Positions 1 to 64,000 of a stretch of 64,000 nucleotides of DNA are shown one piece after another. Numbering within the stretch: position 1 is the first letter of the stretch; the number at the start of each line of letters is the position of its first letter. The notes beneath the pieces were generated by a model that had not been told where the DNA came from, did no database searches, and saw only the letters and a list, made by a program, of their open reading frames with translations. The translations under genes and the position numbers were made by a program. The DNA lies in the NCBI GenBank assembly GCA_025980325.1, contig JAICXQ010000005.1:8034-72033 (forward strand), given 5' to 3'. This DNA comes from Frankiales bacterium. Lineage in GTDB: Bacteria > Actinomycetota > Actinomycetes > JAFAQI01.

Positions 1-13
1 TTGGAGGGTCTCC

Positions 14-235
14 ATGTCCATCTCTCACCTCGTTTCCCCCCTCGCTGTCGTGGCCGCGCTCTCGGTGGCGCTGGTGCCGTTGACGGTGCGGCCCGCGGCG
101 GCCTCGGCCGACGTACGCCGGCCGGTCCTGTCCGGCGAGTGCCTCGTCATCACGATCCTCGTGCCGGGCAAGACGGACACGATCACGATCTGCACGGCCG
201 CCGGCCGCCGGGGGCGTCGGATCAGCCGCTGGTGA
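14..235 (+). CDS. small secreted protein with two Cys
   Basis: GGAGG RBS 6 nt before ATG 14; hydrophobic signal peptide ending AAASA; mature part has C...TITICT. Confidence 0.6.
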   Translation: MSISHLVSPLAVVAALSVALVPLTVRPAAASADVRRPVLSGECLVITILVPGKTDTITICTAAGRRGRRISRW

Positions 236-452
236 CCGGCAGGCAGAAGCCTTCCTCGTAGCTGAAGCCACCGCGCACTCCGCGGCCGTCGGCGGAGACG
301 CTGAGCAGTGGCTGACCGGGCCCGCCGGTGCCCACCTGTACGCCGCCGTCGTCGTGCGTGACGGTGACGATCGGCGGGTTCGACGCAGTTGTCGCGGCGC
401 CGGCGGCCGGTACGACGCTGCCCGCGCCTGCGGTGAATGTGTTGACGCGCAT
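222..452 (-). CDS. small putative secreted protein
   Basis: GAGG RBS upstream of ATG 452; Ala-rich N-terminus; ends FSYEEGFCLPVTSG. Confidence 0.5.
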   Translation of the reverse strand: MRVNTFTAGAGSVVPAAGAATTASNPPIVTVTHDDGGVQVGTGGPGQPLLSVSADGRGVRGGFSYEEGFCLPVTSG

Positions 453-707
453 GGGAAACCTCACTGGACGGGACGGGGAAGGTTCCGGCAGCTCACGGCG
501 ATGCGAACCATCGAACTACCTCCGGGCGAAACAGGTATTGACGACGTTTCGGACCCTCCCACGCGCTCGCGGCCGTTGGCAACGGGGGTTTGACCGGCAG
601 GCACACGCGACGTCCACACCGCTGGGCGTTGCCGACTTGCGCCGGGTCGGTATTTGCGCGTATACCTACCGACACGTTTCTCACGTTTCGTCGGGAATGG
701 GTGCGCG

Positions 708-1343
708 ATGCTGGCGGTCGGGATCGTCGAAGGCGAGGTGCGCGAGCGCGTCCGCAGCGGCGCGCTGGATCCGGCCGTCGACGCGGTCGCGATCCGCCGC
801 ATCGTCGACGACGTCGTGGCGGACTACTCGCAGCGCCGGCTGACGACGTCGTTGCCGGATCTCGGGGACGCGGCGGCGACCGCGCGCGAGGTGTACGACG
901 CCGTCGCCGGCTTCGGCCCGTTGCAGCGCTACCTCGACGACCCGGGCGTCGAGGAGATCTGGATCAACGAACCCGGCCGGGTGTTCGTCGCGCGCCGGAC
1001 CGGGCCCGAGCTCACGACGACCGTCCTCGGCGACGGCGAGGTACGGGATCTCGTCGAGCGGATGTTGAAGACGTCGGGGCGCCGGCTCGACTTGAGCGCG
1101 CCGTTCGTCGACGCGTCGCTGCCCGACGGCTCGCGGCTGCACGTCGTCATTCCCGACGTGACGAGACGGCATTGGGCCGTGAACATCCGCAAGTTCGTGC
1201 TCTCGGCGTACTCGTTGGGCGAACTCGTCGCGCTCGGTTCGTTGCCGGAGTCGGCGGCGGCCTTTCTCGACGCGGCCGTCGTCGCCGGGCTGAACGTGCT
1301 CGTCGCCGGCGGTACGCAAGCGGGCAAGCCGGTCAATCGCTAA
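708..1343 (+). pseudogene. tadA: TadA/CpaF pilus ATPase, N-terminal fragment (interrupted by integrated element)
   Basis: GPLQRYLDDPGVEEIWINEP, VDASLPDGSRLHVV, NIRKF motifs; stops 4 codons after Walker A GGTQAGK (PVNR*). Confidence 0.93.
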
Positions 1344-1349
1344 TGCACC
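1305..1349. other. attL
   Basis: tadA sequence to GGCAAG, then element arm CCGGTCAATCGCTAATGCACC; arm 1338-1349 is a 10/12 inverted match to 11274-11285. Confidence 0.85.
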
Positions 1350-1424
1350 GTGTCGCGGGCCAGATCGGTTCCGTCCGTGAACTGCGCAGCCGCCCGCGCG
1401 TCGTAGAACAGGGGGCGGTGGCCA

Positions 1425-1444
1425 CGGCAGGCTACAGCCTGCCG
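1425..1444. promoter_or_regulatory. perfect 9-bp inverted repeat near element left end (operator or hairpin)
   Basis: CGGCAGGCT-AC-AGCCTGCCG. Confidence 0.4.
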
Positions 1445-1566
1445 CTGCTGCCGGTCGCCGACGCGGTAGAGGACTCCGCCGTCAAGCCGAGCAGAGGCGG
1501 ACGAGTCCGTCGAGCGCGCGGCGGCAGACGCGCGAAGTCTCGGCTTGACGGTGGAGGGGCCGCGGC

Positions 1567-1954
1567 GGCAGGCAGCCCCCGGTCAGCCGCGAGCGTTGCT
1601 AGGTCAACGGGGCCGCGTCTCGAGGAATCTCGACAACGCGGCGTGCGGGATGACCGAACCGTGCGGGCCACTGTCCGTCGTGCCGTCCTCGCACATAAGG
1701 GGATGCAGGTCGCGTTCGCCCATCCAGCCCTGCATGTCGCTAACCCGGTCTTGCGATCCGAGGATGACAAGTACCTGTGCGGCCGTGTAGCCGCGCGCGC
1801 AGGCAGGCCGGGGCAAGTCGGTTGCTCTCATGAACATGGGTCGCCTCCTTGTCGTACACGCGCGTTTGGCGTGGACGGGGCGCTAGCCCCCATTCGGGAG
1901 ATCCGGGCTGGTAGGCCGTGAGTGGGGACCGGGGTGGCAGGCAGCCCCCGGTCA
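1567..1954. repeat. 19-bp direct repeat flanking the xis-like gene
   Basis: GGCAGGCAGCCCCCGGTCA at 1567-1585 and 1936-1954. Confidence 0.8.
1604..1837 (-). CDS. excisionase-like small DNA-binding protein (candidate recombination directionality factor)
   Basis: AAGGAGG RBS 6 nt before ATG; YTAAQVLVILG...W...DL...VIPHAALSRFLE resembles Xis/MerR-like winged helix pattern; near attL. Confidence 0.6.
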   Translation of the reverse strand: MFMRATDLPRPACARGYTAAQVLVILGSQDRVSDMQGWMGERDLHPLMCEDGTTDSGPHGSVIPHAALSRFLETRPR

Positions 1955-2043
1955 ACCGGAAGCTCGTCGTCGTTCCTGTGTACCGGCGGGCTGGCGCGCC
2001 TCGGAGGCCTCAGTACGCGCTGAGAATCCGAAGGGCGCCAGCT

Positions 2044-2649
2044 CTAGGCGGTCTTCACGGCTGAAGGGGACGGCTGGGGTGTGGATCGGGGTCCGGCGCA
2101 TCCGTTGTCGCCTTCGACCTTGCTGATGCCGGTGTCGAGCGTGACGTACCAACGGGCCGGGTAGACCCGGTCGTGCCCGTCGCTTGTCCTGACGTGGAAG
2201 ACGATTTGGGCTTCGTGGCATCCGGGTTGATTGACGTTCACGGGGACCACGATGCTCAGTTGGTTATCGAGCTTCTGGATAGGAACGCTGTCGAGCGCGG
2301 CACGGCGGGAGCCGGCGAGAACCACGGGGTCGAGAGCGTACGTAAGTTGCGCGCCGTTGTAGTACAGGGAACCTCCATAAACCAGGAGGTACGCATTCGG
2401 AGGATCGAATGGCGCGCTGCCGAGCGCCACCCGCAACTCAATTGATCGGATGCGAACCCGCTGAGTGAATGTTGGGACTCCGACGACGAGGTACATCGGT
2501 TTGTGGAAATGCCAGAAAGACTGGCCGATGGCATTGGGCCTGTAATCATCCATCTTTGGGAGCGGGCTGGCAGCGCAACCGAACACGGCTAACTGGGCGG
2601 CCGTCGCGAGGACGACGGCCGCCCGAAGCCGCAAACTCTTTAGTCGCAT
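2044..2649 (-). CDS. putative lipoprotein
   Basis: MRLKSLRLRAAVVLATAAQLAVFG-C lipobox; start overlaps the stop of the upstream ORF by 10 nt. Confidence 0.7.
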   Translation of the reverse strand: MRLKSLRLRAAVVLATAAQLAVFGCAASPLPKMDDYRPNAIGQSFWHFHKPMYLVVGVPTFTQRVRIRSIELRVALGSAPFDPPNAYLLVYGGSLYYNGAQLTYALDPVVLAGSRRAALDSVPIQKLDNQLSIVVPVNVNQPGCHEAQIVFHVRTSDGHDRVYPARWYVTLDTGISKVEGDNGCAGPRSTPQPSPSAVKTA

Positions 2650-4139
2650 GCGCCGTGTGGCTCGAACTTCGAGCACGGCTGAGGCGCAGCGGGAACTGGT
2701 GGCGGAGTCTTGTAGATCGCGGTGTAGTAGTCGGTTCCGCAGGCCATCTGATACTGGCAGCCGGTCTCCGCCGCATCGTCCACGGCCCAGTAGAAGCACA
2801 AGGGTGCGTTCACCGGCCCACAATCATCGGCGGAGTAGATCGTCGTCTTGTTCTCGTCAGTAGCCGTGCTCTGTGACTCGACCGAGAAGTCGAGGCCGAG
2901 AGGTCCCGACCCGATTGAGGCACCGTACCCGTTCTGGTACGTCTGGCTCTGTCCGGCCGTGATCGCCCTCCACTGGTCTTGCTGCAGCGGGAAGACGAGG
3001 CTCGCGCTTTGCTCCTCCATCCCTTCCAGTGTGTCGTTATTCGTCGGGAAGTCCGGCGTCGAGGTCGTCCCACGCGGGTTCCATTCATGCGGCTGCCACA
3101 ACTCGTGTGTTTCGGTTGAATGGTCTCCGTTATTGCAATGGAACGTAATCGTCTGGTGCTGCCACGTCGCCGGGACAACGAGTGCGCGCGCGCCCTGACC
3201 CGCGACGGAGACCCCGCCGCTTTGGTTAGCGTAGGTCGCTTGATCGCCGGTCGCGAGCGTGAAATTCACACTTCCGGCAGTGGTGTACTTCGTCTGCGTT
3301 AGTCCATGGAGGTCGATTCCTAGCACGACGGATGACTGGGTCACCCGCGACCAGGTAGTTTCGAGAGACTCACCCATCGCGCGGTAGGGCGTATTGCGAA
3401 CATCGGCCTGGTACGAATTCCCGGAATAGGAACCCGCGCCGTAGACCACCCCGACATTCACGGTGCCGTCGACCGACGTCAGACCGCTCGTTGTGATCGT
3501 GAACGCCGGCGGGGTCGGGGGATGTGCCGTGTCAGGGTTATATCCGCATGGCCCCGTGGGCGCAGGATCGCCGACTGGGGGTAGCTGGCCGATGTTGGTC
3601 ACCGGCGGAACCTGAACAAAGAGATTTGGCGAAATCGCGGCGTTAGCGACCGGCTGCTGGGCGGTGATGTTGAAGAACTCGATACCGGTGAACGGAGCGC
3701 CGGTTACATCGTTACCCGTGGAGACCGCGAAGTAGTTGCCGTCGGGGTCGGGGATCGCGCTTGGCTGCGGCAGCGGCACCGTGACGGTTCCCGTTGATGA
3801 GAACGCTGGGACGGGGAGGATTGGCTGCTGCACGCCTTCGGGCTGGTCAGCGCGATAAACCTCGAACTGCGCGTACGCGAGTGGGTGGCCCGCATTGTCG
3901 AGCGCTGTAAGCACCACGCCCGCTGTGATGGGACTGCTCACGGTGGGTGCGGCTGGGCCTGCTGGGATCGTCGGTATACCGATCGGACCGGATATGGCGG
4001 CGACTGCGAACCCCGCGAGGGCGAGGTAGCTCTTTGGAGGCCTTCCTCCGAGCGCGGCGGTGATTGGGTCGACGGCAGCGAACCGTCGAGCAATTCTGAT
4101 CATCTGAGGTGGCTCCGATACAGGCTGGGCAGGAGGCAT
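2640..4139 (-). CDS. secreted beta-rich protein of unknown function (499 aa)
   Basis: long ORF with hydrophobic N-terminal segment, Thr/Ser/Gly-rich body and Cys-rich C-terminus. Confidence 0.75.
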   Translation of the reverse strand: MPPAQPVSEPPQMIRIARRFAAVDPITAALGGRPPKSYLALAGFAVAAISGPIGIPTIPAGPAAPTVSSPITAGVVLTALDNAGHPLAYAQFEVYRADQPEGVQQPILPVPAFSSTGTVTVPLPQPSAIPDPDGNYFAVSTGNDVTGAPFTGIEFFNITAQQPVANAAISPNLFVQVPPVTNIGQLPPVGDPAPTGPCGYNPDTAHPPTPPAFTITTSGLTSVDGTVNVGVVYGAGSYSGNSYQADVRNTPYRAMGESLETTWSRVTQSSVVLGIDLHGLTQTKYTTAGSVNFTLATGDQATYANQSGGVSVAGQGARALVVPATWQHQTITFHCNNGDHSTETHELWQPHEWNPRGTTSTPDFPTNNDTLEGMEEQSASLVFPLQQDQWRAITAGQSQTYQNGYGASIGSGPLGLDFSVESQSTATDENKTTIYSADDCGPVNAPLCFYWAVDDAAETGCQYQMACGTDYYTAIYKTPPPVPAAPQPCSKFEPHGACD

Positions 4140-4199
4140 GAGGCCCCCTGCAATCTTCAGTACGAACGAATAGCGCTGGCATTACCGACATTGGCTAGA

Positions 4200-4907
4200 T
4201 CAAGGCTCGGGCCGAGGCGGGTCGCGGCCGGGAGGTTCGGTGTCGCCGTGGTGACGTTCGGTGTCGCCGTTGTGCGTTGCTGCCGACGATGGGTGCACGA
4301 CGTGATGTCGGAACATGCCGCGCACCGCAGTCCCGAAGTGGTCGATGGTTCTTGCGATGTCCCGGAGGTCGGGCGGTCGCGGGTCGATGAGGTGCGCGGC
4401 GAGGTCCGCAGTGTCGGCGATGAGGCGCGCGAGCACCTGTTCTAGTGGCTGGTCGTCGCGGGGTGCGATGTGCCTGTCTGTGACCCGTGGGTCCTCTCGT
4501 CCGGCGCCTTCGGCCGGGGGCCGCCCCGGTTGACCGCGGTCGCCGTCGTCCCCGAGGGGGCTAGGGTCGCCGACTTGCGCCGTCACGCTGCCGCGCGCCG
4601 GACGAGAGGAAAACTCGGGCCATCCCAGCCCGTTCAACGCGGCTTCAGACCCAACTGCGCTGAGCGTGTCTAGCTCGACTGCTAGCGCGGTCAGTAGGAC
4701 GCCGACGCGAGTCGGGAAGTCATCGCGGACTCGACCGTCGATGACTTGGGCGCCGATCTGCGCCAGATTGGCGAGCCGTTGCCAGAACTTCGGGCTCGGC
4801 GGGGTGCGCTTGGCGTCTAGGGCGTGCCCGACAATCGTGTCGTCGTGGAGCCAGGCGGGAGGCCCTGACCATCTCGATAGGCGCAGGGGAATCACGCTGG
4901 CGGTCAT
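4200..4907 (-). CDS. hypothetical protein
   Basis: 235-aa ORF co-oriented with neighbours; no recognised motif. Confidence 0.45.
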   Translation of the reverse strand: MTASVIPLRLSRWSGPPAWLHDDTIVGHALDAKRTPPSPKFWQRLANLAQIGAQVIDGRVRDDFPTRVGVLLTALAVELDTLSAVGSEAALNGLGWPEFSSRPARGSVTAQVGDPSPLGDDGDRGQPGRPPAEGAGREDPRVTDRHIAPRDDQPLEQVLARLIADTADLAAHLIDPRPPDLRDIARTIDHFGTAVRGMFRHHVVHPSSAATHNGDTERHHGDTEPPGRDPPRPEP

Positions 4908-5003
4908 TCGCGAGCCTCCTTCCGGCTGAATCAGGCATAGGGGTACCTACGCGCGGCGCGCATGTGCGCCGCGCGTTGGTTGGGCGTTCTTAGTTAGTGG
5001 CGG

Positions 5004-5462
5004 CTACGTGCCGAAGCCCGCGCTGTTCTGTTGCGGCGTCCACTCCGTTTCTTCGCTGGCGACGGCCACGAGTTCGGGGGTGGCGCTGGTCTGAACGCCG
5101 GTCGTGTCGATGGGCGGGATGTGGCCAAAGAACAGCGTCGCCGTGAAGCAACCGTCCTCGATGCCGTTGGTCGAGACATCCGGTGAAATACACGTGTCGA
5201 AGGTCGGCCCAAAGCCCGTCTGCTGGTAGTGGATCTGTGTGCCATCCCCACGCGTCCCGTCGACCTCGAACACCCATTCACCCGTGCTATCGGCGATTCC
5301 ACCCGCGCAGACATGGAACGTTGTCGTCGTGGGATAGGTGACTCCGACGGACGCGTGCGCGGTGGGCAATGGGTCGGCAACGGCGCTCGGAATGCCGGTG
5401 GCGCAGGTTCCCGCGGCCAGCAAGGTGCTGGCCGCGATCGCGCGAACTCGACGGTCGTTCAT
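5004..5462 (-). CDS. secreted protein coupled to ECF sigma factor
   Basis: signal peptide MNDRRVRAIAASTLLAAG...AVA; ATGA overlap with sigma stop codon. Confidence 0.75.
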   Translation of the reverse strand: MNDRRVRAIAASTLLAAGTCATGIPSAVADPLPTAHASVGVTYPTTTTFHVCAGGIADSTGEWVFEVDGTRGDGTQIHYQQTGFGPTFDTCISPDVSTNGIEDGCFTATLFFGHIPPIDTTGVQTSATPELVAVASEETEWTPQQNSAGFGT

Positions 5463-6589
5463 AACGGCTCTCCCTTGGGAATCGGGCTCGGGGGTGGCCC
5501 GATTCGCCATTGTGGGTCGCCGGTACGTTTACAGCCAACCGCGGGATTATCCGGGACTTGCTCACAAACCGGCGTTAGGTTTTCGTTGACGCCGTAACCG
5601 CACTCTCCCGTTGCCTTTACGTAGATCCGGTCTCCGCCGGTTTGGTTGTCGTCAGAACAGGCCGAGCCGAAGCAGACGCCCGGAGTGCACGCACTCGGCA
5701 GCTGCGGAACGAGCGTCGGCTCGGCCGTCTTGACGTTTGCACGACCGCGACGGGCCGGCCCGACGCGGGGGGGTGCGTCGGGACGGCCCGTCGCGGTCGT
5801 GGTGGCTGGCGTCGCCGGTTGGCGGGCGACGGCGAGCAGCGTGTGCGTCGCGGTCCCGGATGCCGGCGACGCCGGGAGCGTCAGCGGAGTGGGGACCGCG
5901 GGGAAGGTGAACACCACGAGAACCGAGACGCCGGTGAGGCTCGTCACCATGGGCCGTGCATGTCGTCCGACGGAGCGCCGGACGCTGCGAGCGGCATGCG
6001 CGAATGTACTAACGGGGACGACCGTCGCGACGATCGGGCCGAACCGGTTGCGCGCGAATGCGCGCGCCCGTGTCAGTCGAACGCCGACGGTGTTCGTCGT
6101 GATCCCGAGCCTTTCGGCGATCTGTTCGCGGCTCAGCCCGAGATAGTCGTAGAGGAAGACGGCGGCGAGCTTTTCGGGCATCTTCTCCATGACGCGGACC
6201 ACGTCGGCGTCGACGGCCCATTCGTCTTCGGGATAGACCTCGTCGGTCTGTCGGTCCGACCTGATCGTGGCGAGGTCCGAGTGCGGTTCCTCGCGTGAGT
6301 GAAAGCCCCGACGCAGCAGGTCGGCAAGACGGTTTGTCCCGACCTCTTTGCACCACGCCACCACGAGCCTGGGCTCGGAGGTGTCGATCTGGGTGTGCTT
6401 GTCGTGGAGTTTCAGCCACGCGTCATGGAGAAGGTCTTCGGCGATGTGCGCGCCCATGCCGCCGAGCCGGGCTGTCGCTAGCTGTGTGAAGAACGCCAGA
6501 AGCTCGTCCCGATGCCGGCCGTAGAACTCGTCCGGGTCGAACCCGCGCGGCGGGTCGGCGTCGGTGCCAGGCAACAGTGCCCCCTTCAT
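5459..6589 (-). CDS. ECF sigma factor with C-terminal TM segment and Cys-rich extension
   Basis: region 2 (AEDLLHDAWLKL...AW), region 4 (SREQIAERLGITTNTVGVRLTRAR), hydrophobic segment, Pro/Thr linker, six Cys. Confidence 0.85.
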   Translation of the reverse strand: MKGALLPGTDADPPRGFDPDEFYGRHRDELLAFFTQLATARLGGMGAHIAEDLLHDAWLKLHDKHTQIDTSEPRLVVAWCKEVGTNRLADLLRRGFHSREEPHSDLATIRSDRQTDEVYPEDEWAVDADVVRVMEKMPEKLAAVFLYDYLGLSREQIAERLGITTNTVGVRLTRARAFARNRFGPIVATVVPVSTFAHAARSVRRSVGRHARPMVTSLTGVSVLVVFTFPAVPTPLTLPASPASGTATHTLLAVARQPATPATTTATGRPDAPPRVGPARRGRANVKTAEPTLVPQLPSACTPGVCFGSACSDDNQTGGDRIYVKATGECGYGVNENLTPVCEQVPDNPAVGCKRTGDPQWRIGPPPSPIPKGEPL

Positions 6590-6917
6590 GCTGCCGCCCG
6601 GTTCTGGGTGGTGCCGCGCGTCGCTCGTCGGGTAGTGGGTTTGCTTCTCCTACCTACATAAACGTCGCGAGACCCCCGATTCGTTACAAAACACATTGCG
6701 GCCAACGTGTATGAGGCGCACAAAGGCAGCACTCAACGCGGTCGGGCGCTCGCCGGCTGTCCTCGACGAGCGACGCTGGCGCGCCCCAACATCTAGTTCA
6801 CGGACGAACCGGCCTGTTGTTACATCCCAATTTGCCATCAGGCTCGTTCGGCCAGCCTGCCTAGTCTCTATACGGACGGATAGGCGGTTTGCTTACACGA
6901 CAGTCCAGCATTGTTTT

Positions 6918-7184
6918 TCACGTGTCGCGGACGGGCCGCCCCTCTTGGTCTATGCGTGGCATGAGGGAGCCCGGTTGAAGGCGCAGGACGTGAGCAAGGC
7001 GCGCAATCTGCACGACTCCGGGGTTGGTCAGGCCGCGTTCGATGTTGCTGACGTGGCGGGGGCTCACGTCGGCGGCGAAGGCAAGTTCTTCCTGGGACAG
7101 CCTTGCGCGCAGCCGCGCGGAGCGGAGCTTGTCACCGAGCGCGGCCTGGAACTCTAGATCGGGTTCCTTTGCGATGCGCGGCAC
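6918..7184 (-). CDS. XRE-family HTH transcriptional regulator
   Basis: LGDKLRSARLRARLSQEELAFAADVSPRHVSNIERGLTNPG; GTG start chosen. Confidence 0.88.
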   Translation of the reverse strand: MPRIAKEPDLEFQAALGDKLRSARLRARLSQEELAFAADVSPRHVSNIERGLTNPGVVQIARLAHVLRLQPGSLMPRIDQEGRPVRDT

Positions 7185-7892
7185 CCGGCCAGCGAATGAC
7201 AACCATGCAATCAAATGCCATGAAAAAGAATGTGAGTCTCGCCGTCTCGCGTGGGGATGACGGTTTCTCGCCGCGTGGCGAACACCCGCCATCGGCCGGC
7301 GCTGGCGATTGCGCTCGGCTACCGTCTGCGGCGGTTGGAGCGAGACTTTGGGGGACCCCTGGATGCGACTGCTGACGCACGCGATCTGCGCAACCTGTCT
7401 TGACGCCCGCCTACCGGGCCCGGGTCGCCCCGACGCTTGACATGTCGCGCGAGAACAGCTGCTGCCTCTGTGGCGGCCAGGCGGGGGCGATCTACGTGCG
7501 CGAGTCGTCGGCGTTACCGACGCTGCCCTGGGTCTGCGACCGCCAGCACGGTTAGAACAGCGGGCACGCTAGCGCAGGCGTTGTCGCGTCGCAGCTTTCG
7601 CCGCAGGTGGTGCGGCCCGTCGCGCAACGCCTACGCGGCGGGTCTTGCACGCTCAGGGTAAGCCGAGTTGGCCGGGGGACGGTAGCAATCCATTTCATGG
7701 GTGCAAGGGTGTGCGAGCCGTAGGCGAGGTTCGTTCGTGGCAGCGGACGCTGGCACGAACGAACAGGTCAGGGGAATGTGGGCCGTACGGCCAGGGGTGA
7801 CCAGAAGGTCTGCCGAGGGGAAGGGCCGTACGGTCCTCGGTTGGGGTCCGGCGGCGCGTAGGCGCGGACCGGCTCGGCGGGAAGGCCGGAGA

Positions 7893-7940
7893 GTGTCCCC
7901 GCCAGTGTCCCCCGCGAACGTCCCCGCGAACGTCCCCGCG
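7893..7940. repeat. 12-bp tandem array (GTCCCCGCGAAC-like, about 4 units)
   Basis: TGTCCCCGCCAG TGTCCCCCGCGAAC GTCCCCGCGAAC GTCCCCGCG. Confidence 0.8.
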
Positions 7941-8018
7941 CGTGAGGCGGGTCGTCCGTTAGGCCGGTTCTGGTCCGTTCCCGCGCGGGGGACGACGAAC
8001 CGTGCGCATGGTGAAGGC

Positions 8019-8270
8019 ATGTCCGCCTGTGACGGATGCCTCGGGCGCGGCGAGTGCTGGGTGTGCCTGGGGACCGGCGTGCTCCAAGGCGGGGACGGAT
8101 TCCGGCCCTGCCATCGCTGCTACGGGTCGGGGCGCTGCTGGCTGTGCCAGCAGATCGTGCTCGCGGACATTGAGGACCCGCCGCTGTTCAGCCTCGGCTC
8201 GTGGAGCATCGGACGCCGCAGACGGCCAGGCAGCGATAGCGGGCAAGACCCGCAGCGACGACGGGCGTAG
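8019..8270 (+). CDS. small DnaJ-type zinc-finger protein
   Basis: CDGCLGRGECWVCLGTG and CHRCYGSGRCWLC (CxxCxGxG repeats). Confidence 0.75.
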   Translation: MSACDGCLGRGECWVCLGTGVLQGGDGFRPCHRCYGSGRCWLCQQIVLADIEDPPLFSLGSWSIGRRRRPGSDSGQDPQRRRA

Positions 8271-8799
8271 CCGGACGGCTCGCCACTCGCGGCCGCGTCG
8301 GCTCCTGTCTCGGTGAGACAAGTGTGTGTGGCCCTAGTTGATCTTGGTTGGACCGCTGCCGCGCCCACGTCCCGCGTCCCGTCGTCGCCCGTACCAAGCC
8401 CTGCCCCCGCCTACGCCCCGAACAGCGTCCATCGCTCCATGTGCGGCCTAGCTGGCGCGCCGGGTGACCTGCCCCCTCGGCGCGGCCCGCGCGCCGGGGC
8501 GGCGGGCGGGGGACGCCGCGCGCCCGTAGCCAGCAGACGAGCAGCAGCCAACCGTCAGCGACCCCATGCCAGCCCGCAAGCAAGAGCGCAGACCGAGCCG
8601 ACCCGACATTCCCCTGAGCAAGATCAAAAAGACAAGATCAAACGAATAGTGGATGGCACACAGTTGCATCGCCCGGCAGGCTGGCCCGGCCACGCGCCCG
8701 GCGCGGCCCGTCTCGCGAGCGGCGATTCCGGCCTATTCCTTAGCTGTCGAGTGCTTCTCGCTGCCGCTTTTAGGAGTCAGGGGCTACTCGGTGTTTCAC

Positions 8800-8860
8800 G
8801 CGGGGGAACGGTCGGGGGAATGTCGGCGGGGACGCTGGCGGGGACGTTCGCGGGGACGGT
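8800..8860. repeat. inverted copy of the 12-bp array (GCGGGGACGTTC-like, about 5 units)
   Basis: GGCGGGGACGCTGGCGGGGACGTTCGCGGGGAC is the reverse complement type of 7893-7940. Confidence 0.75.
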
Positions 8861-9343
8861 ACGGGCCGACGCTTCGGCCCCTGAACGGCGAAGGAAGGGG
8901 AGCAGGTGGCAGTGGTCGTGACACCCATCCGCCCGGTCGGCGGACGGTGCCTGCGGCTGCTCCCCGGCGTCGACGCGGCGCAGCGGTCCCCGGCGCGTGC
9001 CGCGTCACGATGGCGCAGAGTGCGTGTGCGCGTGTCCGTGGGCCGGGTGCGCTGGTCGGTGCTCGACGTGGCGTGCGGTGGGGGACACCTTCACATCCGC
9101 TTGTTCGGCGCGCGGCGTTCGGTCCGACTGTGCCGAGGTCGGCGCGGTTCGCGGTCACCTGCTATTGACCCATCGCAGCCGCCGCCTCTGCCGTTGGCCC
9201 TAGGGCCGGAGCGTCGGCATAGCCGGATCGCGTCATCGCGGTTGGTGTTCACCCCTTTCTTCTCTATCAGTCGGGGATCGGAGACGGCCCCTCGGAGGCC
9301 CGCTGACGTGCGGGTTTACCGGCGCGCGGGGGGCCGCGTGTGA

Positions 9344-9420
9344 ACGGCCCACGAGACGGCCTACGAGACGGCCCACGAGACGGCCCACGAGACGGCCCCG
9401 GGGATCTACGAGACGGCCCC
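9344..9420. repeat. 12-bp tandem repeat ACGAGACGGCCC (4 tandem + 1)
   Basis: direct reading; one unit ends CCT; fifth copy after a 9-nt gap. Confidence 0.9.
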
Positions 9421-9677
9421 CCGAGGACCGCGCCGATCCGCAGACGGGCAGTTCGCAACGGTGCGGGCGGCGCGTGTCCCAATCCGTGCGCAGACCGCGA
9501 TTGGTCGGTTAGTAGGCGACAACCAATCGAGTTCCGAAGCGGAGACCAACGTCGATGACAGGCAGCGCAGCGCGTACGGCACAGGCGACAGCGGTCGCCG
9601 CGTGCCCGAGCGATGTGCGCGAGCGGTCGGACCGCGCCGGCCGGACCGGCCGAGGCGACCGGACGCGGCGTAACGGG

Positions 9678-9863
9678 GTGGCGCGAAGCGGGGTACCGGA
9701 CGCGCTGGTGCGCGCATGGGTGGAGGCGTCGTGCCGGGAGCAGGGTGTCGCGGCGGTGATCGCGGACCCCGAGACGATCGCCGCGGTCGTGGCTGTGCTC
9801 ACCGGCCGACCGCCCGGGGGCGCGAACGCGGGACGGCGGCGGCGAGCGGGTCGCGCTGCGTGA
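9678..9863 (+). CDS. small protein convergent with recombinase
   Basis: GTG start; LVRAWVEASCREQGVAAVIADPETIAAVVAVL helical pattern; stop 2 nt from recombinase stop. Confidence 0.5.
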   Translation: MARSGVPDALVRAWVEASCREQGVAAVIADPETIAAVVAVLTGRPPGGANAGRRRRAGRAA

Positions 9864-9865
9864 GG

Positions 9866-11269
9866 TCAGACTCGCCAGATCGCGCGGACGCGGCCGGGGT
9901 CGAGGCGGGGGCTGGGACCCTTCGCCTTGTCGATGACTACGTGGTCGACGACGGTGCGAATGATCGCGGATTGCTGCGAGACGTTGAGGTCATCCCATTC
10001 GGCGCGCAGTCGTTCCCCGGTGCCGACCAGGCCGATCAGCGCGTCGTCGCGGGACAGCCGGGCGATCGCGCGCTCAGTGTCTTTGAGCCGGTCGGCCACA
10101 ACCTGCTTGGCGGTCAGCCATTCGCCCATGCTGATCCGCTTGTCCGCCCACGCGCGGGCTAGTTCCTCAAGCTGCTCGGTGTCCTCGCGGACCTGTGCGG
10201 TCAACCGCTGATAGTCGCTGTCCGCGCCGTGACGCCCAGCCAACGCCTCGGCCATTGCGGGGCTGTCCAGGCGCATCAGAACAGCCTCGGCGATGAAGGC
10301 TTCCAAGCTCGGAGCGGTCACGTACACCTTGCCGCAGCCGCCGAAGTCCGGGCCGGATCGGCACCCGTAGCGGCGGCGGTCCCGGTTCGGGGCAGACACC
10401 ATCTTGCCGCCGCACAGCGCGCACCGGACGAGCCCGGACAGGGAGTAACGGCGCGCAGTCCGCAGCGTGCGCCGGGCCGGGTTCGTCAGCAGCGCCACGA
10501 CGCGCTCGTGCTGCTCAACCGTGATGATCGCGGGCCACGCCGCAGGGCCGACAACCTCGCCGCGATGCTGGCGCAGACCTGCGATGCGTGGAGACATGAG
10601 CAGATTTCGCAACGTCGGGCTGCGCCACACGTTCTTGCCGGTCGAGGTCGTCACACCCTTCTCGCCCAACCAGCCGACGAGCGAGGTAACCGATTCGCCG
10701 GCGAGCAGCCGGGCGACCGCCGCGCGGATCACAGCCGCTTCGTCCTCGCGGATGGTCAGCCCGTCGCGCTCGTAGCCAAACGGGCGTTCGCCTTGGCCGT
10801 GTGGGAGCCCCTTCGCGGCTCGCTCGTCGCTTGCGCGGCGTACGCGTCGGCTTGTCGCGTCGCTGGCGTTGGCCGCGATCGCGGAGAACACCCGCGCGAC
10901 CATGATTCCGTCCGAATTCCCGAGGTCGGTGACCCCGCAGACCGTGGTGAACCGGCGCATCCCGACCCGCTCGCACGCCGCCAGGAATTCCTCGAATTCG
11001 CGCGGGTTCCGGCTGAGCCGGTCCTGGTGGTAGGTGACAAGCGCGTCGAACCGGCGGTCCTCCAGGTCGGCCAGCATCGCCGCGTATTGGGGACGCTCGC
11101 GCCCGCTCCACGCCGAGCGGTCGTTATCGACGTACTCATCGACCACGACCCACCCGCGCTGCTCAACCAAGCGTCGGCAGTCGGCGAGTTGGCGATCCAC
11201 GCCCGCCCGCGTGCCTTCGCGGTCGTCACTAATACGCGCGTAAATCGCAGCCCGAATCATCGTGGTCAT
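9866..11269 (-). CDS. large serine recombinase (integrase)
   Basis: catalytic YARIS; RPQY; DRLSRN; recombinase domain; zinc ribbon LSGLVRCALCGGKM...YGC; coiled coil; intact. Confidence 0.96.
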   Translation of the reverse strand: MTTMIRAAIYARISDDREGTRAGVDRQLADCRRLVEQRGWVVVDEYVDNDRSAWSGRERPQYAAMLADLEDRRFDALVTYHQDRLSRNPREFEEFLAACERVGMRRFTTVCGVTDLGNSDGIMVARVFSAIAANASDATSRRVRRASDERAAKGLPHGQGERPFGYERDGLTIREDEAAVIRAAVARLLAGESVTSLVGWLGEKGVTTSTGKNVWRSPTLRNLLMSPRIAGLRQHRGEVVGPAAWPAIITVEQHERVVALLTNPARRTLRTARRYSLSGLVRCALCGGKMVSAPNRDRRRYGCRSGPDFGGCGKVYVTAPSLEAFIAEAVLMRLDSPAMAEALAGRHGADSDYQRLTAQVREDTEQLEELARAWADKRISMGEWLTAKQVVADRLKDTERAIARLSRDDALIGLVGTGERLRAEWDDLNVSQQSAIIRTVVDHVVIDKAKGPSPRLDPGRVRAIWRV

Positions 11270-11273
11270 AATA

Positions 11274-11320
11274 GGTAGATTAGCGTATAGCAGGCAAGAC
11301 GACGTTGCTCAACTGTTTGG
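11274..11320. other. attR
   Basis: element arm GGTAGATTAGCGTATAGCAGGC-AA-G followed by tadA codons ACG ACG TTG CTC AAC TGT (TTLLNC). Confidence 0.85.
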
Positions 11321-11928
11321 CCGCCGCAGTTCCGGCCCGCGAGCGGGTGGTGACGTGCGAGGAGGTGTTCGAGCTCCGGCTGTCGCTGCCGGACGTCGTC
11401 GCGATGCAGACGCGGCCGCCGAACCTCGAAGGCACCGGCGAGATTCCGTTGCGGCGCTTGGTCAAGGAGTCGCTGCGGATGCGACCCGATCGGCTGATCG
11501 TCGGCGAGGTGCGGCAGGAGGAATGCCTCGACCTGCTGGTCGCGCTGAACTCCGGCGTCCCGGGCATGTGCTCGTTGCACGCGAACTCCGCGCGCGAGGC
11601 GATCACGAAGATGTGCACGCTGCCGCTGCTCGCCGGCGAGAACGTGACGCATGCGTTCGTCGTCCCGACCGTCGCGAACAGCGTCGACATCGTCGTCCAC
11701 ATCGGGCGCGACGGCAGCGGTCGGCGGGTGGTGCGCGAGATCGTCGGCGTTCCCGGCCGGGTCGAAGGCGACGTCATCGAGGTGGCGGATCTGTTCGTCA
11801 CCCGCGGCGGCCGGCTGATCCGCGCGGACGGCTGGCCGCCGCATCCCGAGCGGTTCGTCGCCGCCGGCATCGATCTCGCCCGGCTGCTGTTCCCGCTCCC
11901 TGACGTCGACGGCGGGCTGGACCCGTGA
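11299..11928 (+). pseudogene. tadA: TadA/CpaF ATPase, C-terminal fragment
   Basis: TTLLNCL, TCEEVFEL, LRMRPDRLIVGEVR (Walker B), SLHANS (His box). Confidence 0.93.
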
Positions 11929-12788
11929 CCGGCGCGGTGATCGGTCTCGTCGCCGGGCTCGGAGCGGTGCTCGTGGTCGCCGCCTCGACGTCGGCCCGAA
12001 CGTCACGTCCCGCGGTGCGAGCCCCGGTCTCCGGTCGGCTCGCCGACGTGTACGTTCGGGCCGGCTTGCCGCCCGGCAGCCATCGGCGAATCGTCGCGGC
12101 GGTCATCGGCGGCGGGATCGCGGTCTTCATGCTCGTGGGCTCCGTCTCGGGGTCGCCCGCGATCGCGTTGGCGTTCGGCGGCTTCGGCGCCTATGCGCCG
12201 GTCGCGCTCGTCGCGCGCAGGGCGCGACTGCGGACCGCCGAGCGACGGGAACTGTGGCCCGACGTCGTCGACAACCTCGCGTCGGCCGTGCGCGCCGGCC
12301 TGTCGTTGCCGGAGGCGCTGACGCAACTCGGCGAACGCGGGCCGGCACCGCTGCGCGCGGAGTTCGTCGCGTTCGGCCGCGACTACGCGGCCACTGGTCG
12401 GTTCGGCGACTGCCTCGACCGGCTGAAAGAGCGGCTCGCCGATCCCGTCGGCGATCGGATCGTCGAAGCGCTGCGGCTCGCCCGCGAGGTCGGCGGCAGC
12501 GACCTCGGCCGGCTGTTGCGCAGCCTCTCGCAGTTCCTGCGCGACGACGCGCGCACGCGAGCCGAGCTCGTCACCCGCCAAGGCTGGACCGTCAACGCCG
12601 CGCGGCTGGCGCTCGCGGCGCCGTGGGTCGTCCTCGCGTTGCTGTCGTTGCGGCCGGAAACCGTCGCGGCGTACGACAGCCCGCAAGGTGTCGTCGTGCT
12701 CGCCGTCGGCGGTGCGGTGTCGCTCCTCGCGTACCGGTTGATGTTGCGGATCGGCCGGCTGCCCGACGACGAGCGGGTGTTGCGGTGA
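11925..12788 (+). CDS. tadB: Tad pilus assembly protein TadB (T2SSF domain)
   Basis: WPDVVDNLASAVRAGLSLPEAL; GTGA overlap with tadA. Confidence 0.9.
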   Translation: MTGAVIGLVAGLGAVLVVAASTSARTSRPAVRAPVSGRLADVYVRAGLPPGSHRRIVAAVIGGGIAVFMLVGSVSGSPAIALAFGGFGAYAPVALVARRARLRTAERRELWPDVVDNLASAVRAGLSLPEALTQLGERGPAPLRAEFVAFGRDYAATGRFGDCLDRLKERLADPVGDRIVEALRLAREVGGSDLGRLLRSLSQFLRDDARTRAELVTRQGWTVNAARLALAAPWVVLALLSLRPETVAAYDSPQGVVVLAVGGAVSLLAYRLMLRIGRLPDDERVLR

Positions 12789-13669
12789 CCGGTGCCGTCA
12801 TCGGACTGGTTGCCGCAGCCGGGTGCTGGAACGTCGGAAAATCGTTGCGGCGACAGCGGTTTCGTCTCGTCGAGCGAATCGGGCCGTACGTCGACGCGCC
12901 GCCCGCTCGGCGGTCGAGCTCACCCAGGGATGTCGTGCGATCGCTGCTCGTCCGCCGCCTCGATCGGGCGCTCGGCGGATCGGCGTCGGTACGCCGCCGG
13001 CTGGCCGCGCTCGGCGACGACGGTGCGGTCGAGCAGTTCCGTGTCGAGCAGCTGACGTGGGCGGGCGCCGGGCTGCTGGTGGCGTTGGTGCTGCCCGGTC
13101 TCGCGATGACCCGCGGCGCGGCGGTGTCGCCGGCGTTGATGGTCGTGCTCTCCGCGGTGTCGACGATCGGTGGTGCGCTCGGCCGTGACCGGTGGCTGTC
13201 CGCGCAGGTCGCGCGGCGCGAGGAGCGGATGCTGGCCGAGTTGCCGGCGATCGCGGAGATGCTCGCGCTGTCGGTGGGCGCCGGCGAAGGCGTGACCGGC
13301 GCCCTCGACCGGGTGTCCCGGATCGCTCGCGGCGATCTCGCCGGCGAGTTGCGGCGCACCCTCGCGGACGCGCGCGCCGGCACGCCGGTCGTCGACGCCT
13401 TGACCCGGATGGCCGGCCGTTCGTCCTTGCCGGCACTCGCCCGCTTCGTCGACGGGATCGCGGTCGCGGTCGATCGCGGTACGCCGCTGGCGGATGTGTT
13501 GCGCGCGCAGGCCGGTGACGTGCGCGAGGAGCGCCGCCGGTCGCTGCTGGCCGTCGGCGGCCGCAAGGAGATCGCGATGTTGTTCCCGGTCGTCTTCCTG
13601 GTGTTGCCGGTCACCGTCGTGTTCGCGCTCTATCCCGGATTCGCCAACCTCTCGCTCGCGGTGCCGTGA
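12785..13669 (+). CDS. tadC: Tad pilus assembly protein TadC
   Basis: ELPAIAEMLALSVGAGEG...GTPLADVLRAQA...MLFPVVFLVLP; GTGA overlap. Confidence 0.9.
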   Translation: MTGAVIGLVAAAGCWNVGKSLRRQRFRLVERIGPYVDAPPARRSSSPRDVVRSLLVRRLDRALGGSASVRRRLAALGDDGAVEQFRVEQLTWAGAGLLVALVLPGLAMTRGAAVSPALMVVLSAVSTIGGALGRDRWLSAQVARREERMLAELPAIAEMLALSVGAGEGVTGALDRVSRIARGDLAGELRRTLADARAGTPVVDALTRMAGRSSLPALARFVDGIAVAVDRGTPLADVLRAQAGDVREERRRSLLAVGGRKEIAMLFPVVFLVLPVTVVFALYPGFANLSLAVP

Positions 13670-13692
13670 AAGTGACGAAAGGAAGCTTGCTC

Positions 13693-13869
13693 ATGTTTGC
13701 GTATCTGCGCCGGCGGATCCGGTTCGACGATCGCGGTGACGTGCCCGGTTGGGTGCTCGTCACGTTGATGACCGCGGGCATCGTCATGGCGTTGTGGATC
13801 GTCGCCGAGCCGAAGTTGTCGAGCCTGCTCAGCAACGCGCTCAACGTCAGTGGCGATCCGAGCAAGTAA
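13693..13869 (+). CDS. Flp-type pilin
   Basis: 58 aa; DDRG|DVPGWVLVTLMTAG hydrophobic helix; GAAAGGAAG RBS; position after tadC. Confidence 0.8.
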   Translation: MFAYLRRRIRFDDRGDVPGWVLVTLMTAGIVMALWIVAEPKLSSLLSNALNVSGDPSK

Positions 13870-13873
13870 GCCG

Positions 13874-14272
13874 ATGTCGCGCCGGCCGGGCGGCGATGCC
13901 GGTGCCGCCGTCGTCGACTTCGTCCTGGTCGGCGCGCTGCTCACGATGTTGTTCCTCGCCGTCTTGCAGGTCGCGCTGGACTTCTACGTACGCAACGTGC
14001 TGGCCGCGGCCGCGGCGGACGGCGCGCGCTACGCCGCCAACGCCGACGTCGGCGACGCGCGGGCCGGTGCGGAGCGCGCGAACGAATTGATCCGCTCCTC
14101 GCTCGGCGCGAGTTACGCGCGGGCGCGGCCGGCCGCGGATGTCGCGGACGTCGACGGCGCGCCGGTCGTCGGCATCACCGTGTCGGCGCGGCTGCCGTTG
14201 CTCGCCTGGTTCCTGCCCGTCGGGCCGACGGTGACGGTGACCGGGCATGCGCTCATGGAGCCGCCGCGATGA
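13874..14272 (+). CDS. tadE: TadE-like pseudopilin
   Basis: DAG|AAVVDFVLVG...AAADGARYAA. Confidence 0.85.
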   Translation: MSRRPGGDAGAAVVDFVLVGALLTMLFLAVLQVALDFYVRNVLAAAAADGARYAANADVGDARAGAERANELIRSSLGASYARARPAADVADVDGAPVVGITVSARLPLLAWFLPVGPTVTVTGHALMEPPR

Positions 14273-14721
14273 GGGCGTTGTGCGTGCGCGACGACGGTTC
14301 GGCGGTGGTCGAGTTCGTCTGGCTGGGCGTGCTGCTGCTGGTGCCGCTCGTCTATGTCGTGCTGGCCGCGCTCGCCGTGCAGGGCGCCGCGTTCGCCGAG
14401 ACGGCGGCGGCGCGCGAGGCCGCCCGGGCATATGCCACCGCCGGATCGGACGCGCTCGGCGAGCAACGGGCCGAAGCCGCGGTCGCGCTGGTGATGCACG
14501 ACCACGGCGTGCCGTGGACGCCATCCGGCCGGGTCGTGTCGTGCGGTTCGTGTTCGTACCAGCCTGGCTCGACGTTCACCGTCGACCTACGCCGTACGGT
14601 GGCGCTGCCGTTCGTGCCGTCGTGGTTGTGCGGGCGGCGCTGCGTCGCCGGCATCGTCGTGTCCGCGCACCATCGGGAGCGGATCGACTGCTTCGCGGGG
14701 ACCGGCGAAGCCACGTGTTGA
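14269..14721 (+). CDS. TadE/TadF-like pseudopilin
   Basis: DDG|[10 protein letters not shown]...AAAREAARA. Confidence 0.85.
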
Positions 14722-15197
14722 CGCGTCGCCGGGACGAGGGCCAGATGTCGTTGCTGATCATCGGGTACGCGGCGATCGCACTCGTCCTCGTCGTCGTCGG
14801 GATCGACGCCTCCGCGGTGTTCCTGGCCCGTCGCGGGCTCGCCTCGGCCGCCGATGCGGCCGCGCTCGACGCGGCGCAGGCGGTCGACCGGGCCGCGGTC
14901 TACTCCGGTTCGATCGGCGGCTGCGGCGCGACGCTGCCGATCGACGCGCCGGCCGCACGCGAGCGGGTGCTCGCGGACGTCGCCGACGACAGCGACGACC
15001 TGACCCACGTATTCCGCCAACTCGACCAGCCGGACGTCGCCGTCGACGGTGGCACCGTGACCGTGCGCCTGACCGGACGGGCAAAGGTCCCGTTCGGGCG
15101 GCTGCTCGGCAAGCTGCTGCCCGGCCACGCGGGCGGCGCCGTCGAGGTCGATGTCACCGCCCACGCGCGGTCGCCGGTCTCGTCAGGCGGCTGCTGA
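14715..15197 (+). CDS. TadG-like pilus assembly protein
   Basis: DEG|QMSLLIIGY...[13 protein letters not shown]. Confidence 0.8.
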
Positions 15198-15217
15198 GCC
15201 CGACTAGGCTGATCGGC

Positions 15218-16321
15218 ATGCCGCCGGGAGATTTCAAAGAGCGGGTCGCGCAGCTCGCGACGACACTGTCGTCGGTCGAAGCCGTGCTCGACCTCGACGG
15301 CATGCGCAAGCAGTTGGCCGCGCTCGAGGAAGAGGCCGCCGATCCGGATCTCTGTAACGACCAGGACCGCGCCCAGTCGGTCACCAGCCGGATGTCGCAC
15401 CTGCGCAGCGATCTCGGCCGGGCCGCGGCGCTGCGCGCCCGGCTCGACGACGTGCAGGCCGCGCTCGACCTCGACGATCCCGCCCTCGTCGAGGAGGCGA
15501 CCGCGGACCTGCCCGCCCTCGCCGGCGACATCGAAAGTCTCGAAGTACGGACGTTGCTCTCCGGCGACTACGACCCGCGCGAAGCGGTCGTCACCATCAA
15601 CTCCGGCACCGGCGGGACCGACGCGGCCGACTGGGCGCAGATGCTGTTCCGGATGTACGTGCGGTGGGCCGAGCGGCACGGCCACCAGACCGAGGTCTAC
15701 GACACGTCGTACGCCGAGGAGGCCGGGATCAAGTCGGCCACGTTCGTGGTCAAGGCGCCGTTCGCGTACGGCACGCTTGCCGGCGAGCACGGCGTGCACC
15801 GGCTGGTGCGCATCTCGCCGTTCGACAACCAGGCGAGGCGGCAGACGTCGTTCGCCGGTGTCGACGTGACGCCGGTCGTCGAGGCGACCGACCACGTCGA
15901 CATCCCCGACGACGAGATCCGCGTCGACGTCTACCGGTCGAGCGGCCCCGGCGGTCAAGGTGTCAACACCACCGACTCGGCCGTGCGGATCACGCACCTG
16001 CCGACCGGCATCGTCGTCACCTGCCAGAACGAACGCAGCCAGATCCAGAACCGCGCCCGCGCGATGGAGGTCCTGCAAGCGCGACTGCTGGAGACCCGTC
16101 GCCAGGAAGAGGCCGACGAGATGCGCAAGCTCAAAGGTTCGCGCAACACCGTCGGCTTCGGCAGTGACGACATCATCCGGCACTACGTGCTGCACCCGTA
16201 CCAGCTGGTGAAGGACGCGCGGACCGAAGTCGAGGTCGGCAACACCGCCGCGGTTCTCGACGGCGACATCGACGCGTTCATCGACGCCGAGATCCGGTGG
16301 CGCCGCCAGCAGGTCGGCTGA
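15218..16321 (+). CDS. prfB: peptide chain release factor 2
   Basis: RISPFD (SPF) and [15 protein letters not shown] (GGQ) motifs; single open frame. Confidence 0.97.
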
Positions 16322-16384
16322 ACGCACATCGACATCCGCTGCTCGGGTGAGCGCGGCGATAGTACGAACGGCTGCACTTACCGG

Positions 16385-16560
16385 GGCATGTCCGACATGT
16401 CCCTTCAAGGGTGACCGGCGGCCTTTGACGGCAACGCCCCAGAGCAATGACTGTTGCGACTGCCGGTAGCAACCGGCACGCTCGGGGGGCGTCGATCCGC
16501 GACCGATTCTCGGTCACCGGCACCGCAAGTGCCTGGTCGCGGGGAGCCACTGGTGAGACC
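16385..16560 (+). promoter_or_regulatory. candidate structured leader RNA
   Basis: several nested and alternative stems upstream of surface-protein gene; family not recognised. Confidence 0.35.
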
Positions 16561-16600
16561 GACCCGCGCTTCGGATTTTCTTCGAAGTAGGGGTGTCCCG

Positions 16601-18877
16601 ATGCATCGTCTCAGCCGCCGGTTCCTCGCCAGTGTCACGGCGCTCTTCCTGATGTCGATGTGGGTGCCCGCGGCCATCCTGAATCCGGCCCACGCGTCGA
16701 ACCCGGTCTTCGAGATCGACGGCAACAAGGCCGTCGACACCGCCGGCAACCTCGACTGGAACAGCCCCGAGGTCGGCACGCAGCCGGTCGAGAACGACGA
16801 CGCCGGCGGCGACCCGACGGTCTACTCGTCCAGCAGCAAGGAGAGCGACGACCCGTCGACGTGGACGCTGTCCGGCGGCGCGCCGCCGAAAGACGACATG
16901 ACGAACATCTACGCCTATGCCCAGCCCGGTACGGCGAACGTCTTCTTCGGCTTCGACCGCGGCGCAACCTCGGGCACCGACTCGTACTACCTCGAGCTGG
17001 ACAAGTCGCAGCCGACCAACACCACGACGTACGCGCCGGACCGGTCCGACGGCGACCGCCGGTTCCGGCTGGACGACAAGGGCAACGGCGTCATCGCGCT
17101 GTCGGCGGAATCGGTCTGGACGAGCGGCGCGTGGGTCACCACGACGCTGAGCTCGAACCCGGCCGGCTTCGACTACGCCGTCAGCGCGGACGAGTCGTTC
17201 CTCGAGTTCTCCTTCGACCTGACGACCCTGCTCGGGCTGCAGCCCGCGTGCCCGCCGCTGTTCGGCTCGCTCGGGTTCCGCAACGTGACCGGTGACACCG
17301 GCGAGAACCTCAAGGACTTCATCAAGCCGGTCAAGCTGTCCGCCGGCTCGACCTGCGGCCTGCTGAAGATCGTGAAGCACGACGGCGACGGCGCGCTGCT
17401 CGGCGACGCGACGTTCCGGATCACGCCGGACCCGCGGCCGATCGCGAACCCGGGCCAGTACCTCGACGTCCTCGACAACGGCCCGTACGACACCGACCCC
17501 GCAGACGGCCAGGTCACGGTCGACCCGGCCGTGCCGGGCGACTACACCGTGACCGAGCAGGCCGCCCCCACCGGCTACCTGCTCGACTCCGCGGCGCCGA
17601 GCGTGCACGTGCCCGGCAGCGCGGCGAACTCGCCGGTGCCGGTGTTCACCGACACCAAGGGCAGCATCACCGTGCACAAGATGAACGAGGGTTCCCAGGC
17701 GCTCGGCGGCAGCACGTTCCAGCTGCTCGACCACGCGACTCAGTCCGTCGTCGACACGGTCGCCGACACCGACGGCGACGGCACGCTCGTCTTCACCAAC
17801 GTCGCGACGGGCACCTACGACCTGCACGAGTCCGTGGCGCCACCCGCCTACGACGCCGCGCCCAACGTCACCAACGTCGTCGTCGACCAGGATCACCAGG
17901 ACGTGTCGGTGGACGTGCACGACTCGTTGACCCCGCTCCCGGTGCTCGCGCTGGCGAAGACCGCCGACCCGCCGAGCGGATCGATCGTGCAGCGCGGTGA
18001 CTCGATCGACTACACGATCACGGTGAGCAACTCCGGCCTCGCGGCCGCGCACCAGGTCAGCGTCGTCGACACCTTGCCGGCCAACGTGACTCTCGACGAG
18101 TCGTCGGTGAGCCCGACCGAGACCGCCAACAGCAACGGCCGGCTCACCTGGCTGGTCGACGTACCGCCGGCGCAGAACGGCGTCGACGGAGTCACGACCA
18201 TCACGTACACCGTGACGGTCGACGCGGCTGCTCCGGAGGGTGCCACGCTCACCAACGCCGTACTCATCGACGGCGGGTGTCCGGGTGCCCCGGTGGATAG
18301 CGATCCGTGCACGACCGACCATCACGTGCCGACGGGCGGCCTGACCCTCGTCAAGCACGTCGACAAGACCGCGGCGGGTTACGGCGACACGTTGACGTAC
18401 ACGTTCGACGCGGCGACCACCGGCGCACTCGACCAGACGGACGTGGTCGTCACCGACGCCGTCCCGGCCGGCACGACGTACGTCGGCGGCAGCGCGGGAT
18501 GCAGTGACGCCGGACCGTGCACGACCGGGTACGACGCGACGGCTCACACGGTGTCGTGGGCGCTCGGCGACATCGCGCACGGCGCGCCGGCCCGCCACCT
18601 CGTGTTCCAGGTCACGATCGACAAGCCCTCGTTCGACCCGACCGTCGGCCTGCCGACCAGCACGATCACCAACTCCGGCGTCGTCGTCTCCGGCGAAACG
18701 GCGCAGACGCCGTCCAACGTGGTGAAGACGGCGGTCATCCAGGTGCTGGGCATCAAGGTCGTCCGCCGGCTGCCGTTCACCGGGGCCGGCGTGCCGCCGG
18801 TGACCGCGATCGCGGTGGCGAGCGTGCTGATCGTCGCCGGCGCCACGTTGATGAACGCCCGCCGGCGCGAGGAGTGA
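16601..18877 (+). CDS. sortase-anchored surface protein (SpaA/Cna-B-like and DUF11-like repeats)
   Basis: signal peptide; ATF...G.Y.V.E..AP.GY repeats; LAKTADP/LVKHVDK...Y.IT.TN..V.D..P repeats; LPFTG + TM + RRREE. Confidence 0.88.
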   Translation: MHRLSRRFLASVTALFLMSMWVPAAILNPAHASNPVFEIDGNKAVDTAGNLDWNSPEVGTQPVENDDAGGDPTVYSSSSKESDDPSTWTLSGGAPPKDDMTNIYAYAQPGTANVFFGFDRGATSGTDSYYLELDKSQPTNTTTYAPDRSDGDRRFRLDDKGNGVIALSAESVWTSGAWVTTTLSSNPAGFDYAVSADESFLEFSFDLTTLLGLQPACPPLFGSLGFRNVTGDTGENLKDFIKPVKLSAGSTCGLLKIVKHDGDGALLGDATFRITPDPRPIANPGQYLDVLDNGPYDTDPADGQVTVDPAVPGDYTVTEQAAPTGYLLDSAAPSVHVPGSAANSPVPVFTDTKGSITVHKMNEGSQALGGSTFQLLDHATQSVVDTVADTDGDGTLVFTNVATGTYDLHESVAPPAYDAAPNVTNVVVDQDHQDVSVDVHDSLTPLPVLALAKTADPPSGSIVQRGDSIDYTITVSNSGLAAAHQVSVVDTLPANVTLDESSVSPTETANSNGRLTWLVDVPPAQNGVDGVTTITYTVTVDAAAPEGATLTNAVLIDGGCPGAPVDSDPCTTDHHVPTGGLTLVKHVDKTAAGYGDTLTYTFDAATTGALDQTDVVVTDAVPAGTTYVGGSAGCSDAGPCTTGYDATAHTVSWALGDIAHGAPARHLVFQVTIDKPSFDPTVGLPTSTITNSGVVVSGETAQTPSNVVKTAVIQVLGIKVVRRLPFTGAGVPPVTAIAVASVLIVAGATLMNARRREE

Positions 18878-19011
18878 GCGTGGAGAGCAGCGGAAACGCC
18901 CATATCAGCAGAAAGACCCGCAAGTCGGCGTATCGCTTGACGAGAGGGTCATCCATTGATCACCGTGAAGCGAGCGCCGAGCCCACGGCGCACGGGTGGG
19001 GAGTGTCTTTA

Positions 19012-20307
19012 GTGTCAGTTCATCGCGGCCGCCGTAACGGCCGATTTGCTCGATTCTTGGTGGTTGGCGCGGTCACGTGCGCCGTCGCGCCGATCGCCGG
19101 TGTCGCCGTCGCGAGCGCCGCGACCGGCAGCCCGACGTCGGGAGACCCGCGCGCGACCGCGTACCCGGGCAACATCCACGACGGCAAGTCCGGCAACGCC
19201 TGCAGCCAGCTCGGCTTCGCCGACGACAGCGAGGTCGCGGTCGACTGCAGCGGCGGCTACTCGGTCGGCGACTACGACATCACCAGCGACAACAGCAACC
19301 TGACCGTCTCGGCCATCCCGGCCGACACCCAGATCGACGCGCTCGTGGTCAAGGGCGGCGACGCCTACAACGTCTACCCGGCCGCGGCCTTCACCTCGCT
19401 GCCGGGCACCGCCGTCATCGGCCTGCACGCGCCGATGGTCGGCGTGAACCAGGACAACGTCCCCACGATCAGCCACTGGTTCCTCTGCGACGGCGAGCCG
19501 AACGAGCAACCGGTCGTCGTTCCCGCGACGGGCAGCGTCACCGGCAACTGCAAGCAGGCGGTCGTCACGATCGACGCCGGCAGCAGCGACGCCGACGTGC
19601 TCGTCGATCCGTCCGGCACCGGTGCCGCGCACCACGTCACCGTCACGAAGGACACCGAGTCGGTCGTCGACATCGCCGTCAGTGCGGCCCACCCGACCGT
19701 GACCGCGACCGATACGGCGACGTCGACGCAGCTCGGCACGTACACCCGGCCGACGTCGTGCGACACCGGCACCTCCGACCAGGGCGGCGTCGACCCGAAG
19801 GTGTCGTTCGCGACCTCGTGCTCGCGCGGCATCCAGGTCGTGCTGAGCAACATCAAGCTCGACGACACCACGACCGACGCGGTGACGTTCACCATCGTCA
19901 CGCCGTCCGGCTCGACCGAGCACGTGACGGTCATGGCCGACCACATCGTCAAGCGCTACTACAACGTCGCGGCCAACACGACCGGCGTCGTCACCGTCTC
20001 CGCGCCGGGCCTCGCGACGACCTCGAAGTCGTACACGAAGAAGTGCACCCAGGTCCTCGGCGAGAAGGTCACCAAGACCACGCAGCACCCGGGGGTGCTG
20101 GGCGAGAAGGTGACCCGGCTGCCGTTCACCGGGCTGCCGGTGTGGGCGATGCTCTCCGTCGCCGCGGCGCTGTGCCTGTCCGGCGCGCTCATGACCCAGG
20201 CCGGTCGCCGCCGGCCCGCGGTCGCGATGATGCCGGGCCTGCCGACGACGGGCCTGCCGATGCTGGGCCGCCGTACCTACCCGACCCGCGGGATCATCGG
20301 CCGCTGA
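19012..20307 (+). CDS. sortase-anchored surface protein
   Basis: signal peptide; Thr/Val-rich beta domains; VLGEK x2 then LPFTG + TM + basic tail. Confidence 0.82.
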   Translation: MSVHRGRRNGRFARFLVVGAVTCAVAPIAGVAVASAATGSPTSGDPRATAYPGNIHDGKSGNACSQLGFADDSEVAVDCSGGYSVGDYDITSDNSNLTVSAIPADTQIDALVVKGGDAYNVYPAAAFTSLPGTAVIGLHAPMVGVNQDNVPTISHWFLCDGEPNEQPVVVPATGSVTGNCKQAVVTIDAGSSDADVLVDPSGTGAAHHVTVTKDTESVVDIAVSAAHPTVTATDTATSTQLGTYTRPTSCDTGTSDQGGVDPKVSFATSCSRGIQVVLSNIKLDDTTTDAVTFTIVTPSGSTEHVTVMADHIVKRYYNVAANTTGVVTVSAPGLATTSKSYTKKCTQVLGEKVTKTTQHPGVLGEKVTRLPFTGLPVWAMLSVAAALCLSGALMTQAGRRRPAVAMMPGLPTTGLPMLGRRTYPTRGIIGR

Positions 20308-20322
20308 CCCCGGCCGGGAGGC

Positions 20323-20511
20323 TCAGCCGGAGAACTGTCCGTACAGTACGGCGGCGATCGCCAGCAGCGCGGTCACGACGACAGCGAGCAGCGCGATGTT
20401 GAGCGTCGGCGCGCTGGTGTGCAGCTGCGCGCGGGCGGCCCGGCAGACCGGGCAACCGGCTTGGACGACCGGCTGGGCGCAACTCGCGCACACCAGGTGC
20501 TCACAGCACAT
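20323..20511 (-). CDS. small Cys-rich membrane protein
   Basis: MCCEHLVCASCAQPVVQAGCPVCR followed by TM helix. Confidence 0.65.
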   Translation of the reverse strand: MCCEHLVCASCAQPVVQAGCPVCRAARAQLHTSAPTLNIALLAVVVTALLAIAAVLYGQFSG

Positions 20512-20627
20512 GCCGGTCATCCTTCCCGCGTAGCGGCCGTCCACGCAACCGTCGGCACTAGATCGGTGCCGGGGCCGCGGCGGTTGAGCCGCGGGGATCG
20601 CAGCCTCGGACGGTACGCTGGCCTCCC

Positions 20628-21317
20628 GTGATCCGGTTGCAGTCCGTGACGAAGGTCTACCCGACCAGCGCCCGTCCCGCCCTCGACGACGTCGACGTCG
20701 AGATCGAGAAGGGCGAGTTCGTCTTCCTCGTCGGCCAGTCCGGATCGGGCAAATCGACCTTCCTCCGCTTGGTCCTGCGCGAGGAGAAGGTGACCCGCGG
20801 CGGGATCTGGGTCGCCGGCAAGGACCTCACCCGCCTCTCCCACTGGAAGGTCCCGGCGCTGCGCCGCCAGATCGGCACGGTGTTCCAGGATTTCCGGCTG
20901 CTGCCGAATAAAACAGTGTCGGAGAACGTCGCGTTCGCCCTCGAGGTCATCGGCAAGCCACGGCACTCGATCGCCAAGGTCGTGCCGGAGGTGCTCGACC
21001 TCGTCGGGCTGGCCGGCAAGGAGGACCGGATGCCGAACGAGCTGTCCGGCGGCGAGCAGCAGCGCGTCGCCGTCGCGCGCGCGTTCGTGAACCGGCCGAT
21101 GATCCTGCTCGCGGACGAGCCGACCGGAAACCTCGACCCGGCGACGAGCGTCGGCATCATGCGGCTGCTCGACCGGATCAACCGGACCGGTACGACGGTC
21201 GTCATGGCGACGCACGACTCACACATCGTCGACTCGATGCGCCGCCGGGTGATCGAGCTCGAAGAAGGCAAGGTCACCCGGGATCAGAGCCGCGGCGTCT
21301 ACGGCTACAGCCGCTGA
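20628..21317 (+). CDS. ftsE: cell division ATP-binding protein FtsE
   Basis: [34 protein letters not shown]; next to ftsX. Confidence 0.96.
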
Positions 21318-21330
21318 AAGGATCGACAAC

Positions 21331-22215
21331 GTGCGCTGGAACTTCGTGTTCACCGAGATGTGGCAGGGGCTGCGTCGCAACCTGACGATGACCGTCGCGA
21401 CGATCCTCACGATCACGATCGCGCTGTTCGGCCTCGGCGCGGCCTGGCTGTTCCACGCGCAGATCAACCGCACGCACGACTACTGGTTCGGCAAGATCGA
21501 GGTCACGGTCTATCTCAAGCAGGTGAGCACCGGGCCGGAGCAGGACGCGATCCAGCAGGAGCTCAACTCGCTGCCGCAGGTGAAGCAGATCTACTTCGAA
21601 AACCGGCACGAAGCGTGGCTGCGGTTCAAGCAGTGGTTCTCGCAGACGTCGCCGGCGCTGGTGAAGAACTCGTCCGAATCGCAGATGCCGCAGTCGTTCC
21701 GGGTGAAGCTTAAGAATCCGAGACAGTTCAACATCGTCTCGCAGGCGGTGCAGAACCTACCCGGAGTCGACGAAGTCGCGGCCGAACCACAAGCATTGAA
21801 ACGGTTGTTCGCGTTCTTCGACACGCTCGGACGGATGGTGCTCGCGATCGCGATCGTCGTCCTTGCCGCGGCCTTGTTGCTCATCTTCAACAACGTCCGA
21901 TTAGCGGCATACACGCGCCGGCGAGAAGTCGGCATCATGCGCCTCGTCGGCGCGTCCGACGCCTACATCGAGGCGCCGTTCGTGATGGAGATCGTCGTGT
22001 GCGCGATCACCGCCGGCGCGATCGCGATCGGCGCGCTGTTCCTGATGAAGCTGATCGTGTTCGACCACGGCATCGCGCACGCGTTCAACACCAACCTGCT
22101 CGACATCATCGGCTGGGGCACCGTCGTCCAGGCGATACCGGTGTTGCTGCTCACGGCGATCGCTGCCTCGGTGGTCACCGCGGTCGGCACGCTGCAGCGA
22201 TACCTGCGCGTCTGA
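21331..22215 (+). CDS. ftsX: cell division permease FtsX
   Basis: GLRRNLTMT...RRREVGIMRLVGAS...IEAPF. Confidence 0.95.
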   Translation: MRWNFVFTEMWQGLRRNLTMTVATILTITIALFGLGAAWLFHAQINRTHDYWFGKIEVTVYLKQVSTGPEQDAIQQELNSLPQVKQIYFENRHEAWLRFKQWFSQTSPALVKNSSESQMPQSFRVKLKNPRQFNIVSQAVQNLPGVDEVAAEPQALKRLFAFFDTLGRMVLAIAIVVLAAALLLIFNNVRLAAYTRRREVGIMRLVGASDAYIEAPFVMEIVVCAITAGAIAIGALFLMKLIVFDHGIAHAFNTNLLDIIGWGTVVQAIPVLLLTAIAASVVTAVGTLQRYLRV

Positions 22216-22247
22216 GCTGACCATCCCGAACTGACTATTCTGGTCGG

Positions 22248-23414
22248 GTGCCCGCGCCCCGACCGGTTCGTCTCGCGGCCGCGTTCGCCGCGTTGCTGGC
22301 CGCGTATGGCGCGGGAGCGGTGACGATCGCGCTCACCGGCACCGGCGGCGACGACCGGGGCAACCAGAGTGTCCTCGACGAGGCCGAGCAGCGGATCAGC
22401 GCCGAAGCGGCGCGGCCGGTGTCGCAGGCCGCGCTCGAGCGGGCCGCGGTGCAGGGCATGCTCGCCGCGCTCGACGACCAGTGGTCGGCGTACTACAGCC
22501 CGAACGACTACACCCGGTTCGAACAAGTGCTCTCCGGTTCCTACACCGGCGTCGGGGTCTGGATCCGGCGCGGCGCGGACGGGACGCTTCGGGTGATGTC
22601 GGTCGAGCCGTCGTCGCCGGCGGCGCGGGCCGGGCTGCGGGCCGGCGACGTCGTGCTCGCCGTCGGTGGTCGCTCGGTGGGCCACCGTTCGGTCGCCGAC
22701 GTCGTCGCGAGCCTGCGCGGTGACGCCGGCACCGTCGTCGCCGTCCAGGTACGGCGTGGCTCGACCGTCCTGACGACGACGCTGCGGCGAGCGGCGGTCG
22801 ACGACGACGACGTGTCCGCGACCGCGCTCGGCGACGGTGTCGAACGGCTGCGCATCTCGGCGTTCACCCGCGGCGTCGGCCGGTGGACGCGCTCGCAGGT
22901 CCGCGCGGCGGAGTCGCGGCACGTGCGCGGGATCATGCTCGACCTGCGCGACAACCCCGGCGGATTGCTCGACGAGGCGGTCGAGACGGCGTCGGCGTTC
23001 CTGCGCGACGGGCCGGTCGTGTCCTACCAGCAGCGGGGGCAGGCGCCGCAGGTGCTCGACGCACTCGGCGGTGGCGACACCGGCATCCCGCTCGTCGTTC
23101 TCGTCGACGGCGGGACCGCGAGCGCGGCCGAGATCGTCGCGTCGGCGCTGCAGGACCGCGGTCGCGCGGTCATCATCGGCAGCCAGACGTTCGGCAAGGG
23201 CAGCGTGCAGGCGCCGAGCCAGCTCTCCGACGGATCGGCGCTGGAGTTGACGGTCGGGCATTACCTCACGCCGTCCGGCCGGTCGATCGACGGCGTCGGC
23301 GTCACGCCCGATCTCGAGATGCCCGCGGGCACGCCGCCGTCGGTCATCGAGCAACGCGCGGTCGAGGTGCTCTCCGGCCTGACCGCGGACGCCGGCAGCA
23401 GCGGCCGAGGTTAG
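22248..23414 (+). CDS. S41 family C-terminal processing peptidase with PDZ
   Basis: LDLRDNPGG, TASAAEI, TFGKGSVQ motifs. Confidence 0.92.
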   Translation: MPAPRPVRLAAAFAALLAAYGAGAVTIALTGTGGDDRGNQSVLDEAEQRISAEAARPVSQAALERAAVQGMLAALDDQWSAYYSPNDYTRFEQVLSGSYTGVGVWIRRGADGTLRVMSVEPSSPAARAGLRAGDVVLAVGGRSVGHRSVADVVASLRGDAGTVVAVQVRRGSTVLTTTLRRAAVDDDDVSATALGDGVERLRISAFTRGVGRWTRSQVRAAESRHVRGIMLDLRDNPGGLLDEAVETASAFLRDGPVVSYQQRGQAPQVLDALGGGDTGIPLVVLVDGGTASAAEIVASALQDRGRAVIIGSQTFGKGSVQAPSQLSDGSALELTVGHYLTPSGRSIDGVGVTPDLEMPAGTPPSVIEQRAVEVLSGLTADAGSSGRG

Positions 23415-23423
23415 GTTCCGGTC

Positions 23424-23900
23424 TTGGCTCGCGAGTCCGGGCGCAAGCTCATCGCGCAGAACAAGAAGGCCCGGCACGACTACCACATCGACGAGACGTA
23501 CGAGGCCGGTCTCGCGCTGGTGGGCACCGAGGTCAAGTCGCTGCGCGCCGGTCGCGCGTCACTCGTCGACGCGTACGGCCGGATCAAGGACGGCGAGGTG
23601 TGGCTCGAAGGCGTCCACATCCCGGAGTACGACCAGGGCTCGTGGACCAACCACGAGCCGCGGCGTTCGCGCAAGCTGCTGCTGCACCGGGCCGAAATCG
23701 CGAAGCTCATCGGCAAGACCAAGGAGAGCGGCCTGACATTGGTGCCGCTGTCGCTGTACTTCAAGGACGGCAAGGCCAAGGTCGAGATCGCGCTCGCGCG
23801 AGGCAAGAAGGCGTACGACAAACGGCAGACGCTGGCGGCGCGCGATGCGGCGCGCGAGATCTCCCGGGTGGCCGGCCGTCGGGCGAAAGGCCGGGAGTGA
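23424..23900 (+). CDS. smpB: SsrA-binding protein
   Basis: [38 protein letters not shown]. Confidence 0.98.
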
Positions 23901-23943
23901 ACGGCGGCGTAGAATCGGTTGCGTCAGTGGAAAATCCCGACGA

Positions 23944-24300
23944 GGGGGTGAACGGTTTCGACTTCGGTCGATGAGTCAAGTGAAGCGGGCCGAGGATGTC
24001 GCGTGAGCTCGTAAATCCATCGCGGCAAAACAATAGATGCCGATAACCAGCATCTCGTTCTCGCTGCCTGACCGGTAGCAGAACCGTCAGCCCAGGGGCG
24101 CCCTCGCCCTGGAACCTGGCGTCGATAGAGGGCTCCACCGGTCGACCCGGTCACGGGGTCGGCAGGGAAATCAAACAGTGACTGAGCCTGCGGCAGGGTG
24201 CCTGCGCCACTGCCGGGGCTGAGAAAACTGCAGCAGGCTGCGCCCGGAGAAGCCTTGACGAACCGCCGAAGGACGCGGGTTCGATTCCCGCCACCTCCAC
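23944..24300 (+). ncRNA. ssrA: tmRNA
   Basis: 5' GGGGGTGAACGGTTTCGAC; 3' GGGTTCGATTCCCGCCACCTCCA; tag frame 24039-24071 (ADNQHLVLAA*); follows smpB. Confidence 0.97.
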
Positions 24301-24304
24301 AAGT

Positions 24305-24345
24305 GCTCAGCGTTGGACGCGGGCCCTTGAGGGCTCAACGCCGTT
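24305..24345. terminator. hairpin after ssrA
   Basis: GCGTTG...GGCCC/GGGCT...CAACGC stem between convergent genes. Confidence 0.4.
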
Positions 24346-24408
24346 CCCGTGTCCACGCGCCGGCGGATGATTTGGCCACGTCGGTCGTTACCGGCATGCC
24401 TGGCTCGG

Positions 24409-25650
24409 TCATGCCGGCTGTCTATGTCGGGGTGGATGGCCGAACTCGCGGCCGTCGCTGGCGGTGAAGACGTAGCGGCGGTCGAGGTCGCGGCGTAGCG
24501 TCCAGCCTCCTTCGTGCACCAGCCAGTGATGGAAGCTGCACAGCCAGGCTGCATTGTCGAGATCGGTCCGCCCGCCGTTGCTCCACCAGACGATGTGGTG
24601 CAGGTCGGCGGGCGGACGCCCGCATTTCGGAAACCCGCAGCTGGCTTCGTCGCGGATCCACGACGCGCGGCGGATCGCTTGCGACCACACCCGCGTCGTA
24701 CGGCCAAGGTTGAGCGCGCCGCTGTCCCAGTCGACGGCGACCGGGAGCAGTTGCGCGTCGCAGGCAAGCCGCCGCGCGGTCTCGGGTGGCAGCGGCAGAC
24801 CGCCGTCGAGGGTGGCCCAGCGCTGGCCGGCGAGGGTGTCGCAGGACGCGGCGAGCAGCGCAGCCCGGTCGATCGTCACGACGACTCGCGGTCGTTCGCC
24901 GGCGACCGCGGGCGCGTCCGCATGGGCGAGGTAGTGGCTGGCGACGACGCCGAGTGCGTCGTGGCGGCGCTGCGCGGCGGATCGGTCGTCTTCGGGTCCT
25001 TCCGGCGCGCCGCCGCCGGCCGCCGCGATCGCCAGCCGCATCGCCTCGTACACCTCTGGCGTCAACGTGCCGGAGAGGCTGCCGATGCCGGCGAAGGTCT
25101 GGTCGAGGTCGACGCCGCGGCGCCCGTGCCGGCGCTCGGCGCGTTCGGACTCGTCCTGCCCGGCACCGAGCCGAGCGAGGACGGCTTCGACCGCCTGGCC
25201 GAGATGGAACGGGGTGAACGTCGCGGCGAGGTTGACGAGTTCTTTCTCGACGACGTCGCGAACCTCGAGCGGACACGACAGCAAGCCGGCCACGATGACG
25301 CCGGCCTGCGCCGCAGTGACCTCGCCGGTCGCGAACGCGTCGTCGAGAGCGGGAAACGCGGGCAGTTGCCGGGCGAGATTCATCCGGCTGCCTGCGTCCG
25401 AGCGGCTGAGGTTGTGCTCCTCGATCAGCCACCAGCGGGTCGATCGCCCGCACTCGCTGACCGTCGAGTCACGAGTGTCGGCCGCACCGAGCCACCGCGT
25501 CTGCACCGCGCGCAGCCGCGACTCGACGGTGAGCAACTCCTCGATGCCGCAGACCAAGCTGCTGTCGGACAGGTCGTGGACGTCGAGCGCCGCTACCGCG
25601 TCGAGCGCTGCCGACAGCTGCTCGATCGCAGCCGGCGCGGTCGACACCAC
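24409..25650 (-). CDS. DUF222 + HNH endonuclease protein (13E12-repeat-like family)
   Basis: GGAGG RBS before GTG; ARRLACDA, RDEASCGFPKC, DLHHIVWWSNGGRTDLDN..WLCSFHH.LVH. Confidence 0.88.
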   Translation of the reverse strand: MVSTAPAAIEQLSAALDAVAALDVHDLSDSSLVCGIEELLTVESRLRAVQTRWLGAADTRDSTVSECGRSTRWWLIEEHNLSRSDAGSRMNLARQLPAFPALDDAFATGEVTAAQAGVIVAGLLSCPLEVRDVVEKELVNLAATFTPFHLGQAVEAVLARLGAGQDESERAERRHGRRGVDLDQTFAGIGSLSGTLTPEVYEAMRLAIAAAGGGAPEGPEDDRSAAQRRHDALGVVASHYLAHADAPAVAGERPRVVVTIDRAALLAASCDTLAGQRWATLDGGLPLPPETARRLACDAQLLPVAVDWDSGALNLGRTTRVWSQAIRRASWIRDEASCGFPKCGRPPADLHHIVWWSNGGRTDLDNAAWLCSFHHWLVHEGGWTLRRDLDRRYVFTASDGREFGHPPRHRQPA

Positions 25651-25785
25651 GAACGTCCACCTCCGTCTCGTTACGTGACTCGACGCTATGGAGCAGCCAC
25701 GACAAGAACGGGTCCGATGCACCGTTGTTGGCGTTAACCCGCCACTGGCGACTTTGCGACACGGGCACGCACACCGGCGCGGCGG

Positions 25786-26784
25786 CTAGGACTGGTTCGG
25801 TTTGCCGCTGCGGCAGCCGATGTAGGTCGAACTGATCTCGACTCCTTCGGCGATGCACGCCTTCACCGAGTCTTCCAGCGACTGTTGCGTTTGCACACGG
25901 CCGGCGCCGCTGTCGTGGATCTGCACGCCGCCGACGGCGACGTCACGGTGCGATGGCACGACCGCATGCGCCTCGCGTCGTAATGCGACCGACGCAGGTC
26001 GCGCCGTACCGACGGCAACCGGTGCGAGTGCTCGTGGCGGCATCGGCTCGGCCAGTACGACGACAGACGCGCGGGCCGGCGAGGCAGGGACGGACGCGGC
26101 GGCGCCGGACCCCGCGACGCCGAAGTGCGCCGCGGCGATCGTCGTCACCGCGAACACCATCGCCGTCGACACCGCGACGGGTGCACCTGCCGGGTCTGCG
26201 CGGCGGGCCCAGCCGTACGCGAATACGCCGCTCGAACCGAGCCCCGCGACGATCGAGCGCGCGGCGGTGCGCGCCCGGCCGAGCAGTGACTCGACCGCCT
26301 TCTCGGACAGCGACATCGTGGCCGCGATCGTCGCGACCGAGTCGCCGTCGGCGCGCAGTTGCAACGCGCGCCGCTGCTGGCTCGGCATGTCGTCGAGCAG
26401 CGGCGCGATGGCCGCCGCGGCGAGCGTGTCGACGACGTCGTCTTCGAACTCGTCGGTGCGGGGATACGTCTGCGTCGCGTACTGCCAACGTTTCGGCGCG
26501 CGGGCACGTTCGCGGCCGTGGTCGATGCACAGCCGGATCGTCACGGCGGTGAGCCACGCAGCGGCTCGGTCGGGATCGACGTCGGGGCATTCGAGCGCGC
26601 GGGTCATCGCCTCGGACACGGCGTCTTCGGCCTCCGCCTCGGACGTGGTGCGACGCCGGGCGACCGTCAGTAGGCGGCTGCGTTCGGACCAGGCGAGGTC
26701 GGCGACGAGGCAGACGCCGTCGTTACCCTCGCATTGCACGTGCCGGCACAGCGGGCGCGGTGAAGTGGTGGGCGCCTGGGTCAT
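25786..26784 (-). CDS. ECF sigma factor with C-terminal TM segment and two-Cys tail
   Basis: EAEDAVSEAM, AAWLTAVTIRLCIDHGR, MPSQQRRAL...EKAVESLLGRAR; TM helix; ACIAEG...IGCR. Confidence 0.85.
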   Translation of the reverse strand: MTQAPTTSPRPLCRHVQCEGNDGVCLVADLAWSERSRLLTVARRRTTSEAEAEDAVSEAMTRALECPDVDPDRAAAWLTAVTIRLCIDHGRERARAPKRWQYATQTYPRTDEFEDDVVDTLAAAAIAPLLDDMPSQQRRALQLRADGDSVATIAATMSLSEKAVESLLGRARTAARSIVAGLGSSGVFAYGWARRADPAGAPVAVSTAMVFAVTTIAAAHFGVAGSGAAASVPASPARASVVVLAEPMPPRALAPVAVGTARPASVALRREAHAVVPSHRDVAVGGVQIHDSGAGRVQTQQSLEDSVKACIAEGVEISSTYIGCRSGKPNQS

Positions 26785-26895
26785 GAGGTTCACACCCCTC
26801 GTCGACAGTTCGTTCGGACCGCCTTTTCGGACAATTCCTTCCTGTTGGGATGATAATCATGCGAGGGATCTGCCCGGCGCGGCCGTAAAAGAGAT

Positions 26896-27084
26896 ATGAG
26901 CCATATTGTGCGCGTCGTCCTGACCCCGCTCGCGCTCGCCACGCTCGCCGGCCTGAATGTGACCGCGATCACCGCGGCCCATCCCAGCGCCGGCCACCAG
27001 GCGTATTTCTGCGAGTATCCCAAATCTGTGACCGCAGAGGGACACACAGTCACCACGCCGACGATCTGCGTCCCGTCTCCGTAG
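26896..27084 (+). CDS. small secreted two-Cys peptide
   Basis: signal peptide; AYFCEYP...TPTICVPSP; AAAGAGA RBS-like; divergent from ECF gene. Confidence 0.65.
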   Translation: MSHIVRVVLTPLALATLAGLNVTAITAAHPSAGHQAYFCEYPKSVTAEGHTVTTPTICVPSP

Positions 27085-27105
27085 GCCTTCGGCGGAAGTC
27101 GGCTG

Positions 27106-28050
27106 ATGACGACGGCCTCGTTGCGCCCGCATGGTGTCGAGATTGCGCCACACCTGCGGCTCGCCGACGACGAATCGTGGCGAATTCCCGACATCGGCGC
27201 GGCCGAGATCGAGGAGTTCGACCTCTGCGACCTGTCCGGACCGGTCGCGAACACCTGCGCCGCGCTGCGGCTGTGCCTCGTCGAGGGCGACCTCGAAGCG
27301 GCCACGCACGTGTTCCCGATGCTCGTCGGCCAGGTCGCCGATCTGCGCGCGATGGCGGAGCAGTTGTTGCAGCCGCTGTTCGTCGACGCGTTGCTCGACG
27401 CGGCGTCGCCCGAACACGCGTCGCTGTTCGTCGACACCGCACGGGACATGCTCGACGCGGTCGCTGCGCGGCGCGAACGTACGGCGGCGCCGCAGGTGTG
27501 GCTGCATGCCCTCGGCGGGCGGGTCGAGCCGTTGCTGTTGCGGCTGGTGCGGTTGCTGCTCGACGAGCTCGGCGTACCCTCGCGCATCGTCAGTGACGGC
27601 GGCGACACCACCGGCGGCGCGAGTGCGCTGCAACGGGTGCCGTTGCGTCGAGGAAACGCGGTGTGCTTGGCGATACCGGACGGCGAAAGCGTCGTCGGCG
27701 CGCAGCCGCTCGTCGAGTCGCTCATCCGGCGCCAGGTCTCCGTGGTCGTCGTCGGCGAAGCGGTCCGCGATTCACCGGAACTCGTCGACCAACTCGGCGT
27801 CGGCGCGAGTGCGTGGTCGGTCGCCGCGGCGGTCGATCACATGCTCTGGGTCCGCGGTCCGTTAACCGCCGCGGAGTCGATGGCGCTGCGCATGGCCGCC
27901 GACGGTTACACCAACGTCCGGATCGCGCATGAACTCGGCATCTCGGTGTCGGCGGTGAAGGCCCGCCTGGAGAGCAGCTATCAACGGCTGCAGGCCGCGG
28001 ATCGCGCGCATGCGGTCGCGATCGCGTTGCGCAACCGCTGGATTCGTTGA
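27106..28050 (+). CDS. LuxR-family regulator with B12-binding-like N-terminal region
   Basis: C-terminal LTAAESMALRMAADGYTNVRIAHELGISVSAVKARL..SYQRL...DRAHAVA. Confidence 0.8.
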   Translation: MTTASLRPHGVEIAPHLRLADDESWRIPDIGAAEIEEFDLCDLSGPVANTCAALRLCLVEGDLEAATHVFPMLVGQVADLRAMAEQLLQPLFVDALLDAASPEHASLFVDTARDMLDAVAARRERTAAPQVWLHALGGRVEPLLLRLVRLLLDELGVPSRIVSDGGDTTGGASALQRVPLRRGNAVCLAIPDGESVVGAQPLVESLIRRQVSVVVVGEAVRDSPELVDQLGVGASAWSVAAAVDHMLWVRGPLTAAESMALRMAADGYTNVRIAHELGISVSAVKARLESSYQRLQAADRAHAVAIALRNRWIR

Positions 28051-28073
28051 CCGCTGCTTTCGTTGACCCGGCG

Positions 28074-28880
28074 CTAGCCGGCGCACGCCAGCGACAGGCC
28101 GCTGCACCGCGTGCCCGCGCCGTGCCGGTTGCCGGTGCCGGATCGCTTCAACGCGGCCCATGTGCGCGGGCCGACGACGCCGTCGATGACGAGCCGATGA
28201 CGGCGCTGGAACACCTCGACCGCGCGCCTCGTGATCGGTCCGAACATGCCGTCGGCAGCGACGCGCACGCGCCGCTGGACGAAGCGCACGCGGGCACCCG
28301 TCGACCCGACCGTGAGCACCGATTGAGTGCGGACCAAGACCGGACGGAGTTGCGATGCCGCGCGGGTCAGCGGCTCGGCCCGGTCGACGTCACGGAAGTC
28401 GACGGTGATCCAGATCGTTCCGTTGCGGGTCACCGTGCCGATGCCCACGTCGTCGTACGTCGGGTCGAGGATGTTCGCGCGGTGTTTCGCGCTGGCCATG
28501 AACGCGGCGTCGAGGTCGCCGATCGTGGGACCGTCGCCGACGTTCTCGCCGACGGCGAGCCAATTGCCGACAGCGGTCGCGAGTTGCGGGTTGTGCGAAA
28601 GGACACCGGTGGCGGCCATGTGGTCCGACCACGACTGCGCGACCTGCGTCAGATCCGAGCGCATGATGAGTGGTTGCAGGCCATGAGCGACGCGCTCGCT
28701 GTTGAGCCGGCCGAGATAACCACTGGGGTCGCTGACGGCGGCGTACGAGACGTTCGCGGTCGCGGTCGCGGCGGCGGGCGCGCTGCATGCGCAGAACGCA
28801 CTCGCGCACAGCGACAGCGCAACCATGCGTCGCCGGCGAGCGGCAGAGATGTCGGCTGTGGTGTCGGCTGAAGTGAGCAT
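28074..28880 (-). CDS. secreted CAP domain + peptidoglycan-binding domain protein
   Basis: LNSER..HGL, GENVG, FMASAKHRANIL; DGMFGPITRRAV..FQ...IDGVVGPRTW. Confidence 0.9.
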   Translation of the reverse strand: MLTSADTTADISAARRRRMVALSLCASAFCACSAPAAATATANVSYAAVSDPSGYLGRLNSERVAHGLQPLIMRSDLTQVAQSWSDHMAATGVLSHNPQLATAVGNWLAVGENVGDGPTIGDLDAAFMASAKHRANILDPTYDDVGIGTVTRNGTIWITVDFRDVDRAEPLTRAASQLRPVLVRTQSVLTVGSTGARVRFVQRRVRVAADGMFGPITRRAVEVFQRRHRLVIDGVVGPRTWAALKRSGTGNRHGAGTRCSGLSLACAG

Positions 28881-29050
28881 GCGAGCCCAATCTCCTGTGC
28901 GTTTCCAACGGAAACGGTGGTCCCGCTGGTCGATTGACCAGCCGGATCGCGTGGCGCCGGAGCGGTCGTTCGACGGACAATGTTGGACCGAACGGGTGAA
29001 AATTGGTGCTGGTCGATTGGCTAGTCGCCGCAACGGGTTTCGGGGATCGG

Positions 29051-30268
29051 ATGCATGGACACAGCGGCCCTATGAAGCGCCGAGCGCGGTGGCGTGAACG
29101 CGTCGGTGCCGACCGCAGACTGGCGGCAATCCTCGACACGTGCGACGAGTTGCTGTGGGAATGCGGAGCCGACGGGACCGTGACGTTCGTGTCGAGCAAC
29201 GTCATGCGTTATCTCGGATACGACGCGAACGAGTTGATGGGACGGCCGCTGCTGCACTTGCTGCATCCGCACGATCGCGTGTCGTGGAGCCGGGTGCTGA
29301 CCGCCGCGACTGCCGGCGAGGCGAACGAGGTACGCGGGCAACCCATGCGCGCGGTCGCGAAGGACGGGACCGAGCGCTGGCTCGACACCAACATCGTGAC
29401 GGTCCGTCGCGGTCGCCGCGAGATCGCGATCACCGGTGCGAGCCGTCCGTCGGCGCACGGTCTGGCGCGGGTCCGTGCGACCGACGAGATGAGGGATCGG
29501 ATCCTGTTGCTGCTCACGCGGCGCAGCTTGGACGTCGTCTTCCAACCGATCGTGTCGCTCTACACCGGCCACGTCATCGGCGCCGAGGCGTTGTCCCGAT
29601 TCCCGGACGCACCGGATCGGCGGCCGGACCAGTGGTTCGCCGACGCCGAAGCCGTCGGCCTCGGGCAAGAGCTCGAACTGCTCGCCATCCGGACCGCACT
29701 CGCGCGGTCGCGGACCGCACTCCCGCCGGGTGTCGACCTATGGCTCAACGTCTCGCCGGCGACGATCGAGAACGCCGAATTGCTGGGACTGCTGGCCGCG
29801 GACGGCCCGGACGCGATGCGACGGTTCGTCCTCGAGATCACCGAGCACGCATCGGTCGACGACTACCCGGCGTTCCTGCGCAAGCGCGACGAACTGTCCG
29901 CGCTCGGGGTGCGCTTCGCCGTCGACGACGCAGGCGCGGGCTACGCGTCGTTCGCGCACATCCTGCGGCTGCAGCCGGACTTCATCAAGCTCGACCGCGA
30001 CGTCGTCAACGGGCTCGACCACGACGCGGCGAAGCGCGCGCTCGTCGCGGCGATCGTGATGTTCGCGATGGAGATCCGCTGCGCGGTCATCGCGGAGGGC
30101 ATCGAGACGAAAGAAGAATTCGACGCCGCATCACTGGTCGGCATCGACGCCGCGCAGGGGTTCTTCGTCAGCGCGCCGGCCCCGCACCACCTCGACTGGG
30201 CGACACCGCGCGGCGGCGCCGAGGTCCCCGCGCGGCCGGCCAGGGCAGCGTCGATCGCGTTGCCGTAA
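29051..30268 (+). CDS. PAS-EAL c-di-GMP phosphodiesterase
   Basis: PAS (LHPHDR); FQPI, AEAL, LNVSP, LEITE, VDDAGAGY, IKLD, AEGIE, QGF. Confidence 0.92.
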   Translation: MHGHSGPMKRRARWRERVGADRRLAAILDTCDELLWECGADGTVTFVSSNVMRYLGYDANELMGRPLLHLLHPHDRVSWSRVLTAATAGEANEVRGQPMRAVAKDGTERWLDTNIVTVRRGRREIAITGASRPSAHGLARVRATDEMRDRILLLLTRRSLDVVFQPIVSLYTGHVIGAEALSRFPDAPDRRPDQWFADAEAVGLGQELELLAIRTALARSRTALPPGVDLWLNVSPATIENAELLGLLAADGPDAMRRFVLEITEHASVDDYPAFLRKRDELSALGVRFAVDDAGAGYASFAHILRLQPDFIKLDRDVVNGLDHDAAKRALVAAIVMFAMEIRCAVIAEGIETKEEFDAASLVGIDAAQGFFVSAPAPHHLDWATPRGGAEVPARPARAASIALP

Positions 30269-30366
30269 GAGGGGTTGTCGAACACCTGCCAATTTGGCGA
30301 TTCCGCCACGATCATGCGTCCGTTCTGCCAGGGTTTGGGAGGTAAGCCCGAGAACGGGAGTTGGTC

Positions 30367-30525
30367 ATGAACGACCCGATTGTCGCGTTGAGCCTGGCAG
30401 TCGCATTCGCCCTCACCGTGACCGCGATCCTGCTCACCCGGCGGGCGTCCGAGCGACCTCGCGAGGACGACGTCGAAGGTGCCGAACAGACCGAGCGGCG
30501 CTACGTCAACGGCGGCTGGCACTGA
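30367..30525 (+). CDS. 52-aa single-TM small protein (absent from ORF track)
   Basis: GGGAG RBS; MNDPIVALSLAVAFALTVTAILLTRRASERPREDDVEGAEQTERRYVNGGWH. Confidence 0.6.
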   Translation: MNDPIVALSLAVAFALTVTAILLTRRASERPREDDVEGAEQTERRYVNGGWH

Positions 30526-30528
30526 CCG

Positions 30529-30584
30529 CTCGATGACCGGGCCTCGATGACCCTGCCTCGATAACCGGGCCTCGATAACCGGGC
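30529..30584. repeat. 14-bp tandem repeat x4 (CTCGATRACCGGGC)
   Basis: direct reading, intergenic between convergent genes. Confidence 0.88.
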
Positions 30585-30602
30585 GGCGACAGCGCGCCGG
30601 CG

Positions 30603-31628
30603 TCAGGCCATCTCCGGATCCAGGAACGCGTCCGGGCTCGCCTCGCCCGCGACCCGCAACAGACCGAACAATCCCAGATCGACGACCAGCCCAACGACGC
30701 CGAGCGCTTGGTACTCCGCGAACACGAACGTCTGTGTCACCAGCACCGTGATCAGCACCGACCGGAAGAGCACCCGAAGGGCGCCGGCCCGATCCCCGCG
30801 CACCGCGCGTGCCAACCCGAACAGCGTGTACGCGCCACTGGCCGCCGTCACGACCTCGGCGACGCGCATGGTCGTGTGCGAGCCGGTCGACGCGCCGAGC
30901 GTCGGGTGGATCAGCAGCACCGCCAGCTGCCCGATCACGACGACGAGCTGGACCACGATGACCGCGTACACGCCGACGTGTGCCAGCGGGTGACCGAGCA
31001 GCCCGCGAGCGCGTTCGACCAGCTTCTCCCGCCATACCGTCAGCCGCGCCTCGGTGCCGGTGCTCAACGGCTCGCACAGCAGCGCCGAGCGCAGGTGCTC
31101 GCCGAGGACGTCCGGCTCGGCGTCGGCCAGCACCCCGAGCGCGTACTCGCGCCCGCCGCTGCCGAGCTGTCCCAGCGACAGGTCGGCCAACGCCGTCGAC
31201 GCGATCGCGAGCCGTTGCGGCTGCGTCAGCGGGCTGCGCATCACGAGCTCGCGCACGGACAGGTAGAACGCGATGAAGACGACGTAGATGATCGCGATCG
31301 CCGGCTTGTAGAAGTAGTTGACGCTGCTGGTCAGGAACTTGCCGACCTCGTCGATGAAAAGGCCGAAGCCGATGCCGCCGATGATCGCGGCTCGATGCCG
31401 CCACCGCGAGCCCGGATAGACCATCACGATCGCGATCGCCGCACCCATGAGCAGGCCGCCCCACAACACGTGCGCGACGTGCAGACCGTGGCCGCCGACC
31501 TTCGGATAACCGGTCACGATGAGGAACGCACGCACGAGAACCACGGTCGCGATGGCCGAGAACAGGAACGCCTCGAACCGCCCGAGCGCCGCCCGGTCGC
31601 CGGTGTAGTGCCGCTGGCCGCCGGCCAC
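30603..31628 (-). CDS. multi-pass membrane protein
   Basis: several TM helices; HVAHVLWGG and GFGLFIDEVGKF motifs. Confidence 0.75.
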   Translation of the reverse strand: MAGGQRHYTGDRAALGRFEAFLFSAIATVVLVRAFLIVTGYPKVGGHGLHVAHVLWGGLLMGAAIAIVMVYPGSRWRHRAAIIGGIGFGLFIDEVGKFLTSSVNYFYKPAIAIIYVVFIAFYLSVRELVMRSPLTQPQRLAIASTALADLSLGQLGSGGREYALGVLADAEPDVLGEHLRSALLCEPLSTGTEARLTVWREKLVERARGLLGHPLAHVGVYAVIVVQLVVVIGQLAVLLIHPTLGASTGSHTTMRVAEVVTAASGAYTLFGLARAVRGDRAGALRVLFRSVLITVLVTQTFVFAEYQALGVVGLVVDLGLFGLLRVAGEASPDAFLDPEMA

Positions 31629-31629
31629 G

Positions 31630-32412
31630 TCAACCCTCCCGGACCGAAGCGGCCCGGCTCATCGCGTCCACCTGTTGCTCCAGCCGTGCGACGACGGCTT
31701 CGAGCCGAGCCTCGCGTGACATCGCTTCGTCTTCCTCGGCGCCGATGAACCATGCGGCGACCGATGCGGTGATGACGCCGAGCAAGCCGATGCCGGTCAG
31801 CATGAGGGCGGCCGCGATCACCTTCCCCGACGCGGTCACCGGGTAGTAGTCGCCGTAACCGACCGTCGTGATCGTGGTGACCGCCCACCACAGCGCGTCG
31901 CCCATGTTCGTGATGCGCGCGCCGGCCGCGTGCTGTTCGGCGTTGAGCTCCATGACCGCCGCGGATACGACGGCGAGGGCCGCAAGCCCGGTCGCGTACA
32001 GCGGTGCGCGCGAGACCAGCAGGTGGCGCGAGCGCTGCGCGCCGGACACCGCGACCGTGCTGAGCCGCAGCACCCGCAGCACCCGCAGTGGCCGCAGCAT
32101 CGGCAACACGACCATCAGCAGATCGGGCACGTGCGAGACGACGTAACGCCGGCGGTTCGGCGCGGTCACCACCAGCGCCGCGTACTCCAACGCGAACGCG
32201 GCCCACAGCCCGTCGTCCGCCGCGGTCAGCGCCGTACGAGTGCTCGCACTCAGATGCGGCATCGCGATGGGCCAGACGATGATGGCGATGAACGCGATCG
32301 ACAACAACAACATCGGCAGGTCGGTCGCGCGGCGGATCCGCTGGTGCAGGTCCGCGCGCAGCTCGCGCAGCTCGTCGCCGTCGCCGGCTTGCACGGTGGT
32401 CATCGCGTGCAT
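31630..32412 (-). CDS. potassium channel (voltage-gated-like)
   Basis: selectivity filter TITTVGYGD; S4-like LRPLRVLRVLR. Confidence 0.92.
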   Translation of the reverse strand: MHAMTTVQAGDGDELRELRADLHQRIRRATDLPMLLLSIAFIAIIVWPIAMPHLSASTRTALTAADDGLWAAFALEYAALVVTAPNRRRYVVSHVPDLLMVVLPMLRPLRVLRVLRLSTVAVSGAQRSRHLLVSRAPLYATGLAALAVVSAAVMELNAEQHAAGARITNMGDALWWAVTTITTVGYGDYYPVTASGKVIAAALMLTGIGLLGVITASVAAWFIGAEEDEAMSREARLEAVVARLEQQVDAMSRAASVREG

Positions 32413-33560
32413 CAACTCGTCGGTGTTCCGGTCGACTGGCGCGGCAAGGGTGCGGTCGCCGTCGCCGGCTCCGCGGACGTCGCCGATGTCAGGTGACCCG
32501 GCGGCGTCGCCGGCTGCGTCAGCACCGCGATCAACTGCTCGATCGCCGGGCGGTTGTCGGCGACCGCCGATTCCGCGCAGCGGATCAACGCGTCGAGATT
32601 CGCCGGCGACGCGTCGTCGATGTGCAGGCTGGCGTTCGCCGGCAACCTCGGCTGGATCCGCAGGTACTGGTTCGGCGCCGGCTTGCCCGACACCATCCGG
32701 TCGACGAGTTGGTGCGCCATCTCGCCGACGCCGTTGAGGACGACGCCGAGCAGGCCCATCCCGAGCGACGCCCAGTTGCGCGTGAAGATCTCTTCGTAAC
32801 TGGGCTGCTGCGCGGACGGGCGGCCGGTGCCCACGGACAGCAGTACGACGTCGGGCGCCGTGCCGTTGTCGTCGCGGCCGTACTCGACGCCGTCGAGGTA
32901 CGCGATCGCGGCCGGGTTGTTCGCGACGACACCGCCGTCGATGAGCACCGACTCGGCGCGCTCGTCGAGCAGCCGCAACGGCGGCAGGAACGTCGGTGCG
33001 GCCGAGGTCGCGCGGGCCACCTCGGCCATCCGCGGGTTCGCGCGGCCCGTCGTACCGCGCAGCGCGTCCCGGCTGCGGAACACCACCGGTTCGCCGCCGC
33101 GCATGTCGTACGCCGTCACGACGACGTCGGTGAGCGCGTCGCTGAGCCGGGCGACACCGAACGCGCGCGTGACGTGATCCTCGAGCGCCGCGGCGCTGTA
33201 GCGCGCATTGCCGAAGTGGTGCGGGAGCAACGCGGCGCCGACGCGCTGGGACAGCGCGTGGCGTTCGTGCGCGTCCCGCAACCCGTCGAGCGACGACGCG
33301 CCCGGCAGCGGCGGGAAGATGTCCGGCAGCCACGCCCGGATGTCCTCGAAGACCTTCGCGGCGGAGTAGCCGGCGCCCTCCGGACCCGGCGCGCAGTAGC
33401 CCAGAGCGAGGATGCCGCCGACCGACGTGCCCGCGATGACGTCGAAAAGGGAATGCAGCGGCTGACCGCTCATCGCTTCCAGCTCGGCGAGGAAACGGGC
33501 GGGTAACAGGCCACGCACCCCGCCGCCGTCGATGGCGAGGATGCGAACTGTCCGGCGCAT
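32412..33560 (-). CDS. patatin-like phospholipase
   Basis: LAIDGGGVRG, GTSVG, DGGVVANNP. Confidence 0.93.
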   Translation of the reverse strand: MRRTVRILAIDGGGVRGLLPARFLAELEAMSGQPLHSLFDVIAGTSVGGILALGYCAPGPEGAGYSAAKVFEDIRAWLPDIFPPLPGASSLDGLRDAHERHALSQRVGAALLPHHFGNARYSAAALEDHVTRAFGVARLSDALTDVVVTAYDMRGGEPVVFRSRDALRGTTGRANPRMAEVARATSAAPTFLPPLRLLDERAESVLIDGGVVANNPAAIAYLDGVEYGRDDNGTAPDVVLLSVGTGRPSAQQPSYEEIFTRNWASLGMGLLGVVLNGVGEMAHQLVDRMVSGKPAPNQYLRIQPRLPANASLHIDDASPANLDALIRCAESAVADNRPAIEQLIAVLTQPATPPGHLTSATSAEPATATAPLPRQSTGTPTS

Positions 33561-33712
33561 GATCCTCCGAGAGTCATCCCGTTCTCGCCGATTCTCGCCG
33601 AGTAGGCGGCGGTTCGCGGCGGTATCGCGATATTCACCTCACCGCGTCGCGGTGCGGGTTATGGTCGCGCCGTCCGCAGTACGGCCGCGCCACGACGAAG
33701 GACGACGTCACG

Positions 33713-35125
33713 ATGACGACCACGGGGGCCGCGTCACCACCACCGCCACCACCGCCACCACCGCCCGCTGCGTCCGCTCCGGGCGCGTCGCCGTGGGCCG
33801 GGCTGCCCGGCCAGGCGAGCTCGCTGATCGCCCTCGCGAAGGATGCGTGGGCCGAGGCGATGACGAGGCTCGACCGCGAAGCCGGGCGGGTCGGTCTCGG
33901 CACCGAGGCTCGCAGCGGTTCGGTGTGGCCGGTCATCGGCTTCGGGTTCCTCGTGATCGCGCTGATCGCGGACCGGGTGCACTCGGTGCACGACGTGCCG
34001 GTGCGCTGGCTCGTCACGTTGCTGATCCTCGGCCTCGTCGTCGTGGCCGGTCAGCTGCGCCAAGGCGGCCGGCTGCCGGCACTCGCCGCGCTGCCCGCGG
34101 TCTTCGGATCACCGGTGCTGCTCACGTCTTTCGCGCTGTTGCTGGCGGCGCAGCAACTCGACTTCCTCAGTCTCGGCGTCACCCAGATCGCGTGGTTCCT
34201 CGCGTTGATCTGCGTCGTCGTGCCGCTGGTCCGCGACGCGCGCCGGCCCGGACCGCCACCCCCGCCGCCGCCCACCCTGCCCGCACAACACGTGCCGGCG
34301 CAATCGCCGACCGTCCAATCCGTCGCCACCCAATCCATGACCGCGCGGCGCCAGTCGGCGCCGCTGTTCGGTGCCGCGCTCGTGGTCCTCGCCGTCGTCA
34401 TCGGCTGGCTGCCGAACCAGTACGGCCCCGAGTGGTTCTGGACCGTCGTACTTCTCGCCGCCGCCGGGCTGGCCGGCGCGGCCGAGATCGCCAAGCTGCC
34501 GGCGCACCGGCTCTCGTTGCCGGCGCCGGTGGCGGACGCGGCGTTGTGGGTGCTGACCGCGCTGGTCGCTGGTGTCGCCGTCGTCTCGGCCCGCCTGCAG
34601 GTCACCAGCGTCCTGTGGCTCGCCGCGGCGTACGTCCTGGTCCGCGAAGCGTGGCGGCGGCTGGCCGCCGAGGGCGGGCCGATCCCGCTGCGCAGCCGGG
34701 CCGGCATCGCGCTTGCCGCGATCGGGATCGCGGTGCTCTCGCTGTTCGGCACCACCAACTCGGTGTCGTCGGGCGGCTACTTCGTCGGCGGGTACACCTA
34801 CGACCCCTACTCCTACGACGCGGACAGCTCCGGCTTCGCCTACAACATGACCGAGTACTACGAGCCGGGCCTGTACTTCGAGGACTCGGGCCGGGCCGAG
34901 CCGTTCGCGATCGTCTTCGTCGCCGGTCTCGCCGCGATGGCGGGCGTCGTACGCCGCCGGCGCATGACGAACCGCCTGCGCGCCGGTGCCGGCGTCGTCG
35001 CGGGCGGCGCCGCGATCTGGTCGCTCGCCGAAGGCAGCCTGAGCTACCTGTCCGTCTGGGTCTTCGTCACGGCAGTAGCCGTTGCCGCCGTAGCAACCGT
35101 CATGGATCGAACGTCGACGAGTTAG
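33713..35125 (+). CDS. multi-pass membrane protein with Pro-rich linkers
   Basis: many TM helices; poly-Pro tracts; Tyr-rich loop. Confidence 0.7.
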   Translation: MTTTGAASPPPPPPPPPPAASAPGASPWAGLPGQASSLIALAKDAWAEAMTRLDREAGRVGLGTEARSGSVWPVIGFGFLVIALIADRVHSVHDVPVRWLVTLLILGLVVVAGQLRQGGRLPALAALPAVFGSPVLLTSFALLLAAQQLDFLSLGVTQIAWFLALICVVVPLVRDARRPGPPPPPPPTLPAQHVPAQSPTVQSVATQSMTARRQSAPLFGAALVVLAVVIGWLPNQYGPEWFWTVVLLAAAGLAGAAEIAKLPAHRLSLPAPVADAALWVLTALVAGVAVVSARLQVTSVLWLAAAYVLVREAWRRLAAEGGPIPLRSRAGIALAAIGIAVLSLFGTTNSVSSGGYFVGGYTYDPYSYDADSSGFAYNMTEYYEPGLYFEDSGRAEPFAIVFVAGLAAMAGVVRRRRMTNRLRAGAGVVAGGAAIWSLAEGSLSYLSVWVFVTAVAVAAVATVMDRTSTS

Positions 35126-35742
35126 TGACCGGCCGCGGCGGTCTTGCGCTTCTTCTTCGCCGCGGGGTGCTCGGGCTCGGCGGTAGGGATCCAGCTCGTG
35201 CCGTTCCAGACCCATGCGCCGTCGTCGGACACCGGCATGCCGCTCGCGATCAGCGCGGCCGCGGTGTCGCCGGCCGCGGGTGCGTTGCTGGCCGCGACCG
35301 CGTCCGTCACCGGCTGCCAGGCGGTGCCGTCCCAGACCCACTTGCCGTCGGGGGAGAGCTGCTTCGTCGGTGCGTCGTGCGGGGCGGCGGCGTCGACCGG
35401 CTGCCACGCGGTGCCGTCCCACTGCCAGTGGCCGTCGGGCGAGAGCGGGTGCTCGGCCGGCGGCTCCGGGGGCGCGTCACCGGCCGTTGCCCCGGCAGCG
35501 GCACCGCCGGTCGGGACCCAGGCCGTGCCGTCCCAGACCTGCGACCCGTCCGGTGACAGCGGGTGCTCGGCGTCGGGCTTCGGCGCCGAGGGCGGCACCT
35601 CGCTCGGGGCCGGCGAGGCCGGCTCCCAGGCCGAGCCGTTCCAGACCCACACGTCGTCGTCGCTGTGCCACGCTCCGGTGTCGTCTTTGTGCATGCCGGG
35701 ATACTGCCATCCCGATCGGCTTTCGTCGTCCCCTTGCGGCAT
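35122..35742 (-). CDS. Trp-repeat protein (SxDGxWxWDGxxWxP x5)
   Basis: five repeats read directly in translation; basic C-terminus. Confidence 0.75.
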   Translation of the reverse strand: MPQGDDESRSGWQYPGMHKDDTGAWHSDDDVWVWNGSAWEPASPAPSEVPPSAPKPDAEHPLSPDGSQVWDGTAWVPTGGAAAGATAGDAPPEPPAEHPLSPDGHWQWDGTAWQPVDAAAPHDAPTKQLSPDGKWVWDGTAWQPVTDAVAASNAPAAGDTAAALIASGMPVSDDGAWVWNGTSWIPTAEPEHPAAKKKRKTAAAGH

Positions 35743-35872
35743 GTCCCGCCGTGTCACCGGTTTTTTCTGTACGAATCGGATAGACACGAATTGCATCTTG
35801 GCGAAAGGGCCACTAAGACGCCGAATGTCGTGTCATGCTCCCGCCGCTCCCTTCCTGACTGCGGAGGACCTT

Positions 35873-36994
35873 ATGACCTGCTCCCGGTGCTCGACGGACA
35901 ACCCGGAGCTCGCTCGCTTCTGTTACCGCTGCGGTGCCGGCCTCACCACGACGGTCGATCGCACCAGCCACTACGCCGCGTCACCGGGTGAACCGGTCCG
36001 CGCGCTGGCCCTCGTGAGCACGCTGATGCCGCACGTGTCCGGCTCGCGCCACCACCTGTACAAGCTGGGGCTCGCGCTGGCCGGTGCGGCATCCCTCGTG
36101 GCCGCGGGCTTCGGCGTGCTGCCGGTCGCGCTGATCTGTGCCGCGATCGCCTTGCCGGGCGTGCTCCTGATGTACCTCTACGACCACGAGGTCTGGACCG
36201 ACGATCCGTGGACCGTCGTGGCCGCGTGCGTCGGCCTCGCCGGCGCGCTCGGCGTCGGGATCGGGTTTCTGGCCAACACGTTCTCCAGCAGCGGCGCGGT
36301 CAGCCTGACCAACAACCTGCCGTCGACCGGCCGGTTGCTCGAACTGTGTGTCGTGCTGCCGCTCGTCACGCTGGTCGTCGTACAGGCCGCGCCGGCACTG
36401 GTGACCGCGCGGCCGCGGTTCGCGCACGCGCTCGACGCGCTGACGTTCGCCGCACTCGGCGGTGCGTCGCTCGCGCTGGCCGAATCGATCGTGGTCCAGC
36501 ACGGCGCGTTCTCGTCCGCGACGGTGCACAGCACCAGCAGCGCGCGGGACGCGTTCATCGCGCTGACCCTCGGCTTCGCGAAGCCGGTCATCTACGGCGC
36601 CGCCGCGGCCATCACCGTGATGCGGTTGCGCCGCCGGACCAGCGCGTACCCGCTGGGTCTGCTCGAGGGTTTCCTGCTGATCGGCGTGTACGACTCGGCG
36701 GTCGCGACGCTGGCCATCTACGGCGACCGCGGCGTCGTGCTGACGTTCATCATCGCGGTGGTCACCGCGGCGGTCGGGCTGATCCGGATCCGCGACGAGG
36801 CGCACGCCGCGCTGCTCGACGAAGCGACCGCGGTGACCGTGACGCCGGCCGGTCATTACGGCGGCAACTGCGCCGAGTGCGGGCTTCCGCTCGTCGCCGG
36901 CTCGGCGTTCTGCCTGGCCTGCGGCACGGCCGTCGCCGCGATGCCCAAGCCGCACCAGGAGCACGTCAAGTCCTACGCGGCCACCTCCGCCTGA
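35873..36994 (+). CDS. zinc ribbon - PrsW-like membrane domain - zinc ribbon protein
   Basis: GGAGG RBS; CSRC...FCYRCG; about 9 TM; CAECG...FCLACG. Confidence 0.75.
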   Translation: MTCSRCSTDNPELARFCYRCGAGLTTTVDRTSHYAASPGEPVRALALVSTLMPHVSGSRHHLYKLGLALAGAASLVAAGFGVLPVALICAAIALPGVLLMYLYDHEVWTDDPWTVVAACVGLAGALGVGIGFLANTFSSSGAVSLTNNLPSTGRLLELCVVLPLVTLVVVQAAPALVTARPRFAHALDALTFAALGGASLALAESIVVQHGAFSSATVHSTSSARDAFIALTLGFAKPVIYGAAAAITVMRLRRRTSAYPLGLLEGFLLIGVYDSAVATLAIYGDRGVVLTFIIAVVTAAVGLIRIRDEAHAALLDEATAVTVTPAGHYGGNCAECGLPLVAGSAFCLACGTAVAAMPKPHQEHVKSYAATSA

Positions 36995-37031
36995 CCCGCA
37001 CATACGAACGCGAAGAACGGGGACTTCTGCG

Positions 37032-37880
37032 ATGCCTTCGACAGCCACTCCGCCGCCTCCGCCGCCGGCCGTGAGCTACCCGCCGCCGCCTCCGCCGGCG
37101 ACGGTCACGCCGCCCGCCGCAGCGCCTGCGGGCGACCGCGGGCACCTCAACGGCGCGAAGATCGGGCTCATCGCCGGCAGCGGCGTCGCGGTGATCGGCG
37201 GGATCGTCGCGGTCATCTCGCTCACCGGCGGTCATCACTCGAACAACCCGCCGCCCGCACCGCCGGCACCGGCACCGGTGTCGTCGCAGCCGGCCCAGCC
37301 CACCCAGCCGAGCCAGCCGGCCCCGCAACCCAGCGACACGTCGCAGCCGAGCGACCAGGGCTCGCCGACACCGGAGTCGTCGCAGCCGGCGCAGCCGGCG
37401 TCGAACTCCGGCAGCGGGACGGTCGACCTCGGCAACGGCGCGAGCCTCACGCCCGCCGCCGGATGGAAGGTCGAGGGCACCGGCAACCACCAGGTCTCGT
37501 TGCTCGGACCGAATGGCGACGCCGAATACTTCGCCGCCGGCGGGGCGGCCAAGGAGCAGGACGCGGCCACGCAGTTGCAGGATGACGCGCAGGCCTACGT
37601 GTCGAGCGACAGTGCGCTCTCCGACGTCAAGGTCGGCCAGACGCAGACGCAGCAGGTCAGCGGCAGCGCCGGGTTCACCTCGGTCGCGACGATGCCGTTC
37701 ACCGCGACGTTGACGACCAACCAGGGGACCACGCAGATCGTCGGCATCTTCTACGAGCTGCTCAACCCGCAGGGCTACAGCGTCCTCTCCGTGTTCGACG
37801 CGACGAGCGAAGACGCCTACAAGGCCGCCGCGCAGGACTCGGATGCGATGACGTCGTCGATCCTGGGTGGTTCCGGCTGA
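37032..37880 (+). CDS. Pro-rich single-TM protein with extracellular domain
   Basis: Pro-rich N-terminus, one TM, PAQP repeats, globular C-terminus. Confidence 0.75.
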   Translation: MPSTATPPPPPPAVSYPPPPPPATVTPPAAAPAGDRGHLNGAKIGLIAGSGVAVIGGIVAVISLTGGHHSNNPPPAPPAPAPVSSQPAQPTQPSQPAPQPSDTSQPSDQGSPTPESSQPAQPASNSGSGTVDLGNGASLTPAAGWKVEGTGNHQVSLLGPNGDAEYFAAGGAAKEQDAATQLQDDAQAYVSSDSALSDVKVGQTQTQQVSGSAGFTSVATMPFTATLTTNQGTTQIVGIFYELLNPQGYSVLSVFDATSEDAYKAAAQDSDAMTSSILGGSG

Positions 37881-37881
37881 G

Positions 37882-40383
37882 ATGAGAAACAAGAGCGGCC
37901 CGGACGGGGACGAGCCGCGCGACGAGGTGCCCGCCAACGCAGACGAGCACGGGGATCGCGGCGAGCCGCCCGAATCCGAGGGATACGAGGAACACGGCGA
38001 ACACCTCGAGCACGAAGTCGAGCACGAGGTGGAACACGAAGTCACGTCGTTACGGCGGCTGTTCGCCGAACGACGCTTGTCGATCGCGACGATGGACCGG
38101 CCGTTGCGGGTCGCGACCGCCGGTGCGGTCGCGAGCGTCCTCGCGACGGTGTTGCTGCTCGCGTTGCGCGACGTCGGTTCGTCGAGTGTCTACCTCGGCC
38201 GGTCGCAGGGCGCGGTCACGCAGATCGGGCAACCGCTGTTCATCGCGGTGCTGGTGCTCATCTCGCTCGGCTTCGGCTACCTCTACACCGCGGTGTCGCT
38301 GACGTCGCTGTGGATCGCGACGCCGGCGGCGGTGGTGATGACGTTCGGGATCGGCGTCTACACCGGTGCGCTCGGCGGGATCGTCGGCGGGCTGGACATC
38401 TTCGACATCGTCCCGGCGTGGGTGCGATGGACCGACCGCGCGATCCTCGTCGTCCTCGTGTTGCTCTGCATCGGTGCGCGCGCGCTGGATCACTCGCGCA
38501 AGCAGGAGCCGCGAACCCGGATCGTGCTCGTCGTCGGGTTCGCCGCGCTGATCGGCGCCTACCTCGCCATCTTCCGGATCGGCATTCCGACACTCGGCGG
38601 GCTGAACCTCTACGGCGCGACGATCGACGCCATCTTGAGCACGCTGGTCTTCGCGATGTGGCCGATCCTGCAAGTCGCGGCGGTCGACTTCGGTGAGTGG
38701 GGGCAGCTCACCGGCGAGCGGCTGACCCACGCGGTCGCGCGCGGCCGGGCGCAGGCGCTGTGGGTCGCCGGTGTCGTCGCCGCGCTGGCGATGGCGGCGT
38801 ACGGGTACTTCCGCATGCAGGACGGATTCGGCGCGTTCAGCCGGTCGACGCTGTTCGAGGCCGTGCGCGGAATTTCGTTGCTGGCGTTGGCAATTTGCCT
38901 CATCGCCCTCGTGTTCTACGGGCTGCGGCTCGAGCGCCGGCGATGGAAGACCGGCATCAGCTTCGCCGCGCTGGTCGGTGCGACCGCGTTGACCGGCGTC
39001 ATCCTGCCGAACATCGTCGCGTCGATCACCGGCGCGTTCAGCAACCTGCGGCCGGCCGAGGTCGCGACCGAGAAGGGCGAGTACGCGCCGGGCGCGGACG
39101 TGCTCACGCAGAAGGCGTCGAGCGGGCCGACCGCGTTCAGCTTCCAGGTCCCGCGCGGCTGGATCGTGCACAACAACGGCAAGTCCGTGCAGGCCAACAA
39201 CTACGACGGCAAGGGCGGCTACGAGCGGGTCGCCGTCCTGGTGCTGCCGGTCGCCGACCTGCCGACCATCGAGCAGGGCTTCGCCGTCACGCCCGTCGAG
39301 GACGCGTCGTTCGACGGCTGGCAGGGCACGAAGTTCACCGGCAAGGACGAGACCGAGGGTTACGTCTGGAGCCGGCCGGTCGGCAATCCGAACGCTTCCG
39401 GAACGTACGCCGTGTACGAAGCGGTGCAGGGATCGACGTTCAAGCTCGAACCGGCGACGCCGTTGTTCAAGGCCGTGCTGACGTCGTTCCGGGGAGACGG
39501 CGCGGCGCCGGCGCCGTTGCCGCCGCCGGAGAAGGAATCGGAGACGCCGGAGGCTCTCGACAACCACCGCCTGGCGCTCAACGTGGGATTCGGCGTCGGG
39601 TTGACGCTGGTGATCCTGCTGATCGGGCTGGCGGTGTGGCGCCGGTGGCGGCCGCAGTGGATCGCGGCCGGTCTCGTGGTCGGCGTCGTGTCGCTGTTCA
39701 CGTTGCTCTACAACGGCACCGGCATTGGCACGTATCTGTTCGGCGAGTCGCCGCACCTGCCGCACCTGTCCGAATACGGCGTGCTGTTCGGCGCCGGCAT
39801 CCTCGGCCTCGCGACCGTCCTGGTGCTGCGCGCCCGCGATGAACACGGCACCCCGATGGGTCGGCTGGTCATCGCCGGCGTCGTCGGGATCGAGGGAGCG
39901 CTGGCCGCGCTCGAACTGATGATGTGGCTGTACGGCAAAGCGCTGTCCGCGGCGCGGATCAGCGTGTGGGCCGCGATCATCCTGCTCGTCGCCGTGGTCT
40001 GGGACGTGACGATGTCGGGGGAGTCGATGACCAACCACGGCACGTCGCACCTGCCGCGCGCGACCCGCGTGCTCGGCTTCTTCGGCTACACGATCCTGCT
40101 GGCCGGCACCGTGCTGTTCTACACGTCGGAGAAGGTCATCTCGACCGGTCACGCGGCCGAGTCGTTCTTCGAGCCGGAGGACATCACCCGCAACGCGCTG
40201 TTCCGGGTCGCGTTCCCGGTGCTGCTGCTCGCGTTCTTCATCCGGCTGGCGCGCGCGCACGGATCCACGGTGCCGGCACCGGACGCGCCCGAACCACGTA
40301 CCCCGGTCGGTGCGGCGGTCGGATCCGCCAATGCCGATTCGATCGATTCCGCCGACTCCACGCTCGCCGAAGGAGCCCGATGA
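37882..40383 (+). CDS. large polytopic membrane protein with central soluble domain
   Basis: two TM blocks around an extracytoplasmic domain (FSFQVPRGW); EHEV repeats at N-terminus. Confidence 0.75.
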   Translation: MRNKSGPDGDEPRDEVPANADEHGDRGEPPESEGYEEHGEHLEHEVEHEVEHEVTSLRRLFAERRLSIATMDRPLRVATAGAVASVLATVLLLALRDVGSSSVYLGRSQGAVTQIGQPLFIAVLVLISLGFGYLYTAVSLTSLWIATPAAVVMTFGIGVYTGALGGIVGGLDIFDIVPAWVRWTDRAILVVLVLLCIGARALDHSRKQEPRTRIVLVVGFAALIGAYLAIFRIGIPTLGGLNLYGATIDAILSTLVFAMWPILQVAAVDFGEWGQLTGERLTHAVARGRAQALWVAGVVAALAMAAYGYFRMQDGFGAFSRSTLFEAVRGISLLALAICLIALVFYGLRLERRRWKTGISFAALVGATALTGVILPNIVASITGAFSNLRPAEVATEKGEYAPGADVLTQKASSGPTAFSFQVPRGWIVHNNGKSVQANNYDGKGGYERVAVLVLPVADLPTIEQGFAVTPVEDASFDGWQGTKFTGKDETEGYVWSRPVGNPNASGTYAVYEAVQGSTFKLEPATPLFKAVLTSFRGDGAAPAPLPPPEKESETPEALDNHRLALNVGFGVGLTLVILLIGLAVWRRWRPQWIAAGLVVGVVSLFTLLYNGTGIGTYLFGESPHLPHLSEYGVLFGAGILGLATVLVLRARDEHGTPMGRLVIAGVVGIEGALAALELMMWLYGKALSAARISVWAAIILLVAVVWDVTMSGESMTNHGTSHLPRATRVLGFFGYTILLAGTVLFYTSEKVISTGHAAESFFEPEDITRNALFRVAFPVLLLAFFIRLARAHGSTVPAPDAPEPRTPVGAAVGSANADSIDSADSTLAEGAR

Positions 40384-41114
40384 ACCGCTTGATCGCACTC
40401 GCCAGCGTGTTGGCGTTGCCGATGGCACTGAGCGCGTGCAACTCGTCGTCGACCCCGTCGGCGCACAACTCGCCGTCGTCCGCCGTCACGCCGACGCCGA
40501 CCGTGTCCAGCCCGGCGCCGGTCAGCACCGGCGACGACAAGCAACGGGTCGCCGCGATCCAGCTGACCGCGGACGACCTGCCGAGCGGATGGAAGTCGCA
40601 GCGGATCACGACGACGGCCGCGCAGCAGACGAAGGAGGACGCGTACTTCGACGCATGCCTCGGCGTGCCCACAATCGAGACCGAACAGACGACGTCGAGC
40701 GCCGTCGAGTTCGGCCGCGCCGACGGCTTGGCGTTCGCCGACGGCCTGATCAACGTGACGAAGACGGCGGATGAGGCGCAGGCGGACTGGAACGCGTTCA
40801 CTGGCCCGAAGGGCGTCGACTGCGCGGTCGCCGATGCGAAGAAGTTCCTCAAGCCGCCGAAGGGCGACTCGATCGTGAGCATCACCGGCAGCCGGCTCGC
40901 CGTGGCGAACGGCCAGTTCGGGGTCCGTACGGTGGTGACGCTGAAACTGTCCGGCGGCCGTGAGGTCACGTTGACGAGTGACGACATCGGGATCATCGCG
41001 AAGCGGTTCGAAATCCAGGTGACCTTCACCGGCGTCGTCCAGCCCCCGCAGAAGGCGCTCGAGGATTCGGTGACGGCAAAGGTGTTCGCGCGCGCGGCGG
41101 CGAACGCCGCATGA
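40380..41114 (+). CDS. lipoprotein
   Basis: LSA-C lipobox; Ser/Pro linker; ATGA overlap. Confidence 0.8.
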   Translation: MNRLIALASVLALPMALSACNSSSTPSAHNSPSSAVTPTPTVSSPAPVSTGDDKQRVAAIQLTADDLPSGWKSQRITTTAAQQTKEDAYFDACLGVPTIETEQTTSSAVEFGRADGLAFADGLINVTKTADEAQADWNAFTGPKGVDCAVADAKKFLKPPKGDSIVSITGSRLAVANGQFGVRTVVTLKLSGGREVTLTSDDIGIIAKRFEIQVTFTGVVQPPQKALEDSVTAKVFARAAANAA

Positions 41115-42754
41115 CCCGCCGCACCCGTCGCGGTCTCGTCGCGGTTGGCGCGGTCACCGTTCTGGCCGCGAGTGCCGCGTGCGGCGCCGGATCGCATTCG
41201 GCCGGACGTACGGCGTCGGGTGCGGTGAAGCAGTTGACGTGGGCGTCGGTGCTGCATCACTCGACCGACCTCGGGCCGAGCCGGGCGAAGAGCGTGGACA
41301 TGCTCGTCGCGTTGCGTCCCGGTGGTGCGGCCGCGTTGCGGGCGTGGTCGGCCGCCCGCGGCCTGCGCGTCTCCGACGTGACGGCGAGCGGGGCCACGCT
41401 GAGCGGCACGCCGGGCGCGCTCGGCGCCGCCCTCGGCGTCGCGATCCGTGACTGGCGCAGCCCCGGCGGCGCCCGGTTCCTGGCCGCGCGCACCGACGCG
41501 TCGGTGCCGCGCGAGCTCGCCGCGTCGGTCAGCGGATTCGGCCGGATCAGCACACTGCACGAAGGCGGCAAGCTGTTCACGCCGCCGAAGGGAATCCCGC
41601 CGAAGGGCCTGGCGCCGAGCGACGTGATCCGCGCGTACAACGCGTTGCCGTTGACGCAGGCCGGCGACACCGGCGCGGGTCAGACCGTCGTCATCTTCGA
41701 ACCCGGCGACGGGTTCAACCAGCAGAGCCTCGACGACTTCGACCGCATGTTCAACCTGCCGGCGCTCACGCCGACGCTGATCGGCCCGGACAACAAGAGC
41801 GACGGCGTCGAGACCGACATGGACATCGAGACGGTGCACATGCTCGCCCCGAGCGCACGCATCGTCTACGACGACGTCATGCACTATGCCGGAGGCAACG
41901 ACCAGGCGACGTTCGCGCAGGTCTTCCACCAGGCGTTCCAGGACGTCGACAAGCAGTTCCCCGGCGCGGTCTGGTCGGCCTCGCTCGGCTACTGCGAGTA
42001 CATCTACTTCGAGCCGGCCGACTTCCAGGTGCTCGACGCCGACGTCGCGACCGCGGAGTCGCACGGTACGACGTTCTTCGCGTCCAGCGGCGACACCGGC
42101 GGGCTCGACTGCACGCCGCCGAAGTCGGTCGGCGAGTTCCCCGGCGAGCAGGGCAAGGGCGTCATGTTCCCATCGATGCTGTCCAACGCGACCGGCGTCG
42201 GCGGCACGACGCTGTCGCTGACCTCGACCAGCGACTACGCCGACGAGACGGTGTGGACCGAGGCGACGATGTCGCAGGGCACGGGTGGCGGGGTGTCGCA
42301 GATCATCAAGCGGCCGAGCTGGCAGACCGGCGCGGGGGTCGGCACCCAGGGGGCGGATCCACAGTTCCGCGAAGTGCCGGACATCGCGGCCGACGCCGAT
42401 CCCGCGTCGGGGACGATCGTCATCTCGGCGGGCGCGGACAAGAGCGGCGATCCGTCGTCGGAGACCTCGGGCGGCGGCACCTCGCTCGCGGCGCCGATGT
42501 GGGCCGGGTTCACCGTGTTGATGAACGCCTACCTCACCCAGCACGGCGGCAAGGCCATCGGGTTCATCAACCCATTGCTCTACGAGCTGGCGAACCATCC
42601 GCCGCGATTCCCGCCGTTCCACGACATCACCCTCGGCAACAACGACTTCTACGTCGCGGCGCCGGGCTACGACATGGTCACTGGTCTCGGCACACCCAAC
42701 GTGGCCTACCTGACCCAGGACATCCTGGCGCTCCAGAAGGGCGGGAAGTCGTGA
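41111..42754 (+). CDS. S53 (sedolisin/kumamolisin) peptidase, probable lipoprotein
   Basis: ETDMDIE, SSGDTG, GGTSLAAP, Ca-site GYDMVTGLGTP; prodomain; SAAC lipobox-like. Confidence 0.92.
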   Translation: MTRRTRRGLVAVGAVTVLAASAACGAGSHSAGRTASGAVKQLTWASVLHHSTDLGPSRAKSVDMLVALRPGGAAALRAWSAARGLRVSDVTASGATLSGTPGALGAALGVAIRDWRSPGGARFLAARTDASVPRELAASVSGFGRISTLHEGGKLFTPPKGIPPKGLAPSDVIRAYNALPLTQAGDTGAGQTVVIFEPGDGFNQQSLDDFDRMFNLPALTPTLIGPDNKSDGVETDMDIETVHMLAPSARIVYDDVMHYAGGNDQATFAQVFHQAFQDVDKQFPGAVWSASLGYCEYIYFEPADFQVLDADVATAESHGTTFFASSGDTGGLDCTPPKSVGEFPGEQGKGVMFPSMLSNATGVGGTTLSLTSTSDYADETVWTEATMSQGTGGGVSQIIKRPSWQTGAGVGTQGADPQFREVPDIAADADPASGTIVISAGADKSGDPSSETSGGGTSLAAPMWAGFTVLMNAYLTQHGGKAIGFINPLLYELANHPPRFPPFHDITLGNNDFYVAAPGYDMVTGLGTPNVAYLTQDILALQKGGKS

Positions 42755-43932
42755 GTGACGTCTCAGCCGAACCGCAAGTCGCGACGGTGACGTGTCCGGT
42801 CTGCGGCAACGTCGTACCGGTCGGCGCGTACTGCGCGGCGTGCGGCACGCACCTGACGCACGACGCGCAGTCGCCGTCGGCGCGGCGTGCGCATTCCTAC
42901 GTCGCCGCGCCGGGCGAGTCGGTGCTGCACCTGTCCGTGGTGTCGTCGCTGTTCCCGCACCTGTCGCATCGCTCTCGCGGTCCGTTCCGGATCGGACTCG
43001 TCGCGATCGTGGCGGCGTTGCTCGTGCTCGCCGCGCTTCGGTTGCAGGCACCGGCGATCGCGGTCTCCGCGCTCGGCATCCCGCTGCTGTTCCAGCTCTA
43101 CATCTTCGAGGCCAATCTCTACGACGACGAGCCATTGGTCGCGACGCTGCTCACGATCGGCGTCGGCGCGGCGCTCGGCGTCGGCTGGTCGCTGCTGACC
43201 AGCGACTACGTCACGACCGCCAGCCGGCTGACGTTGGTCGGCGGCTCGAACACCTCGCATGTGGTACTCGCCGCCCTGGTGCCGGCCGGTGCGCAACTGC
43301 TGATGGTGGTGCCGGTCGCGTTGATGTGGCTGTTGCGCCGCAACCGTTACGGCGAGTCGATGGACGGCTTCGTGTTCGGATCCGCCGGAGCGCTCGGCTT
43401 CGTCGCGGCCGCGGTCATCACCGACCTCGCACCGGAATTGCGGGCCGGCGTGCGGATCACCGGACCGACCGCCAACCTATACGTGCAGACCGTCATCCAC
43501 GGCATCGCGCTGCCGCTCGTCGCGGCCTGCGCGACCGGCCTGATCGGCGCGGCGATCTGGTTGCGGCGCGACGCGAACACCAACGCGCCCGGCCGGGTGT
43601 TCACGCTGTGGCCGGTCGCGCTCGTCGTCGCCGTCGCGGTGCAGGTGGGCCTCGGTTACACCGACGTCTCGACGCCCGGCAACGCCGTCGTCATCACCGC
43701 GCATCTCGCGGCCGCGGCGGCGTACCTGCTTGCGTTGCGCATCGGCCTGCACCACGTGCTGCTGCACGAAGCGCACGACGTACGCATAGGTCCGCCGCGG
43801 GTGTGCCATCACTGCCATCACGTCGTGCCCGAGGCGCCGTTCTGCCCGAACTGCGGTGCGGCGGAGGTCGCGATGAGCCGCTCGTCGCGCCGCCAGTTGT
43901 CGTTGCAGCCCGTTGCGGAGGAGACGTCATGA
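42751..43932 (+). CDS. zinc ribbon - PrsW-like membrane domain - zinc ribbon protein
   Basis: CPVCG...YCAACG; TM core with MDGFVFGSAGALGF; CHHC...FCPNCG; GTGA overlap. Confidence 0.78.
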   Translation: MSDVSAEPQVATVTCPVCGNVVPVGAYCAACGTHLTHDAQSPSARRAHSYVAAPGESVLHLSVVSSLFPHLSHRSRGPFRIGLVAIVAALLVLAALRLQAPAIAVSALGIPLLFQLYIFEANLYDDEPLVATLLTIGVGAALGVGWSLLTSDYVTTASRLTLVGGSNTSHVVLAALVPAGAQLLMVVPVALMWLLRRNRYGESMDGFVFGSAGALGFVAAAVITDLAPELRAGVRITGPTANLYVQTVIHGIALPLVAACATGLIGAAIWLRRDANTNAPGRVFTLWPVALVVAVAVQVGLGYTDVSTPGNAVVITAHLAAAAAYLLALRIGLHHVLLHEAHDVRIGPPRVCHHCHHVVPEAPFCPNCGAAEVAMSRSSRRQLSLQPVAEETS

Positions 43933-44699
43933 CCCGCGCCGCGCCCCCGCCACCGCCGCCACCCTCGGCGCCGCCGCCACCGCCGCCGGCCTCGGTGGTC
44001 ATGCCGTATCCGGTCGCACCGACGACGGCGGTGCCGCGGCGGCTCAGCCATCACAAGATGCTCTACCTGCTCGGTGCCGGGCTCGGCGCGGTCGGCGTGC
44101 TGCTCGCCGCGGTCGCGATCGTCGTCCGGTCCGGGCCGGGCAACTGCGGGCTGACCTGCTACCGGCCGCCGACCGGGCCGCCCTTGCAGACCGGGCACCA
44201 GTACACGTCGTCCCAGTTCGGCTTCACCCTCACCTATTACGACGTCCCCGGCGCGGGCAGCCCGACGGTGGGCAGCCAGCCGGACAGCCTCACGCTCGAC
44301 TACGGCAAGGACGGGATCCTGCAGTTCGAGGGCGTCGCGGCGAACGGTCAGACGCCGCAGCAGGTCGTCGAGGCCTGGGTGAGCGCTCACCTCACCGACG
44401 CGCAACAGGCCTACGTCGTGCCGAACGCGGCCATCGGCTACCAGATCGGCTACGGCGCGGCGTACGACGTCGCGCCGCAGAGCGGGTCGGGCAGCGGCGC
44501 CGCGACCCGCGCGATCGTGTCCGCGGCGGTGAAGGGCAAGGTCGCGGTGCTCTCGATCGTCACCGGCGAGTACCGCAAGTACAGCTTCGAAGACGGCGGG
44601 CTCAACGACGGCCACCCGAGCCCGGCGGACAACATCCCGGCGTTCTTCGCCGACCCGGACGTCAACACCGTTCTCTGGCCGGGCGACCCGGCGAGGTAG
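43929..44699 (+). CDS. Pro-rich single-TM protein with extracellular domain
   Basis: poly-Pro N-terminus, TM, globular domain; ATGA overlap. Confidence 0.75.
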   Translation: MTRAAPPPPPPPSAPPPPPPASVVMPYPVAPTTAVPRRLSHHKMLYLLGAGLGAVGVLLAAVAIVVRSGPGNCGLTCYRPPTGPPLQTGHQYTSSQFGFTLTYYDVPGAGSPTVGSQPDSLTLDYGKDGILQFEGVAANGQTPQQVVEAWVSAHLTDAQQAYVVPNAAIGYQIGYGAAYDVAPQSGSGSGAATRAIVSAAVKGKVAVLSIVTGEYRKYSFEDGGLNDGHPSPADNIPAFFADPDVNTVLWPGDPAR

Positions 44700-44723
44700 T
44701 ACGGCCGAGGCCCGACGTACTAC
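44696..44723. terminator. probable bidirectional terminator
   Basis: GTAGTACG...CGTACTAC stem between convergent stops. Confidence 0.5.
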
Positions 44724-45718
44724 TGCGCGGTGCCGATTACGAGGTCGGCCGAGCCGCTGCCGACGAGGTGCCACGTCAGTGTGAGCGGCTGGCCGATCTG
44801 GTCCGGCGGTCGCAGGAAGCAGGCGTGCTGCCGGGTCTCCGACTGGCCGGGTGGGAGCAGCGGCACGTTCCCGTGCAGGCAGCCCACCTGCTGGCCAGTG
44901 GAGTCGACGAATCCGGCATAGCTCGAGTACAGCTTCGTCCCGCCTTGCGGCGTGAGCGTGAAGTTCGCGTCGCTCACCGAGACCGGCTCGGACGATCCGT
45001 TGCGGACGCTGAACCCGACATCGATCCCGCGGGCGTTCGAACCGTCGTCCTTGGTGACGACGCGGACCGCGTCGATGTGCAATACGACACCGCCGAGGAC
45101 GCTGCACGGCTGCGGTGAGCAGGCGGTCGAGTCGGGCGCGCTGTACTGTGGCACCGGCGGCAGCGCGTGCCCGGGTGTCGCCGCCGACCAGCCGTCGAGC
45201 GGCGTGCCGCAGTACGGTTCGGCGAACTGCAGATGTCCGGTCGCGGTCGCGCCGTTCATGGTGCCGCTGACGGTGAGCGTCGCCTGCGGTCCGCCGGTGG
45301 TCGCGAACTCGTACTTGTCGGAGAACGCGCCGCCGCTGATGGCGATCCGGTTCGGATCGGTGAAGGTCTGCAACTGGTACGACGAACCGCCGCTGCTCGC
45401 GCACGAGACCGCGAACGTGCCGTGCAACTCGCCGACGGTCCGGCCGGAGCCGTCGACGGTGAACCCGATGTGCTGGATGTTCTGACCCTGCCCGGCGTAC
45501 TCGCCGCTGCGCACGCCGGCGGCCGGATGCTGCGACGTGGACGACGGCGACGACCCGCCGGAGGTCGACGCGACGACCGCGACCACGACGATCACTACAA
45601 CCGCCGCGACCGCGCCGGCCGGCAACAGCCAGCCCGGCCGGCTCCGCCGCGCCGGAGGAGGCGGCGGCGGGGGAGGCGGCGGCGGAGGCGGTAAGGGTGT
45701 GCTTGCCCCCGTGGTCAC
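44720..45718 (-). CDS. Pro-rich single-TM protein with Ig-like extracellular domains
   Basis: poly-Pro, TM, C-terminal V.FSVRNGS.EPVSVSDANFTL pattern (DUF4352-like); start uncertain. Confidence 0.7.
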   Translation of the reverse strand: MTTGASTPLPPPPPPPPPPPPPARRSRPGWLLPAGAVAAVVVIVVVAVVASTSGGSSPSSTSQHPAAGVRSGEYAGQGQNIQHIGFTVDGSGRTVGELHGTFAVSCASSGGSSYQLQTFTDPNRIAISGGAFSDKYEFATTGGPQATLTVSGTMNGATATGHLQFAEPYCGTPLDGWSAATPGHALPPVPQYSAPDSTACSPQPCSVLGGVVLHIDAVRVVTKDDGSNARGIDVGFSVRNGSSEPVSVSDANFTLTPQGGTKLYSSYAGFVDSTGQQVGCLHGNVPLLPPGQSETRQHACFLRPPDQIGQPLTLTWHLVGSGSADLVIGTAQ

Positions 45719-45800
45719 ACCGACGACGGTAAGCGTTGAGCTGACCACGGCGCAGCCGAATGCCGCGTCGCCACGTCGTGCTCGCCCGGCGGCGCAGCGA

Positions 45801-46193
45801 TCAGCCGGTGACGACGACGGCGACGCTGGCGACGTCGCTCGCCGGGATGGTGAGCGTCGTGAAGTCGGCGCTGCCGGCGCCGGTGCCGTCGAGCGTGCCG
45901 GTCTTCTCGCCGAGGGTTGTGCCGCCGGCGCCGAGCAACGTCACCCGGAAGCTCATGTTCGCGCAGCCGGTGCCGGTGCCCGACGTCGTAACCGTCGCGG
46001 TCGACACGTCGTACGTCTTCGCGTTGGCGGTCGGCGTCGTGCCGTAGCTGACGGCGGCGGCCGAGTTGCACGACGTGACCGTCGCGTTGCCGGCGCCGAG
46101 GCTCGAGCTGTTCACGGTCAGGGTCGCCGCGAACGCGGTGACGCTGCCGAACACGACGACGCCCGCGCCGAGGGGGAGCAGGTACTTCTTCAC
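45801..46193 (-). CDS. SipW-substrate-like secreted fibre subunit (paralog D)
   Basis: GSVTAFA|ATLTVNSSSLGAGNATVTSC...C...VAVVVTG; GAGG RBS. Confidence 0.75.
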   Translation of the reverse strand: MKKYLLPLGAGVVVFGSVTAFAATLTVNSSSLGAGNATVTSCNSAAAVSYGTTPTANAKTYDVSTATVTTSGTGTGCANMSFRVTLLGAGGTTLGEKTGTLDGTGAGSADFTTLTIPASDVASVAVVVTG

Positions 46194-46299
46194 GATGAAT
46201 CCTCGTTTCTACGTGTCCGGGAGAGATGCGGTTGTTGTGTCGGCTTGAGTTGTCGAGGGTGGATAGTCAGGAGGGAGCAGATTGCCTGATCGGCGGGGA

Positions 46300-46857
46300 C
46301 TAGTGCGCACCGATCGCGGCGTGCCGGCCGGGTGGCCGCCGGCGCGTTCGCTGCCGGCCGGTTCGCCGCCGGCTCGAAGCCGCGGGCGACGGGAGCACCA
46401 TGACCGCGACGGTGAGTGCGGCGACGAGACCGCCGAGGTACATCGGCCTGGTCAGCGTCGCGAGCTTCGTCCCGACGCCCGGGATGTCGTAGCGGACCCG
46501 CCCGACGATGTCGGCGGTCTTCGGATGCCACTCGTCCGGCAGGTTCTTGTTGTCTCCCTTCGTGACGTAACCGGTCGTGCCGTTGCCGCCGATGAGCCGG
46601 TGGATCACCAGCGCGCCGGCGCCGAACTCGCCCTTCGGGATGCGGTAGGCGACGGCGTCGCCGATCCGGTACGACGACTGGCGGCGTACGACGGCGAGAT
46701 CGCCGAGATGCAACGTCGGGTCCATCGAGTGACCGTCGACGCGGACATAGGCGACGGCACCGCCGAGTGATTGCGGCCAGAACATCGCCGGCAGCGCGAA
46801 CGTTGCCACCAGCAACATCCATCGGGCGTACCGAAACCCTTGGCGCACGGCGAGCAT
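46300..46857 (-). CDS. sipW: SipW-type (ER-like) signal peptidase I
   Basis: VDGHSMDPTLHLGDL, VIHRL (His general base), TKGDNK.LPD; N- and C-terminal TM. Confidence 0.85.
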   Translation of the reverse strand: MLAVRQGFRYARWMLLVATFALPAMFWPQSLGGAVAYVRVDGHSMDPTLHLGDLAVVRRQSSYRIGDAVAYRIPKGEFGAGALVIHRLIGGNGTTGYVTKGDNKNLPDEWHPKTADIVGRVRYDIPGVGTKLATLTRPMYLGGLVAALTVAVMVLPSPAASSRRRTGRQRTRRRPPGRHAAIGAH

Positions 46858-46861
46858 CCCC

Positions 46862-47500
46862 TCAGAACTGAACGGTCGTCGACGATTGCGCGAGATCGCT
46901 TCCGCAGTTGCGGCCGCTCCGGTCCTTCAACGCGGCGTCCGGAGTCCACACCGCGGCGTTGCCGGAGCTGACGACCGACGCGGTTCCGGTCGTCTGGCTG
47001 CCCAGCGTCACCGTCAGCGTCGTGCTCGTCGCCGCGACACTGAGCGCCGTGGTGCTCGAAGCGAAAGCGATCGACGTGCTGCCGGTGTCGTAGCCGGCCG
47101 AACCGAGATCGACGACACCGATATGGAAGCCGGTGGCACAGGTCAGCGACGAGCCCGTGACCTGCAACGTGTCGTCGGCACCCGAAGCGCCGTTCACCAC
47201 CGACCATTGCAGCGTCAACGACTGGGACGACGACGAGTTGGACCAGCCGCTGCACAACGTCGTCTCGTCGATCGGTTGCGGCCAGGCGAACGTCACCGAG
47301 TCGCCGGCCTGCACCTTGCCGACCGTCCCGTTGCCGCTCTTGTTCGTGAACGACAGCCACGCCGGGAACATCGCGGGGGTGGACACCGCGCCGGCGCCGA
47401 GATGTGCCGATGCCAACGTGATTCCGGACGCCCAGGCGACACCGGTCATGAGCAGTACGACGCCGGCCGTCGCCACCATCGCCCGAGCCGGCCGGCTCAT
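46862..47500 (-). CDS. SipW-substrate-like secreted protein (paralog C, longer)
   Basis: GVAWA|SGITLASAHLGAG; ATGA overlap with upstream gene. Confidence 0.7.
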   Translation of the reverse strand: MSRPARAMVATAGVVLLMTGVAWASGITLASAHLGAGAVSTPAMFPAWLSFTNKSGNGTVGKVQAGDSVTFAWPQPIDETTLCSGWSNSSSSQSLTLQWSVVNGASGADDTLQVTGSSLTCATGFHIGVVDLGSAGYDTGSTSIAFASSTTALSVAATSTTLTVTLGSQTTGTASVVSSGNAAVWTPDAALKDRSGRNCGSDLAQSSTTVQF

Positions 47501-47886
47501 GGGCCGACCACCGAGAGGTACCCGCCCGCGACGGACGTCGCGGTCGCTGCGCCGGTCAGCGAGGCGAAGGTCTGAGTGGTGGCGGTCAAGGTGACCGGGC
47601 CGGCGCTGGCGAGCGAGGTATTGGACGAGTCGACCAATGTCAGCGACAGCGACCCGCCGATGCACGAGGTCGGGATCGAGGTCAGGACGACGGTGGTCAC
47701 GACGTTCGCCGTCACCGTCCAGGTGACGCCGACGCCGGACAAGGATCCGCACGAGCTCGTCGCGGTGAACGCGCTGCCCACCTGCTTCGGGCTCGGCCCC
47801 ATCGCCGTCGCGGCCGCGCGTGCCGGCCACGCCAGCAGCGAGGCGATCAGCGCGGTGAGCGCCGCAGTGGCGAGATCGTTGCGCAC
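47497..47886 (-). CDS. SipW-substrate-like secreted protein (paralog B)
   Basis: signal peptide; QVGSAFTATSSC...PTSC...YLSVVGP. Confidence 0.7.
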   Translation of the reverse strand: MRNDLATAALTALIASLLAWPARAAATAMGPSPKQVGSAFTATSSCGSLSGVGVTWTVTANVVTTVVLTSIPTSCIGGSLSLTLVDSSNTSLASAGPVTLTATTQTFASLTGAATATSVAGGYLSVVGP

Positions 47887-47893
47887 GGCGTCA

Positions 47894-48325
47894 TCAACCC
47901 GTGATCACTACCGAGACGCCGGTCACGTTCGCGGCGGCGATGTTGCTCGCGGTGAAGTCGGGCGCGGCGTTCCCGGACGCGTCGAGGGTTCCGGTCACCT
48001 CGGCGAGCGAGGCGTTGCCGGCCCCGGTGAGGGTCACCTTGTAGGCGAAGCCGTTGCACGCCGCTGCGGTGGTGACCGGCGCGGTGGCGACCTTGTAGCC
48101 GGGAAGCGATGCGGAGTACGCCGTCGTGTAGGTCACCGTCGCGCCGGAGTTGCAGCTCGACACGCTCGCGTTTCCCGAGCCCAAGGTCTTGCTGTTGACC
48201 GACAGGGTCGCGGCGAACGCGGTCACGCCGCCGAAGATCACGACCCCGGTCACGGCCGGGACGGCGAAGCGGGCGATACCGCGAGCGCTTCGGCGCCGAG
48301 GACGCCGTTCCGCATGTGAACCCAT
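47894..48325 (-). CDS. SipW-substrate-like secreted fibre subunit (paralog A)
   Basis: GGVTAFA|ATLSVNSKTLGSGNASVSSC...C...VSVVITG; clear paralog of 45801-46193. Confidence 0.75.
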   Translation of the reverse strand: MGSHAERRPRRRSARGIARFAVPAVTGVVIFGGVTAFAATLSVNSKTLGSGNASVSSCNSGATVTYTTAYSASLPGYKVATAPVTTAAACNGFAYKVTLTGAGNASLAEVTGTLDASGNAAPDFTASNIAAANVTGVSVVITG

Positions 48326-48539
48326 GTTGCTGGTTTCGGGGTTCACCCGAATTGAGCGCATCCCCCAGCGGTGCTATATCTACTCATCTTTTCCTACTAG
48401 TCCCGGGCCGCCACGAGGGCGGGATTTGGCCCGATTCCGCCGAAGAAACTACTCCCGAGTATCTTTCGCACCGATCATCCATGCGCAGTCGTATCCGCAC
48501 TGGAATAGCCCCGGCAACATCCGTTTCCGGACTACTGGC

Positions 48540-49670
48540 TCAGGTGACCGACTCGTAGATCGCGAGGGTCTGCTCGGCGATCGCGGGCCAGCCGAAGTCG
48601 CGCTCGGCCCGCGCCCGGCCGGCCGCGCCCATGTCTTTCGCCCGCGCGGGATCGTCGAGCATCGACTCGATCGCGGTCGCGAGCCCGGCTTCGTACGCCG
48701 TCGCGTCGCCGGCGACGTAGGGGATCAGCACGCCGGTCTCGCCGCCGACGACGACCTCCGGAATGCCGCCGACGTTGCTCGCCACGACGGGTACGGCGCA
48801 GGCCATTGCTTCGAGGTTGACGATGCCGAGCGGCTCGTACACCGACGGGCAGACGAACACCGTCGACGACGACAGCAACTGCATCAAGTCGTTGCGCGGC
48901 AACGGATCCCGCAGCCACACGATGTCGAGCCCGGCGTCGCGCAGCGCGGTCACCTCCGTCTCGACCTCGGCCGCGATCTGCGGCGTGTCCGGCGAGCTCG
49001 CGCACAGCAGCAGCTGCGCGGATCGGCGTACCGCCCGCATCGCGCGAAGCAGATGGGGCAGTCCCTTCTGCCGCGTGATCCGGCCGACGAAGATGACGAC
49101 CGGGCGGGCCGGATCGAGGCCGTGCGCGGACAACATCGCCGGGTCGGGCCGCGGCGCGAAGAGCGACGTGTCGATGCCGTTGTGCACGACATGCACCCGA
49201 GCCGGATCGACCAGTGGGTACGCCGCGAGCACGTCGGTCCGCATCCCGGCCGACACCGCGATGACCGCATCCGCGGCTTCGATCGCGGTCTGCTCGGCCC
49301 ACGACGAGATCCGGTATCCGCCGCCGAGCTGCTCGGCCTTCCAGGGGCGCCGCGGCTCGAGCGAATGCGACGTCATGACGTGCGGCACGCCGTGCAGCAG
49401 CTTGGCGAGATGGCCGCCGAGATTCGCATACCACGTATGCGAATGCACGAGGTCGCGATCGGCGACCGCGGCCGTCATCGACAAGTCCGTCGCGAGCACG
49501 CGCAGCGCGGCGTTCGCGCCGTCGAGGCGATCCCAGCTTCCGTGCGCGGCGAACGTCTCGACCCGCAGGTCGACCAGCCGGTCGAGCTCGCGGGCGAGGA
49601 ACTCGACGTGCACGCCGGCACCGCCGTAGACATCCGGCGGCCATTCCCGCGTCAGCAACCCGACTCGCAC
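48540..49670 (-). CDS. glgA: GT4 glycogen synthase / maltose-1-phosphate synthase (GlgA/GlgM)
   Basis: [48 protein letters not shown]; divergent from glgC. Confidence 0.95.
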
Positions 49671-49689
49671 GTGCGACACACTAGGTGGC

Positions 49690-50925
49690 ATGGCGCAGCG
49701 GGGCGTGCTCGGCATGGTGCTCGCCGGCGGCGAGGGCAAGCGGTTGTGGCCGCTCACCGCCGACCGGGCGAAGCCGGCCGTTCCGTTCGGCGGGATCTAC
49801 CGGCTGGTCGACTTCGTGTTGTCGAATCTCGTCAACGCCGACTACCTGCGCATCGTCGTGCTGACGCAGTACAAGTCGCATTCGCTCGACCGGCACATCT
49901 CGCTGACATGGCGGATGTCGTCGCTGCTCGGCAACTACGTCACGCCGGTGCCGGCGCAGCAACGCCTCGGCCCGCGCTGGTACCAAGGCTCCGCGGACGC
50001 GATCTACCAGTCGCTCAATCTCGTGTACGACGAGCAGCCGGCGCACGTCGTCGTCTTCGGCGCGGATCACGTGTACCGGATGGACCCGCGGCAGATGGTG
50101 CGCCAGCACGTCGAATCCGGCGCGGGTGTCACCGTCGCCGGCATCCGGGTGCCGCGGGCGCAGGCGTCGTCGTTCGGGGTCATCGGGACCCGGGACGGGC
50201 GCCGGATCGACGGGTTCCTGGAGAAGCCTTCGGACCCGCCTGGATTGCCCGACGATCCGGAGTCGTCGTACGCCTCGATGGGCAACTACGTGTTCTCGAC
50301 CGACGTGTTGCTCGACGCGGTGCGCAAGGACGCGTACGACGAAGGCTCGGTGCACGACATGGGCGGCAACGTCATCCCGATGCTGGTGGCGCAGGGCGCC
50401 GCGCAGGTCTACGACTTCGCCGACAACCACGTGCCCGGGACGAGCGAGCGCGACGCGGGGTACTGGCGCGACGTCGGTTCGATCGACAGCTACTACGACG
50501 CACACATGGATCTCGTGTCGGTCACGCCGGTTTTCAACCTCTACAACCGGCAGTGGCCGATCCTCACGCACACGCCGCCGTTGCCGCCGGCGAAGTTCGT
50601 GCACGACGAGCCGGGCCGCACCGGTCACGCGATCGAGTCGCTGGTCTCGCCCGGGTGCATCGTCTCCGGCGGCGAGGTGCGCCAGTCGGTGCTGTCACCG
50701 GGCGCGCACGTGCACAGCCGCGCGATCGTCGAAGGCGCGGTATTGATGCACGGGGTCGACGTCGGCCGCGGCGCGCACGTACGCCGCGCGATCGTCGACA
50801 AGGGCGTCGTGATCCCGCCCGGCGTACGGGTCGGCGTCGACCACGACGAGGATCGCGCGCGCGGCTTTCACGTCAGCGACGGCGGCGTCGTCGTCATCGG
50901 CAAAGGCCAACCGGTCCGCGAGTGA
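49690..50925 (+). CDS. glgC: glucose-1-phosphate adenylyltransferase
   Basis: [36 protein letters not shown]. Confidence 0.97.
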
Positions 50926-50935
50926 TTGCCTGAGC

Positions 50936-51586
50936 TCAGTCGCGGACGACGGCGACCAGCAACCCGTCGCCGGCACCGAGCAGCACCGGCACCAACCGGG
51001 TGTCGTCGCGTACGGTCCGCAGCAGTTCGCGGACCGCGACGGTTTCCGGATCGCGCGCCGACGGATCCGGCACGCGGTCGTGCCACAGCGCGTTGTCGAA
51101 CACGACCAGCCCGCCCGGACGGAGCAGTCGCAATGCCGCGGCGAGATAGTCCGGGTACTCGCCTTTCGCCGCGTCCCCGAACACGACGTCGTACGCGCCG
51201 TCGGTCAGTCGCGGCAGGACGTCGAGCGCGCGCCCGGTGATGAGCCGGGTGCGGTTCGGCGGGATGTGCGCTTCGACGAATGCTTCCTTGGCCGCGCGCT
51301 GGTGCTCGGCCTCGACGTCGATCGTGGTGAGCACCCCGTCGGGTGCCATGCCGCGCAGCAGCCACAGCCCGGACACGCCCGCGCCGGTGCCGATCTCGAC
51401 GACCGCGCGCGCGGAAACCGACGCGGCCAAAAATCGCAGCATCGCGCCGCCGCCGGGACCGATCGGGACCGCACCGAGTTCGGTGCCGCGCCGACGCGCG
51501 GCAATCAGCACGTCGTCCTCGGGCAGCCAGGCTTCGAGGAACGTCTGTCGTCGTACGGCGACGGCGCCCTCGTCCGATCCGCTGAT
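50936..51586 (-). CDS. SAM-dependent O-methyltransferase (probable ATC start)
   Basis: VVEIGTGAGVSGLW, FGDAAK, VFDNALW; strong GAGGAGG before ATC 51586. Confidence 0.9.
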   Translation of the reverse strand: MSGSDEGAVAVRRQTFLEAWLPEDDVLIAARRRGTELGAVPIGPGGGAMLRFLAASVSARAVVEIGTGAGVSGLWLLRGMAPDGVLTTIDVEAEHQRAAKEAFVEAHIPPNRTRLITGRALDVLPRLTDGAYDVVFGDAAKGEYPDYLAAALRLLRPGGLVVFDNALWHDRVPDPSARDPETVAVRELLRTVRDDTRLVPVLLGAGDGLLVAVVRD

Positions 51587-51683
51587 TGCCGACCTCCTCG
51601 CCGCAGTGATCCTGCAGCCAGCCTATGGGGCCCGCCAGCCTACGGGGCCGGGCGCCCACAGATCGGCGGGTCACAATGGTCGG

Positions 51684-52832
51684 GTGACCTGGCCCACCGA
51701 AGAGCCCACTCGCGCGTCCGCGCCGGCGCTGACCTGGCCGGTGCTGGCGCTGACTGCCGGGATCACCGCGGTCCTCGCCGGCACGTTGGGCGGTCTCGTG
51801 GTGCATGCCGCCGACGACCAGAACTCGGCGCCGCACACGGTCACCCTCGGTACGACCGCGGCGGGCGCGCCGGTGGTCGCGCGGACGGTGGGATCGGTCG
51901 CCGCGGTCGCCGCGAAGATCCTGCCGAGCGTCGTGTCGCTGGAGATCCGCACCGGCAGCGGCGGTGACACCGGCACGGGGATCGTGATCAGTCGCGACGG
52001 TTACATCCTCACCAACAATCACGTCGTCGCCGCGGCCGAGTCCGGCGGCAAGCTCACCGTCGTGTTCCCGGACAAGAGTTCGGCGACCGGGACGATCGTC
52101 GGGCATCCCGATCCGGTCAGCGATCTCGCCGTGGTCCGCGTCCGCAACGTGAAGGGCTTGCGGCCGGCGACCCTCGGTTCGTCGGCGACGCTCAGTGTCG
52201 GCGATCCCGTCGTCGCGGTCGGCTCGCCGCTCGGCCTCGCCGGCACCGTCACCACGGGGATCGTGAGTGCGCTCGACCGGCCGGTCGCCGCGAGCGATGC
52301 CGGTGGCGGCAACAGCGACAACATCATCGACGCGATCCAGACCGATGCCGCGATCAATCCCGGCAACTCGGGTGGGCCGCTGGTCGACATGTCCGGCGCG
52401 GTCGTCGGCGTCAATTCCGCGATCGCGACGCTGACCGGCGACGCGGCGACCGGCGGCCAGGGCGGCAGCATCGGGCTGGGGTTCGCGATCCCCATCGACC
52501 AGGCGAAGCGGATAGCGGCCGAGATCCTCAAGCAGGGGTACGCGACGCACGCCATCATCGGCGTCCATCTCGACACGTCGTACACCGGCGACGGCGCGAA
52601 GATCGCCGACCCGCAGGGCGCGGCGGTCACGCCCGGCGGCCCGGCCGCGCACGCCGGGCTGCGGGCGGGCGACATCGTCGTCGCCGCGGACGGCGAGCGG
52701 ATCACGTCGCCGGAGGAGCTCATCGTCGCGATCCGCAAGCACGCGCCGGGTGATCGGATGACGCTGACCTACTTGCGCGGCGGGCACCGGCACACGACCG
52801 TCGTCACCCTGGGCTCGGCCCGGAGCGAGTGA
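51684..52832 (+). CDS. htrA: HtrA/DegP-family serine protease with PDZ
   Basis: TNNHV, DLAV, QTDAAINPGNSGGPL; N-terminal TM; PDZ. Confidence 0.93.
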   Translation: MTWPTEEPTRASAPALTWPVLALTAGITAVLAGTLGGLVVHAADDQNSAPHTVTLGTTAAGAPVVARTVGSVAAVAAKILPSVVSLEIRTGSGGDTGTGIVISRDGYILTNNHVVAAAESGGKLTVVFPDKSSATGTIVGHPDPVSDLAVVRVRNVKGLRPATLGSSATLSVGDPVVAVGSPLGLAGTVTTGIVSALDRPVAASDAGGGNSDNIIDAIQTDAAINPGNSGGPLVDMSGAVVGVNSAIATLTGDAATGGQGGSIGLGFAIPIDQAKRIAAEILKQGYATHAIIGVHLDTSYTGDGAKIADPQGAAVTPGGPAAHAGLRAGDIVVAADGERITSPEELIVAIRKHAPGDRMTLTYLRGGHRHTTVVTLGSARSE

Positions 52833-53176
52833 TGTTCAGCCATGTCGGCTGGTCCGAACTGCTGGTGCTGGCGATCGTCGGCCTGGTCGTCTTCGGTCCG
52901 GAGCGGTTGCCGAAGGCCGCTGCCGACGCGGTCCGCGCGCTGCGCGAACTACGGACTCTCGCCCGTGGTGCGGCCGCGGATCTGAAGGCCGAGCTCGGGC
53001 CGGAGATGGCCGATCTCGATCTCGCGTCGTTGCATCCGCGCCGTCTCGTCGCATCGGTCCTCGACGACGAACCGGAGCCGGCGGTGACCGCGCCGCGGCC
53101 GGTGAGCCGGCCGCAAGCGCTCACTGCCGTCGTCGGGCCCGGCCAAACGCCGCCGTACGACGCCGACGCGACCTGA
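52829..53176 (+). CDS. tatB: Tat translocase subunit TatB
   Basis: GWSELLVLAIVGLVVFGPERLP; ends PYDADAT. Confidence 0.92.
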   Translation: MMFSHVGWSELLVLAIVGLVVFGPERLPKAAADAVRALRELRTLARGAAADLKAELGPEMADLDLASLHPRRLVASVLDDEPEPAVTAPRPVSRPQALTAVVGPGQTPPYDADAT

Positions 53177-53185
53177 CCGGATGAA

Positions 53186-54319
53186 CTAGCTCACCGGCGA
53201 GAGGCTGAGCGGCCGGCCCACCAGTGACCGGGTGCGGCTGCCGAGGTCATGCGCGATGGCTGCCAATGCGACGGCCGCAGGGGACGACGGGTCGGCGAGC
53301 ACGATCGGTATGCCGGCGTCACCGCCCTCGCGCAGCCGCGGATCGATCGGCACCGAGCCGAGCAGCGGCACCGGCGCGCCGACCAACTGGGTGAGCGAGT
53401 CCGCGACCGCCTGACCGCCGCCGGCGCCGAACACGTCGACCATCTCGCCGCAGTGCGGGCACGGCAACCCGGCCATGTTCTCGATGACGCCGGCGATCCG
53501 CAGCCGGGTCTGCAACGCGACCGCACCGGCCCGCTCGGCGACCTCGCGCGCGGCCAGCTGCGGCGTGGTGACGACGACGACCTCGGCGCTCGGCAACAGC
53601 GCGGCACTGCTGATCGCCATGTCGCCGGTGCCGGGCGGCAGGTCGAGCAGCAGCACGTCGAGATCGCCGAAGTACGCGTCGCCGAGGATCTGCTCGAGCC
53701 ACTTGTGCAGCATCGGCCCGCGCAACGCGATGGCGCGGTTCGGCGGCACGAACATCCCCGCCGACACCAGCTTCACGCCGTGTGCTTCCGGCGGCATGAT
53801 CATGCCCTCGACCATCGTGGGCCGGTCGCCGACGCCGAGCATCCGCGGCAGCGAGTAGCCGTACACGTCCGCGTCGACGACGCCGACCGACAGGCCCTGC
53901 GCGGCCATCGCGACGGCGAGGTTGGCCGTGGTCGACGACTTGCCGACGCCGCCCTTGCCGCTCGCGATCGCGTAGATGCGGGTGAGCGATCCGGGCTGCG
54001 CGAACGGGATCTCGCGACCGGCGCGATCGCCCTGCAACTGCCCGCGCAGCGCGGCCCGCTGCTCGTCGCTCATCACGCCCAACCGGACCGCCACGTCCGT
54101 CACGCCCGGGACGGCACTCACCGCGGCGGTGACGTCGCGGGTGATCCGGTCGCGCAGCGGGCAGCCCTGGGTCGTCAGCAGTACGTCGACGTCGACCCGG
54201 CCCTCGGCCGAGATGTCGATGCCGGCGACCATCCCGAGGTCGGTGATGGGCCGGTGGATCTCGGGATCGTTGACGGTCGCGAGCGCGGCGTGGACGGCGT
54301 CGTACGTAGGGGTGCTCAT
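53186..54319 (-). CDS. mrp: Mrp/NBP35 Fe-S cluster carrier ATPase
   Basis: DPEI...I.DLGMV, LTT.GCP, ASGKGGVGKSS, DLPPGTGD, ENM...CPHC. Confidence 0.94.
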   Translation of the reverse strand: MSTPTYDAVHAALATVNDPEIHRPITDLGMVAGIDISAEGRVDVDVLLTTQGCPLRDRITRDVTAAVSAVPGVTDVAVRLGVMSDEQRAALRGQLQGDRAGREIPFAQPGSLTRIYAIASGKGGVGKSSTTANLAVAMAAQGLSVGVVDADVYGYSLPRMLGVGDRPTMVEGMIMPPEAHGVKLVSAGMFVPPNRAIALRGPMLHKWLEQILGDAYFGDLDVLLLDLPPGTGDMAISSAALLPSAEVVVVTTPQLAAREVAERAGAVALQTRLRIAGVIENMAGLPCPHCGEMVDVFGAGGGQAVADSLTQLVGAPVPLLGSVPIDPRLREGGDAGIPIVLADPSSPAAVALAAIAHDLGSRTRSLVGRPLSLSPVS

Positions 54320-54362
54320 GGCACCGTCCAGGGTACGTCAGCCGTTGGAACTGCTAGGAAAC

Positions 54363-56675
54363 TCAGCTGGCAATACGAGCGCTGCGCTGCACGAGCGCGA
54401 GGGCGCGCTCCTCCAGCAACGCCGGTTCGACCGGTTTGGTGAGGTAGTCGTCGGCACCGGCGTTGCGCGCCTCGGTCTCGAGATCCGGGTTGGTCGAGCC
54501 GGTCATCATCAGCACCGGCAACGCGGCCGTGTGTGCCTCGCTGCGCAACAGCCGGATCAACTCGACGCCGTTGAGGTCGGGCAGCGTCTGGTCGACGATG
54601 ATGCCGTCGTACGTGCTGCCGGTGGCGAGCTCGAGCGCCTCGCTCGCGGTCTCGACCGTGACGACTTCCAGCGTCCCGGACAGCGACGTGCTGATGTACG
54701 CGCGCACCGATTCGTCGTCCTCGACCACGAGCAGCCGGGGCAGCGCGTGGTCAGCGCCGCCGCCGGGAGCGGCGGCGACCGGCGCACCGCGGGCCGGCGT
54801 ACGGCACCACGGGCACATCCGCCACGCCGCTTCGAGCGGGCGGTCGCACTCCTCGCAGTGACCGCGGTCGATCGCGGTCGTGCACCACGGGCAGACGACC
54901 ATGTCGCTGCCGAGCGCGCCGCCGCAGGCGACGCACCGGTGCGGGTTGCTGCCGCTGTCGACCTGCGTCACCCGCAGCACTTCTTCGTACGTCGTGATCC
55001 CCGCGTGCGCCTTCGCGACCGCGGACGATCGCAATGTCTGCATGCCGGCCGCACGAGCGGCCGCAGCGACGGCGCCTTCGTTCGGCGTCGACATCAGCAC
55101 CGCGCGCATCGCGGCGGTGACCGGCAGGACCTCGAACACACCGAGGCGGCCGCGGTAACCGGTGCCGCCGCAGTCGGCGCAACCGGTGCCGCGCTGCGGC
55201 GACGCGGCGTCGAGATCGCCCGCCTCGATGCCCAACAGCTTCAGCACTCGCGGCGGCGGGACGTACGGCGCGGCGCAGAACTCGCAGACGCGACGGACGA
55301 GACGTTGGGCGATAACCAAAGAGAGTGACGACGCGACGAGGAACGGCTCGACGCCCATGTCGATGAGCCGGGTGATCGCCGCGGGCGCGGAGTTCGTGTG
55401 CAACGTCGTCAGGACCAGGTGACCGGTGAGCGACGCCTCTAGTGCGAGGTCGGCCGTCTCCTTGTCCCGTACCTCGCCGACGAGAACGACGTCGGGGTCC
55501 TGCCGCAGCACCGAGCGCAGACCGCGGGCGAACGTCAAGCCGGCGCGTTCGTGGATCTGCACCTGCGTGATGCCCTGCACCTGCATCTCGACCGGGTCTT
55601 CGAGCGTCACGATGTTGCGGTCCGGAGTCTTGATCTGGTGAATGGCGGAGTACAGCGTCGACGTCTTGCCGGAGCCGGTCGGCCCGGTGATGAGGATCAG
55701 TCCTTGCGGCGCGACAAGCGTGCCGAGCAACGACTCGAGCTGCACCTCGTCCATCCCGACCTTGGTGATCGGCGGCACGTTGTCGGCGCGCGAGAGCAGC
55801 CGGATGACGACCTTCTCGCCGTGGATGTTCGGCAGCGTGCTCACCCGCGCGTCGAGCAGTGCACCGTCGACCTGCATGCGCGTCCGGCCGTCCTGCGGCA
55901 CCCGGCGTTCGGCGATGTCGAGGTTGCTCATCACCTTGATCCGGCTCACCAGGCCGGCGGCGGCTTGGCGCGGCACCGTCATGACGTCGCGAAGCAGGCC
56001 GTCGACGCGATAGCGGATGCGGACGGCGTTCGCCTGCGGCTCGACGTGGATGTCGCTGGCTCGCGCGCGGACGGCGTCGGCGAGGATCGTGTTGACCAGC
56101 CGCACCGTCGGCGCGTCGGCGAAACCCGAGTCCGAGTCGGCGTCCTCGTCGAAGGATTCCTCGAGGTCTTCGAGGATCATCGCGACGTCGGCCGAGTCTT
56201 CCGACAGCGACCAGGTACGGGCGAGCAGGTCGCGCAATTGGCTCTCGGCCGCGACCACGATCTTGATGTCCGCGACGCCGGCGTACACCTTCACGTCGTC
56301 GATCGCGACCACGTTCGTCGGGTCCGCGCAGGCGATCGTGACCTGGCCGCTGTCGGCCCGGCGGATCGGCATGACCATGTGGCGTTCGGCGAGGCTGCGG
56401 GGGAGCAGCCGGCTCACCTCGGCGTCGATGGTGATGTTGGACAGGTCGACGACTTCGAGGGACAGCGCGGACGCGAGCGCGCTCGCGACCTGGCGCTCGG
56501 TCGCGTAGCCGAGCTCGACCACGAGCGTGCCGAGCCGGACCCGGCGCCGCTCGCGCTGGGCCGTGCGCTGCGCCTCGAGCACCTCCTCGAGTTGCGCGGC
56601 AGTGATCGCGCCGTGCTCGACCAGCACCTCGCCGAGACGTCGCCGGGTGGTCTGCGGCGTGCCGAATCCGCTCAC
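54363..56675 (-). CDS. PilB/GspE-family ATPase with MshEN, double zinc ribbon and receiver domains
   Basis: RLGEVLVEHG...QR..RLG; ASDIHVEP; GPTGSGKT; LVGEVRD; LHTNSA; CxxC pairs; REC VEDD...D.TLP...KP; start uncertain. Confidence 0.92.
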   Translation of the reverse strand: MSGFGTPQTTRRRLGEVLVEHGAITAAQLEEVLEAQRTAQRERRRVRLGTLVVELGYATERQVASALASALSLEVVDLSNITIDAEVSRLLPRSLAERHMVMPIRRADSGQVTIACADPTNVVAIDDVKVYAGVADIKIVVAAESQLRDLLARTWSLSEDSADVAMILEDLEESFDEDADSDSGFADAPTVRLVNTILADAVRARASDIHVEPQANAVRIRYRVDGLLRDVMTVPRQAAAGLVSRIKVMSNLDIAERRVPQDGRTRMQVDGALLDARVSTLPNIHGEKVVIRLLSRADNVPPITKVGMDEVQLESLLGTLVAPQGLILITGPTGSGKTSTLYSAIHQIKTPDRNIVTLEDPVEMQVQGITQVQIHERAGLTFARGLRSVLRQDPDVVLVGEVRDKETADLALEASLTGHLVLTTLHTNSAPAAITRLIDMGVEPFLVASSLSLVIAQRLVRRVCEFCAAPYVPPPRVLKLLGIEAGDLDAASPQRGTGCADCGGTGYRGRLGVFEVLPVTAAMRAVLMSTPNEGAVAAAARAAGMQTLRSSAVAKAHAGITTYEEVLRVTQVDSGSNPHRCVACGGALGSDMVVCPWCTTAIDRGHCEECDRPLEAAWRMCPWCRTPARGAPVAAAPGGGADHALPRLLVVEDDESVRAYISTSLSGTLEVVTVETASEALELATGSTYDGIIVDQTLPDLNGVELIRLLRSEAHTAALPVLMMTGSTNPDLETEARNAGADDYLTKPVEPALLEERALALVQRSARIAS

Positions 56676-56727
56676 GTCTTTGTACTCGGCAGATATGACC
56701 CAGATCTGATAGTCAATCCGGGCTGGT

Positions 56728-57261
56728 TCACCCCGTTCCGGCGGGCTCCTCGTCGGCCGCAGCGGCGGCCGCCGCGCGCGGGCCGATTTCCTCGAGCAGC
56801 CGCTGGAGCTCACCGCGGATGTAGTCACGGGTGGCGACCTCGCCGAGCGCAACCCGGATTGCGGCGACCTCGCGGGCGAGGTATTCGGTGTCGGCGACCG
56901 CCCGCTCGGACAGCGCCCGATCCTGCTCGTACTGCACCCGGTCGCGGTCGGCCTGGCGGTTCTGCGCGAGCAGGATCAACGGCGCGGCGTACGACGCCTG
57001 CAACGAGAGCAGCAGGGTGAGCAGGGTGAAATTGAGCCGTTTCGGGTCGAACTGCAATCCGCTCGGCGCGAAGACGTTCCACAGCAGCCACGCGGCGATG
57101 AACAGCGTCATGTAGCCGATGAACCGCCAGGTGCCGAGGAATCGCGCGACCCGTTCGGACAGGCGGCCGAACGTCTCCGGGTCGTAGCGCGGCAGGCTGA
57201 CGCCGGGACGGACGTCGCGCGGCTGGTCCAGCCGGGCGCGACGGCCGGCGTCACGCGCCAT
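56728..57261 (-). CDS. DUF1003 membrane protein
   Basis: FDP...FTLLTLLLSLQASYAAPLILLAQNRQADRD. Confidence 0.9.
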   Translation of the reverse strand: MARDAGRRARLDQPRDVRPGVSLPRYDPETFGRLSERVARFLGTWRFIGYMTLFIAAWLLWNVFAPSGLQFDPKRLNFTLLTLLLSLQASYAAPLILLAQNRQADRDRVQYEQDRALSERAVADTEYLAREVAAIRVALGEVATRDYIRGELQRLLEEIGPRAAAAAAADEEPAGTG

Positions 57262-58546
57262 CGTCGGCCTCTTCGTGGATCACCGTCGCGTGAGTTTGGG
57301 CTTCGCCGGACGGGCGCTCGCGCCAGTTCGCCGGCAACAGATGGTCGAGGACGTCGTCGACGGTCACCGCGCCGAGCAGGTGGTCCGCGTCGTCGACGAT
57401 CGGCACGGCGACGAGGTTGTACGTCGCGAGGTACGACGTGAGCTCGTGCAGCAGCACGTCCGGTCCGAGCGGCGCGATGTCGGAGTCGACCACGCCGGAG
57501 ACGAGGGTGCTCGGTGGCTCGCGCAGCAGCCGCTGGATGTGCGCGAGGCCGAGGTACTTGCCGGTCGGGGTCTCGGTCGGTGGCCGGCAGACGAACACCT
57601 GCGCCGCGAGCGCCGGCGTGATCTCCGGATCGCGGACCCGCGCGAGCGCTTCGGCGACGGTCGCGTCCGGCGGAAGGATCACCGGCTCGCTCGTCATCAT
57701 GCCGCCGGCGGTGCCTTCCGCGTAGACGAGCAGCCGCCGTACGGGACCCGCTTCGTCCGGCTCCATCAGCGCGAGCAGCCGCTCCTGCTCGTCGACCGGC
57801 AGCTCGGCGAGCAGGTCGGCGGCGTCGTCCGGCGCCATCGCCTCGAGCACGTCCGCGGCGCGCTCTCCCTCCAGGTGCGCCAGGATCTGCACCTGGTCGT
57901 CTTCCGGCAGCTCTTCGAGCACGTCGGCCAGCCGCTCGTCGTCGAGCGCCGCGGCGACCTCGTCGCGCCGCTTCTCGGACAGCTCGTGCATGACGTGCGC
58001 GAGGTCCGCCGGCTTGAGCTGGTCGAACGCCGCGAGCAGGTTGGCCGCGCCCTGCGCCTCCTCTTCGTGCGCGAACCCGGTGACGGCGTCCCAGTCGACG
58101 GTGTGCAGCTGCCCGCGCCGGCGGAAGCCGCCGCCGGCGGCACGGACGGCGACGCGGGTCACGAACCAGTCGCGGGTGCGGCTCTGCTCCATCGCGACGT
58201 CGCTGACGACGACCTCGGCGCCGTCCTCGACCAGCCGGACCCGGCGGTCGAGCAGCTCGGTGATGACGAGGGTTTCGCCGGCTCGCCGCTCGAACCGGCG
58301 CAGGTTGATCCGGCCGCGGACGAACACCGCTTCGGCGTCGATGGCGGTGACCTGCCCGATCGGCACGAACACCCGGCGCCGGGGCTGCACCTCGACCGCG
58401 ATGCCGAGCACGCGCGGTGCCTGCGCGCCGGCGCGGAACATGACGACGACGTCGCGGACCCGGCCGACCTGCTCGCCGTTCGGATCGAGCACGGTCATGC
58501 CGGCGAGCCGCGCGAGGAAGACCCGTGTGGTCGTGCCCGTCGCCAT
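57251..58546 (-). CDS. MgtE N-terminal/CBS domain protein (no TM domain)
   Basis: PRC-barrel-like N-terminus; PADLA, M.PDDAADLL, TAGGMMT, CBS pair. Confidence 0.9.
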   Translation of the reverse strand: MATGTTTRVFLARLAGMTVLDPNGEQVGRVRDVVVMFRAGAQAPRVLGIAVEVQPRRRVFVPIGQVTAIDAEAVFVRGRINLRRFERRAGETLVITELLDRRVRLVEDGAEVVVSDVAMEQSRTRDWFVTRVAVRAAGGGFRRRGQLHTVDWDAVTGFAHEEEAQGAANLLAAFDQLKPADLAHVMHELSEKRRDEVAAALDDERLADVLEELPEDDQVQILAHLEGERAADVLEAMAPDDAADLLAELPVDEQERLLALMEPDEAGPVRRLLVYAEGTAGGMMTSEPVILPPDATVAEALARVRDPEITPALAAQVFVCRPPTETPTGKYLGLAHIQRLLREPPSTLVSGVVDSDIAPLGPDVLLHELTSYLATYNLVAVPIVDDADHLLGAVTVDDVLDHLLPANWRERPSGEAQTHATVIHEEADDGA

Positions 58547-58615
58547 GCCCGGAGGTTACCGCCGCAGGCCGGGCAAATCGGGGACCCGCGCGGGCGCACT
58601 CTATGGTCCGGATCC

Positions 58616-59377
58616 ATGAGCGTCCTCGAATTGTTCGACCTCTCCGGCAAGGTCGCCGTCGTCACCGGCGCCTCCTCCGGGCTCGGCGTCGCGTTCGCGC
58701 AGGCCCTCGCCGAGGCCGGTGCCGACGTGGCCCTCGGAGCCCGCCGCCTCGACCGGCTGCACGAGACGAAACGGCTGGTCGAGGACGCCGGCCGCCGGGC
58801 TCTCGCGGTCGCGACCGACGTCGCCGATCCGCAGTCGTGCCAGGAACTGGTCGACGCGGCGATGCTGGAGTTCGGCCGGGTCGACATCCTCGTCAACAAC
58901 GCCGGCGTCGGCACCGCGGTACCGGCGACGCGCGAGACGCCCGAGCAGTTCCGCACCGTCCTCGACGTCAACCTGCACGGCGCGTACTGGATGGCGCAGG
59001 CGTGCGGCCGGGTGATGGCGCCGGGCTCGTCCATCGTCAACAGTTCTTCCGTGCTCGGCCTCACGACCGCGGGCCTGCCGCAGGCCGCGTACGCCGCGTC
59101 GAAGGCCGGCCTCATCGGCCTGACCCGTGATCTCGCCCAGCAGTGGACCGGCCGCAAGGGCATCCGCGTCAATGCGCTCGCGCCGGGATTCTTCGCCTCG
59201 GAGATGACCGAGCAGTACCCGCCCGACTACCTCGAGCTCATGATGGTGCGGGTGCTCGCCGGCCGGATGGGCGAGCCGCGCGAGCTCGCCGCGACGCTGG
59301 TGTGGCTCGCCTCCGACGCGGCCGGGTACGTGACCGGCCAGACGATCGCGGTCGACGGCGGGGTGACGGTTACTTAG
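58616..59377 (+). CDS. short-chain dehydrogenase/reductase
   Basis: VTGASSGLG, NNAG, YAASKAG, VNALAPG. Confidence 0.95.
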   Translation: MSVLELFDLSGKVAVVTGASSGLGVAFAQALAEAGADVALGARRLDRLHETKRLVEDAGRRALAVATDVADPQSCQELVDAAMLEFGRVDILVNNAGVGTAVPATRETPEQFRTVLDVNLHGAYWMAQACGRVMAPGSSIVNSSSVLGLTTAGLPQAAYAASKAGLIGLTRDLAQQWTGRKGIRVNALAPGFFASEMTEQYPPDYLELMMVRVLAGRMGEPRELAATLVWLASDAAGYVTGQTIAVDGGVTVT

Positions 59378-59894
59378 CCCGCTTGACTCCGCGTTGCGCG
59401 GGCCGGCCGCGCAGGTGCAGCGGCCGCGGCACCCGGGTGCGGGCCGGTGACGGCGGTGGCGGGACCGCGTGCGCATGCGTCGTCGGATTGTCCGGCGTCT
59501 CGGTGACGTCGCCGGTCGGGGTGAGCCGGTAGAGCACGCACTCGCGCGCCCAGCGCTGCGCCGCGGCTTCGCCGTCGGGCAGGTTCAGCCGCTTGCCGAG
59601 CAGGTTCGGTACGACGGCCGTCCACTGCTCGCTGGCGGGTACGACGACCTCGACGTCGGCGACCCAGGTCACCAGCCGGGATCCCTTGTCCTTGCTGCGA
59701 ACGGTGACGTACGCGCGGTCGGCGAGCGCGGGCAGCTTCTGCTCGATCCCGCCGGTGAGCACGTACGCCGAACCGTCGTGCCAGAGGTGCCACACCGGCT
59801 GCGCATGCCGGCCTTCGCCGGCCGGGCGGACCCAGACGAGACCGGACTTCTTGGTCGCCTCCTCGACCAGCGCGGCGATCGCGTCGGCGTCCAT
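59370..59894 (-). CDS. conserved actinobacterial protein (split-barrel/PNPOx-like)
   Basis: EEATKKSGLVWV...VWHLWHDG...RSKDKGSRLVTW. Confidence 0.7.
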   Translation of the reverse strand: MDADAIAALVEEATKKSGLVWVRPAGEGRHAQPVWHLWHDGSAYVLTGGIEQKLPALADRAYVTVRSKDKGSRLVTWVADVEVVVPASEQWTAVVPNLLGKRLNLPDGEAAAQRWARECVLYRLTPTGDVTETPDNPTTHAHAVPPPPSPARTRVPRPLHLRGRPAQRGVKRAK

Positions 59895-59910
59895 ACGGGA
59901 GACTCTAGAG

Positions 59911-60846
59911 ATGGCGGGCGGCTCCGAGGCGACGACCGCTCCCGCCGTCCTCGACCTGCCGCCGGCGAGCGACCTCGCGGTCATCGCGATCGGCCTCGCG
60001 GCGGTGTCGACGTCGGGTCCGCTGATCGCCGCGACCGCGGCGCCCGCGCTCGCGATCGCGTTCTGGCGCAACGGATTCGCGAGCGTCGTCCTCGCCCCGC
60101 TCGTGCTGATCCGGCATCGCGCCGAGGTCGCGTCGTTGAGCCGGCGCGAGTGGCGGCTCGCCCTCGTCGCCGGAGTATTGCTGGCCGCGCACTTCGCGAC
60201 CTGGGTCATCAGCCTGCGGTTGACGACGGTCGCCAGCGCGACCGCACTCGTCGCGACCCAACCGATCTGGGTCGCGTTGCTCGCCCGCCGCAGCGGTGCG
60301 CTGATACCGCCGCGCGCATGGATCGGGATCGTCGTCGCCGTCGTCGGCGCCGGCGTGCTGACCGGTGCTGACCTGTCGACGTCGTGGCGCGCACTTGGTG
60401 GCGACGTGCTCGCGGTTGCCGGTGGTGCGGGCGCTGCGGGCTACATCGTGGCCGGCAGTGAAGTACGCCGGCACGTCACGACGACGACGTACACCGCGGT
60501 CTGTTACGCGACGACATCGGTGGTGCTGCTACTGGCTTGTGTCGCCGCGCAGCAATCGCTGACCGGCTACACGGGCGGCGCGTGGTTGCGCCTCGTCGGG
60601 TTGACGATCGGCGCGCAGTTCCTCGGCCACTCGCTGTTCAACCGGGTGCTGCGAACGACGAGCCCGACCGTGGTGTCGCTCGCGATCCTGTTCGAAGTAC
60701 CCGGCGCATCGTTGCTGGCGGCCGCGTTTCTCGGCCAGCGACCGTCGTGGCTCGCGGTGCCAGGAGTGGTGATCCTGATGGCCGGCATCGGCGTCGTCAT
60801 CACCGCGCGCGGCCGAGCCACGGAGCCGTCGTTGCCGGTCGAGTGA
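59911..60846 (+). CDS. DMT/EamA family transporter
   Basis: AFWRN, HFATW..SL..TTVASAT.LV, GHSLFN; about 10 TM. Confidence 0.9.
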   Translation: MAGGSEATTAPAVLDLPPASDLAVIAIGLAAVSTSGPLIAATAAPALAIAFWRNGFASVVLAPLVLIRHRAEVASLSRREWRLALVAGVLLAAHFATWVISLRLTTVASATALVATQPIWVALLARRSGALIPPRAWIGIVVAVVGAGVLTGADLSTSWRALGGDVLAVAGGAGAAGYIVAGSEVRRHVTTTTYTAVCYATTSVVLLLACVAAQQSLTGYTGGAWLRLVGLTIGAQFLGHSLFNRVLRTTSPTVVSLAILFEVPGASLLAAAFLGQRPSWLAVPGVVILMAGIGVVITARGRATEPSLPVE

Positions 60847-61787
60847 GTAGCGTCCACGTCGTGCCGCGTGCTCGCCGTACGGTCCTGTCGGTGCCGGGAT
60901 CGAACCCGCGAATGGTCGAGAAGTCGCGGTCGCTCGACGCCGACGAGGTGTTCCTGGATCTCGAAGACGCGGTCGCACCGGCGGCGAAGGACGACGCGCG
61001 CGCGTTGGTCGCCGCCGCATTGCGCGAGGGCGGGTGGAAGGCGACGACCGTCGGCGTCCGGGTCAACGACTGGTCGACCCAGTGGACGTACCGCGACGTG
61101 GTCGACGTCGTGTGCGCGCAGCTGGATTGTGTCGTGCTGCCGAAGGTCGAGTCGCCCGATCACGTCGTCGCGCTCGATCTGTTGTTGAGCCAGCTCGAAC
61201 GCGCGCATGGTCTAGACGAAGGCAGCATCGGCATCGAGGCGCAGATCGAATCGGCGCGCGGCCTCGTCGCGGCGAACGCAATCGCGGCCGCGTCGAAACG
61301 GTTGCAATCATTGGTGTTCGGGCCGGCCGACTTCATGGCGAGTGTCAATATGCGTGGCCTCGCCGTCGGCGAGCAACCGCCCGGATACGACGTCGGCGAT
61401 GCGTTCCACCATGCGTTGATGACGATCCTCGTCGCCGCCCGTGCGCACGACCTGCAGGCGATCGACGGGCCGTACCTGCAGATCCGCGACGTCGACGGAT
61501 TCCGCCGGCAGGCGCGTCGCAGCGCCGCACTCGGTTACGACGGCAAGTGGGTGCTGCACCCGGATCAGATCGCGATCGGCAACGAGGTGTTCGCGCCCTC
61601 GCAGGAAGACTTCGACCACGCCGAAGAGATCCTCGCCGCGTACGGCGCTTCGACCTCGGACGCGGGCGGCCGGCGCGGCGCGGTGATGCTCGGCGCGGAG
61701 ATGATCGACGAAGCGTCGCGAAAGATGGCCGAGGTCGTCGTCGCGAAAGGCCGCGCCGCCGGCCTGCGCCGTACCGGCGCGAATTAG
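60843..61787 (+). CDS. HpcH/HpaI aldolase / citrate lyase beta family
   Basis: LSVPGS, FLDLEDAV, PKVE, QIESARG, FGPADF, IDGPY, GKWVLHP.Q. Confidence 0.92.
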   Translation: MSSVHVVPRARRTVLSVPGSNPRMVEKSRSLDADEVFLDLEDAVAPAAKDDARALVAAALREGGWKATTVGVRVNDWSTQWTYRDVVDVVCAQLDCVVLPKVESPDHVVALDLLLSQLERAHGLDEGSIGIEAQIESARGLVAANAIAAASKRLQSLVFGPADFMASVNMRGLAVGEQPPGYDVGDAFHHALMTILVAARAHDLQAIDGPYLQIRDVDGFRRQARRSAALGYDGKWVLHPDQIAIGNEVFAPSQEDFDHAEEILAAYGASTSDAGGRRGAVMLGAEMIDEASRKMAEVVVAKGRAAGLRRTGAN

Positions 61788-62185
61788 GTCACGCCCATCC
61801 GGCGCAACTCGTCGAGCAGGTTGTCGGTGAGCGGCAGCAACTGCGCGTCCTCGAGGCTGCACCACCGGACCTCGGTGGCGTCGTCACCCGCGCGCAACGC
61901 CCCGCCGACGACGGTCGCGGCGAAGTCGTGCACGACGTAGCTGCCGATCGGCACCGTCGCGAGCAACTCGCCGATCTCGACCGCGAGTCCGGTCTCCTCG
62001 GCGACTTCGCGAGCGGCCGCGGCGGCCGGCGTCTCGCCCGGCTCGACCCGCCCGCCGGGCAACGACCACCGGCCGGCGCCCGGTTCGCGGCCGCGCCGCA
62101 CCAGCAGCAACCGGCCGGCGCGGTCGCGGATGACCGCGCCGGCGCAGACCACCGGCGGTTTCTCCGCGTCGCCGAGCGGGGCCAT
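61784..62185 (-). CDS. NUDIX hydrolase
   Basis: GGRVEPGETPAAAAAREVAEETG. Confidence 0.95.
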   Translation of the reverse strand: MAPLGDAEKPPVVCAGAVIRDRAGRLLLVRRGREPGAGRWSLPGGRVEPGETPAAAAAREVAEETGLAVEIGELLATVPIGSYVVHDFAATVVGGALRAGDDATEVRWCSLEDAQLLPLTDNLLDELRRMGVT

Positions 62186-62217
62186 CTTTCGAAGGGTACG
62201 AGGGAGGCGAGGACGTC

Positions 62218-62442
62218 GTGTTGGTCCTGCTCATCGTGTTGGGCATCGTCGTCGTGCTCGCCCTGCTCATCGGCCTGGGCGGCTTCGGGGGTTACGGCGG
62301 CGGCGGGTACGGTGGTCCGGGTGGGCCGACGATCTACCGCCGGATCATCTACCGGCGCCCGGCCCGCCGGGTCGTCACCGAGCATCGTGTCATCGACGAT
62401 CCGGCGTACGACGACATCGACGGGCCCGTCTACCGGCGCTGA
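62218..62442 (+). CDS. small Gly-rich membrane protein
   Basis: N-terminal TM followed by GGYGGGGYGG and charged tail. Confidence 0.6.
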   Translation: MLVLLIVLGIVVVLALLIGLGGFGGYGGGGYGGPGGPTIYRRIIYRRPARRVVTEHRVIDDPAYDDIDGPVYRR

Positions 62443-62463
62443 CCCGAGTCGCCCGCTTGCGAC

Positions 62464-63141
62464 ATGACCCCTTCGGGTCTTGACGTAATCGCGCCCGGAA
62501 AGGACCGTGACGGTGTGCGACCAGAGCCGACCTGCCCGCGTTGCGCCGGCGACCTGCGCGCGCCGGGCCTGTGGAGCAGCGCCTGGCAGTGCGCGTCCCA
62601 TGGCGTCGTAGCGCCGTACTCCGTCGTCCCGCGCCCCGGCACCGAGGGGCTCGACCACGTGCTGGAGCGGGCGAAGGTGCCGGTCTGGTTGCCGCATCCG
62701 CTCTCGACCGGCTGGGTCGTGAGCGGCTTCGCCTACGCCGGCGACGACCGCGAAGGCGCGCGCGCCGTCGTCAGCTGCCTCACCGGCCCGAGCCCGCTCG
62801 GCGGTGGCAGCGAACTCGTCATCGTCTCCGAGGAGCCCGGCGTCGGCCTCGGCGCGCGGCACGCCGGCGTCACCGGCCCCGACCCCGGCGACGGATTCGG
62901 CCTCGGCCCGCCGGACGCCAAGGTCGAGGCCGCCGGCCACCCGACCGCGCTGTGGTCGTTGCCGACCGACGGCGACTGCGCCGTGTTCGTCGGCGAGGCG
63001 AAGGGCCACTGGTTGTGGGCCCTGGTCTGGCCGGCCAGCGCGGGCGTGCTGCTCTACGACTCGCTCGCGCTGCAGGACCTGCGCGACGGATACGTCGAAG
63101 CCGAGCTCGCAGTCGGCGCGGTGTCACCGCGGCTGGCCTGA
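62464..63141 (+). CDS. conserved actinobacterial protein (DUF6758-like)
   Basis: EPTCPRC...WQC..HG.V.P; VSEEPGVGLGA; GHPTALW. Confidence 0.75.
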   Translation: MTPSGLDVIAPGKDRDGVRPEPTCPRCAGDLRAPGLWSSAWQCASHGVVAPYSVVPRPGTEGLDHVLERAKVPVWLPHPLSTGWVVSGFAYAGDDREGARAVVSCLTGPSPLGGGSELVIVSEEPGVGLGARHAGVTGPDPGDGFGLGPPDAKVEAAGHPTALWSLPTDGDCAVFVGEAKGHWLWALVWPASAGVLLYDSLALQDLRDGYVEAELAVGAVSPRLA

Positions 63142-63166
63142 CCCCGCGGTAAGTACCCTCGGCGCG

Positions 63167-63826
63167 GTGGACCCGCCGGCGTTGTCGAATGCGGTCGCTG
63201 CCGTCACTGCCCACGGCGCGGTCTTCTCGACCAAGCTGTTCACCGAGGTCTTCGTCACCCTCGTCGTCATCATGGATCCGGTCGGCACGATCCCGTTGTT
63301 CCTCGCGCTGACCAGCGGCCGCAGTGTCCGCGCCCGGCGGCGGCTGGCGTGGCAGGCCGTCGTCGTCGCGATCGGCGTCATCGCGGCGTTCGCGTTGTTC
63401 GGCCAGCAGATCCTGCGCTACCTCAACATCAGCGTCGCGGCGTTGCAAGGCGCCGGCGGGCTGCTGCTCGTCCTCGTCGCGCTCGAGTTGCTGACCGGCA
63501 AGCAGGAACGGCCGCAGGACGTGCCCGAGGTCAACGTCGCACTCGTGCCGCTGGGCACGCCGCTGCTCGCCGGTCCGGGCGCGATCGTCGCGACGATCGT
63601 GTTCGTCCGCAACGCGCACGGTTTCGCCGACGCGTGGGCGATCATCGCCGGCATCGCGGCCGTGCATCTCGTGCTCTATCTCGCGCTGCGGTTTGCGAAC
63701 GTGATCCTGAGAGTCATCCGCGAAGGCGGCGTCATGCTCGTCACCCGGATCTCCGGGCTGCTGCTGTCGGCGATCGCTATCCAGCTCGTCGCGACCTCAG
63801 CGCTCGCGTTCGCACGATCCGCTTAG
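63167..63826 (+). CDS. MarC family membrane protein
   Basis: VIMDPVG.IPLF, VPLGTPLLAGPGAI, RISGLLL.AIA.Q. Confidence 0.92.
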   Translation: MDPPALSNAVAAVTAHGAVFSTKLFTEVFVTLVVIMDPVGTIPLFLALTSGRSVRARRRLAWQAVVVAIGVIAAFALFGQQILRYLNISVAALQGAGGLLLVLVALELLTGKQERPQDVPEVNVALVPLGTPLLAGPGAIVATIVFVRNAHGFADAWAIIAGIAAVHLVLYLALRFANVILRVIREGGVMLVTRISGLLLSAIAIQLVATSALAFARSA

Positions 63827-63896
63827 TCGGCCGCGTCGTCCACAGTTTCCGCGCGCCTGCCCGCAATCGTCGGTGGGCGGGACGAGAATCGCACTC

Positions 63897-64000
63897 GTGA
63901 CTGCGACGCAGCTGGACCTCGCCGGGATGCCGGCCCGGTTGTTCAGCGCCACGCCCTCGCGCCTGTCGACGTGGCTGGACTGCCCGCGGCGCTACAAGTT
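63897..64000 (+). CDS. PD-(D/E)XK / RecB-like nuclease, 5' end (runs off window)
   Basis: LFSATPSRLSTWLDCPRRYK. Confidence 0.75.
   Translation, partial: MTATQLDLAGMPARLFSATPSRLSTWLDCPRRYK

Follow-up and report, generated by a model that had tools for sequence, protein, structure and literature searches.

The gene for the Tad-pilus ATPase (tadA/cpaF) in the window, that is, in the whole stretch of 64,000 nucleotides analysed here, is split within its Walker A motif by a 9,970-bp integrative element. As related elements and prophages lie in the same gene of many actinobacteria, mobile DNA seems to land in tadA by preference, and an on/off switch is not proven. The best-supported reading, which we consider probable, is that of a parasite using a conserved, dispensable gene, one of many large serine recombinase (LSR) lineages attaching at tadA.

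Results

The tadA gene is interrupted precisely and in frame

The tadA gene starts with the ATG at 708, on the forward strand, and its reading frame runs up to ...VAGGTQAGK at 1328, past which it enters the element, reads PVNR and meets a TAA codon at 1341-1343. It resumes at 11299 as TTLLNCL, the letters of the right junction being GCAGGCAAG at 11290-11298 followed by ACGACGTTGCTCAAC, which encodes TTLLN. Excision of 1329-11298 fuses 708-1328 (621 nt, residues 1-207, ending in the Walker A lysine codon) with 11299-11928 (630 nt, residues 208-416) into a stop-free ORF of 416 residues, which exhibits a complete Walker A motif, GGTQAGKTT. The earlier note had located the split between GGTQAGK (1328) and TTLLNCL (11299), and had proposed that removing 1329-11298 at a duplicated GGCAAG gives an intact 416-residue ATPase; both statements agree with the sequence. 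The N-terminal half matches positions 4-157 of the Pfam T2SSE profile (PF00437) and the C-terminal half positions 159-273, and since the match ends at 157 and restarts at 159, the two pieces are exactly contiguous. Close homologues of the split TadA are named CpaF by their sources.

The hexamer GGCAAG is present at both junctions, at 1323-1328 (attL) and 11293-11298 (attR), and is the sole sequence that they have in common; the putative crossover dinucleotide AA lies at 1326-1327 and 11296-11297, respectively. The interruption is of the gene-intervening kind, in frame and precise, and the recombinase gene lies on the inserted element itself. The right junction (attR) was found again in two Logan assemblies of other sequencing runs (L064 and L065). 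These copies present 1 mismatch in 1,900 nt of element versus 4 in 224 nt of tadA, which suggests that the element is younger than the divergence of the host strains.

Against intact orthologues, dN/dS was 0.07-0.15 for the N-terminal half of tadA and 0.04-0.08 for the C-terminal half. The value for the split gene, 0.06-0.12, is the same as that of pairs of intact orthologues, showing that constraint is not relaxed, and 11 lineage-specific changes were counted in the split tadA compared with 10 and 17. This pattern would fit a very recent insertion and, equally, a function maintained by periodic excision. The intact TadA of the element-bearing strain was absent from a collection of 15 billion proteins, in which the best match was 95% identical.

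The downstream tad operon is open

The remainder of the operon (11925-15197, forward strand) contains only open genes: tadB (T2SSF, 11925-12788), whose start overlaps the stop of tadA, tadC (T2SSF, about 12794-13669), a Flp-like ORF of 67 residues (13666-13869), two TadE-like ORFs (13850-14272 and 14269-14721) and a TadG-like ORF (about 14712-15197). A T2SSE ATPase, two T2SSF proteins, a Flp-like pilin and TadE/TadG pseudopilins identify the locus as a Tad/Flp pilus locus, and the claim that these tad genes are intact stands. In the integrated state, TadA would lack a complete P-loop, and 10 kb of mostly antisense DNA would part the downstream operon from its promoter; taken together, these two effects imply that the Tad pilus is most likely off during integration.

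The element encodes an intact large serine recombinase

Over 2000-4500, the G+C content of the element (1329-11298, including one copy of the core) is 60-65%, and that of the tad genes (11.5-15 kb) is about 70-75%. At its right end, 9866-11269 on the reverse strand encodes an LSR of 467 residues, in which the Resolvase (PF00239), Recombinase (PF07508) and Zn_ribbon_recom (PF13408) domains all pass the cut-off and which matches the phrog_95 integrase with E = 4e-100. Residues Y10, R12 and S14 are invariant in an alignment of 10 LSRs, and the recombinase is intact, as had been claimed. Its start codon lies 29 nt from the right junction and is preceded by a conserved GCTAATCT box. The rebuilt attP has strong dyad symmetry centred on the AA of the GGCAAG core, with 15 of 24 matches, whereas random 50-mers of the element gave 6.7 ± 2.2 matches and only 0.06% of them reached 15; the attP of the Aeromicrobium element described below gave the same result. 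These att sites are of the LSR type, being short, with an imperfect dyad around a 2-bp crossover and no long target duplication.

Convergent with the recombinase, a conserved small ORF of about 62 residues (9677-9863, forward strand) carries the motif ALVRAWVEASCxxQGVxxxIxDP. It has no Pfam or other family match and is kept beside this LSR lineage regardless of the target gene, and it is a candidate LSR partner or directionality factor. At the left end, a reverse-strand ORF of 80 residues (1340-1582, GC3 0.81), with no family match, would sit in the excised circle just upstream of the recombinase, across attP.

The other ORFs are on the reverse strand. Two overlapping cargo ORFs of 259 and 499 residues (2044-4139, start codons provisional), recognised by their codon-position G+C bias, have no Pfam, PHROG, NCBIfam or PADLOC match. 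Two more cargo ORFs, of 235 residues (4200-4907) and 168 residues (5004-5510), are followed by an ECF-type sigma-70 factor with a long C-terminal extension (5459-6589; PF08281, PF07638 and TIGR02937) and by an XRE/HTH_3 repressor-like regulator (6918-7292). The next 2.4 kb or so (7300-9676) show no clear codon periodicity; besides a small CxxC-rich ORF (8010-8270), they contain a 12-bp repeat in inverted arrays (7892-7940 and 8801-8873) and a 12-bp tandem array (9344-9419). Relatives carry a Rep gene at the matching place, but no Rep remnant was detected in the element by tblastn or profile HMM.

A prophage was also considered and rejected, as the search of the element with PHROG and Pfam returned no structural phage gene. 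The element is a non-phage integrative element, and no Pfam match to an FtsK/SpoIIIE transfer gene was obtained among the ORFs scanned.

Relatives of the element and other insertions in tadA

In two genomes of the same genus (G001 and G002), tadA is 91-93% identical and uninterrupted, with an empty site; the element is thus not stably inherited across the genus, and within the family tadA is interrupted in 5 of 26 genomes, at different sites. The survey for independent elements found the same crossover, with homologous att arms, in two other genomes. One of them (G020) holds a decayed insert of 8.6 kb, with a decayed recombinase and a frameshifted tadA, while the cultured Aeromicrobium stalagmiti presents a 5-kb relative whose LSR is 49% identical. 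A rolling-circle Rep gene (PF23343) adjoins the LSR in the Aeromicrobium element, in the second LSR element of the genome to which the window belongs (C76) and in metagenomic relatives. The family to which the LSR belongs is one of small integrative elements, usually equipped with such a gene; the copy in the window has lost it and is probably non-autonomous. Metagenomic LSR relatives, 51-52% identical, sit in an HNH gene (HNH/REP13E12-like) and LSRs 45% identical in a comM-family Mg-chelatase gene.

Across the sampled genomes of the class, tadA is interrupted in at least 14 of 244, and about 6% of sampled tadA-bearing genomes are interrupted. The insertions occupy at least 8 distinct positions phylum-wide, all within conserved motifs, and in G045 and in Pedococcus two insertions share one tadA. 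For a second LSR group, which inserts in tadA, a tadA-like gene or gene fragment adjoins 40 of the best 80 relatives; these 40 cover about 21 Streptomyces species and include full prophages. Of the tadA-associated LSRs of Streptomyces, 17 of 18 are intact, with a divergence that tracks that of the host gene (r = 0.85). Full prophages were found in tadA of Acidothermaceae B102 and in a tad-like ATPase gene of S. tendae. Cultured carriers are Aeromicrobium stalagmiti YC3-14, Nocardioides pinisoli STR3, Janibacter hoylei PVAS-1, Intrasporangium zincisolvens, Geodermatophilus sp. CPCC 205761 and Streptomyces tendae JCM 4610.

Discussion

According to the reading that we favour, a 9,970-bp non-phage element would have entered by serine-recombinase site-specific recombination at the AA, in the region of the Walker A lysine codon. 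It would come from a lineage of small actinobacterial integrative elements that combine an LSR and a rolling-circle Rep with a conserved small ORF. Its target would reflect a phylum-wide habit, in which tadA/cpaF is the chromosomal attachment site of many LSR lineages, some borne by small elements and others by full temperate phages. This use is explained most economically if tadA, a near-universal and dispensable single-copy gene with a highly conserved DNA sequence, offers selfish DNA a safe site. Excision by the LSR, with the help of a directionality factor, would rebuild tadA precisely. The earlier note had named a parasite as the alternative to a piliation switch, and the comparative evidence leans this way because neither same-genus genome contains the element, about 8 tadA positions are hit by many unrelated LSR elements and by full prophages, some tadA genes are doubly occupied, G020 has a decayed recombinase and a frameshifted tadA at the same site, and a rolling-circle Rep usually accompanies the LSR lineage. 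All this is compatible with reversible excision.

Three observations count against a parasite in a conserved, dispensable gene. Both tadA halves, tadB to tadG and the LSR are all intact; an LSR and a conserved small ORF kept without Rep have the look of a domesticated excision module; and conservation with dispensability, by itself, leaves the convergence of many lineages on many positions of tadA unexplained.

A possible but rather doubtful alternative is that disruption of the Tad pilus benefits the element: by analogy, a tadA knockout would block natural transformation, sparing the element from deletion ("chromosomal curing"), or would remove a receptor for competing phages, and tadA would then be targeted for the same reason as comM, comK and comYC in other phyla. 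Tad pili elsewhere are adhesion organelles. In Micrococcus luteus, a tad locus of the same gene order is a DNA-uptake (competence) pilus (PMC4322843). ComEC was found in 11 of the 13 genomes searched and in both genomes of the same genus, which is consistent with such a benefit, but ComEC is widespread and not diagnostic, and was not found in the 68%-complete source MAG. The occupation of a comM-family gene by LSRs 45% identical also speaks for it, comM being the classic competence target of mobile elements (PMC4774983, PMC11441513), while other relatives target the HNH gene, which is unrelated to competence. The many independent LSR lineages at multiple positions of one gene suggest that it is the gene, and not any one sequence in it, that is selected as target, and a 2025 review of mobile elements against competence explicitly omits Tad pili. 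Against this, the transformability of this uncultured lineage and DNA uptake by its Tad pilus rest on analogy, and we know of no Tad-dependent actinophage.

It is conceivable, and we put it forward tentatively, that across Actinomycetota several LSR lineages, on prophages and on small elements, have tadA/cpaF or perhaps the Tad locus as a whole for their dedicated attachment site. Shutdown of the Tad pilus, as a pilus of DNA uptake and adhesion, would protect the element from transformational curing or superinfection, reversibly for the host through precise LSR excision, possibly including a minimal module of an LSR and a small ORF like that of the window. If true, the targeting of comM, comK and comYC would have its counterpart in Actinobacteria.

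That the element is a switch serving its host appears unlikely. On a cue, the LSR would cut it out with the aid of a directionality factor, restoring tadA and piliation, and the element might then re-integrate, as in the active lysogeny at Listeria comK or in skin, SPbeta and gin of spore formers. The precise, in-frame restoration, the intact LSR, and a tadA and tad operon without decay point in this direction, as does the absence of phage, conjugation and replication genes from an element that has yet kept its LSR and a candidate directionality-factor ORF, a gene content resembling that of the non-prophage gin element (PMC5595907). The intact Streptomyces LSRs that diverge with their host gene are also in its favour. 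However, the element is missing from the two same-genus genomes and sporadic in the family, the lineage is otherwise a replicating mobile element, and G020 has a decayed LSR and a frameshifted tadA at the same site. In two genomes, a single tadA contains two independent insertions and would require two excisions. Moreover, the strain's intact TadA was not among the 15 billion proteins, the directionality factor is only a candidate, and the known developmental examples excise in terminally differentiated cells, whereas no such cell type is known here.

A chimeric contig fusing tadA fragments with unrelated DNA, conceivable in a MAG of 129 contigs and named beforehand as a refutation, is very improbable, since the right junction recurs in two independent assemblies, the left and right junctions complement each other exactly and have the core in common, and isolate genomes contain homologous junctions.

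The survey matters more than the window itself: tadA is hit repeatedly across Actinomycetota by small elements and complete temperate phages. This pattern makes two questions testable in Actinobacteria, whether mobile elements counter transformation by breaking the uptake machine and whether piliation is reversible by LSR excision, and the survey yields new pairs of LSR and att sites with a conserved, predictable attB.

Comparison with known systems

Gene-interrupting LSR elements are well known, and the window therefore adds a new target gene and not a new principle. Actinobacterial LSRs integrating in conserved protein-coding genes include those of phiRv1 (REP13E12) and Bxb1 (groEL1) and the Streptomyces phage integrases of phiC31, phiBT1 and Samy. 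The HNH gene occupied by metagenomic relatives of the window LSR resembles the phiRv1 target, but the sequenced phage LSRs are all at most 35-37% identical to the tadA-targeting LSRs. The pSAM2-type integrative (and conjugative) elements of actinomycetes have a rolling-circle Rep, a tyrosine integrase at tRNA genes and an FtsK-like transfer gene. The window element is likewise a small integrative element of Actinomycetota, with relatives that pair the integrase with Rep PF23343; unlike the pSAM2 type, it has an LSR, no Rep beside it and no FtsK/SpoIIIE match among the ORFs scanned.

The earlier note knew of no described Tad-pilus example of such an interruption, and the literature searched likewise held none; in the portion of PMC12924846 searched, tadA is not named as a target. 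At comK (the Listeria prophage of active lysogeny), comM (AbaR) and comYC (a prophage), mobile elements recurrently and site-specifically interrupt one gene, as at tadA, and an LSR is also used at comK (PMC4774983, PMC12378983, PMC11441513). Unlike in those cases, a DNA-uptake role for the window pilus is suggested only by M. luteus (PMC4322843).

For SPbeta in spsM and skin in sigK (B. subtilis, C. difficile), an LSR (SprA, SpoIVCA) and a directionality factor precisely rebuild the host gene (PMC4191935, PMC5499854, PMC5025042). The tadA element similarly bears an LSR and interrupts a gene that precise excision would reconstitute, but SPbeta and skin are fixed in their species and excise in the terminal mother cell, whereas the tadA element is sporadic and its directionality factor only a candidate. 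For gin in gerE of Bacillus cereus ATCC 10987, excision was shown experimentally and is sporulation-specific (PMC5595907). The tadA element differs in its pilus ATPase target and in its host, an uncultured actinobacterium with no known differentiation programme. Like gin, it is a small non-prophage element in a short conserved coding region, with its own LSR and LSR att sites, and its excision, as reconstructed for tadA, would restore the open reading frame.

The split tadA gene and its restoration

The reading frame of the tadA N-half opens at ATG 708 and runs to ...VLVAGGTQAGK, ending at base 1328. Beyond this point the frame continues only through PVNR to a stop at 1341-1343. The core GGCAAG is repeated at 11293-11298, where it is followed by ACG ACG TTG CTC AAC TGT TTG, encoding TTLLNCL. 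Fusion of 708-1328 with 11299-11928 (621 + 630 nt) yields a 416-aa protein with an unbroken Walker A motif, GGTQAGKTT, and on the Pfam T2SSE profile the N-half ends at position 157 and the C-half begins at 159. Sequence, fused ORF and Pfam T2SSE match thus confirm every detail of the earlier note, which had described tadA as split between GGTQAGK and TTLLNCL and restorable in frame. The predicted attB junction, 1328 joined to 11299, reads ...GCAAGCGGGCAAGACGACGTTG..., and the predicted attP junction, 11298 joined to 1329, reads ...GTATAGCAGGCAAGCCGGTCAATCG....

Downstream, tadB, tadC, a gene for a 67-aa Flp-like protein, two TadE-like genes and a TadG-like gene are all open, and the tadB start overlaps the tadA stop. 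The insertion may be polar on tadB-G. A further T2SSE-like ATPase is found in the window as an 870-aa open frame at about 55356-55742 on the minus strand (31% identical), and a T2SSE-like paralogue (38% identical) lies at the edge of contig 129 (1-276) of the same genome, where it may be part of a second tad locus. Secretion or pilus ATPases other than TadA are thus present in this genome.

Recombinase and attachment sites

The large serine recombinase (LSR; 9866-11269, minus strand) is intact, with 467 aa comprising Resolvase, Recombinase and Zn ribbon domains. It occupies the right end of the element, 29 nt from the junction, and points inward. The attP rebuilt from both element ends is TAGGTAGATTAGCGTATAGCAGGC-AA-GCCGGTCAATCGCTAATGCACCGT, in which 15/24 dyad positions match around the central AA; 50-mers drawn at random from the element gave a mean of 6.7 ± 2.2 matches, with 0.06% reaching 15. 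This dyad symmetry places the crossover at the AA within the common GGCAAG. One arm of attP includes a GCTAAT(C/G)T box, conserved in relatives and located about 8 nt 5' of the LSR start codon, which could plausibly serve as the -10 element of a leaderless transcript.

Age of the insertion and constraint on tadA

The window is contig 78 of a metagenome-assembled genome (MAG; 68% complete, 129 contigs). Its closest TadA homologues are from MAGs labelled Frankiaceae or Mycobacteriales, and in both same-genus genomes (G001, G002) tadA is uninterrupted, with 91-93% protein identity. A recombinase protein identical to that of the window is encoded on two Logan contigs from runs SRR34502220 and SRR34502222, in both of which it adjoins the tadA C-half through the same junction as in the window. 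The presence of the right junction in two other assemblies indicates that it is reproducible. In exact-protein look-ups the LSR alone was found; the N-half, tadB and two cargo proteins gave no record.

On the element side, the Logan contigs differ from the window by 1 mismatch in about 1,900 nt, compared with 4 mismatches over 224 nt on the tadA side, including one that corresponds to the ancestral Ile at residue 218. This skew (p about 6e-4, our own binomial estimate) is as expected from a recently mobile element, and the element looks younger than the divergence of its carrier host strains.

The earlier note had also proposed dN/dS of both tadA halves and tadBC as a check. For tadA, dN/dS between the window and intact orthologues was 0.06-0.12, and comparison of the two intact genes with each other gave 0.09; 11 amino-acid changes are private to the window lineage versus 10 and 17 in the intact lineages, and the window gene shows no sign of decay. 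Constraint is thus unrelaxed, but these species are already separated by a dS of 0.4-0.6, a distance at which a recent insertion would go unnoticed, so the ratio does not separate a switch from a recent insertion.

Cargo of the element

The element is 9,970 bp long, and its cargo has a G+C content of 60-65% versus about 70-75% for the tad genes (11.5-15 kb). It has genes for an XRE-type regulator and for an ECF sigma factor carrying a long tail, as well as four ORFs of no assigned function; codon periodicity is absent from 7300-9676 (2.4 kb). A 12-bp repeat forms inverted arrays (GAACGTCCCCGC-like) at 7892-7940 and 8801-8873, flanking a small CxxC-rich ORF (8010-8270), and a tandem 12-mer array of ACGGCCCACGAG occupies 9344-9419, in a stretch devoid of coding signal; these arrays look like iterons or operators.

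PHROG, NCBIfam and PADLOC searches of the cargo detected no phage structural, conjugation, replication or defence genes, and identification of the element as a prophage or as a defence island was rejected on these grounds. An Rfam search of the element gave no match. No cargo was shared with the other loci in tblastn of the cargo ORFs; tblastx of the whole element against all loci returned high-GC noise alone and was discarded.

tadA as a recurrent target in Actinomycetota

The survey of relatives for independent elements, proposed earlier, was run with the rejoined TadA as query and revealed further interruptions, at the Walker A site and elsewhere in tadA. Within the family, tadA is interrupted in 5/26 genomes having the gene. 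Across the class, sampled evenly at 401 genomes of which 244 have the orthologue, foreign DNA meets a breakpoint inside tadA in at least 14; being drawn from samples, these frequencies are minimum values. Split hits at contig ends that share about one k-mer or meet without overlap (G060, G250) were excluded from the insertions. The breakpoints, taken from tblastn alignment ends and thus located to within a few residues, occupy about eight positions, all within conserved motifs: about residue 129, 150-155, 160, 205-210 (the Walker A region, with three or four distinct crossovers inside 20 nt), 232 (EEVFE^L), 272 (Walker B), 282-287 and 297. Most are adjoined by LSRs that share 22-45% identity with one another. 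Inserts range from 5 kb to 74 kb, and two separate insertions occur within one tadA in G045 and in a Pedococcus sp.

A scan of GTDB species representatives with an alignment of three site-232 LSRs recovered 256 relatives, and in 40 of the best 80 a tadA-like fragment lies directly next to the recombinase. This set includes Pedococcus, Intrasporangium, Janibacter hoylei, Nocardioides pinisoli, Geodermatophilus and about 21 Streptomyces species. In the Streptomyces species the interrupted gene encodes a T2SSE ATPase and has a T2SSF gene behind it; prophages of a 38-40-kb family (L096-L145) lie in the Walker A codons of this tad-like gene, splitting it at GSGK^TT. Their LSRs are intact in 17/18 cases and diverge in step with the host gene (r = 0.85). 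Full prophages, with genes for terminase or portal and for capsid, form the inserts of Acidothermaceae bacterium B102 (a complete genome) and S. tendae JCM 4610; the S. tendae prophage (G425:C2:130613-170103) encodes portal, capsid and primase-polymerase. A TadA search of cultured phage genomes found no tadA fragment, and no cultured-phage LSR exceeds 37% identity to the tadA-associated ones.

Several other arrangements were observed. On contig 2 of G069 (L027), tadA is interrupted at residue ~160 by a 17-kb insert, within which an isolated piece of tadA (residues 183-210) lies at 9653-9742. This piece stops precisely at the Walker A site and looks like the scar of an earlier element there. 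In two genomes of one genus, G023 (L024/L025) and G045 (L034/L035), an LSR lies after the tadA N-part, which extends as far as residue 286/287, and the C-part, on another contig, starts from residue 237 with identical amino-acid sequence, an apparent 150-bp tadA duplication. A 150-bp target duplication is not a product of LSR recombination. Contigs of five MAGs (G053, G060, G240, G250, G391) end exactly at tadA hotspot positions, which is compatible with coexisting occupied and empty alleles or with ordinary fragmentation.

A family of small LSR/Rep elements

The window crossover, with homologous att arms, is shared by three genomes: that of the window, G020, from another genus in the family, and cultured Aeromicrobium stalagmiti YC3-14. 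In G020 a decayed recombinase accompanies a tadA C-half frameshifted at residue 363. The Aeromicrobium element is 5 kb long, its LSR matches that of the window with 49% identity along the full length, and the tadA N-half there ends in GKPTNS* versus GKPVNR* in the window. Its rolling-circle Rep gene (PF23343) precedes a 64-aa ORF with the motif DAWLRQSCxxSGVPxxVTDP, which also occurs at 9677-9863 in the window and beside metagenomic relatives. The same Rep adjoins most relatives and also a second LSR of the window genome, 42% identical to that of the window (L026, contig 76: 8581-10940), in an element that adjoins the 5' end of a gamma-glutamylcyclotransferase-like ORF. Neither tblastn nor a profile HMM detected a Rep remnant in the window element, which has kept both the LSR and the small ORF; the ORF at 9677-9863 is a candidate directionality factor. 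From this gene content, the window element is best regarded as a Rep-less and probably non-autonomous member of a group of small LSR/Rep integrative elements, and the contig 76 element could supply it with Rep in trans.

Interpretation and comparison with known systems

We favour, with moderate confidence, a parasite using a safe landing site: a gene that is conserved, near-universal and dispensable would be the simplest account of the convergence of many LSR lineages. That the element itself gains from loss of Tad seems unlikely; the competence-conflict hypothesis would also predict such convergence (PMC4774983, PMC12378983). The competence pilus of M. luteus is a tad locus with exactly the gene order of the window (PMC4322843), an analogy consistent with such a benefit. 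ComEC was found in the same-genus genomes and gave no match in the window genome, a 68% complete MAG. Sister LSRs also insert in a comM-family gene: in two JGI contigs (L051, L058), LSRs 45% identical to that of the window interrupt a Mg-chelatase/ComM-family gene in its Walker B region (GVLFLDELGEF).

The intact LSR, and a small ORF kept although Rep was lost, point at least to competence for excision. A switch regulated by the host is nonetheless quite improbable, given the sporadic distribution of the element, its decay in G020, the presence of two insertions in a single tadA in two genomes, plainly mobile related elements and a protein collection with no intact TadA of the window strain (best match 95% identical). 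An assembly artefact, in the form of the junction chimerism that the earlier note had named as a refuter, is extremely improbable, because the recombinase-tadA junction recurs on both Logan contigs from other runs.

We found no description of tadA or cpaF as an attachment site in the literature searched. We know of no report of a Streptomyces attB at T2SSE Walker A codons. IMG/VR contains no relatives of the window LSR; those in JGI metagenomes are 45-52% identical, and none adjoins tadA. Three JGI metagenome LSRs (L047-L049) are inserted in the HNH endonuclease motif of a REP13E12-like gene, and these insertions resemble the REP13E12 target of phiRv1.

What the first reader, a model, noticed from the sequence alone, without database searches (positions are those of the whole stretch)
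11267..11298. Excision assembles the integrase promoter across attP
Seen: the reconstructed attP is GGTAGATTAGCG-TATAGCAGGC-AA-GCCGGTCAAT-CGCTAATGCACC, with 10/12 inverted arms exactly 10 nt each side of a central AA, as expected for a serine-integrase crossover dinucleotide. On the minus strand of the circle it reads TTGACC (from 1331-1336), 18 nt, TAATCT (11277-11282), then 7 nt to the integrase ATG, i.e. a housekeeping-type promoter for a leaderless mRNA. In the integrated state the -35 position is tadA coding sequence (AACGTC). The -10 lies inside the att arm. Inference: integrase is induced by excision and repressed by its own binding, which gives a feedback loop favouring re-integration.
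Basis: partly seen in the sequence, partly recalled or inferred. Interest (0 to 1): 0.8.

Follow-up and report, generated by a model that had tools for sequence, protein, structure and literature searches.

The report
Integrase promoter split by its attachment site
A 10-kb mobile element sits inside a pilus ATPase gene, and its integrase gene starts so close to the recombination site that its promoter lies inside that site. One half of the promoter (-10) always stays with the gene, and the other half (-35) joins it only when the element is a free circle, a design already known from Tn4451 and some ICEs.

Summary
Deleting 1329-11298 restores a 434-aa TadA/CpaF ORF. The rejoined attP has 10/12 (15/22) inverted arms around AA. 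On the integrase strand it reads TTGACC-N18-TAATCT-N7-ATG; the integrated junction has AACGTC at the -35 position.

Strong: the -10 and leaderless start. About 17 integrase relatives keep TANNNT 6-9 nt before the start codon. The MAG itself has about 390 genes with this geometry.

Moderate: the -35. In 8 reconstructed attP sites the far (P') arm always gives a better -35 than the host flank. Six carry TTG at 17-18 nt, against 2.3% of native promoters. The three closest carry TTGAC(C/G).

Weakening:
- Native leaderless promoters in this genome show no -35 signal, so the integrated -10-only promoter already looks normal. Any effect is probably quantitative, not on/off.
- A second, state-independent promoter-like site (TTGCCT-N18-TATTAT-N7-ATG at Met4) exists in this window only.

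Untested: autorepression and the re-integration loop.

The mechanism class is known (Tn4451 TnpX, ICEclc, ICEKp1), so this is a new member of a known kind.

The parts
654..1328 (+). 5' fragment of tadA/cpaF (T2SSE ATPase), ending in the Walker A codons GGC AAG
   Evidence: Pfam T2SSE. Joining it to 11299.. restores a 434-aa ORF. Intact orthologues at 91-93% identity exist in same-genus genomes.
1323..1328 (.). Overlap GGCAAG at attL; the inferred crossover dinucleotide AA is at 1326-1327
   Evidence: Longest shared string at the two junctions; dyad centre of attP.
1328..1349 (-). P' (far) half-site of attP, GCCGGTCAAT CGCTAATGCACC. Its reverse complement carries the -35-like TTGACC (1336-1331).
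   Evidence: GTCAA is conserved in the far arms of L045, L043 and L015 but is absent from 13 of 14 near arms.
11274..11295 (-). P (near) half-site of attP/attR. It contains the -10 TAATCT (11282-11277).
   Evidence: GCTAAT(C/G)T is conserved in the near arms of relatives, always 6-9 nt before the integrase start.
11296..11297 (.). Central AA (TT on the integrase strand) at attR, the inferred crossover. It lies inside the promoter spacer.
11301..11306 (-). Host tadA codons at the -35 position in the integrated state (AACGTC, 0/6 to TTGACA)
11268..11297 (-). Rival promoter-like site present in both states: TTGCCT (11297-11292), N18, TATTAT (11273-11268), then 7 nt to ATG Met4 (11260-11258)
   Evidence: Consensus scan, 9/12 matches. 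Not conserved: the 93% relative L012 has Pro at this codon.
9866..11269 (-). Large serine integrase, 467 aa. The start ATG at 11269-11267 is the predicted +1 of a leaderless mRNA.
   Evidence: Pfam Resolvase + Recombinase + Zn_ribbon_recom. Relatives at 93%, 79% and 70% identity. Against the 93% relative, 138 synonymous versus 34 non-synonymous codon differences.
11299..11928 (+). 3' fragment of tadA/cpaF, starting ACG ACG TTG (TTLLNCL...)
9555..9863 (+). Small ORF convergent with the integrase 3' end. It is conserved next to the integrase in this element family and is a candidate directionality factor.
   Evidence: tblastn hits in L014, L015, L035, L039, L042, L045 and L053. No Pfam family.
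1329..11298 (.). Integrated element, about 10 kb. Genes run mostly on the minus strand: ECF-like sigma 5459-6589, HTH 6918-7292, unknown secreted proteins. The stretch 7300-9860 is decayed.

Best explanation
The integrase gene starts 26 nt from the crossover point, so its promoter must lie inside the attachment site.

It is transcribed as a leaderless mRNA that begins at the A of the ATG at 11269. The -10 (TAATCT) sits in the near (P) arm and stays with the gene in every state. The far (P') arm carries TTGACC. It reaches the -35 position, 18 nt upstream, only when the two element ends are joined as attP. That happens in an excised circle or in a copy newly transferred into a cell. The crossover dinucleotide lies in the promoter spacer.

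AttP is therefore expected to carry a stronger promoter than attR. The integrase would be made best when integration is the useful reaction, and integration would remove the -35.

Because this host's own leaderless promoters work without a -35, the integrated gene probably keeps a basal -10-only activity. That activity could supply integrase for excision. The switch is a change of strength, not on/off.

An integrase dimer bound to attP, or a subunit on the P arm of attR, would cover both hexamers, so autorepression is likely.

Status of each step:
- Shown: the anatomy, its conservation, and the native leaderless geometry.
- Inferred: promoter activity, the contribution of the -35, and autorepression.
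For: 1. Anatomy as described.

2. Leaderless start and -10.
- In about 17 distinct integrase relatives (25-93% identity) a TANNNT lies 6-9 nt before the start codon, with no room for a Shine-Dalgarno sequence.
- In this MAG, TANNNT followed by ATG/GTG of a long high-GC3 ORF is counted 155, 184 and 50 times at 6, 7 and 8 nt. At other distances the count is about 10-30.
- The integrase uses the modal distance of 7 nt.

3. The -35.
- All 8 reconstructed attP sites score better against TTGACA than their integrated junctions: 5, 5, 5, 4, 3, 3, 3, 3 against 2, 2, 3, 2, 2, 1, 1, 1.
- Six carry TTG at a spacing of 17-18 nt, against 9/388 (2.3%) of native leaderless promoters. The binomial P is 1e-8 for 6 of 9, and 1e-5 if reduced to 4 of 7 lineages.

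4. Conserved asymmetry between the arms.
- Far arms of the close clade all have GTCAA, while their outer motif is never TANNNT (TAATGC, CAATAC, CAATAC, CAATCC).
- Near arms all have TAAT(C/G)T, and only 1 of 14 has CAA at the -35 position.
- Both arms bind the same protein, so the difference points to an added constraint on each.

5. The design survives a flip of the central dinucleotide and of insertion orientation (L015 in comM).

6. Precedent. [quoted passage not shown] ICEclc and ICEKp1 use a far-end promoter for int only when excised, which favours integration (PMC13023037).
Against: - Native leaderless promoters of this genome carry no -35 information, and none of 388 has TTGAC. A -35 is not needed here and its effect is unknown.
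- TTGAC lies in a protein-binding half-site, so its conservation could serve integrase binding. The far arms of the window and L015 are 17/22 identical overall, so TTGAC is not conserved beyond the rest of the arm.
- More distant relatives lack it: L042 TAGGCG, L035 CTGGCG, L021 none.
- By E. coli criteria the attP promoter scores only 8/12. A state-independent site in this window scores 9/12.
- There is no transcript, excision or binding evidence.
- Part of the element is decayed, so it may no longer move.
Confidence: 0.55

Rival explanations
1. The promoter is the same in both states. The integrase is transcribed from a -10-only leaderless promoter (TAATCT), as most genes of this host are. 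The TTGAC in the far arm is part of the integrase recognition sequence and adds nothing to transcription.
For: The position weight matrix of 338 native leaderless promoters shows no -35 signal, and 0/388 have TTGAC. The half-sites are protein-binding DNA. Relatives at 62% identity or less lack TTGAC.
Against: TTG at the -35 position is about 30 times more frequent in reconstructed attP sites than in native promoters. The motif is specific to the far arm although both arms bind the same protein.
Confidence: 0.3
2. There is promoter switching within the site. When integrated, the window's integrase is made from TTGCCT-N18-TATTAT, which starts at the second ATG (Met4, 11260) and gives MIRAAIY.... 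Its -35 is built from the shared core and so is present in both states. The TTGACC/TAATCT promoter adds the Met1 form only from attP.
For: The consensus scan finds this site at 9/12. TATTAT is a TANNNT 7 nt before an in-frame ATG, which is the native geometry. Several homologues begin MIRAA....
Against: It is not conserved. L012 (93% identity) has Pro at this codon, and L014, L015 and L034 have no TANNNT there. The two promoters overlap, so they cannot be occupied together.
Confidence: 0.2
3. In the circle the integrase is expressed mainly by read-through from the element's own genes. Most of these point the same way and would run across attP into int, so the attP hexamers would be incidental.
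For: The likely genes from 1604 to 7292 and int are all on the minus strand. No terminator-like site lies between 1200 and 2300. ICEclc and ICEKp1 use a far-end promoter in this way.
Against: There is no Shine-Dalgarno sequence before the ATG (CTACCTATT), so a leadered transcript would be poorly translated. The conserved TANNNT-N6-9-start geometry argues for initiation at the start codon.
Confidence: 0.15
4. The element is a decaying relic. The integrase is no longer expressed in any regulated way, and the hexamers are leftovers or chance.
For: The stretch 7300-9860 holds only gene fragments, and no relaxase or Rep gene was found, unlike in relatives.
Against: The integrase is under strong purifying selection: 92.7% aa identity with 4-fold-site identity of only 0.556, and 138 synonymous versus 34 non-synonymous codon differences. 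The near arm differs at 3 of 29 positions from the 93% relative. Both tadA halves are intact.
Confidence: 0.05

Closest known systems
Tn4451/Tn4453 and the large resolvase TnpX (Clostridium)
   Same: The recombinase is a large serine recombinase and its gene abuts one end of the element. Joining the ends in the circular form creates the promoter for that recombinase. This is stated in the title of Lyras & Rood 2000, as cited in PMC13023037. The detail that the -35 and -10 come from opposite ends is from my own recollection of that paper.
   Different: Here the hexamers lie inside the two half-sites of a site-specific attP. The mRNA is leaderless. The host is a high-GC actinobacterium whose own promoters lack a -35. 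The target is a defined codon stretch, not loosely specific sites. Nothing has been shown experimentally.
ICEclc Pcirc and ICEKp1 P3'end (state-dependent int promoters)
   Same: The integrase gene sits at one end, and the promoter used after excision comes from the other end across attP. The effect described is a bias toward integration (PMC13023037).
   Different: Those elements use tyrosine integrases at tRNA genes. A complete promoter sits at the far end with a long leader, and a host tRNA promoter is used when integrated. Here only the -35 would come from the far end, and the window's orientation has no co-directional host promoter.
Junction promoters of IS circles (IS911, IS30, IS2 and others) and the phage P2 split-operon model
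   Same: A promoter is formed, or joined to the recombinase gene, only in the circular or free form and is broken by insertion (my own knowledge, not checked here).
   Different: Different recombinase classes. In IS elements the -35 and -10 lie in the terminal inverted repeats of a transposon.
Tn3/gamma-delta resolvase autoregulation at res
   Same: A serine recombinase binds a recombination site that overlaps its own promoter (my own knowledge).
   Different: That is a small resolvase at a three-subsite res on a replicon. Here binding is only inferred from the geometry.
Gene-interrupting serine-integrase elements (skin/SpoIVCA in sigK, SPbeta/SprA in spsM, phiRv1 in REP13E12)
   Same: A large serine integrase sits at the element end, insertion is inside a coding sequence, and precise excision restores the gene (my own knowledge). 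More distant members of this integrase clade sit in HNH/13E12-like genes, as phiRv1 does.
   Different: The target here is the P-loop codons of tadA/cpaF, and of comM and other ATPases in relatives. No developmental or excision evidence exists.

Membership tests
Large serine integrase (LSI) | N-terminal resolvase catalytic domain, recombinase domain and zinc-ribbon domain in one protein of about 450-600 aa | tested here: met
   Pfam PF00239 (5.9e-23), PF07508 (2.2e-12) and PF13408 (1e-10) in a 467-aa protein. The catalytic-serine context YARIS is at residues 10-14.
Large serine integrase (LSI) | attP of about 50 bp with imperfect inverted half-sites around a non-palindromic 2-nt crossover, and little identity to attB beyond it | tested here: met
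   15/22 symmetry around AA. The overlap with attB is only GGCAAG. In relatives the overlap shrinks to 3-8 nt and always contains AA/TT.
Large serine integrase (LSI) | Catalyses attP x attB recombination; excision needs a directionality factor | not testable with these tools
   Only indirect evidence: empty attB in same-genus genomes, and a conserved small ORF next to int as a candidate factor.
Circle-junction promoter for the element's recombinase (Tn4451 TnpX type) | -35 at one element end and -10 at the other, placed at promoter spacing only when the ends are joined | tested here: met
   TTGACC (1336-1331) and TAATCT (11282-11277) are 18 nt apart in attP. The integrated junction has AACGTC. 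The same holds in L012+L045 and L015.
Circle-junction promoter for the element's recombinase (Tn4451 TnpX type) | The circular form exists in cells | tested here: inconclusive
   No attP or attB junction in the other 128 contigs of the MAG. The attP pattern is absent from viral contigs.
Circle-junction promoter for the element's recombinase (Tn4451 TnpX type) | Higher promoter activity from the joined ends than from the integrated end | not testable with these tools
   Needs reporter fusions or transcription start mapping.
Actinobacterial leaderless-mRNA promoter | TANNNT hexamer ending 6-8 nt before an ATG/GTG that is both +1 and the start codon, with no Shine-Dalgarno sequence | tested here: met
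   TAATCT, 7 nt, ATG. The genome-wide peak of this geometry is at 6-7 nt. It is conserved in about 17 integrase relatives.
Actinobacterial leaderless-mRNA promoter | Mapped 5' end at the start codon | not testable with these tools
   The genome is a 68%-complete MAG. No RNA data could be reached.
Integrative mobilizable or conjugative element of actinomycetes (AICE/IME) | Carries replication and/or transfer functions (Rep, relaxase, FtsK-like Tra) | tested here: not met
   Relatives carry TrwC (L015) or REP_ORF2-G2P (L035, L039, L041, L042). tblastn with these proteins finds nothing in the window's element, and 7300-9860 is decayed.

The most novel reading that the evidence does not exclude
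In a whole clade of actinobacterial serine integrases the two attP half-sites may have co-evolved to act also as the -35 and -10 of the integrase's own leaderless promoter, with the crossover dinucleotide in the spacer. Recombination itself would then rewire transcription: the promoter is strong and self-repressed on the free circle and weak after insertion. Together with insertion into the Walker A codons of tadA, this could make a self-limiting, possibly reversible DNA switch for Tad pilus assembly.
Probability: 0.3. Interest if true: 0.65.

Novelty: new member of a known kind. Interest (0 to 1): 0.45.

Why it matters
If the attP promoter is real, it is a very compact example of recombination-coupled gene control. 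About 50 bp of DNA would serve as recombination site, promoter and operator, and the enzyme's own reaction would switch its gene down.

This would interest people who use serine integrases as genetic tools, because attP and attR would then have built-in, state-dependent promoter activity in actinomycetes. It would also interest those studying how integrated elements avoid loss after excision.

The comparative result is useful for annotation: in this clade the integrase start, the -10 and the att arm lie at fixed distances from each other.

It does not open a new principle. The idea has been established since Tn4451, ICEclc and IS junction promoters.

Tried and rejected
- Integrase relatives and the exact attP string in viral contigs: nothing found.
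- Phage database: only hits at 35% identity or less, so no free phage with this attP.
- attP or attB junctions in the other contigs of the MAG: none.
- L002 (Nocardioides, 48% identity): both ends were found, but the overlap is ambiguous (TT or AAGTT, the latter giving a frameshift in the HNH gene). No -35 appears at 17-18 nt. It was left out of the tally.
- L021 (45% identity, comM Walker B): 8-bp overlap, different geometry, no -35-like hexamer.
- Paralogous integrase on contig C76 of the same MAG: it has TAGGGT-N7-GTG but unrelated arms, and its far end was not traced.
- Pfam on the 77-aa ORF 1604-1837, proposed elsewhere as an excisionase: no family. Its homologues in L045 and L015 are internal, not at the element end.
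- Long vertical co-inheritance of the element with the host was considered, because synonymous divergence of int and the tad genes is similar. It was not adopted: two same-genus genomes have empty sites, and the cargo differs from the 93% relative.
- Literature searches for serine-integrase leaderless promoters in attP, or for tadA as an integration target, returned nothing relevant.

Full report
**What is there**

The window carries a roughly 10-kb insertion (1329-11298) inside a tadA/cpaF-type ATPase gene.
- The left junction reads ...GGT ACG CAA GCG GGC AAG|CCGGTCAATCGCTAATGCACC.
- The right junction reads GGTAGATTAGCGTATAGCAGGCAAG|ACG ACG TTG CTC AAC.
- Joining 654..1328 to 11299.. gives an open 434-aa ORF with an intact Walker A motif, GGTQAGKTTLLN. 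The N-terminal part hits Pfam T2SSE.
- The only sequence shared by the junctions is GGCAAG.
- The gene next to the right junction (9866-11269, minus strand) is a 467-aa large serine integrase with Resolvase, Recombinase and Zn_ribbon_recom domains.
- Two genomes of the same genus have an uninterrupted tadA with GGC AAG ACN at this place, that is, empty attB sites.

Every sequence statement is correct.
- The rejoined attP is GGTAGATTAGCG TATAGCAGGC AA GCCGGTCAAT CGCTAATGCACC. The outer 12-mers match 10/12 and the 22-nt half-sites 15/22.
- On the integrase strand it reads TTGACC (1336-1331), 18 nt, TAATCT (11282-11277), 7 nt, ATG (11269).
- The integrated junction has AACGTC at the -35 position.
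- Such a pattern is rare here. The whole 2.7-Mb MAG has 5 TTGACN-N18-TANNNT sites on both strands.
- AA as the crossover is supported by the dyad symmetry. It is also supported by relatives, whose junction overlaps (GGCAAG, CTTG, GAGGTT, GGGGTTGC, AAG) share only AA/TT at a fixed distance from the conserved arm motif.

**The -10 and the leaderless start: strong support**

I collected integrase relatives from genomes and metagenomes.
- In about 17 distinct relatives, from 93% down to about 30% identity, a TANNNT hexamer lies 6-9 nt before the start codon, and no Shine-Dalgarno sequence fits in between. Examples: TAATCT-7-ATG (L012, L034, L001), TAATGT-7 (L014, L041), TAATCT-6 (L015, L018), TAGTGT-6 (G227, G313), TAATAT-7 (G029), TAAAGT-7-GTG (L035).
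- Members at 58% identity or more share (C/T)GCTAAT(C/G)T in the near arm.
- The host uses this design widely. In the MAG, TANNNT followed by the ATG/GTG of a long high-GC3 ORF occurs 155, 184 and 50 times at distances of 6, 7 and 8 nt, against about 10-30 at other distances. That is some 390 candidate leaderless genes in a 68%-complete genome.
- The integrase uses the modal distance.
- The N-terminal length M-x-x-x-IRAAIY is kept in the 93% and 79% relatives, which supports Met1 as the start.

**The -35: moderate support**

Both ends were recovered for eight elements.
- Window: TTGACC at a spacing of 18.
- L012+L045: TTGACG at 18. These are the two halves of a 93%-related element in the same tadA site. 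They lie on two contigs of one metagenome, and assigning them to one element is an inference.
- L015 (70% identity, inserted in the Walker A codons of comM): TTGACG at 18.
- L018: TTGTGA at 17.
- G227: TTGTGG at 17.
- G029: TTGCGC at 18.
- L042: TAGGCG.
- L035: CTGGCG.
- L021, which has a different geometry, has nothing. A further far arm without its integrase end (L043) also has TTGACG.

In every one of the eight, attP scores better against TTGACA than the integrated junction does. TTG at 17-18 nt occurs in 6 of 9 attP sites, against 9/388 (2.3%) native leaderless promoters and 2.3% of all TANNNT in the genome. The binomial P is about 1e-8, or about 1e-5 if the close clade is counted once.

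The two arms differ in a consistent way.
- Far arms of the close clade always carry GTCAA, and their outer motif is never a TANNNT (TAATGC, CAATAC, CAATAC, CAATCC).
- Near arms always carry TAAT(C/G)T and almost never CAA at the mirror position.
- The same protein binds both arms, so this asymmetry suggests a second constraint on each arm, as promoter hexamers would impose.
- The design also survives a flip of the central dinucleotide relative to the arms in L015. That flip inverts the insertion orientation in the same GGC-AA-GAC target.

1. A position matrix of 338 native leaderless promoters shows no information anywhere upstream of the -10, and none of 388 has TTGAC. This host normally fires from -10-only promoters. 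The promoter left at attR is therefore ordinary rather than broken, and the gain from a -35 is unknown.
2. The consensus scan finds a second site in the integrated sequence: TTGCCT (crossover TT plus near arm, so present in both states), N18, TATTAT, then 7 nt to the in-frame ATG of Met4. It scores 9/12, against 8/12 for the attP promoter by E. coli rules. It is specific to this window: the 93% relative has Pro at that codon.
3. TTGAC lies in protein-binding DNA and is not more conserved than the rest of the arm (17/22 between the window and L015).
4. There is no evidence on transcripts, excision or binding.

**State of the element**

- The integrase is under strong purifying selection against the 93% relative: 138 synonymous versus 34 non-synonymous codon differences, and 4-fold-site identity of 0.556, similar to the 0.57-0.74 of the flanking tad genes.
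- The near arm differs at only 3 of 29 positions.
- The interior is mosaic. Against L045 the HTH protein is 87% identical and the sigma-like protein 45%.
- The stretch 7300-9860 holds only fragments of a protein that is intact in L014. No relaxase or Rep gene is present, although relatives carry TrwC or REP_ORF2-G2P.
- The element may still excise and reinsert but probably cannot transfer by itself.

**Most likely mechanism**

The integrase is made from a leaderless mRNA whose -10 lies in the P arm (about 85% likely). The P' arm adds a -35 only in attP and raises transcription on the free circle or on entry into a new cell (about 55-60%). Integration removes the -35 and leaves basal expression. 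Integrase bound to attP or to the P arm of attR covers the hexamers and represses (about 50%, by geometry only).

**Comparison with known systems**

The principle is established.
- ICEclc and ICEKp1 drive int from a far-end promoter only when excised, which biases them toward integration.
- From my own knowledge: IS junction promoters, the P2 split-operon model, and Tn3 resolvase autoregulation at res.
- Particular here: both hexamers lie inside the half-sites of a site-specific attP, the mRNA is leaderless, the design is conserved across the clade, and the target is P-loop codons.

**Verdict**

This is a new member of a known kind.

Noticed in passing
window 654-1328 and 11299-11928; loci L014, L039-L045, L052 (G029), L053 (G227): tadA/cpaF is a recurrent insertion target in Actinomycetota. 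Of 111 top database hits to the N-terminal fragment, 54 end shortly after the Walker A motif, with three tail classes: GKP.., GKTTL(V/D).. and ..CEEVFEL... Split genes on single contigs were seen in G029 (8.6-kb insert), G227 (4 kb), G042 (35 kb, another site) and G179.
   Followed up: partly
L015 9964-9990 and 21296-21330; L034 1-62; L020 about 760-815: The same integrase clade targets the P-loop codons GGC AAG AC(N) of other ATPase genes: comM/Mg-chelatase, a GKTSVL protein and a GKTAF protein. More distant members sit in HNH/13E12-like genes (L001, L002, L006, L017, L018) or at the comM Walker B motif (L021, L028).
   Followed up: partly
L014 9480-9531; L015 9964-10003; L052 867-960: Read toward the integrase, the central dinucleotide is AA in these elements and TT in the window, on otherwise similar arms. 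The element is accordingly inserted in the opposite orientation, so the host gene fragment reads straight into int and stops at the TAA inside the -10.
   Followed up: partly
window 9555-9863 (+): A small ORF convergent with the integrase 3' end has homologues directly beside the integrase in L014, L015, L035, L039, L042, L045 and in the 4-kb G227 element. It is a candidate recombination directionality factor. No Pfam family.
   Followed up: partly
L003 9990-10020; L022 about 135-165: Two independent integrase homologues have no ATG, GTG or TTG in frame after an upstream stop. ACG sits 6 nt after TAATGT, where the start codon is expected. This could be a non-canonical leaderless start or a recoding event.
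   Followed up: no
whole MAG (G000): About 390 candidate leaderless genes (TANNNT-N6-8-ATG/GTG) occur in a 68%-complete genome, with no detectable -35 or extended -10 signal. The middle of the native -10 is G/C-rich.
   Followed up: yes
window 7300-9860: No convincing gene. The stretch holds only two fragments (7627-7767, 8891-9136) of a 343-aa protein that is intact in L014. This part of the element is decayed.
   Followed up: partly
G000 contig C76 9546-10931 (L010): A second large serine integrase lies in the same MAG (43% identity), also with TAGGGT 7 nt before a GTG start. Its arms are unrelated and its element was not traced.
   Followed up: no
window 1604-1837 (-): The 77-aa ORF at the far end has homologues in L045 and L015 (43-46% identity), but there they are internal genes. 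In the circle this ORF would read toward attP and int.
   Followed up: partly

Follow-up and report, generated by a model that had tools for sequence, protein, structure and literature searches.

In a 64,000-nucleotide stretch of DNA from a Frankiales bacterium (the window) we find a cassette of five genes in which a signal peptidase of the SipW/Sec11 type is encoded among small exported proteins that may be its substrates. Comparison across genomes shows, at the level of sequence, that peptidases of this type are co-inherited with a family of secreted proteins of ~10 kDa. A more far-reaching interpretation, which on the strength of sequences and structural models we regard as an even call, is that the cassette produces an extracellular fibre: processing by SipW would prepare each subunit for N-terminal donor-strand complementation, according to the logic of TasA, with a subunit that is unrelated and much smaller.

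The cassette and its peptidase

The five open reading frames lie on the minus strand at 45801–48325 in the order A-B-C-sipW-D, just as a sequence-only reading of the window had claimed. Gene A (47894..48325), which matches the family profile at E 1e-54, encodes the 143-aa precursor of a major-type subunit; an upstream ATG at 48361 is an alternative start. It is followed by gene B (47497..47886; 129 aa, GTG start), a divergent single-copy member of the family, and by gene C (46862..47500; 212 aa), likewise single-copy, whose ATG overlaps the stop codon of B as ATGA. Next come sipW (46300..46857; 185 aa), an archaeal/Sec11-type signal peptidase I by its match to TIGR02228, and gene D (45801..46193), a second major-type subunit with a 130-aa precursor, recognised from its reading frame, its homologues and AF2 models. 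D is set off from sipW by a spacer of 106 nt and is provided with a GAGG-type ribosome-binding site of its own.

GC3 is 0.88–0.98 in the five frames (A 0.88, D 0.98) versus 0.58–0.73 in the overlapping plus-strand ORFs, and when A and sipW are compared with an orthologous locus of the same genus the substitutions pile up at third positions. The five-gene arrangement is real, far beyond chance, and its order is repeated in the related loci examined. The region upstream of the cassette, in which a c-di-GMP riboswitch or other RNA element was sought, gave no Rfam match. A 342-aa Pro-rich membrane protein encoded downstream (44720–45748) was considered as a part of the system and discarded: it is a neighbour in no related locus and has no Pfam match.

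Against TIGR02228, for which the curated cut-off is 51.85, the product of sipW reaches 61 bits; it also matches PF00717 and PF10502. Its translation contains GHS44MDP, VIH86RL and KGD102N – that is, Ser44, His86 and Asp102 and not a Ser-Lys dyad – along with hydrophobic segments at residues ~13–27 and 139–156 and an Arg-rich tail. The earlier proposal of a SipW-type peptidase of the His type is upheld, and the enzyme is a dedicated one. For general secretion the assembly also encodes two LepB-type peptidases.

A tree of peptidases divides 23 enzymes adjacent to members of the family from 10 adjacent to PF12389 genes by a single branch (SH-aLRT 88), a degree of clustering that was equalled in none of 500 label shuffles; the sipW of the window falls among the other family-linked peptidases. 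To judge from this tree, the cassette peptidases are a lineage apart from those linked to TasA.

The small proteins, protein C and the distribution of the family

The paralogy proposed for A and D is plain: the two are 47% identical (BLASTP E 1e-29; D matches the family profile at 8e-52) and have in common GVV(I/V)FG(G/S)VTAFA-ATL(S/T)VNS..LG(S/A)GN, two Cys and a C-terminal V(S/A)VV(I/V)TG. Predicted cleavage at A38/A39 leaves a mature A of 105 aa (~10 kDa, two Cys, ending in VSVVITG), and predicted cleavage at A22/A23 leaves a mature D of 108 aa. Charged residues make up 2–7% of the small proteins and Thr, Ser, Ala, Gly and Val 69–72%. B is a more distant relative that matches the family profile at positions 47524–47826 of the window (E 2.8e-8, 35 bits) with both Cys aligned: its signal peptide looks ordinary, its N-terminal motif (AMGPSPKQVGSA) is degenerate, and the protein, with its two Cys, ends in LSVVGP. 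Where ORFs were read in the cassettes of other classes (for example, L036), B-like genes with a GP end hold the same slot, and the B of other classes retains a fuller N-terminal motif. The possibility of a lipobox in B was rejected: an LTC sequence, present in two relatives and missing from the B of the window, lacks conservation.

C is built differently. It bears the signal peptide of the family and the N-terminal motif (SGITLASAHLGAG, 47390..47428, minus strand, placed by alignments after predicted cleavage at AWA/S) on an unrelated body of ~175 aa that ends in TTVQF; in hhalign only residues 1–39 align with the family (probability 84%, E 8e-6). A, B and D belong to the family as defined by VFGxVxAFAA-SLxVxSxxLGAG ... 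C ... C ... VxVVI(T/S)G, and C does so by its N-terminal module only. Where four paralogous substrates had been claimed, with B and C sharing parts of A and D, we thus find two close paralogues, a divergent family member (B, by family profile and both Cys) and a protein, C, that has its first 39 residues in common with the rest and nothing beyond.

Orthologues of C are syntenic in related loci, and C itself matches nothing in Pfam or NCBIfam, the CBM96/DNRLRE models (PF24517, NF033679) included. In other classes the C position is taken by a CBM96/DNRLRE carbohydrate-binding domain: the protein in L036 scores 85 bits on the CBM96/DNRLRE model, that in L039 has a precomputed PF24517 match, and clearly similar proteins are found at this position in several further cassettes. 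Homology between these proteins and the C of the window was entertained and dropped, since hhalign aligns only the N-terminal 17 residues. The motif is nonetheless present on the DNRLRE/CBM96 proteins, and in such cassettes on proteins of 525 and 508 aa as well; the core domain of the family is separately found fused to RTX repeats. One further arrangement was seen in L026 (6061–6927), which, read through two stop codons, is an in-frame tandem of two subunits; MAFFT placed all 118 homologues on copy 2.

The family comprises 1,192 clusters at 50% identity (E up to 1e-3) and is without annotation; two repeat proteins, P0123 and P0154, each with 12 matched stretches and scores summed over the repeats, were ignored in the exhaustive search. 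Of the Actinomycetota genomes sampled, ~3.5% have members. The carriers are Actinomycetota from soil, and the named source records are all uncultured save one, Pseudactinotalea terrae, which has a distant Cys-less relative together with a SipW and the 525-aa motif-bearing protein (L038).

Wherever the ORFs of a cassette were read, one to six major subunits are followed by B, C and SipW, and in this lineage by the further major subunit D. Synteny is kept in Frankiales and Mycobacteriales MAGs and across classes of Actinomycetota; in the phylum sample a SipW-type gene lies downstream on the same strand in 10 of the 14 loci, and distant metagenomic members of the family likewise have such a gene downstream. 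That A-type genes number one to six per cassette, with B and C single-copy, fits the suggested division into major (A, D) and minor (B, C) subunits.

A scan of A–D for an LPXTG-type sorting signal found none, in line with what had been reported, and no anchoring device (LPXTG, SLH or C-terminal TM) was found in the cassette. The sortase adhesins that the sequence-only reading attributed to the window could not be sustained: the assembly has a single sortase gene, which lies on contig C109. In contrast to sortase-dependent pilins, A–D have neither a sorting signal nor a neighbouring sortase.

The N-terminal motif and how subunits might assemble

Conservation in the family is highest in the N-terminal motif (2.71 bits per column, against 2.65 in the signal h/c-region and 2.13 in the mature core). 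The motif, which the cassette proteins have in common along with an unusually conserved signal peptide, comprises 14 residues and follows a near-invariant Ala-Ala: A-(S/T)-L-x-V-x-S-x-x-L-G-A-G, the copy in B being degenerate in this lineage. The proposed donor strands are the copies at the N-termini of mature A (ATLSVNSKTLGSGN, 48170..48211), identified from sequence and conservation, and mature D (ATLTVNSSSLGAGN, 46086..46127), identified from AF2 and DCA, both on the minus strand; a search of the whole assembly with a motif HMM recovered A and D alone.

For the mature core the prediction is an Ig-like beta-sandwich of six strands that contains two near-invariant Cys. The AF2 model of mature D (148 sequences) has six strands and a core pLDDT of 84–95 (pTM 0.71). 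The N-terminal motif of D has a pLDDT below 50 and is unpaired in both AF2 runs (mature residues 1–12 in the deep run), although a segment left unplaced by AF2, here in monomer models only, is weak evidence. In mean-field DCA (440 sequences, Neff 286) the strongest pair is S31-M80 (z 8.3, D numbering), and N36-A125, a column pair that shows Asp-His pairing, ranks eighth (z 5.3); at this Neff the signal peptide, too, is coupled to the core at z ~4–5, which is impossible, and trust is limited to the top couplings. These suggest that the motif contacts the core, a contact that is unmet within one AF2 chain. Contacts in cis and in trans are indistinguishable by DCA, and C42, tied to C77, brings residues 31–36 close to strand 3 of the same chain.

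The assembly that we propose would begin with export of the subunits by Sec and their cleavage by SipW at A22/A23 (D numbering), freeing an amphipathic N-terminal strand. This strand would enter a neighbouring subunit along the edge that strand 3 (residues 79–87) forms with strand 6 (123–129), the C-terminal one, and repeated insertion could chain the subunits into a thin fibre without a chaperone, in the manner of TasA-type filaments, with a Cys42–Cys77 disulfide stapling the core. A and D would be the polymerising subunits. B, a divergent subunit with a donor motif that is degenerate here, may act as an acceptor-only cap at one end; given the fuller motif in the B of other classes, such a cap may be confined to this lineage. 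C, in which the donor motif sits on another body, could plug the opposite end and serve as adhesin or anchor.

The same couplings also bear on a reading in which SipW processes the proteins and nothing polymerises: A, B and D would then be small Ig-like proteins, secreted or on the surface (adhesins, coat proteins or binding modules, for instance), that stay single or at most form dimers, the motif folding back onto its own core as a seventh strand and being conserved mainly for recognition by the peptidase. DCA is blind to the difference, the C42–C77 link sterically allows residues 29–36 to touch strand 3 in cis, the neighbours returned by Foldseek are ordinary complete Ig-like domains, and the cassette has no recognisable anchor or assembly factor. 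We nevertheless judge this reading unlikely, given that AF2 with a deep alignment leaves the motif undocked in cis despite strong coupling. The composition of the cassette is moreover that of a pilus operon (one to six paralogous major subunits and, in single copy, two minor ones, of which one has a carbohydrate-binding domain in other classes), and the grafting of the motif onto unrelated bodies is hard to square with its being an integral strand of one fold.

Improbable, in our view, is a hydrophobic sheath or amyloid-like layer on the surface of cell or spore, akin to the chaplins and rodlins of Streptomyces, that would involve no ordered strand exchange and would need SipW only for timely release. 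The small proteins have a composition and size suited to such a layer, there are several paralogues per genome, as with chaplins, and the carriers are soil Actinomycetota; against this, a globular beta-sandwich predicted with confidence (AF2 pLDDT 84–95) and a near-invariant Cys pair are atypical of amyloid-forming peptides. A sheath would also leave unexplained the coupling of the conserved motif to specific core positions and the co-conservation of a C protein bearing a carbohydrate-binding domain.

TasA and other filament systems

As a statement of homology, the TasA-likeness first ascribed to these proteins did not survive searches of Pfam and NCBIfam, a PDB profile search, hhalign or two Foldseek searches. 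A–D gave no match to PF12389 or NF046066, even at E values as high as 1, and of 118 family members not one matched the TasA or SipW-cognate models. The family profile, run against all PDB chains, found no TasA-superfamily structure, the matches being chance ones to viral F proteins at E of at least 0.02; hhalign of the family against an alignment of actinobacterial TasA-like proteins gave a probability of 0.55%. The Foldseek comparison with TasA-type folds, in which two AF2 models were searched against the PDB, likewise went against the claim: it returned only generic Ig-like sandwiches (best E 0.047 and 0.069), with no match to TasA, AbpA, thread or CanA and no pilin or donor-strand subunit among the neighbours. 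The genome has a genuine TasA-like (PF12389) gene – the sole match in a six-frame PF12389 search, at C70:20718–21326 – and this adjoins a second SipW on another contig. That A–D truly belong, after strong divergence, to the TasA/camelysin (PF12389) superfamily is accordingly very improbable and already largely refuted: the adjoining SipW-type peptidase, a loose resemblance of LGAGxATV to the ASGTLDL of TasA and predicted cleavage between two Ala, where TasA too is cleaved, are set against the uniformly negative searches, the C70 gene as the lone genome-wide match, a mature length (105–108 aa) about half that of TasA-type subunits and a separate peptidase lineage.

The likeness to tapA-sipW-tasA of Bacillus subtilis (PF12389; PDB 8AUR) is one of organisation: a dedicated Sec11/SipW-type peptidase encoded among its substrates, major together with accessory subunits, an N-terminus freed as the proposed donor strand, and neither sortase nor chaperone-usher. 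The two differ in that no similarity of sequence, profile or fold links them, in the lineage of their peptidases, and in that the present genome keeps a separate, genuine TasA-like/SipW pair. Mature TasA is a protein of ~26 kDa, whereas the cassette subunits are of ~10 kDa and are predicted to fold not as a jelly-roll but as an Ig-like sandwich of six strands that holds a pair of Cys.

Similar parallels extend to other fibres. Filaments of the TasA superfamily combine a TIGR02228 peptidase with major, minor and tip subunits (bioRxiv 10.64898/2026.01.04.697558), and AbpA, AbpX, Tafi TafE, the Sulfolobus threads and the cannulae protein CanA have in common a linked TIGR02228 peptidase and chaperone-free donor-strand complementation (bioRxiv 10.64898/2026.01.04.697558; PMC11821415). 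Our cassette resembles the loci of TasA-superfamily filaments in its signal peptidase I, major subunit, subunit-like minors and tip/anchor protein, and near the distant related cassette L036 lies a SipW-DUF5305 fusion, which Tafi and AbpX loci have as their accessory module. It differs from them in that no search connects the families, in its occurrence in Actinomycetota, and in subunits that lack an acidic calcium-binding signature, their pI being 4.4–6.1 but only 6–7% of their residues charged; these subunits are also shorter, at 105–108 aa, than the 163 aa of mature AbpX (bioRxiv 10.64898/2026.01.04.697558).

With the chaperone-usher pilins of Gram-negative bacteria the cassette proteins share a small, Ig-like subunit (six-stranded by prediction) with a hydrophobic C-terminal strand, an N-terminal extension of alternating hydrophobics, and operons of major, minor and tip-adhesin subunits. 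However, there is no chaperone, usher or outer membrane, a dedicated signal peptidase taking the place of the assembly machine, and Foldseek gave no pilin match at all. The SipW-cognate signal classes described by Haft (NCBIfam TIGR04088, TIGR04089) offer another precedent in Actinobacteria, namely sets of exported paralogues that have a specialised signal peptide and an adjoining SipW-like peptidase, but the signal/motif class seen here (VFGxVxAFAA-SLxVxSxxLGAG) is a different one and is uncurated: neither signal-domain model matches A–D or any of 118 family members.

In its fullest form our proposal is a tentative one. In Actinomycetota the cassette may represent a new class of fibre, on the cell surface or in the matrix, with the smallest donor-strand subunits yet (~105 aa, disulfide-stapled, six-stranded and Ig-like), assembled without a chaperone, in which a dedicated peptidase of the SipW lineage unmasks the donor strand and a portable 'plug' recruits unrelated cargo, be it a lectin-type domain (CBM96) or a large surface protein. 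If this is true then, the subunit being unrelated to TasA in sequence and fold, the peptidase-coupled donor-strand filament would have been invented anew, by convergence.

Filaments that couple strand donation to a peptidase are known from Bacillus TasA and from several archaeal fibres, which are grouped in one superfamily. In the cassette this genetic scheme recurs with a family of subunits that is unrelated, much smaller and unannotated, and that comes almost wholly from uncultured soil lineages. Should fibres be confirmed, peptidase-coupled donor-strand assembly would have arisen more than once, and structural and materials work would gain a minimal building block of 10 kDa; a function, likely in adhesion or the biofilm matrix, would moreover be given to proteins that are widespread among soil Actinomycetota as 'hypothetical proteins'.

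Genes and proteins of the cassette

The minus strand encodes five genes in tandem, A-B-C-sipW-D: A (48325..47894; 143 aa, with an alternative upstream ATG at 48361), B (47886..47497; 129 aa, GTG start), C (47500..46862; 212 aa, in an ATGA overlap with the stop of B), sipW (46857..46300; 185 aa) and D (46193..45801; 130 aa), the last preceded by a 106-nt spacer and its own Shine-Dalgarno sequence. Given that GC3 is 0.88-0.98 in these frames as against 0.58-0.73 in the overlapping plus-strand ORFs, and that A and sipW differ from the same-genus orthologous locus mostly at third positions, the five genes are real. Their source is a 2.7-Mb MAG, 68% complete, whose close relatives – all MAGs – are labelled Frankiaceae, Frankiales or Mycobacteriales bacterium.

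Upstream, a glgA-like glycosyltransferase gene (48540-49757, minus strand), which is found at this upstream position in same-genus MAGs too, diverges from a glgC-like gene (49690-50925, plus strand). As called mechanically, the two ORFs have 68 nt in common at the 5′ end of each, and the GTG start listed for glgA is thus probably too far upstream. Directly downstream of D is a gene for a 342-aa protein (44720-45748, minus strand). The protein has 12 consecutive Pro, a single TM segment and Cys in the extracellular part, matches nothing in Pfam, and is not kept beside the cassette in relatives.

The observation behind the sequence-only reading, which had proposed a SipW-type peptidase with four TasA-like substrates forming a sortase-independent fibre system, is confirmed; its interpretation is supported in part. 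A and D are indeed paralogues (47% identical, E 1e-29), and match the profile of an unannotated family of small secreted proteins at E 1e-54 and 8e-52, respectively. Cleavage is predicted between near-invariant A22 (98%) and A23 (95%; numbering of full-length D), with Ala or Gly at position -3, which would leave mature proteins of 105 aa (A) and 108 aa (D), about 10 kDa each. B and C had been said to share parts of this plan. For B this holds: pairwise similarity to the family is not detectable, but the broad family profile matches at E 2.8e-8 and both Cys align with C42 and C77; the N-terminal motif is degenerate in the window (AMGPSPKQVGSA) and the C-terminal end is VVGP. For C it holds for residues 1-39, comprising the signal peptide and ITLASAHLGAG (hhalign probability 84%), and not for the unrelated body of about 175 aa, which has no Pfam or NCBIfam match. 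None of A, B, C and D has an LPXTG-type motif, as had been noted; the sortase adhesins also claimed for the window have no sortase gene to go with them there, the sole sortase gene (PF04203) of the assembly being on another contig, C109 (68806-69225).

The N-terminal motif and a proposed strand exchange

Over 320 family sequences the motif at residues 23-36 is as conserved (2.71 bits per column) as the signal h/c-region (2.65) and the last strand (2.72), the mature core averaging 2.13; between A and D it is identical at 11 of 14 positions, compared with 47% overall. The same motif occurs on unrelated bodies – C in the window, CBM96 proteins, and proteins of 508 and 525 aa – so that it is a module that can be moved between proteins and not a strand tied to any one fold.

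A first AF2 run with 37 sequences gave a core of pLDDT about 80 and disorder at residues 1-35. A second, using mature D and 148 diverse sequences (mean pLDDT 81.8, pTM 0.71), gave ten-residue block means of 78-95 from mature residue 21 onward and six predicted strands (46-54, 61-70, 81-87, 93-100, 106-110 and 123-129 of full-length D); mature residues 1-12 (ATLTVNSSSLGA) were unpaired, with pLDDT below 50. Mean-field DCA (440 sequences, Neff 286) recovers hairpins of the AF2 model, among them P54-T60, G51-S64 and A46-V68, and places motif-core pairs at rank 1 (S31-M80, z 8.3), rank 8 (N36-A125, z 5.3) and rank 20 (S30-S81); at this Neff, z of about 4-5 is also attained by some signal peptide-core couplings that are impossible. 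Residue classes are matched: at 31-80 S/T pairs with K/M/L and N/D with Q/E, and at 36-125 Asp pairs with His. These couplings together put the motif against the C-terminal strand and the beginning of strand 3, two strands that are also coupled to each other (L87-A125, G88-A122). Taken together, a six-stranded sandwich has a conserved, amphipathic N-terminal strand, which is undocked in the monomer model and coevolves with the edge where strand 3 meets the last strand. A donor-strand subunit would be expected to look like this, but the pattern is not proof.

We give about even chances to a strand-exchange fibre. The cassette proteins would be exported by Sec and cut by a dedicated SipW between A22 and A23; the freed strand would insert into the next subunit, so that A and D build up a polar fibre. 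C, which bears the donor motif on another body, might plug the free acceptor end and act as adhesin or anchor; B, with a divergent core and a motif degenerate in this lineage, might occupy the opposite end.

That A, B and D are instead surface proteins that do not polymerise is a weaker, though still serious, possibility. DCA cannot tell cis from trans, and the C42-C77 link makes a cis contact of the motif sterically possible. A chaplin-like hydrophobic or amyloid layer seems improbable: it would suit the composition of mature A and D (69-72% Thr/Ser/Ala/Gly/Val and only 6-7% charged), but not the six-stranded sandwich predicted for the core.

A separate family with its own peptidase

Cryptic homology of A-D to TasA is very improbable: profile and fold comparisons give no sign of a relationship to TasA or camelysin. 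At E up to 1, PF12389, NF046066, TIGR04088 and TIGR04089 find nothing in A-D, and the relevant NCBIfam models match none of 118 diverse family members. No TasA-superfamily chain is recovered when the family profile is run against all PDB sequences, and hhalign puts the probability of a match to aligned actinobacterial PF12389 proteins at 0.55%. The Foldseek comparison proposed along with the "TasA-like" label returned, for both AF2 models, generic Ig-like sandwiches only (E 0.05 or higher; GH2 accessory domains, macroglobulin MG domains and IrmA included), and the label must be dropped.

The genome contains its own control: on contig C70 (20002-21951) a second SipW-type peptidase (62.7 bits on TIGR02228) is directly followed by a 222-aa PF12389 TasA/camelysin-like protein (42.9 bits; cut-off 22.5), and the locus holds a further secreted ORF of 198 aa. 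The MAG thus has two separate peptidase-coupled systems, whose SipW proteins are only 30% identical.

The peptidase of the window is of the SipW type, as first read: it scores 61 bits (cut-off 51.85) on TIGR02228, the archaeal/Sec11-type signal peptidase I model, and GHS44M, VIH86R and KGD102N, read from the translation, make it Ser-His type. Since the genome also encodes two LepB-type peptidases besides the C70 gene, it is an extra, specialised enzyme; and because an HMM of the signal-plus-motif segment matches only A and D in the assembly, it looks, from sequence, dedicated to its neighbours. In a tree of 35 SipW-type sequences, a single branch (SH-aLRT 88; one label change needed) separates the 23 that adjoin family genes from the 10 that adjoin PF12389 genes, and none of 500 label shuffles was as clustered; at least three of the genomes represented in the tree have a peptidase of each kind. 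Peptidase and substrates of the cassette type travel together.

The logic is that of tapA-sipW-tasA and of archaeal and bacterial TasA-superfamily loci, but subunit family, fold and size differ and the peptidase lineage is separate. TasA-superfamily loci comprise TIGR02228 peptidases, minor subunits, tip proteins and DUF5305 proteins, the last proposed as accessory subunits in Tafi and AbpX loci (bioRxiv 10.64898/2026.01.04.697558; PMC11821415). A distant family cassette, L036, likewise has DUF5305 adjacent: a 529-aa fusion (3547-5136, minus strand) of a SipW-type peptidase (TIGR02228, 62 bits) and DUF5305 (PF17231, 53.7 bits), which also adjoins a small protein with a TasA-style signal (GTYAFTNSN).

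The cassette in other genomes

Clustered at 50% identity, the family numbers 1,192 clusters in an exhaustive profile search at E up to 1e-3 (360 at E up to 1e-10), nearly all of them 120-150 aa long. We found no description of the family in the literature; in word-indexed searches the matches, nearly all of them from MAGs and metagenomes, were annotated only as "hypothetical protein" or with incidental automatic labels. In a phylum sample of 401 genomes from 249 genera, 14 genomes in 14 genera carry the family, and all 13 besides the window's own belong to other classes; at 10 of the 14 loci a SipW-type gene lies just downstream on the same strand.

Relatives keep the order A-B-C-SipW(-D). Among loci of other classes whose ORFs were read out, the usual cassette has one to three major subunits (ending VVISG or VTITG), a B-like protein (..SGP or ..VGP), a C-like protein and SipW; exceptions have a different protein at the C position or no B-like gene. 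A-type genes stand in tandem upstream of B-C-SipW, five in L026 (4903-7387) and six in L028 (3174-6381), a subgroup with AGF(T/S)V(T/S)SxT(V/I)VSG in place of A(S/T)LxVxSxxLGAG; in L026, two neighbouring copies share a frame, with only TGA-TAA between them. Both C-like proteins scored or looked up have a DNRLRE/CBM96 domain (L036, 85 bits on PF24517 and 76 on NF033679; L039, by precomputed PF24517 match), and several others are clearly similar; CBM96 was defined as an alginate-specific binding module (PMC9971899). The family core domain also occurs joined by a Pro/Thr-rich linker to RTX-type calcium-binding repeats (HemolysinCabind; L036:6883-7890, L055:6044-6973), which suggests, at the level of sequence, that the core can carry cargo.

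A cultured member of the Micrococcales, Pseudactinotalea terrae (GCA_009733845.1; L038:6001-8643), encodes a distant, Cys-less relative of the family, followed by a SipW-type gene (77 bits on TIGR02228, although the precomputed Pfam hits of the collection lack it), a gene for a 525-aa protein that shares the N-terminal motif, and then a response regulator. This locus is a possible experimental entry point.
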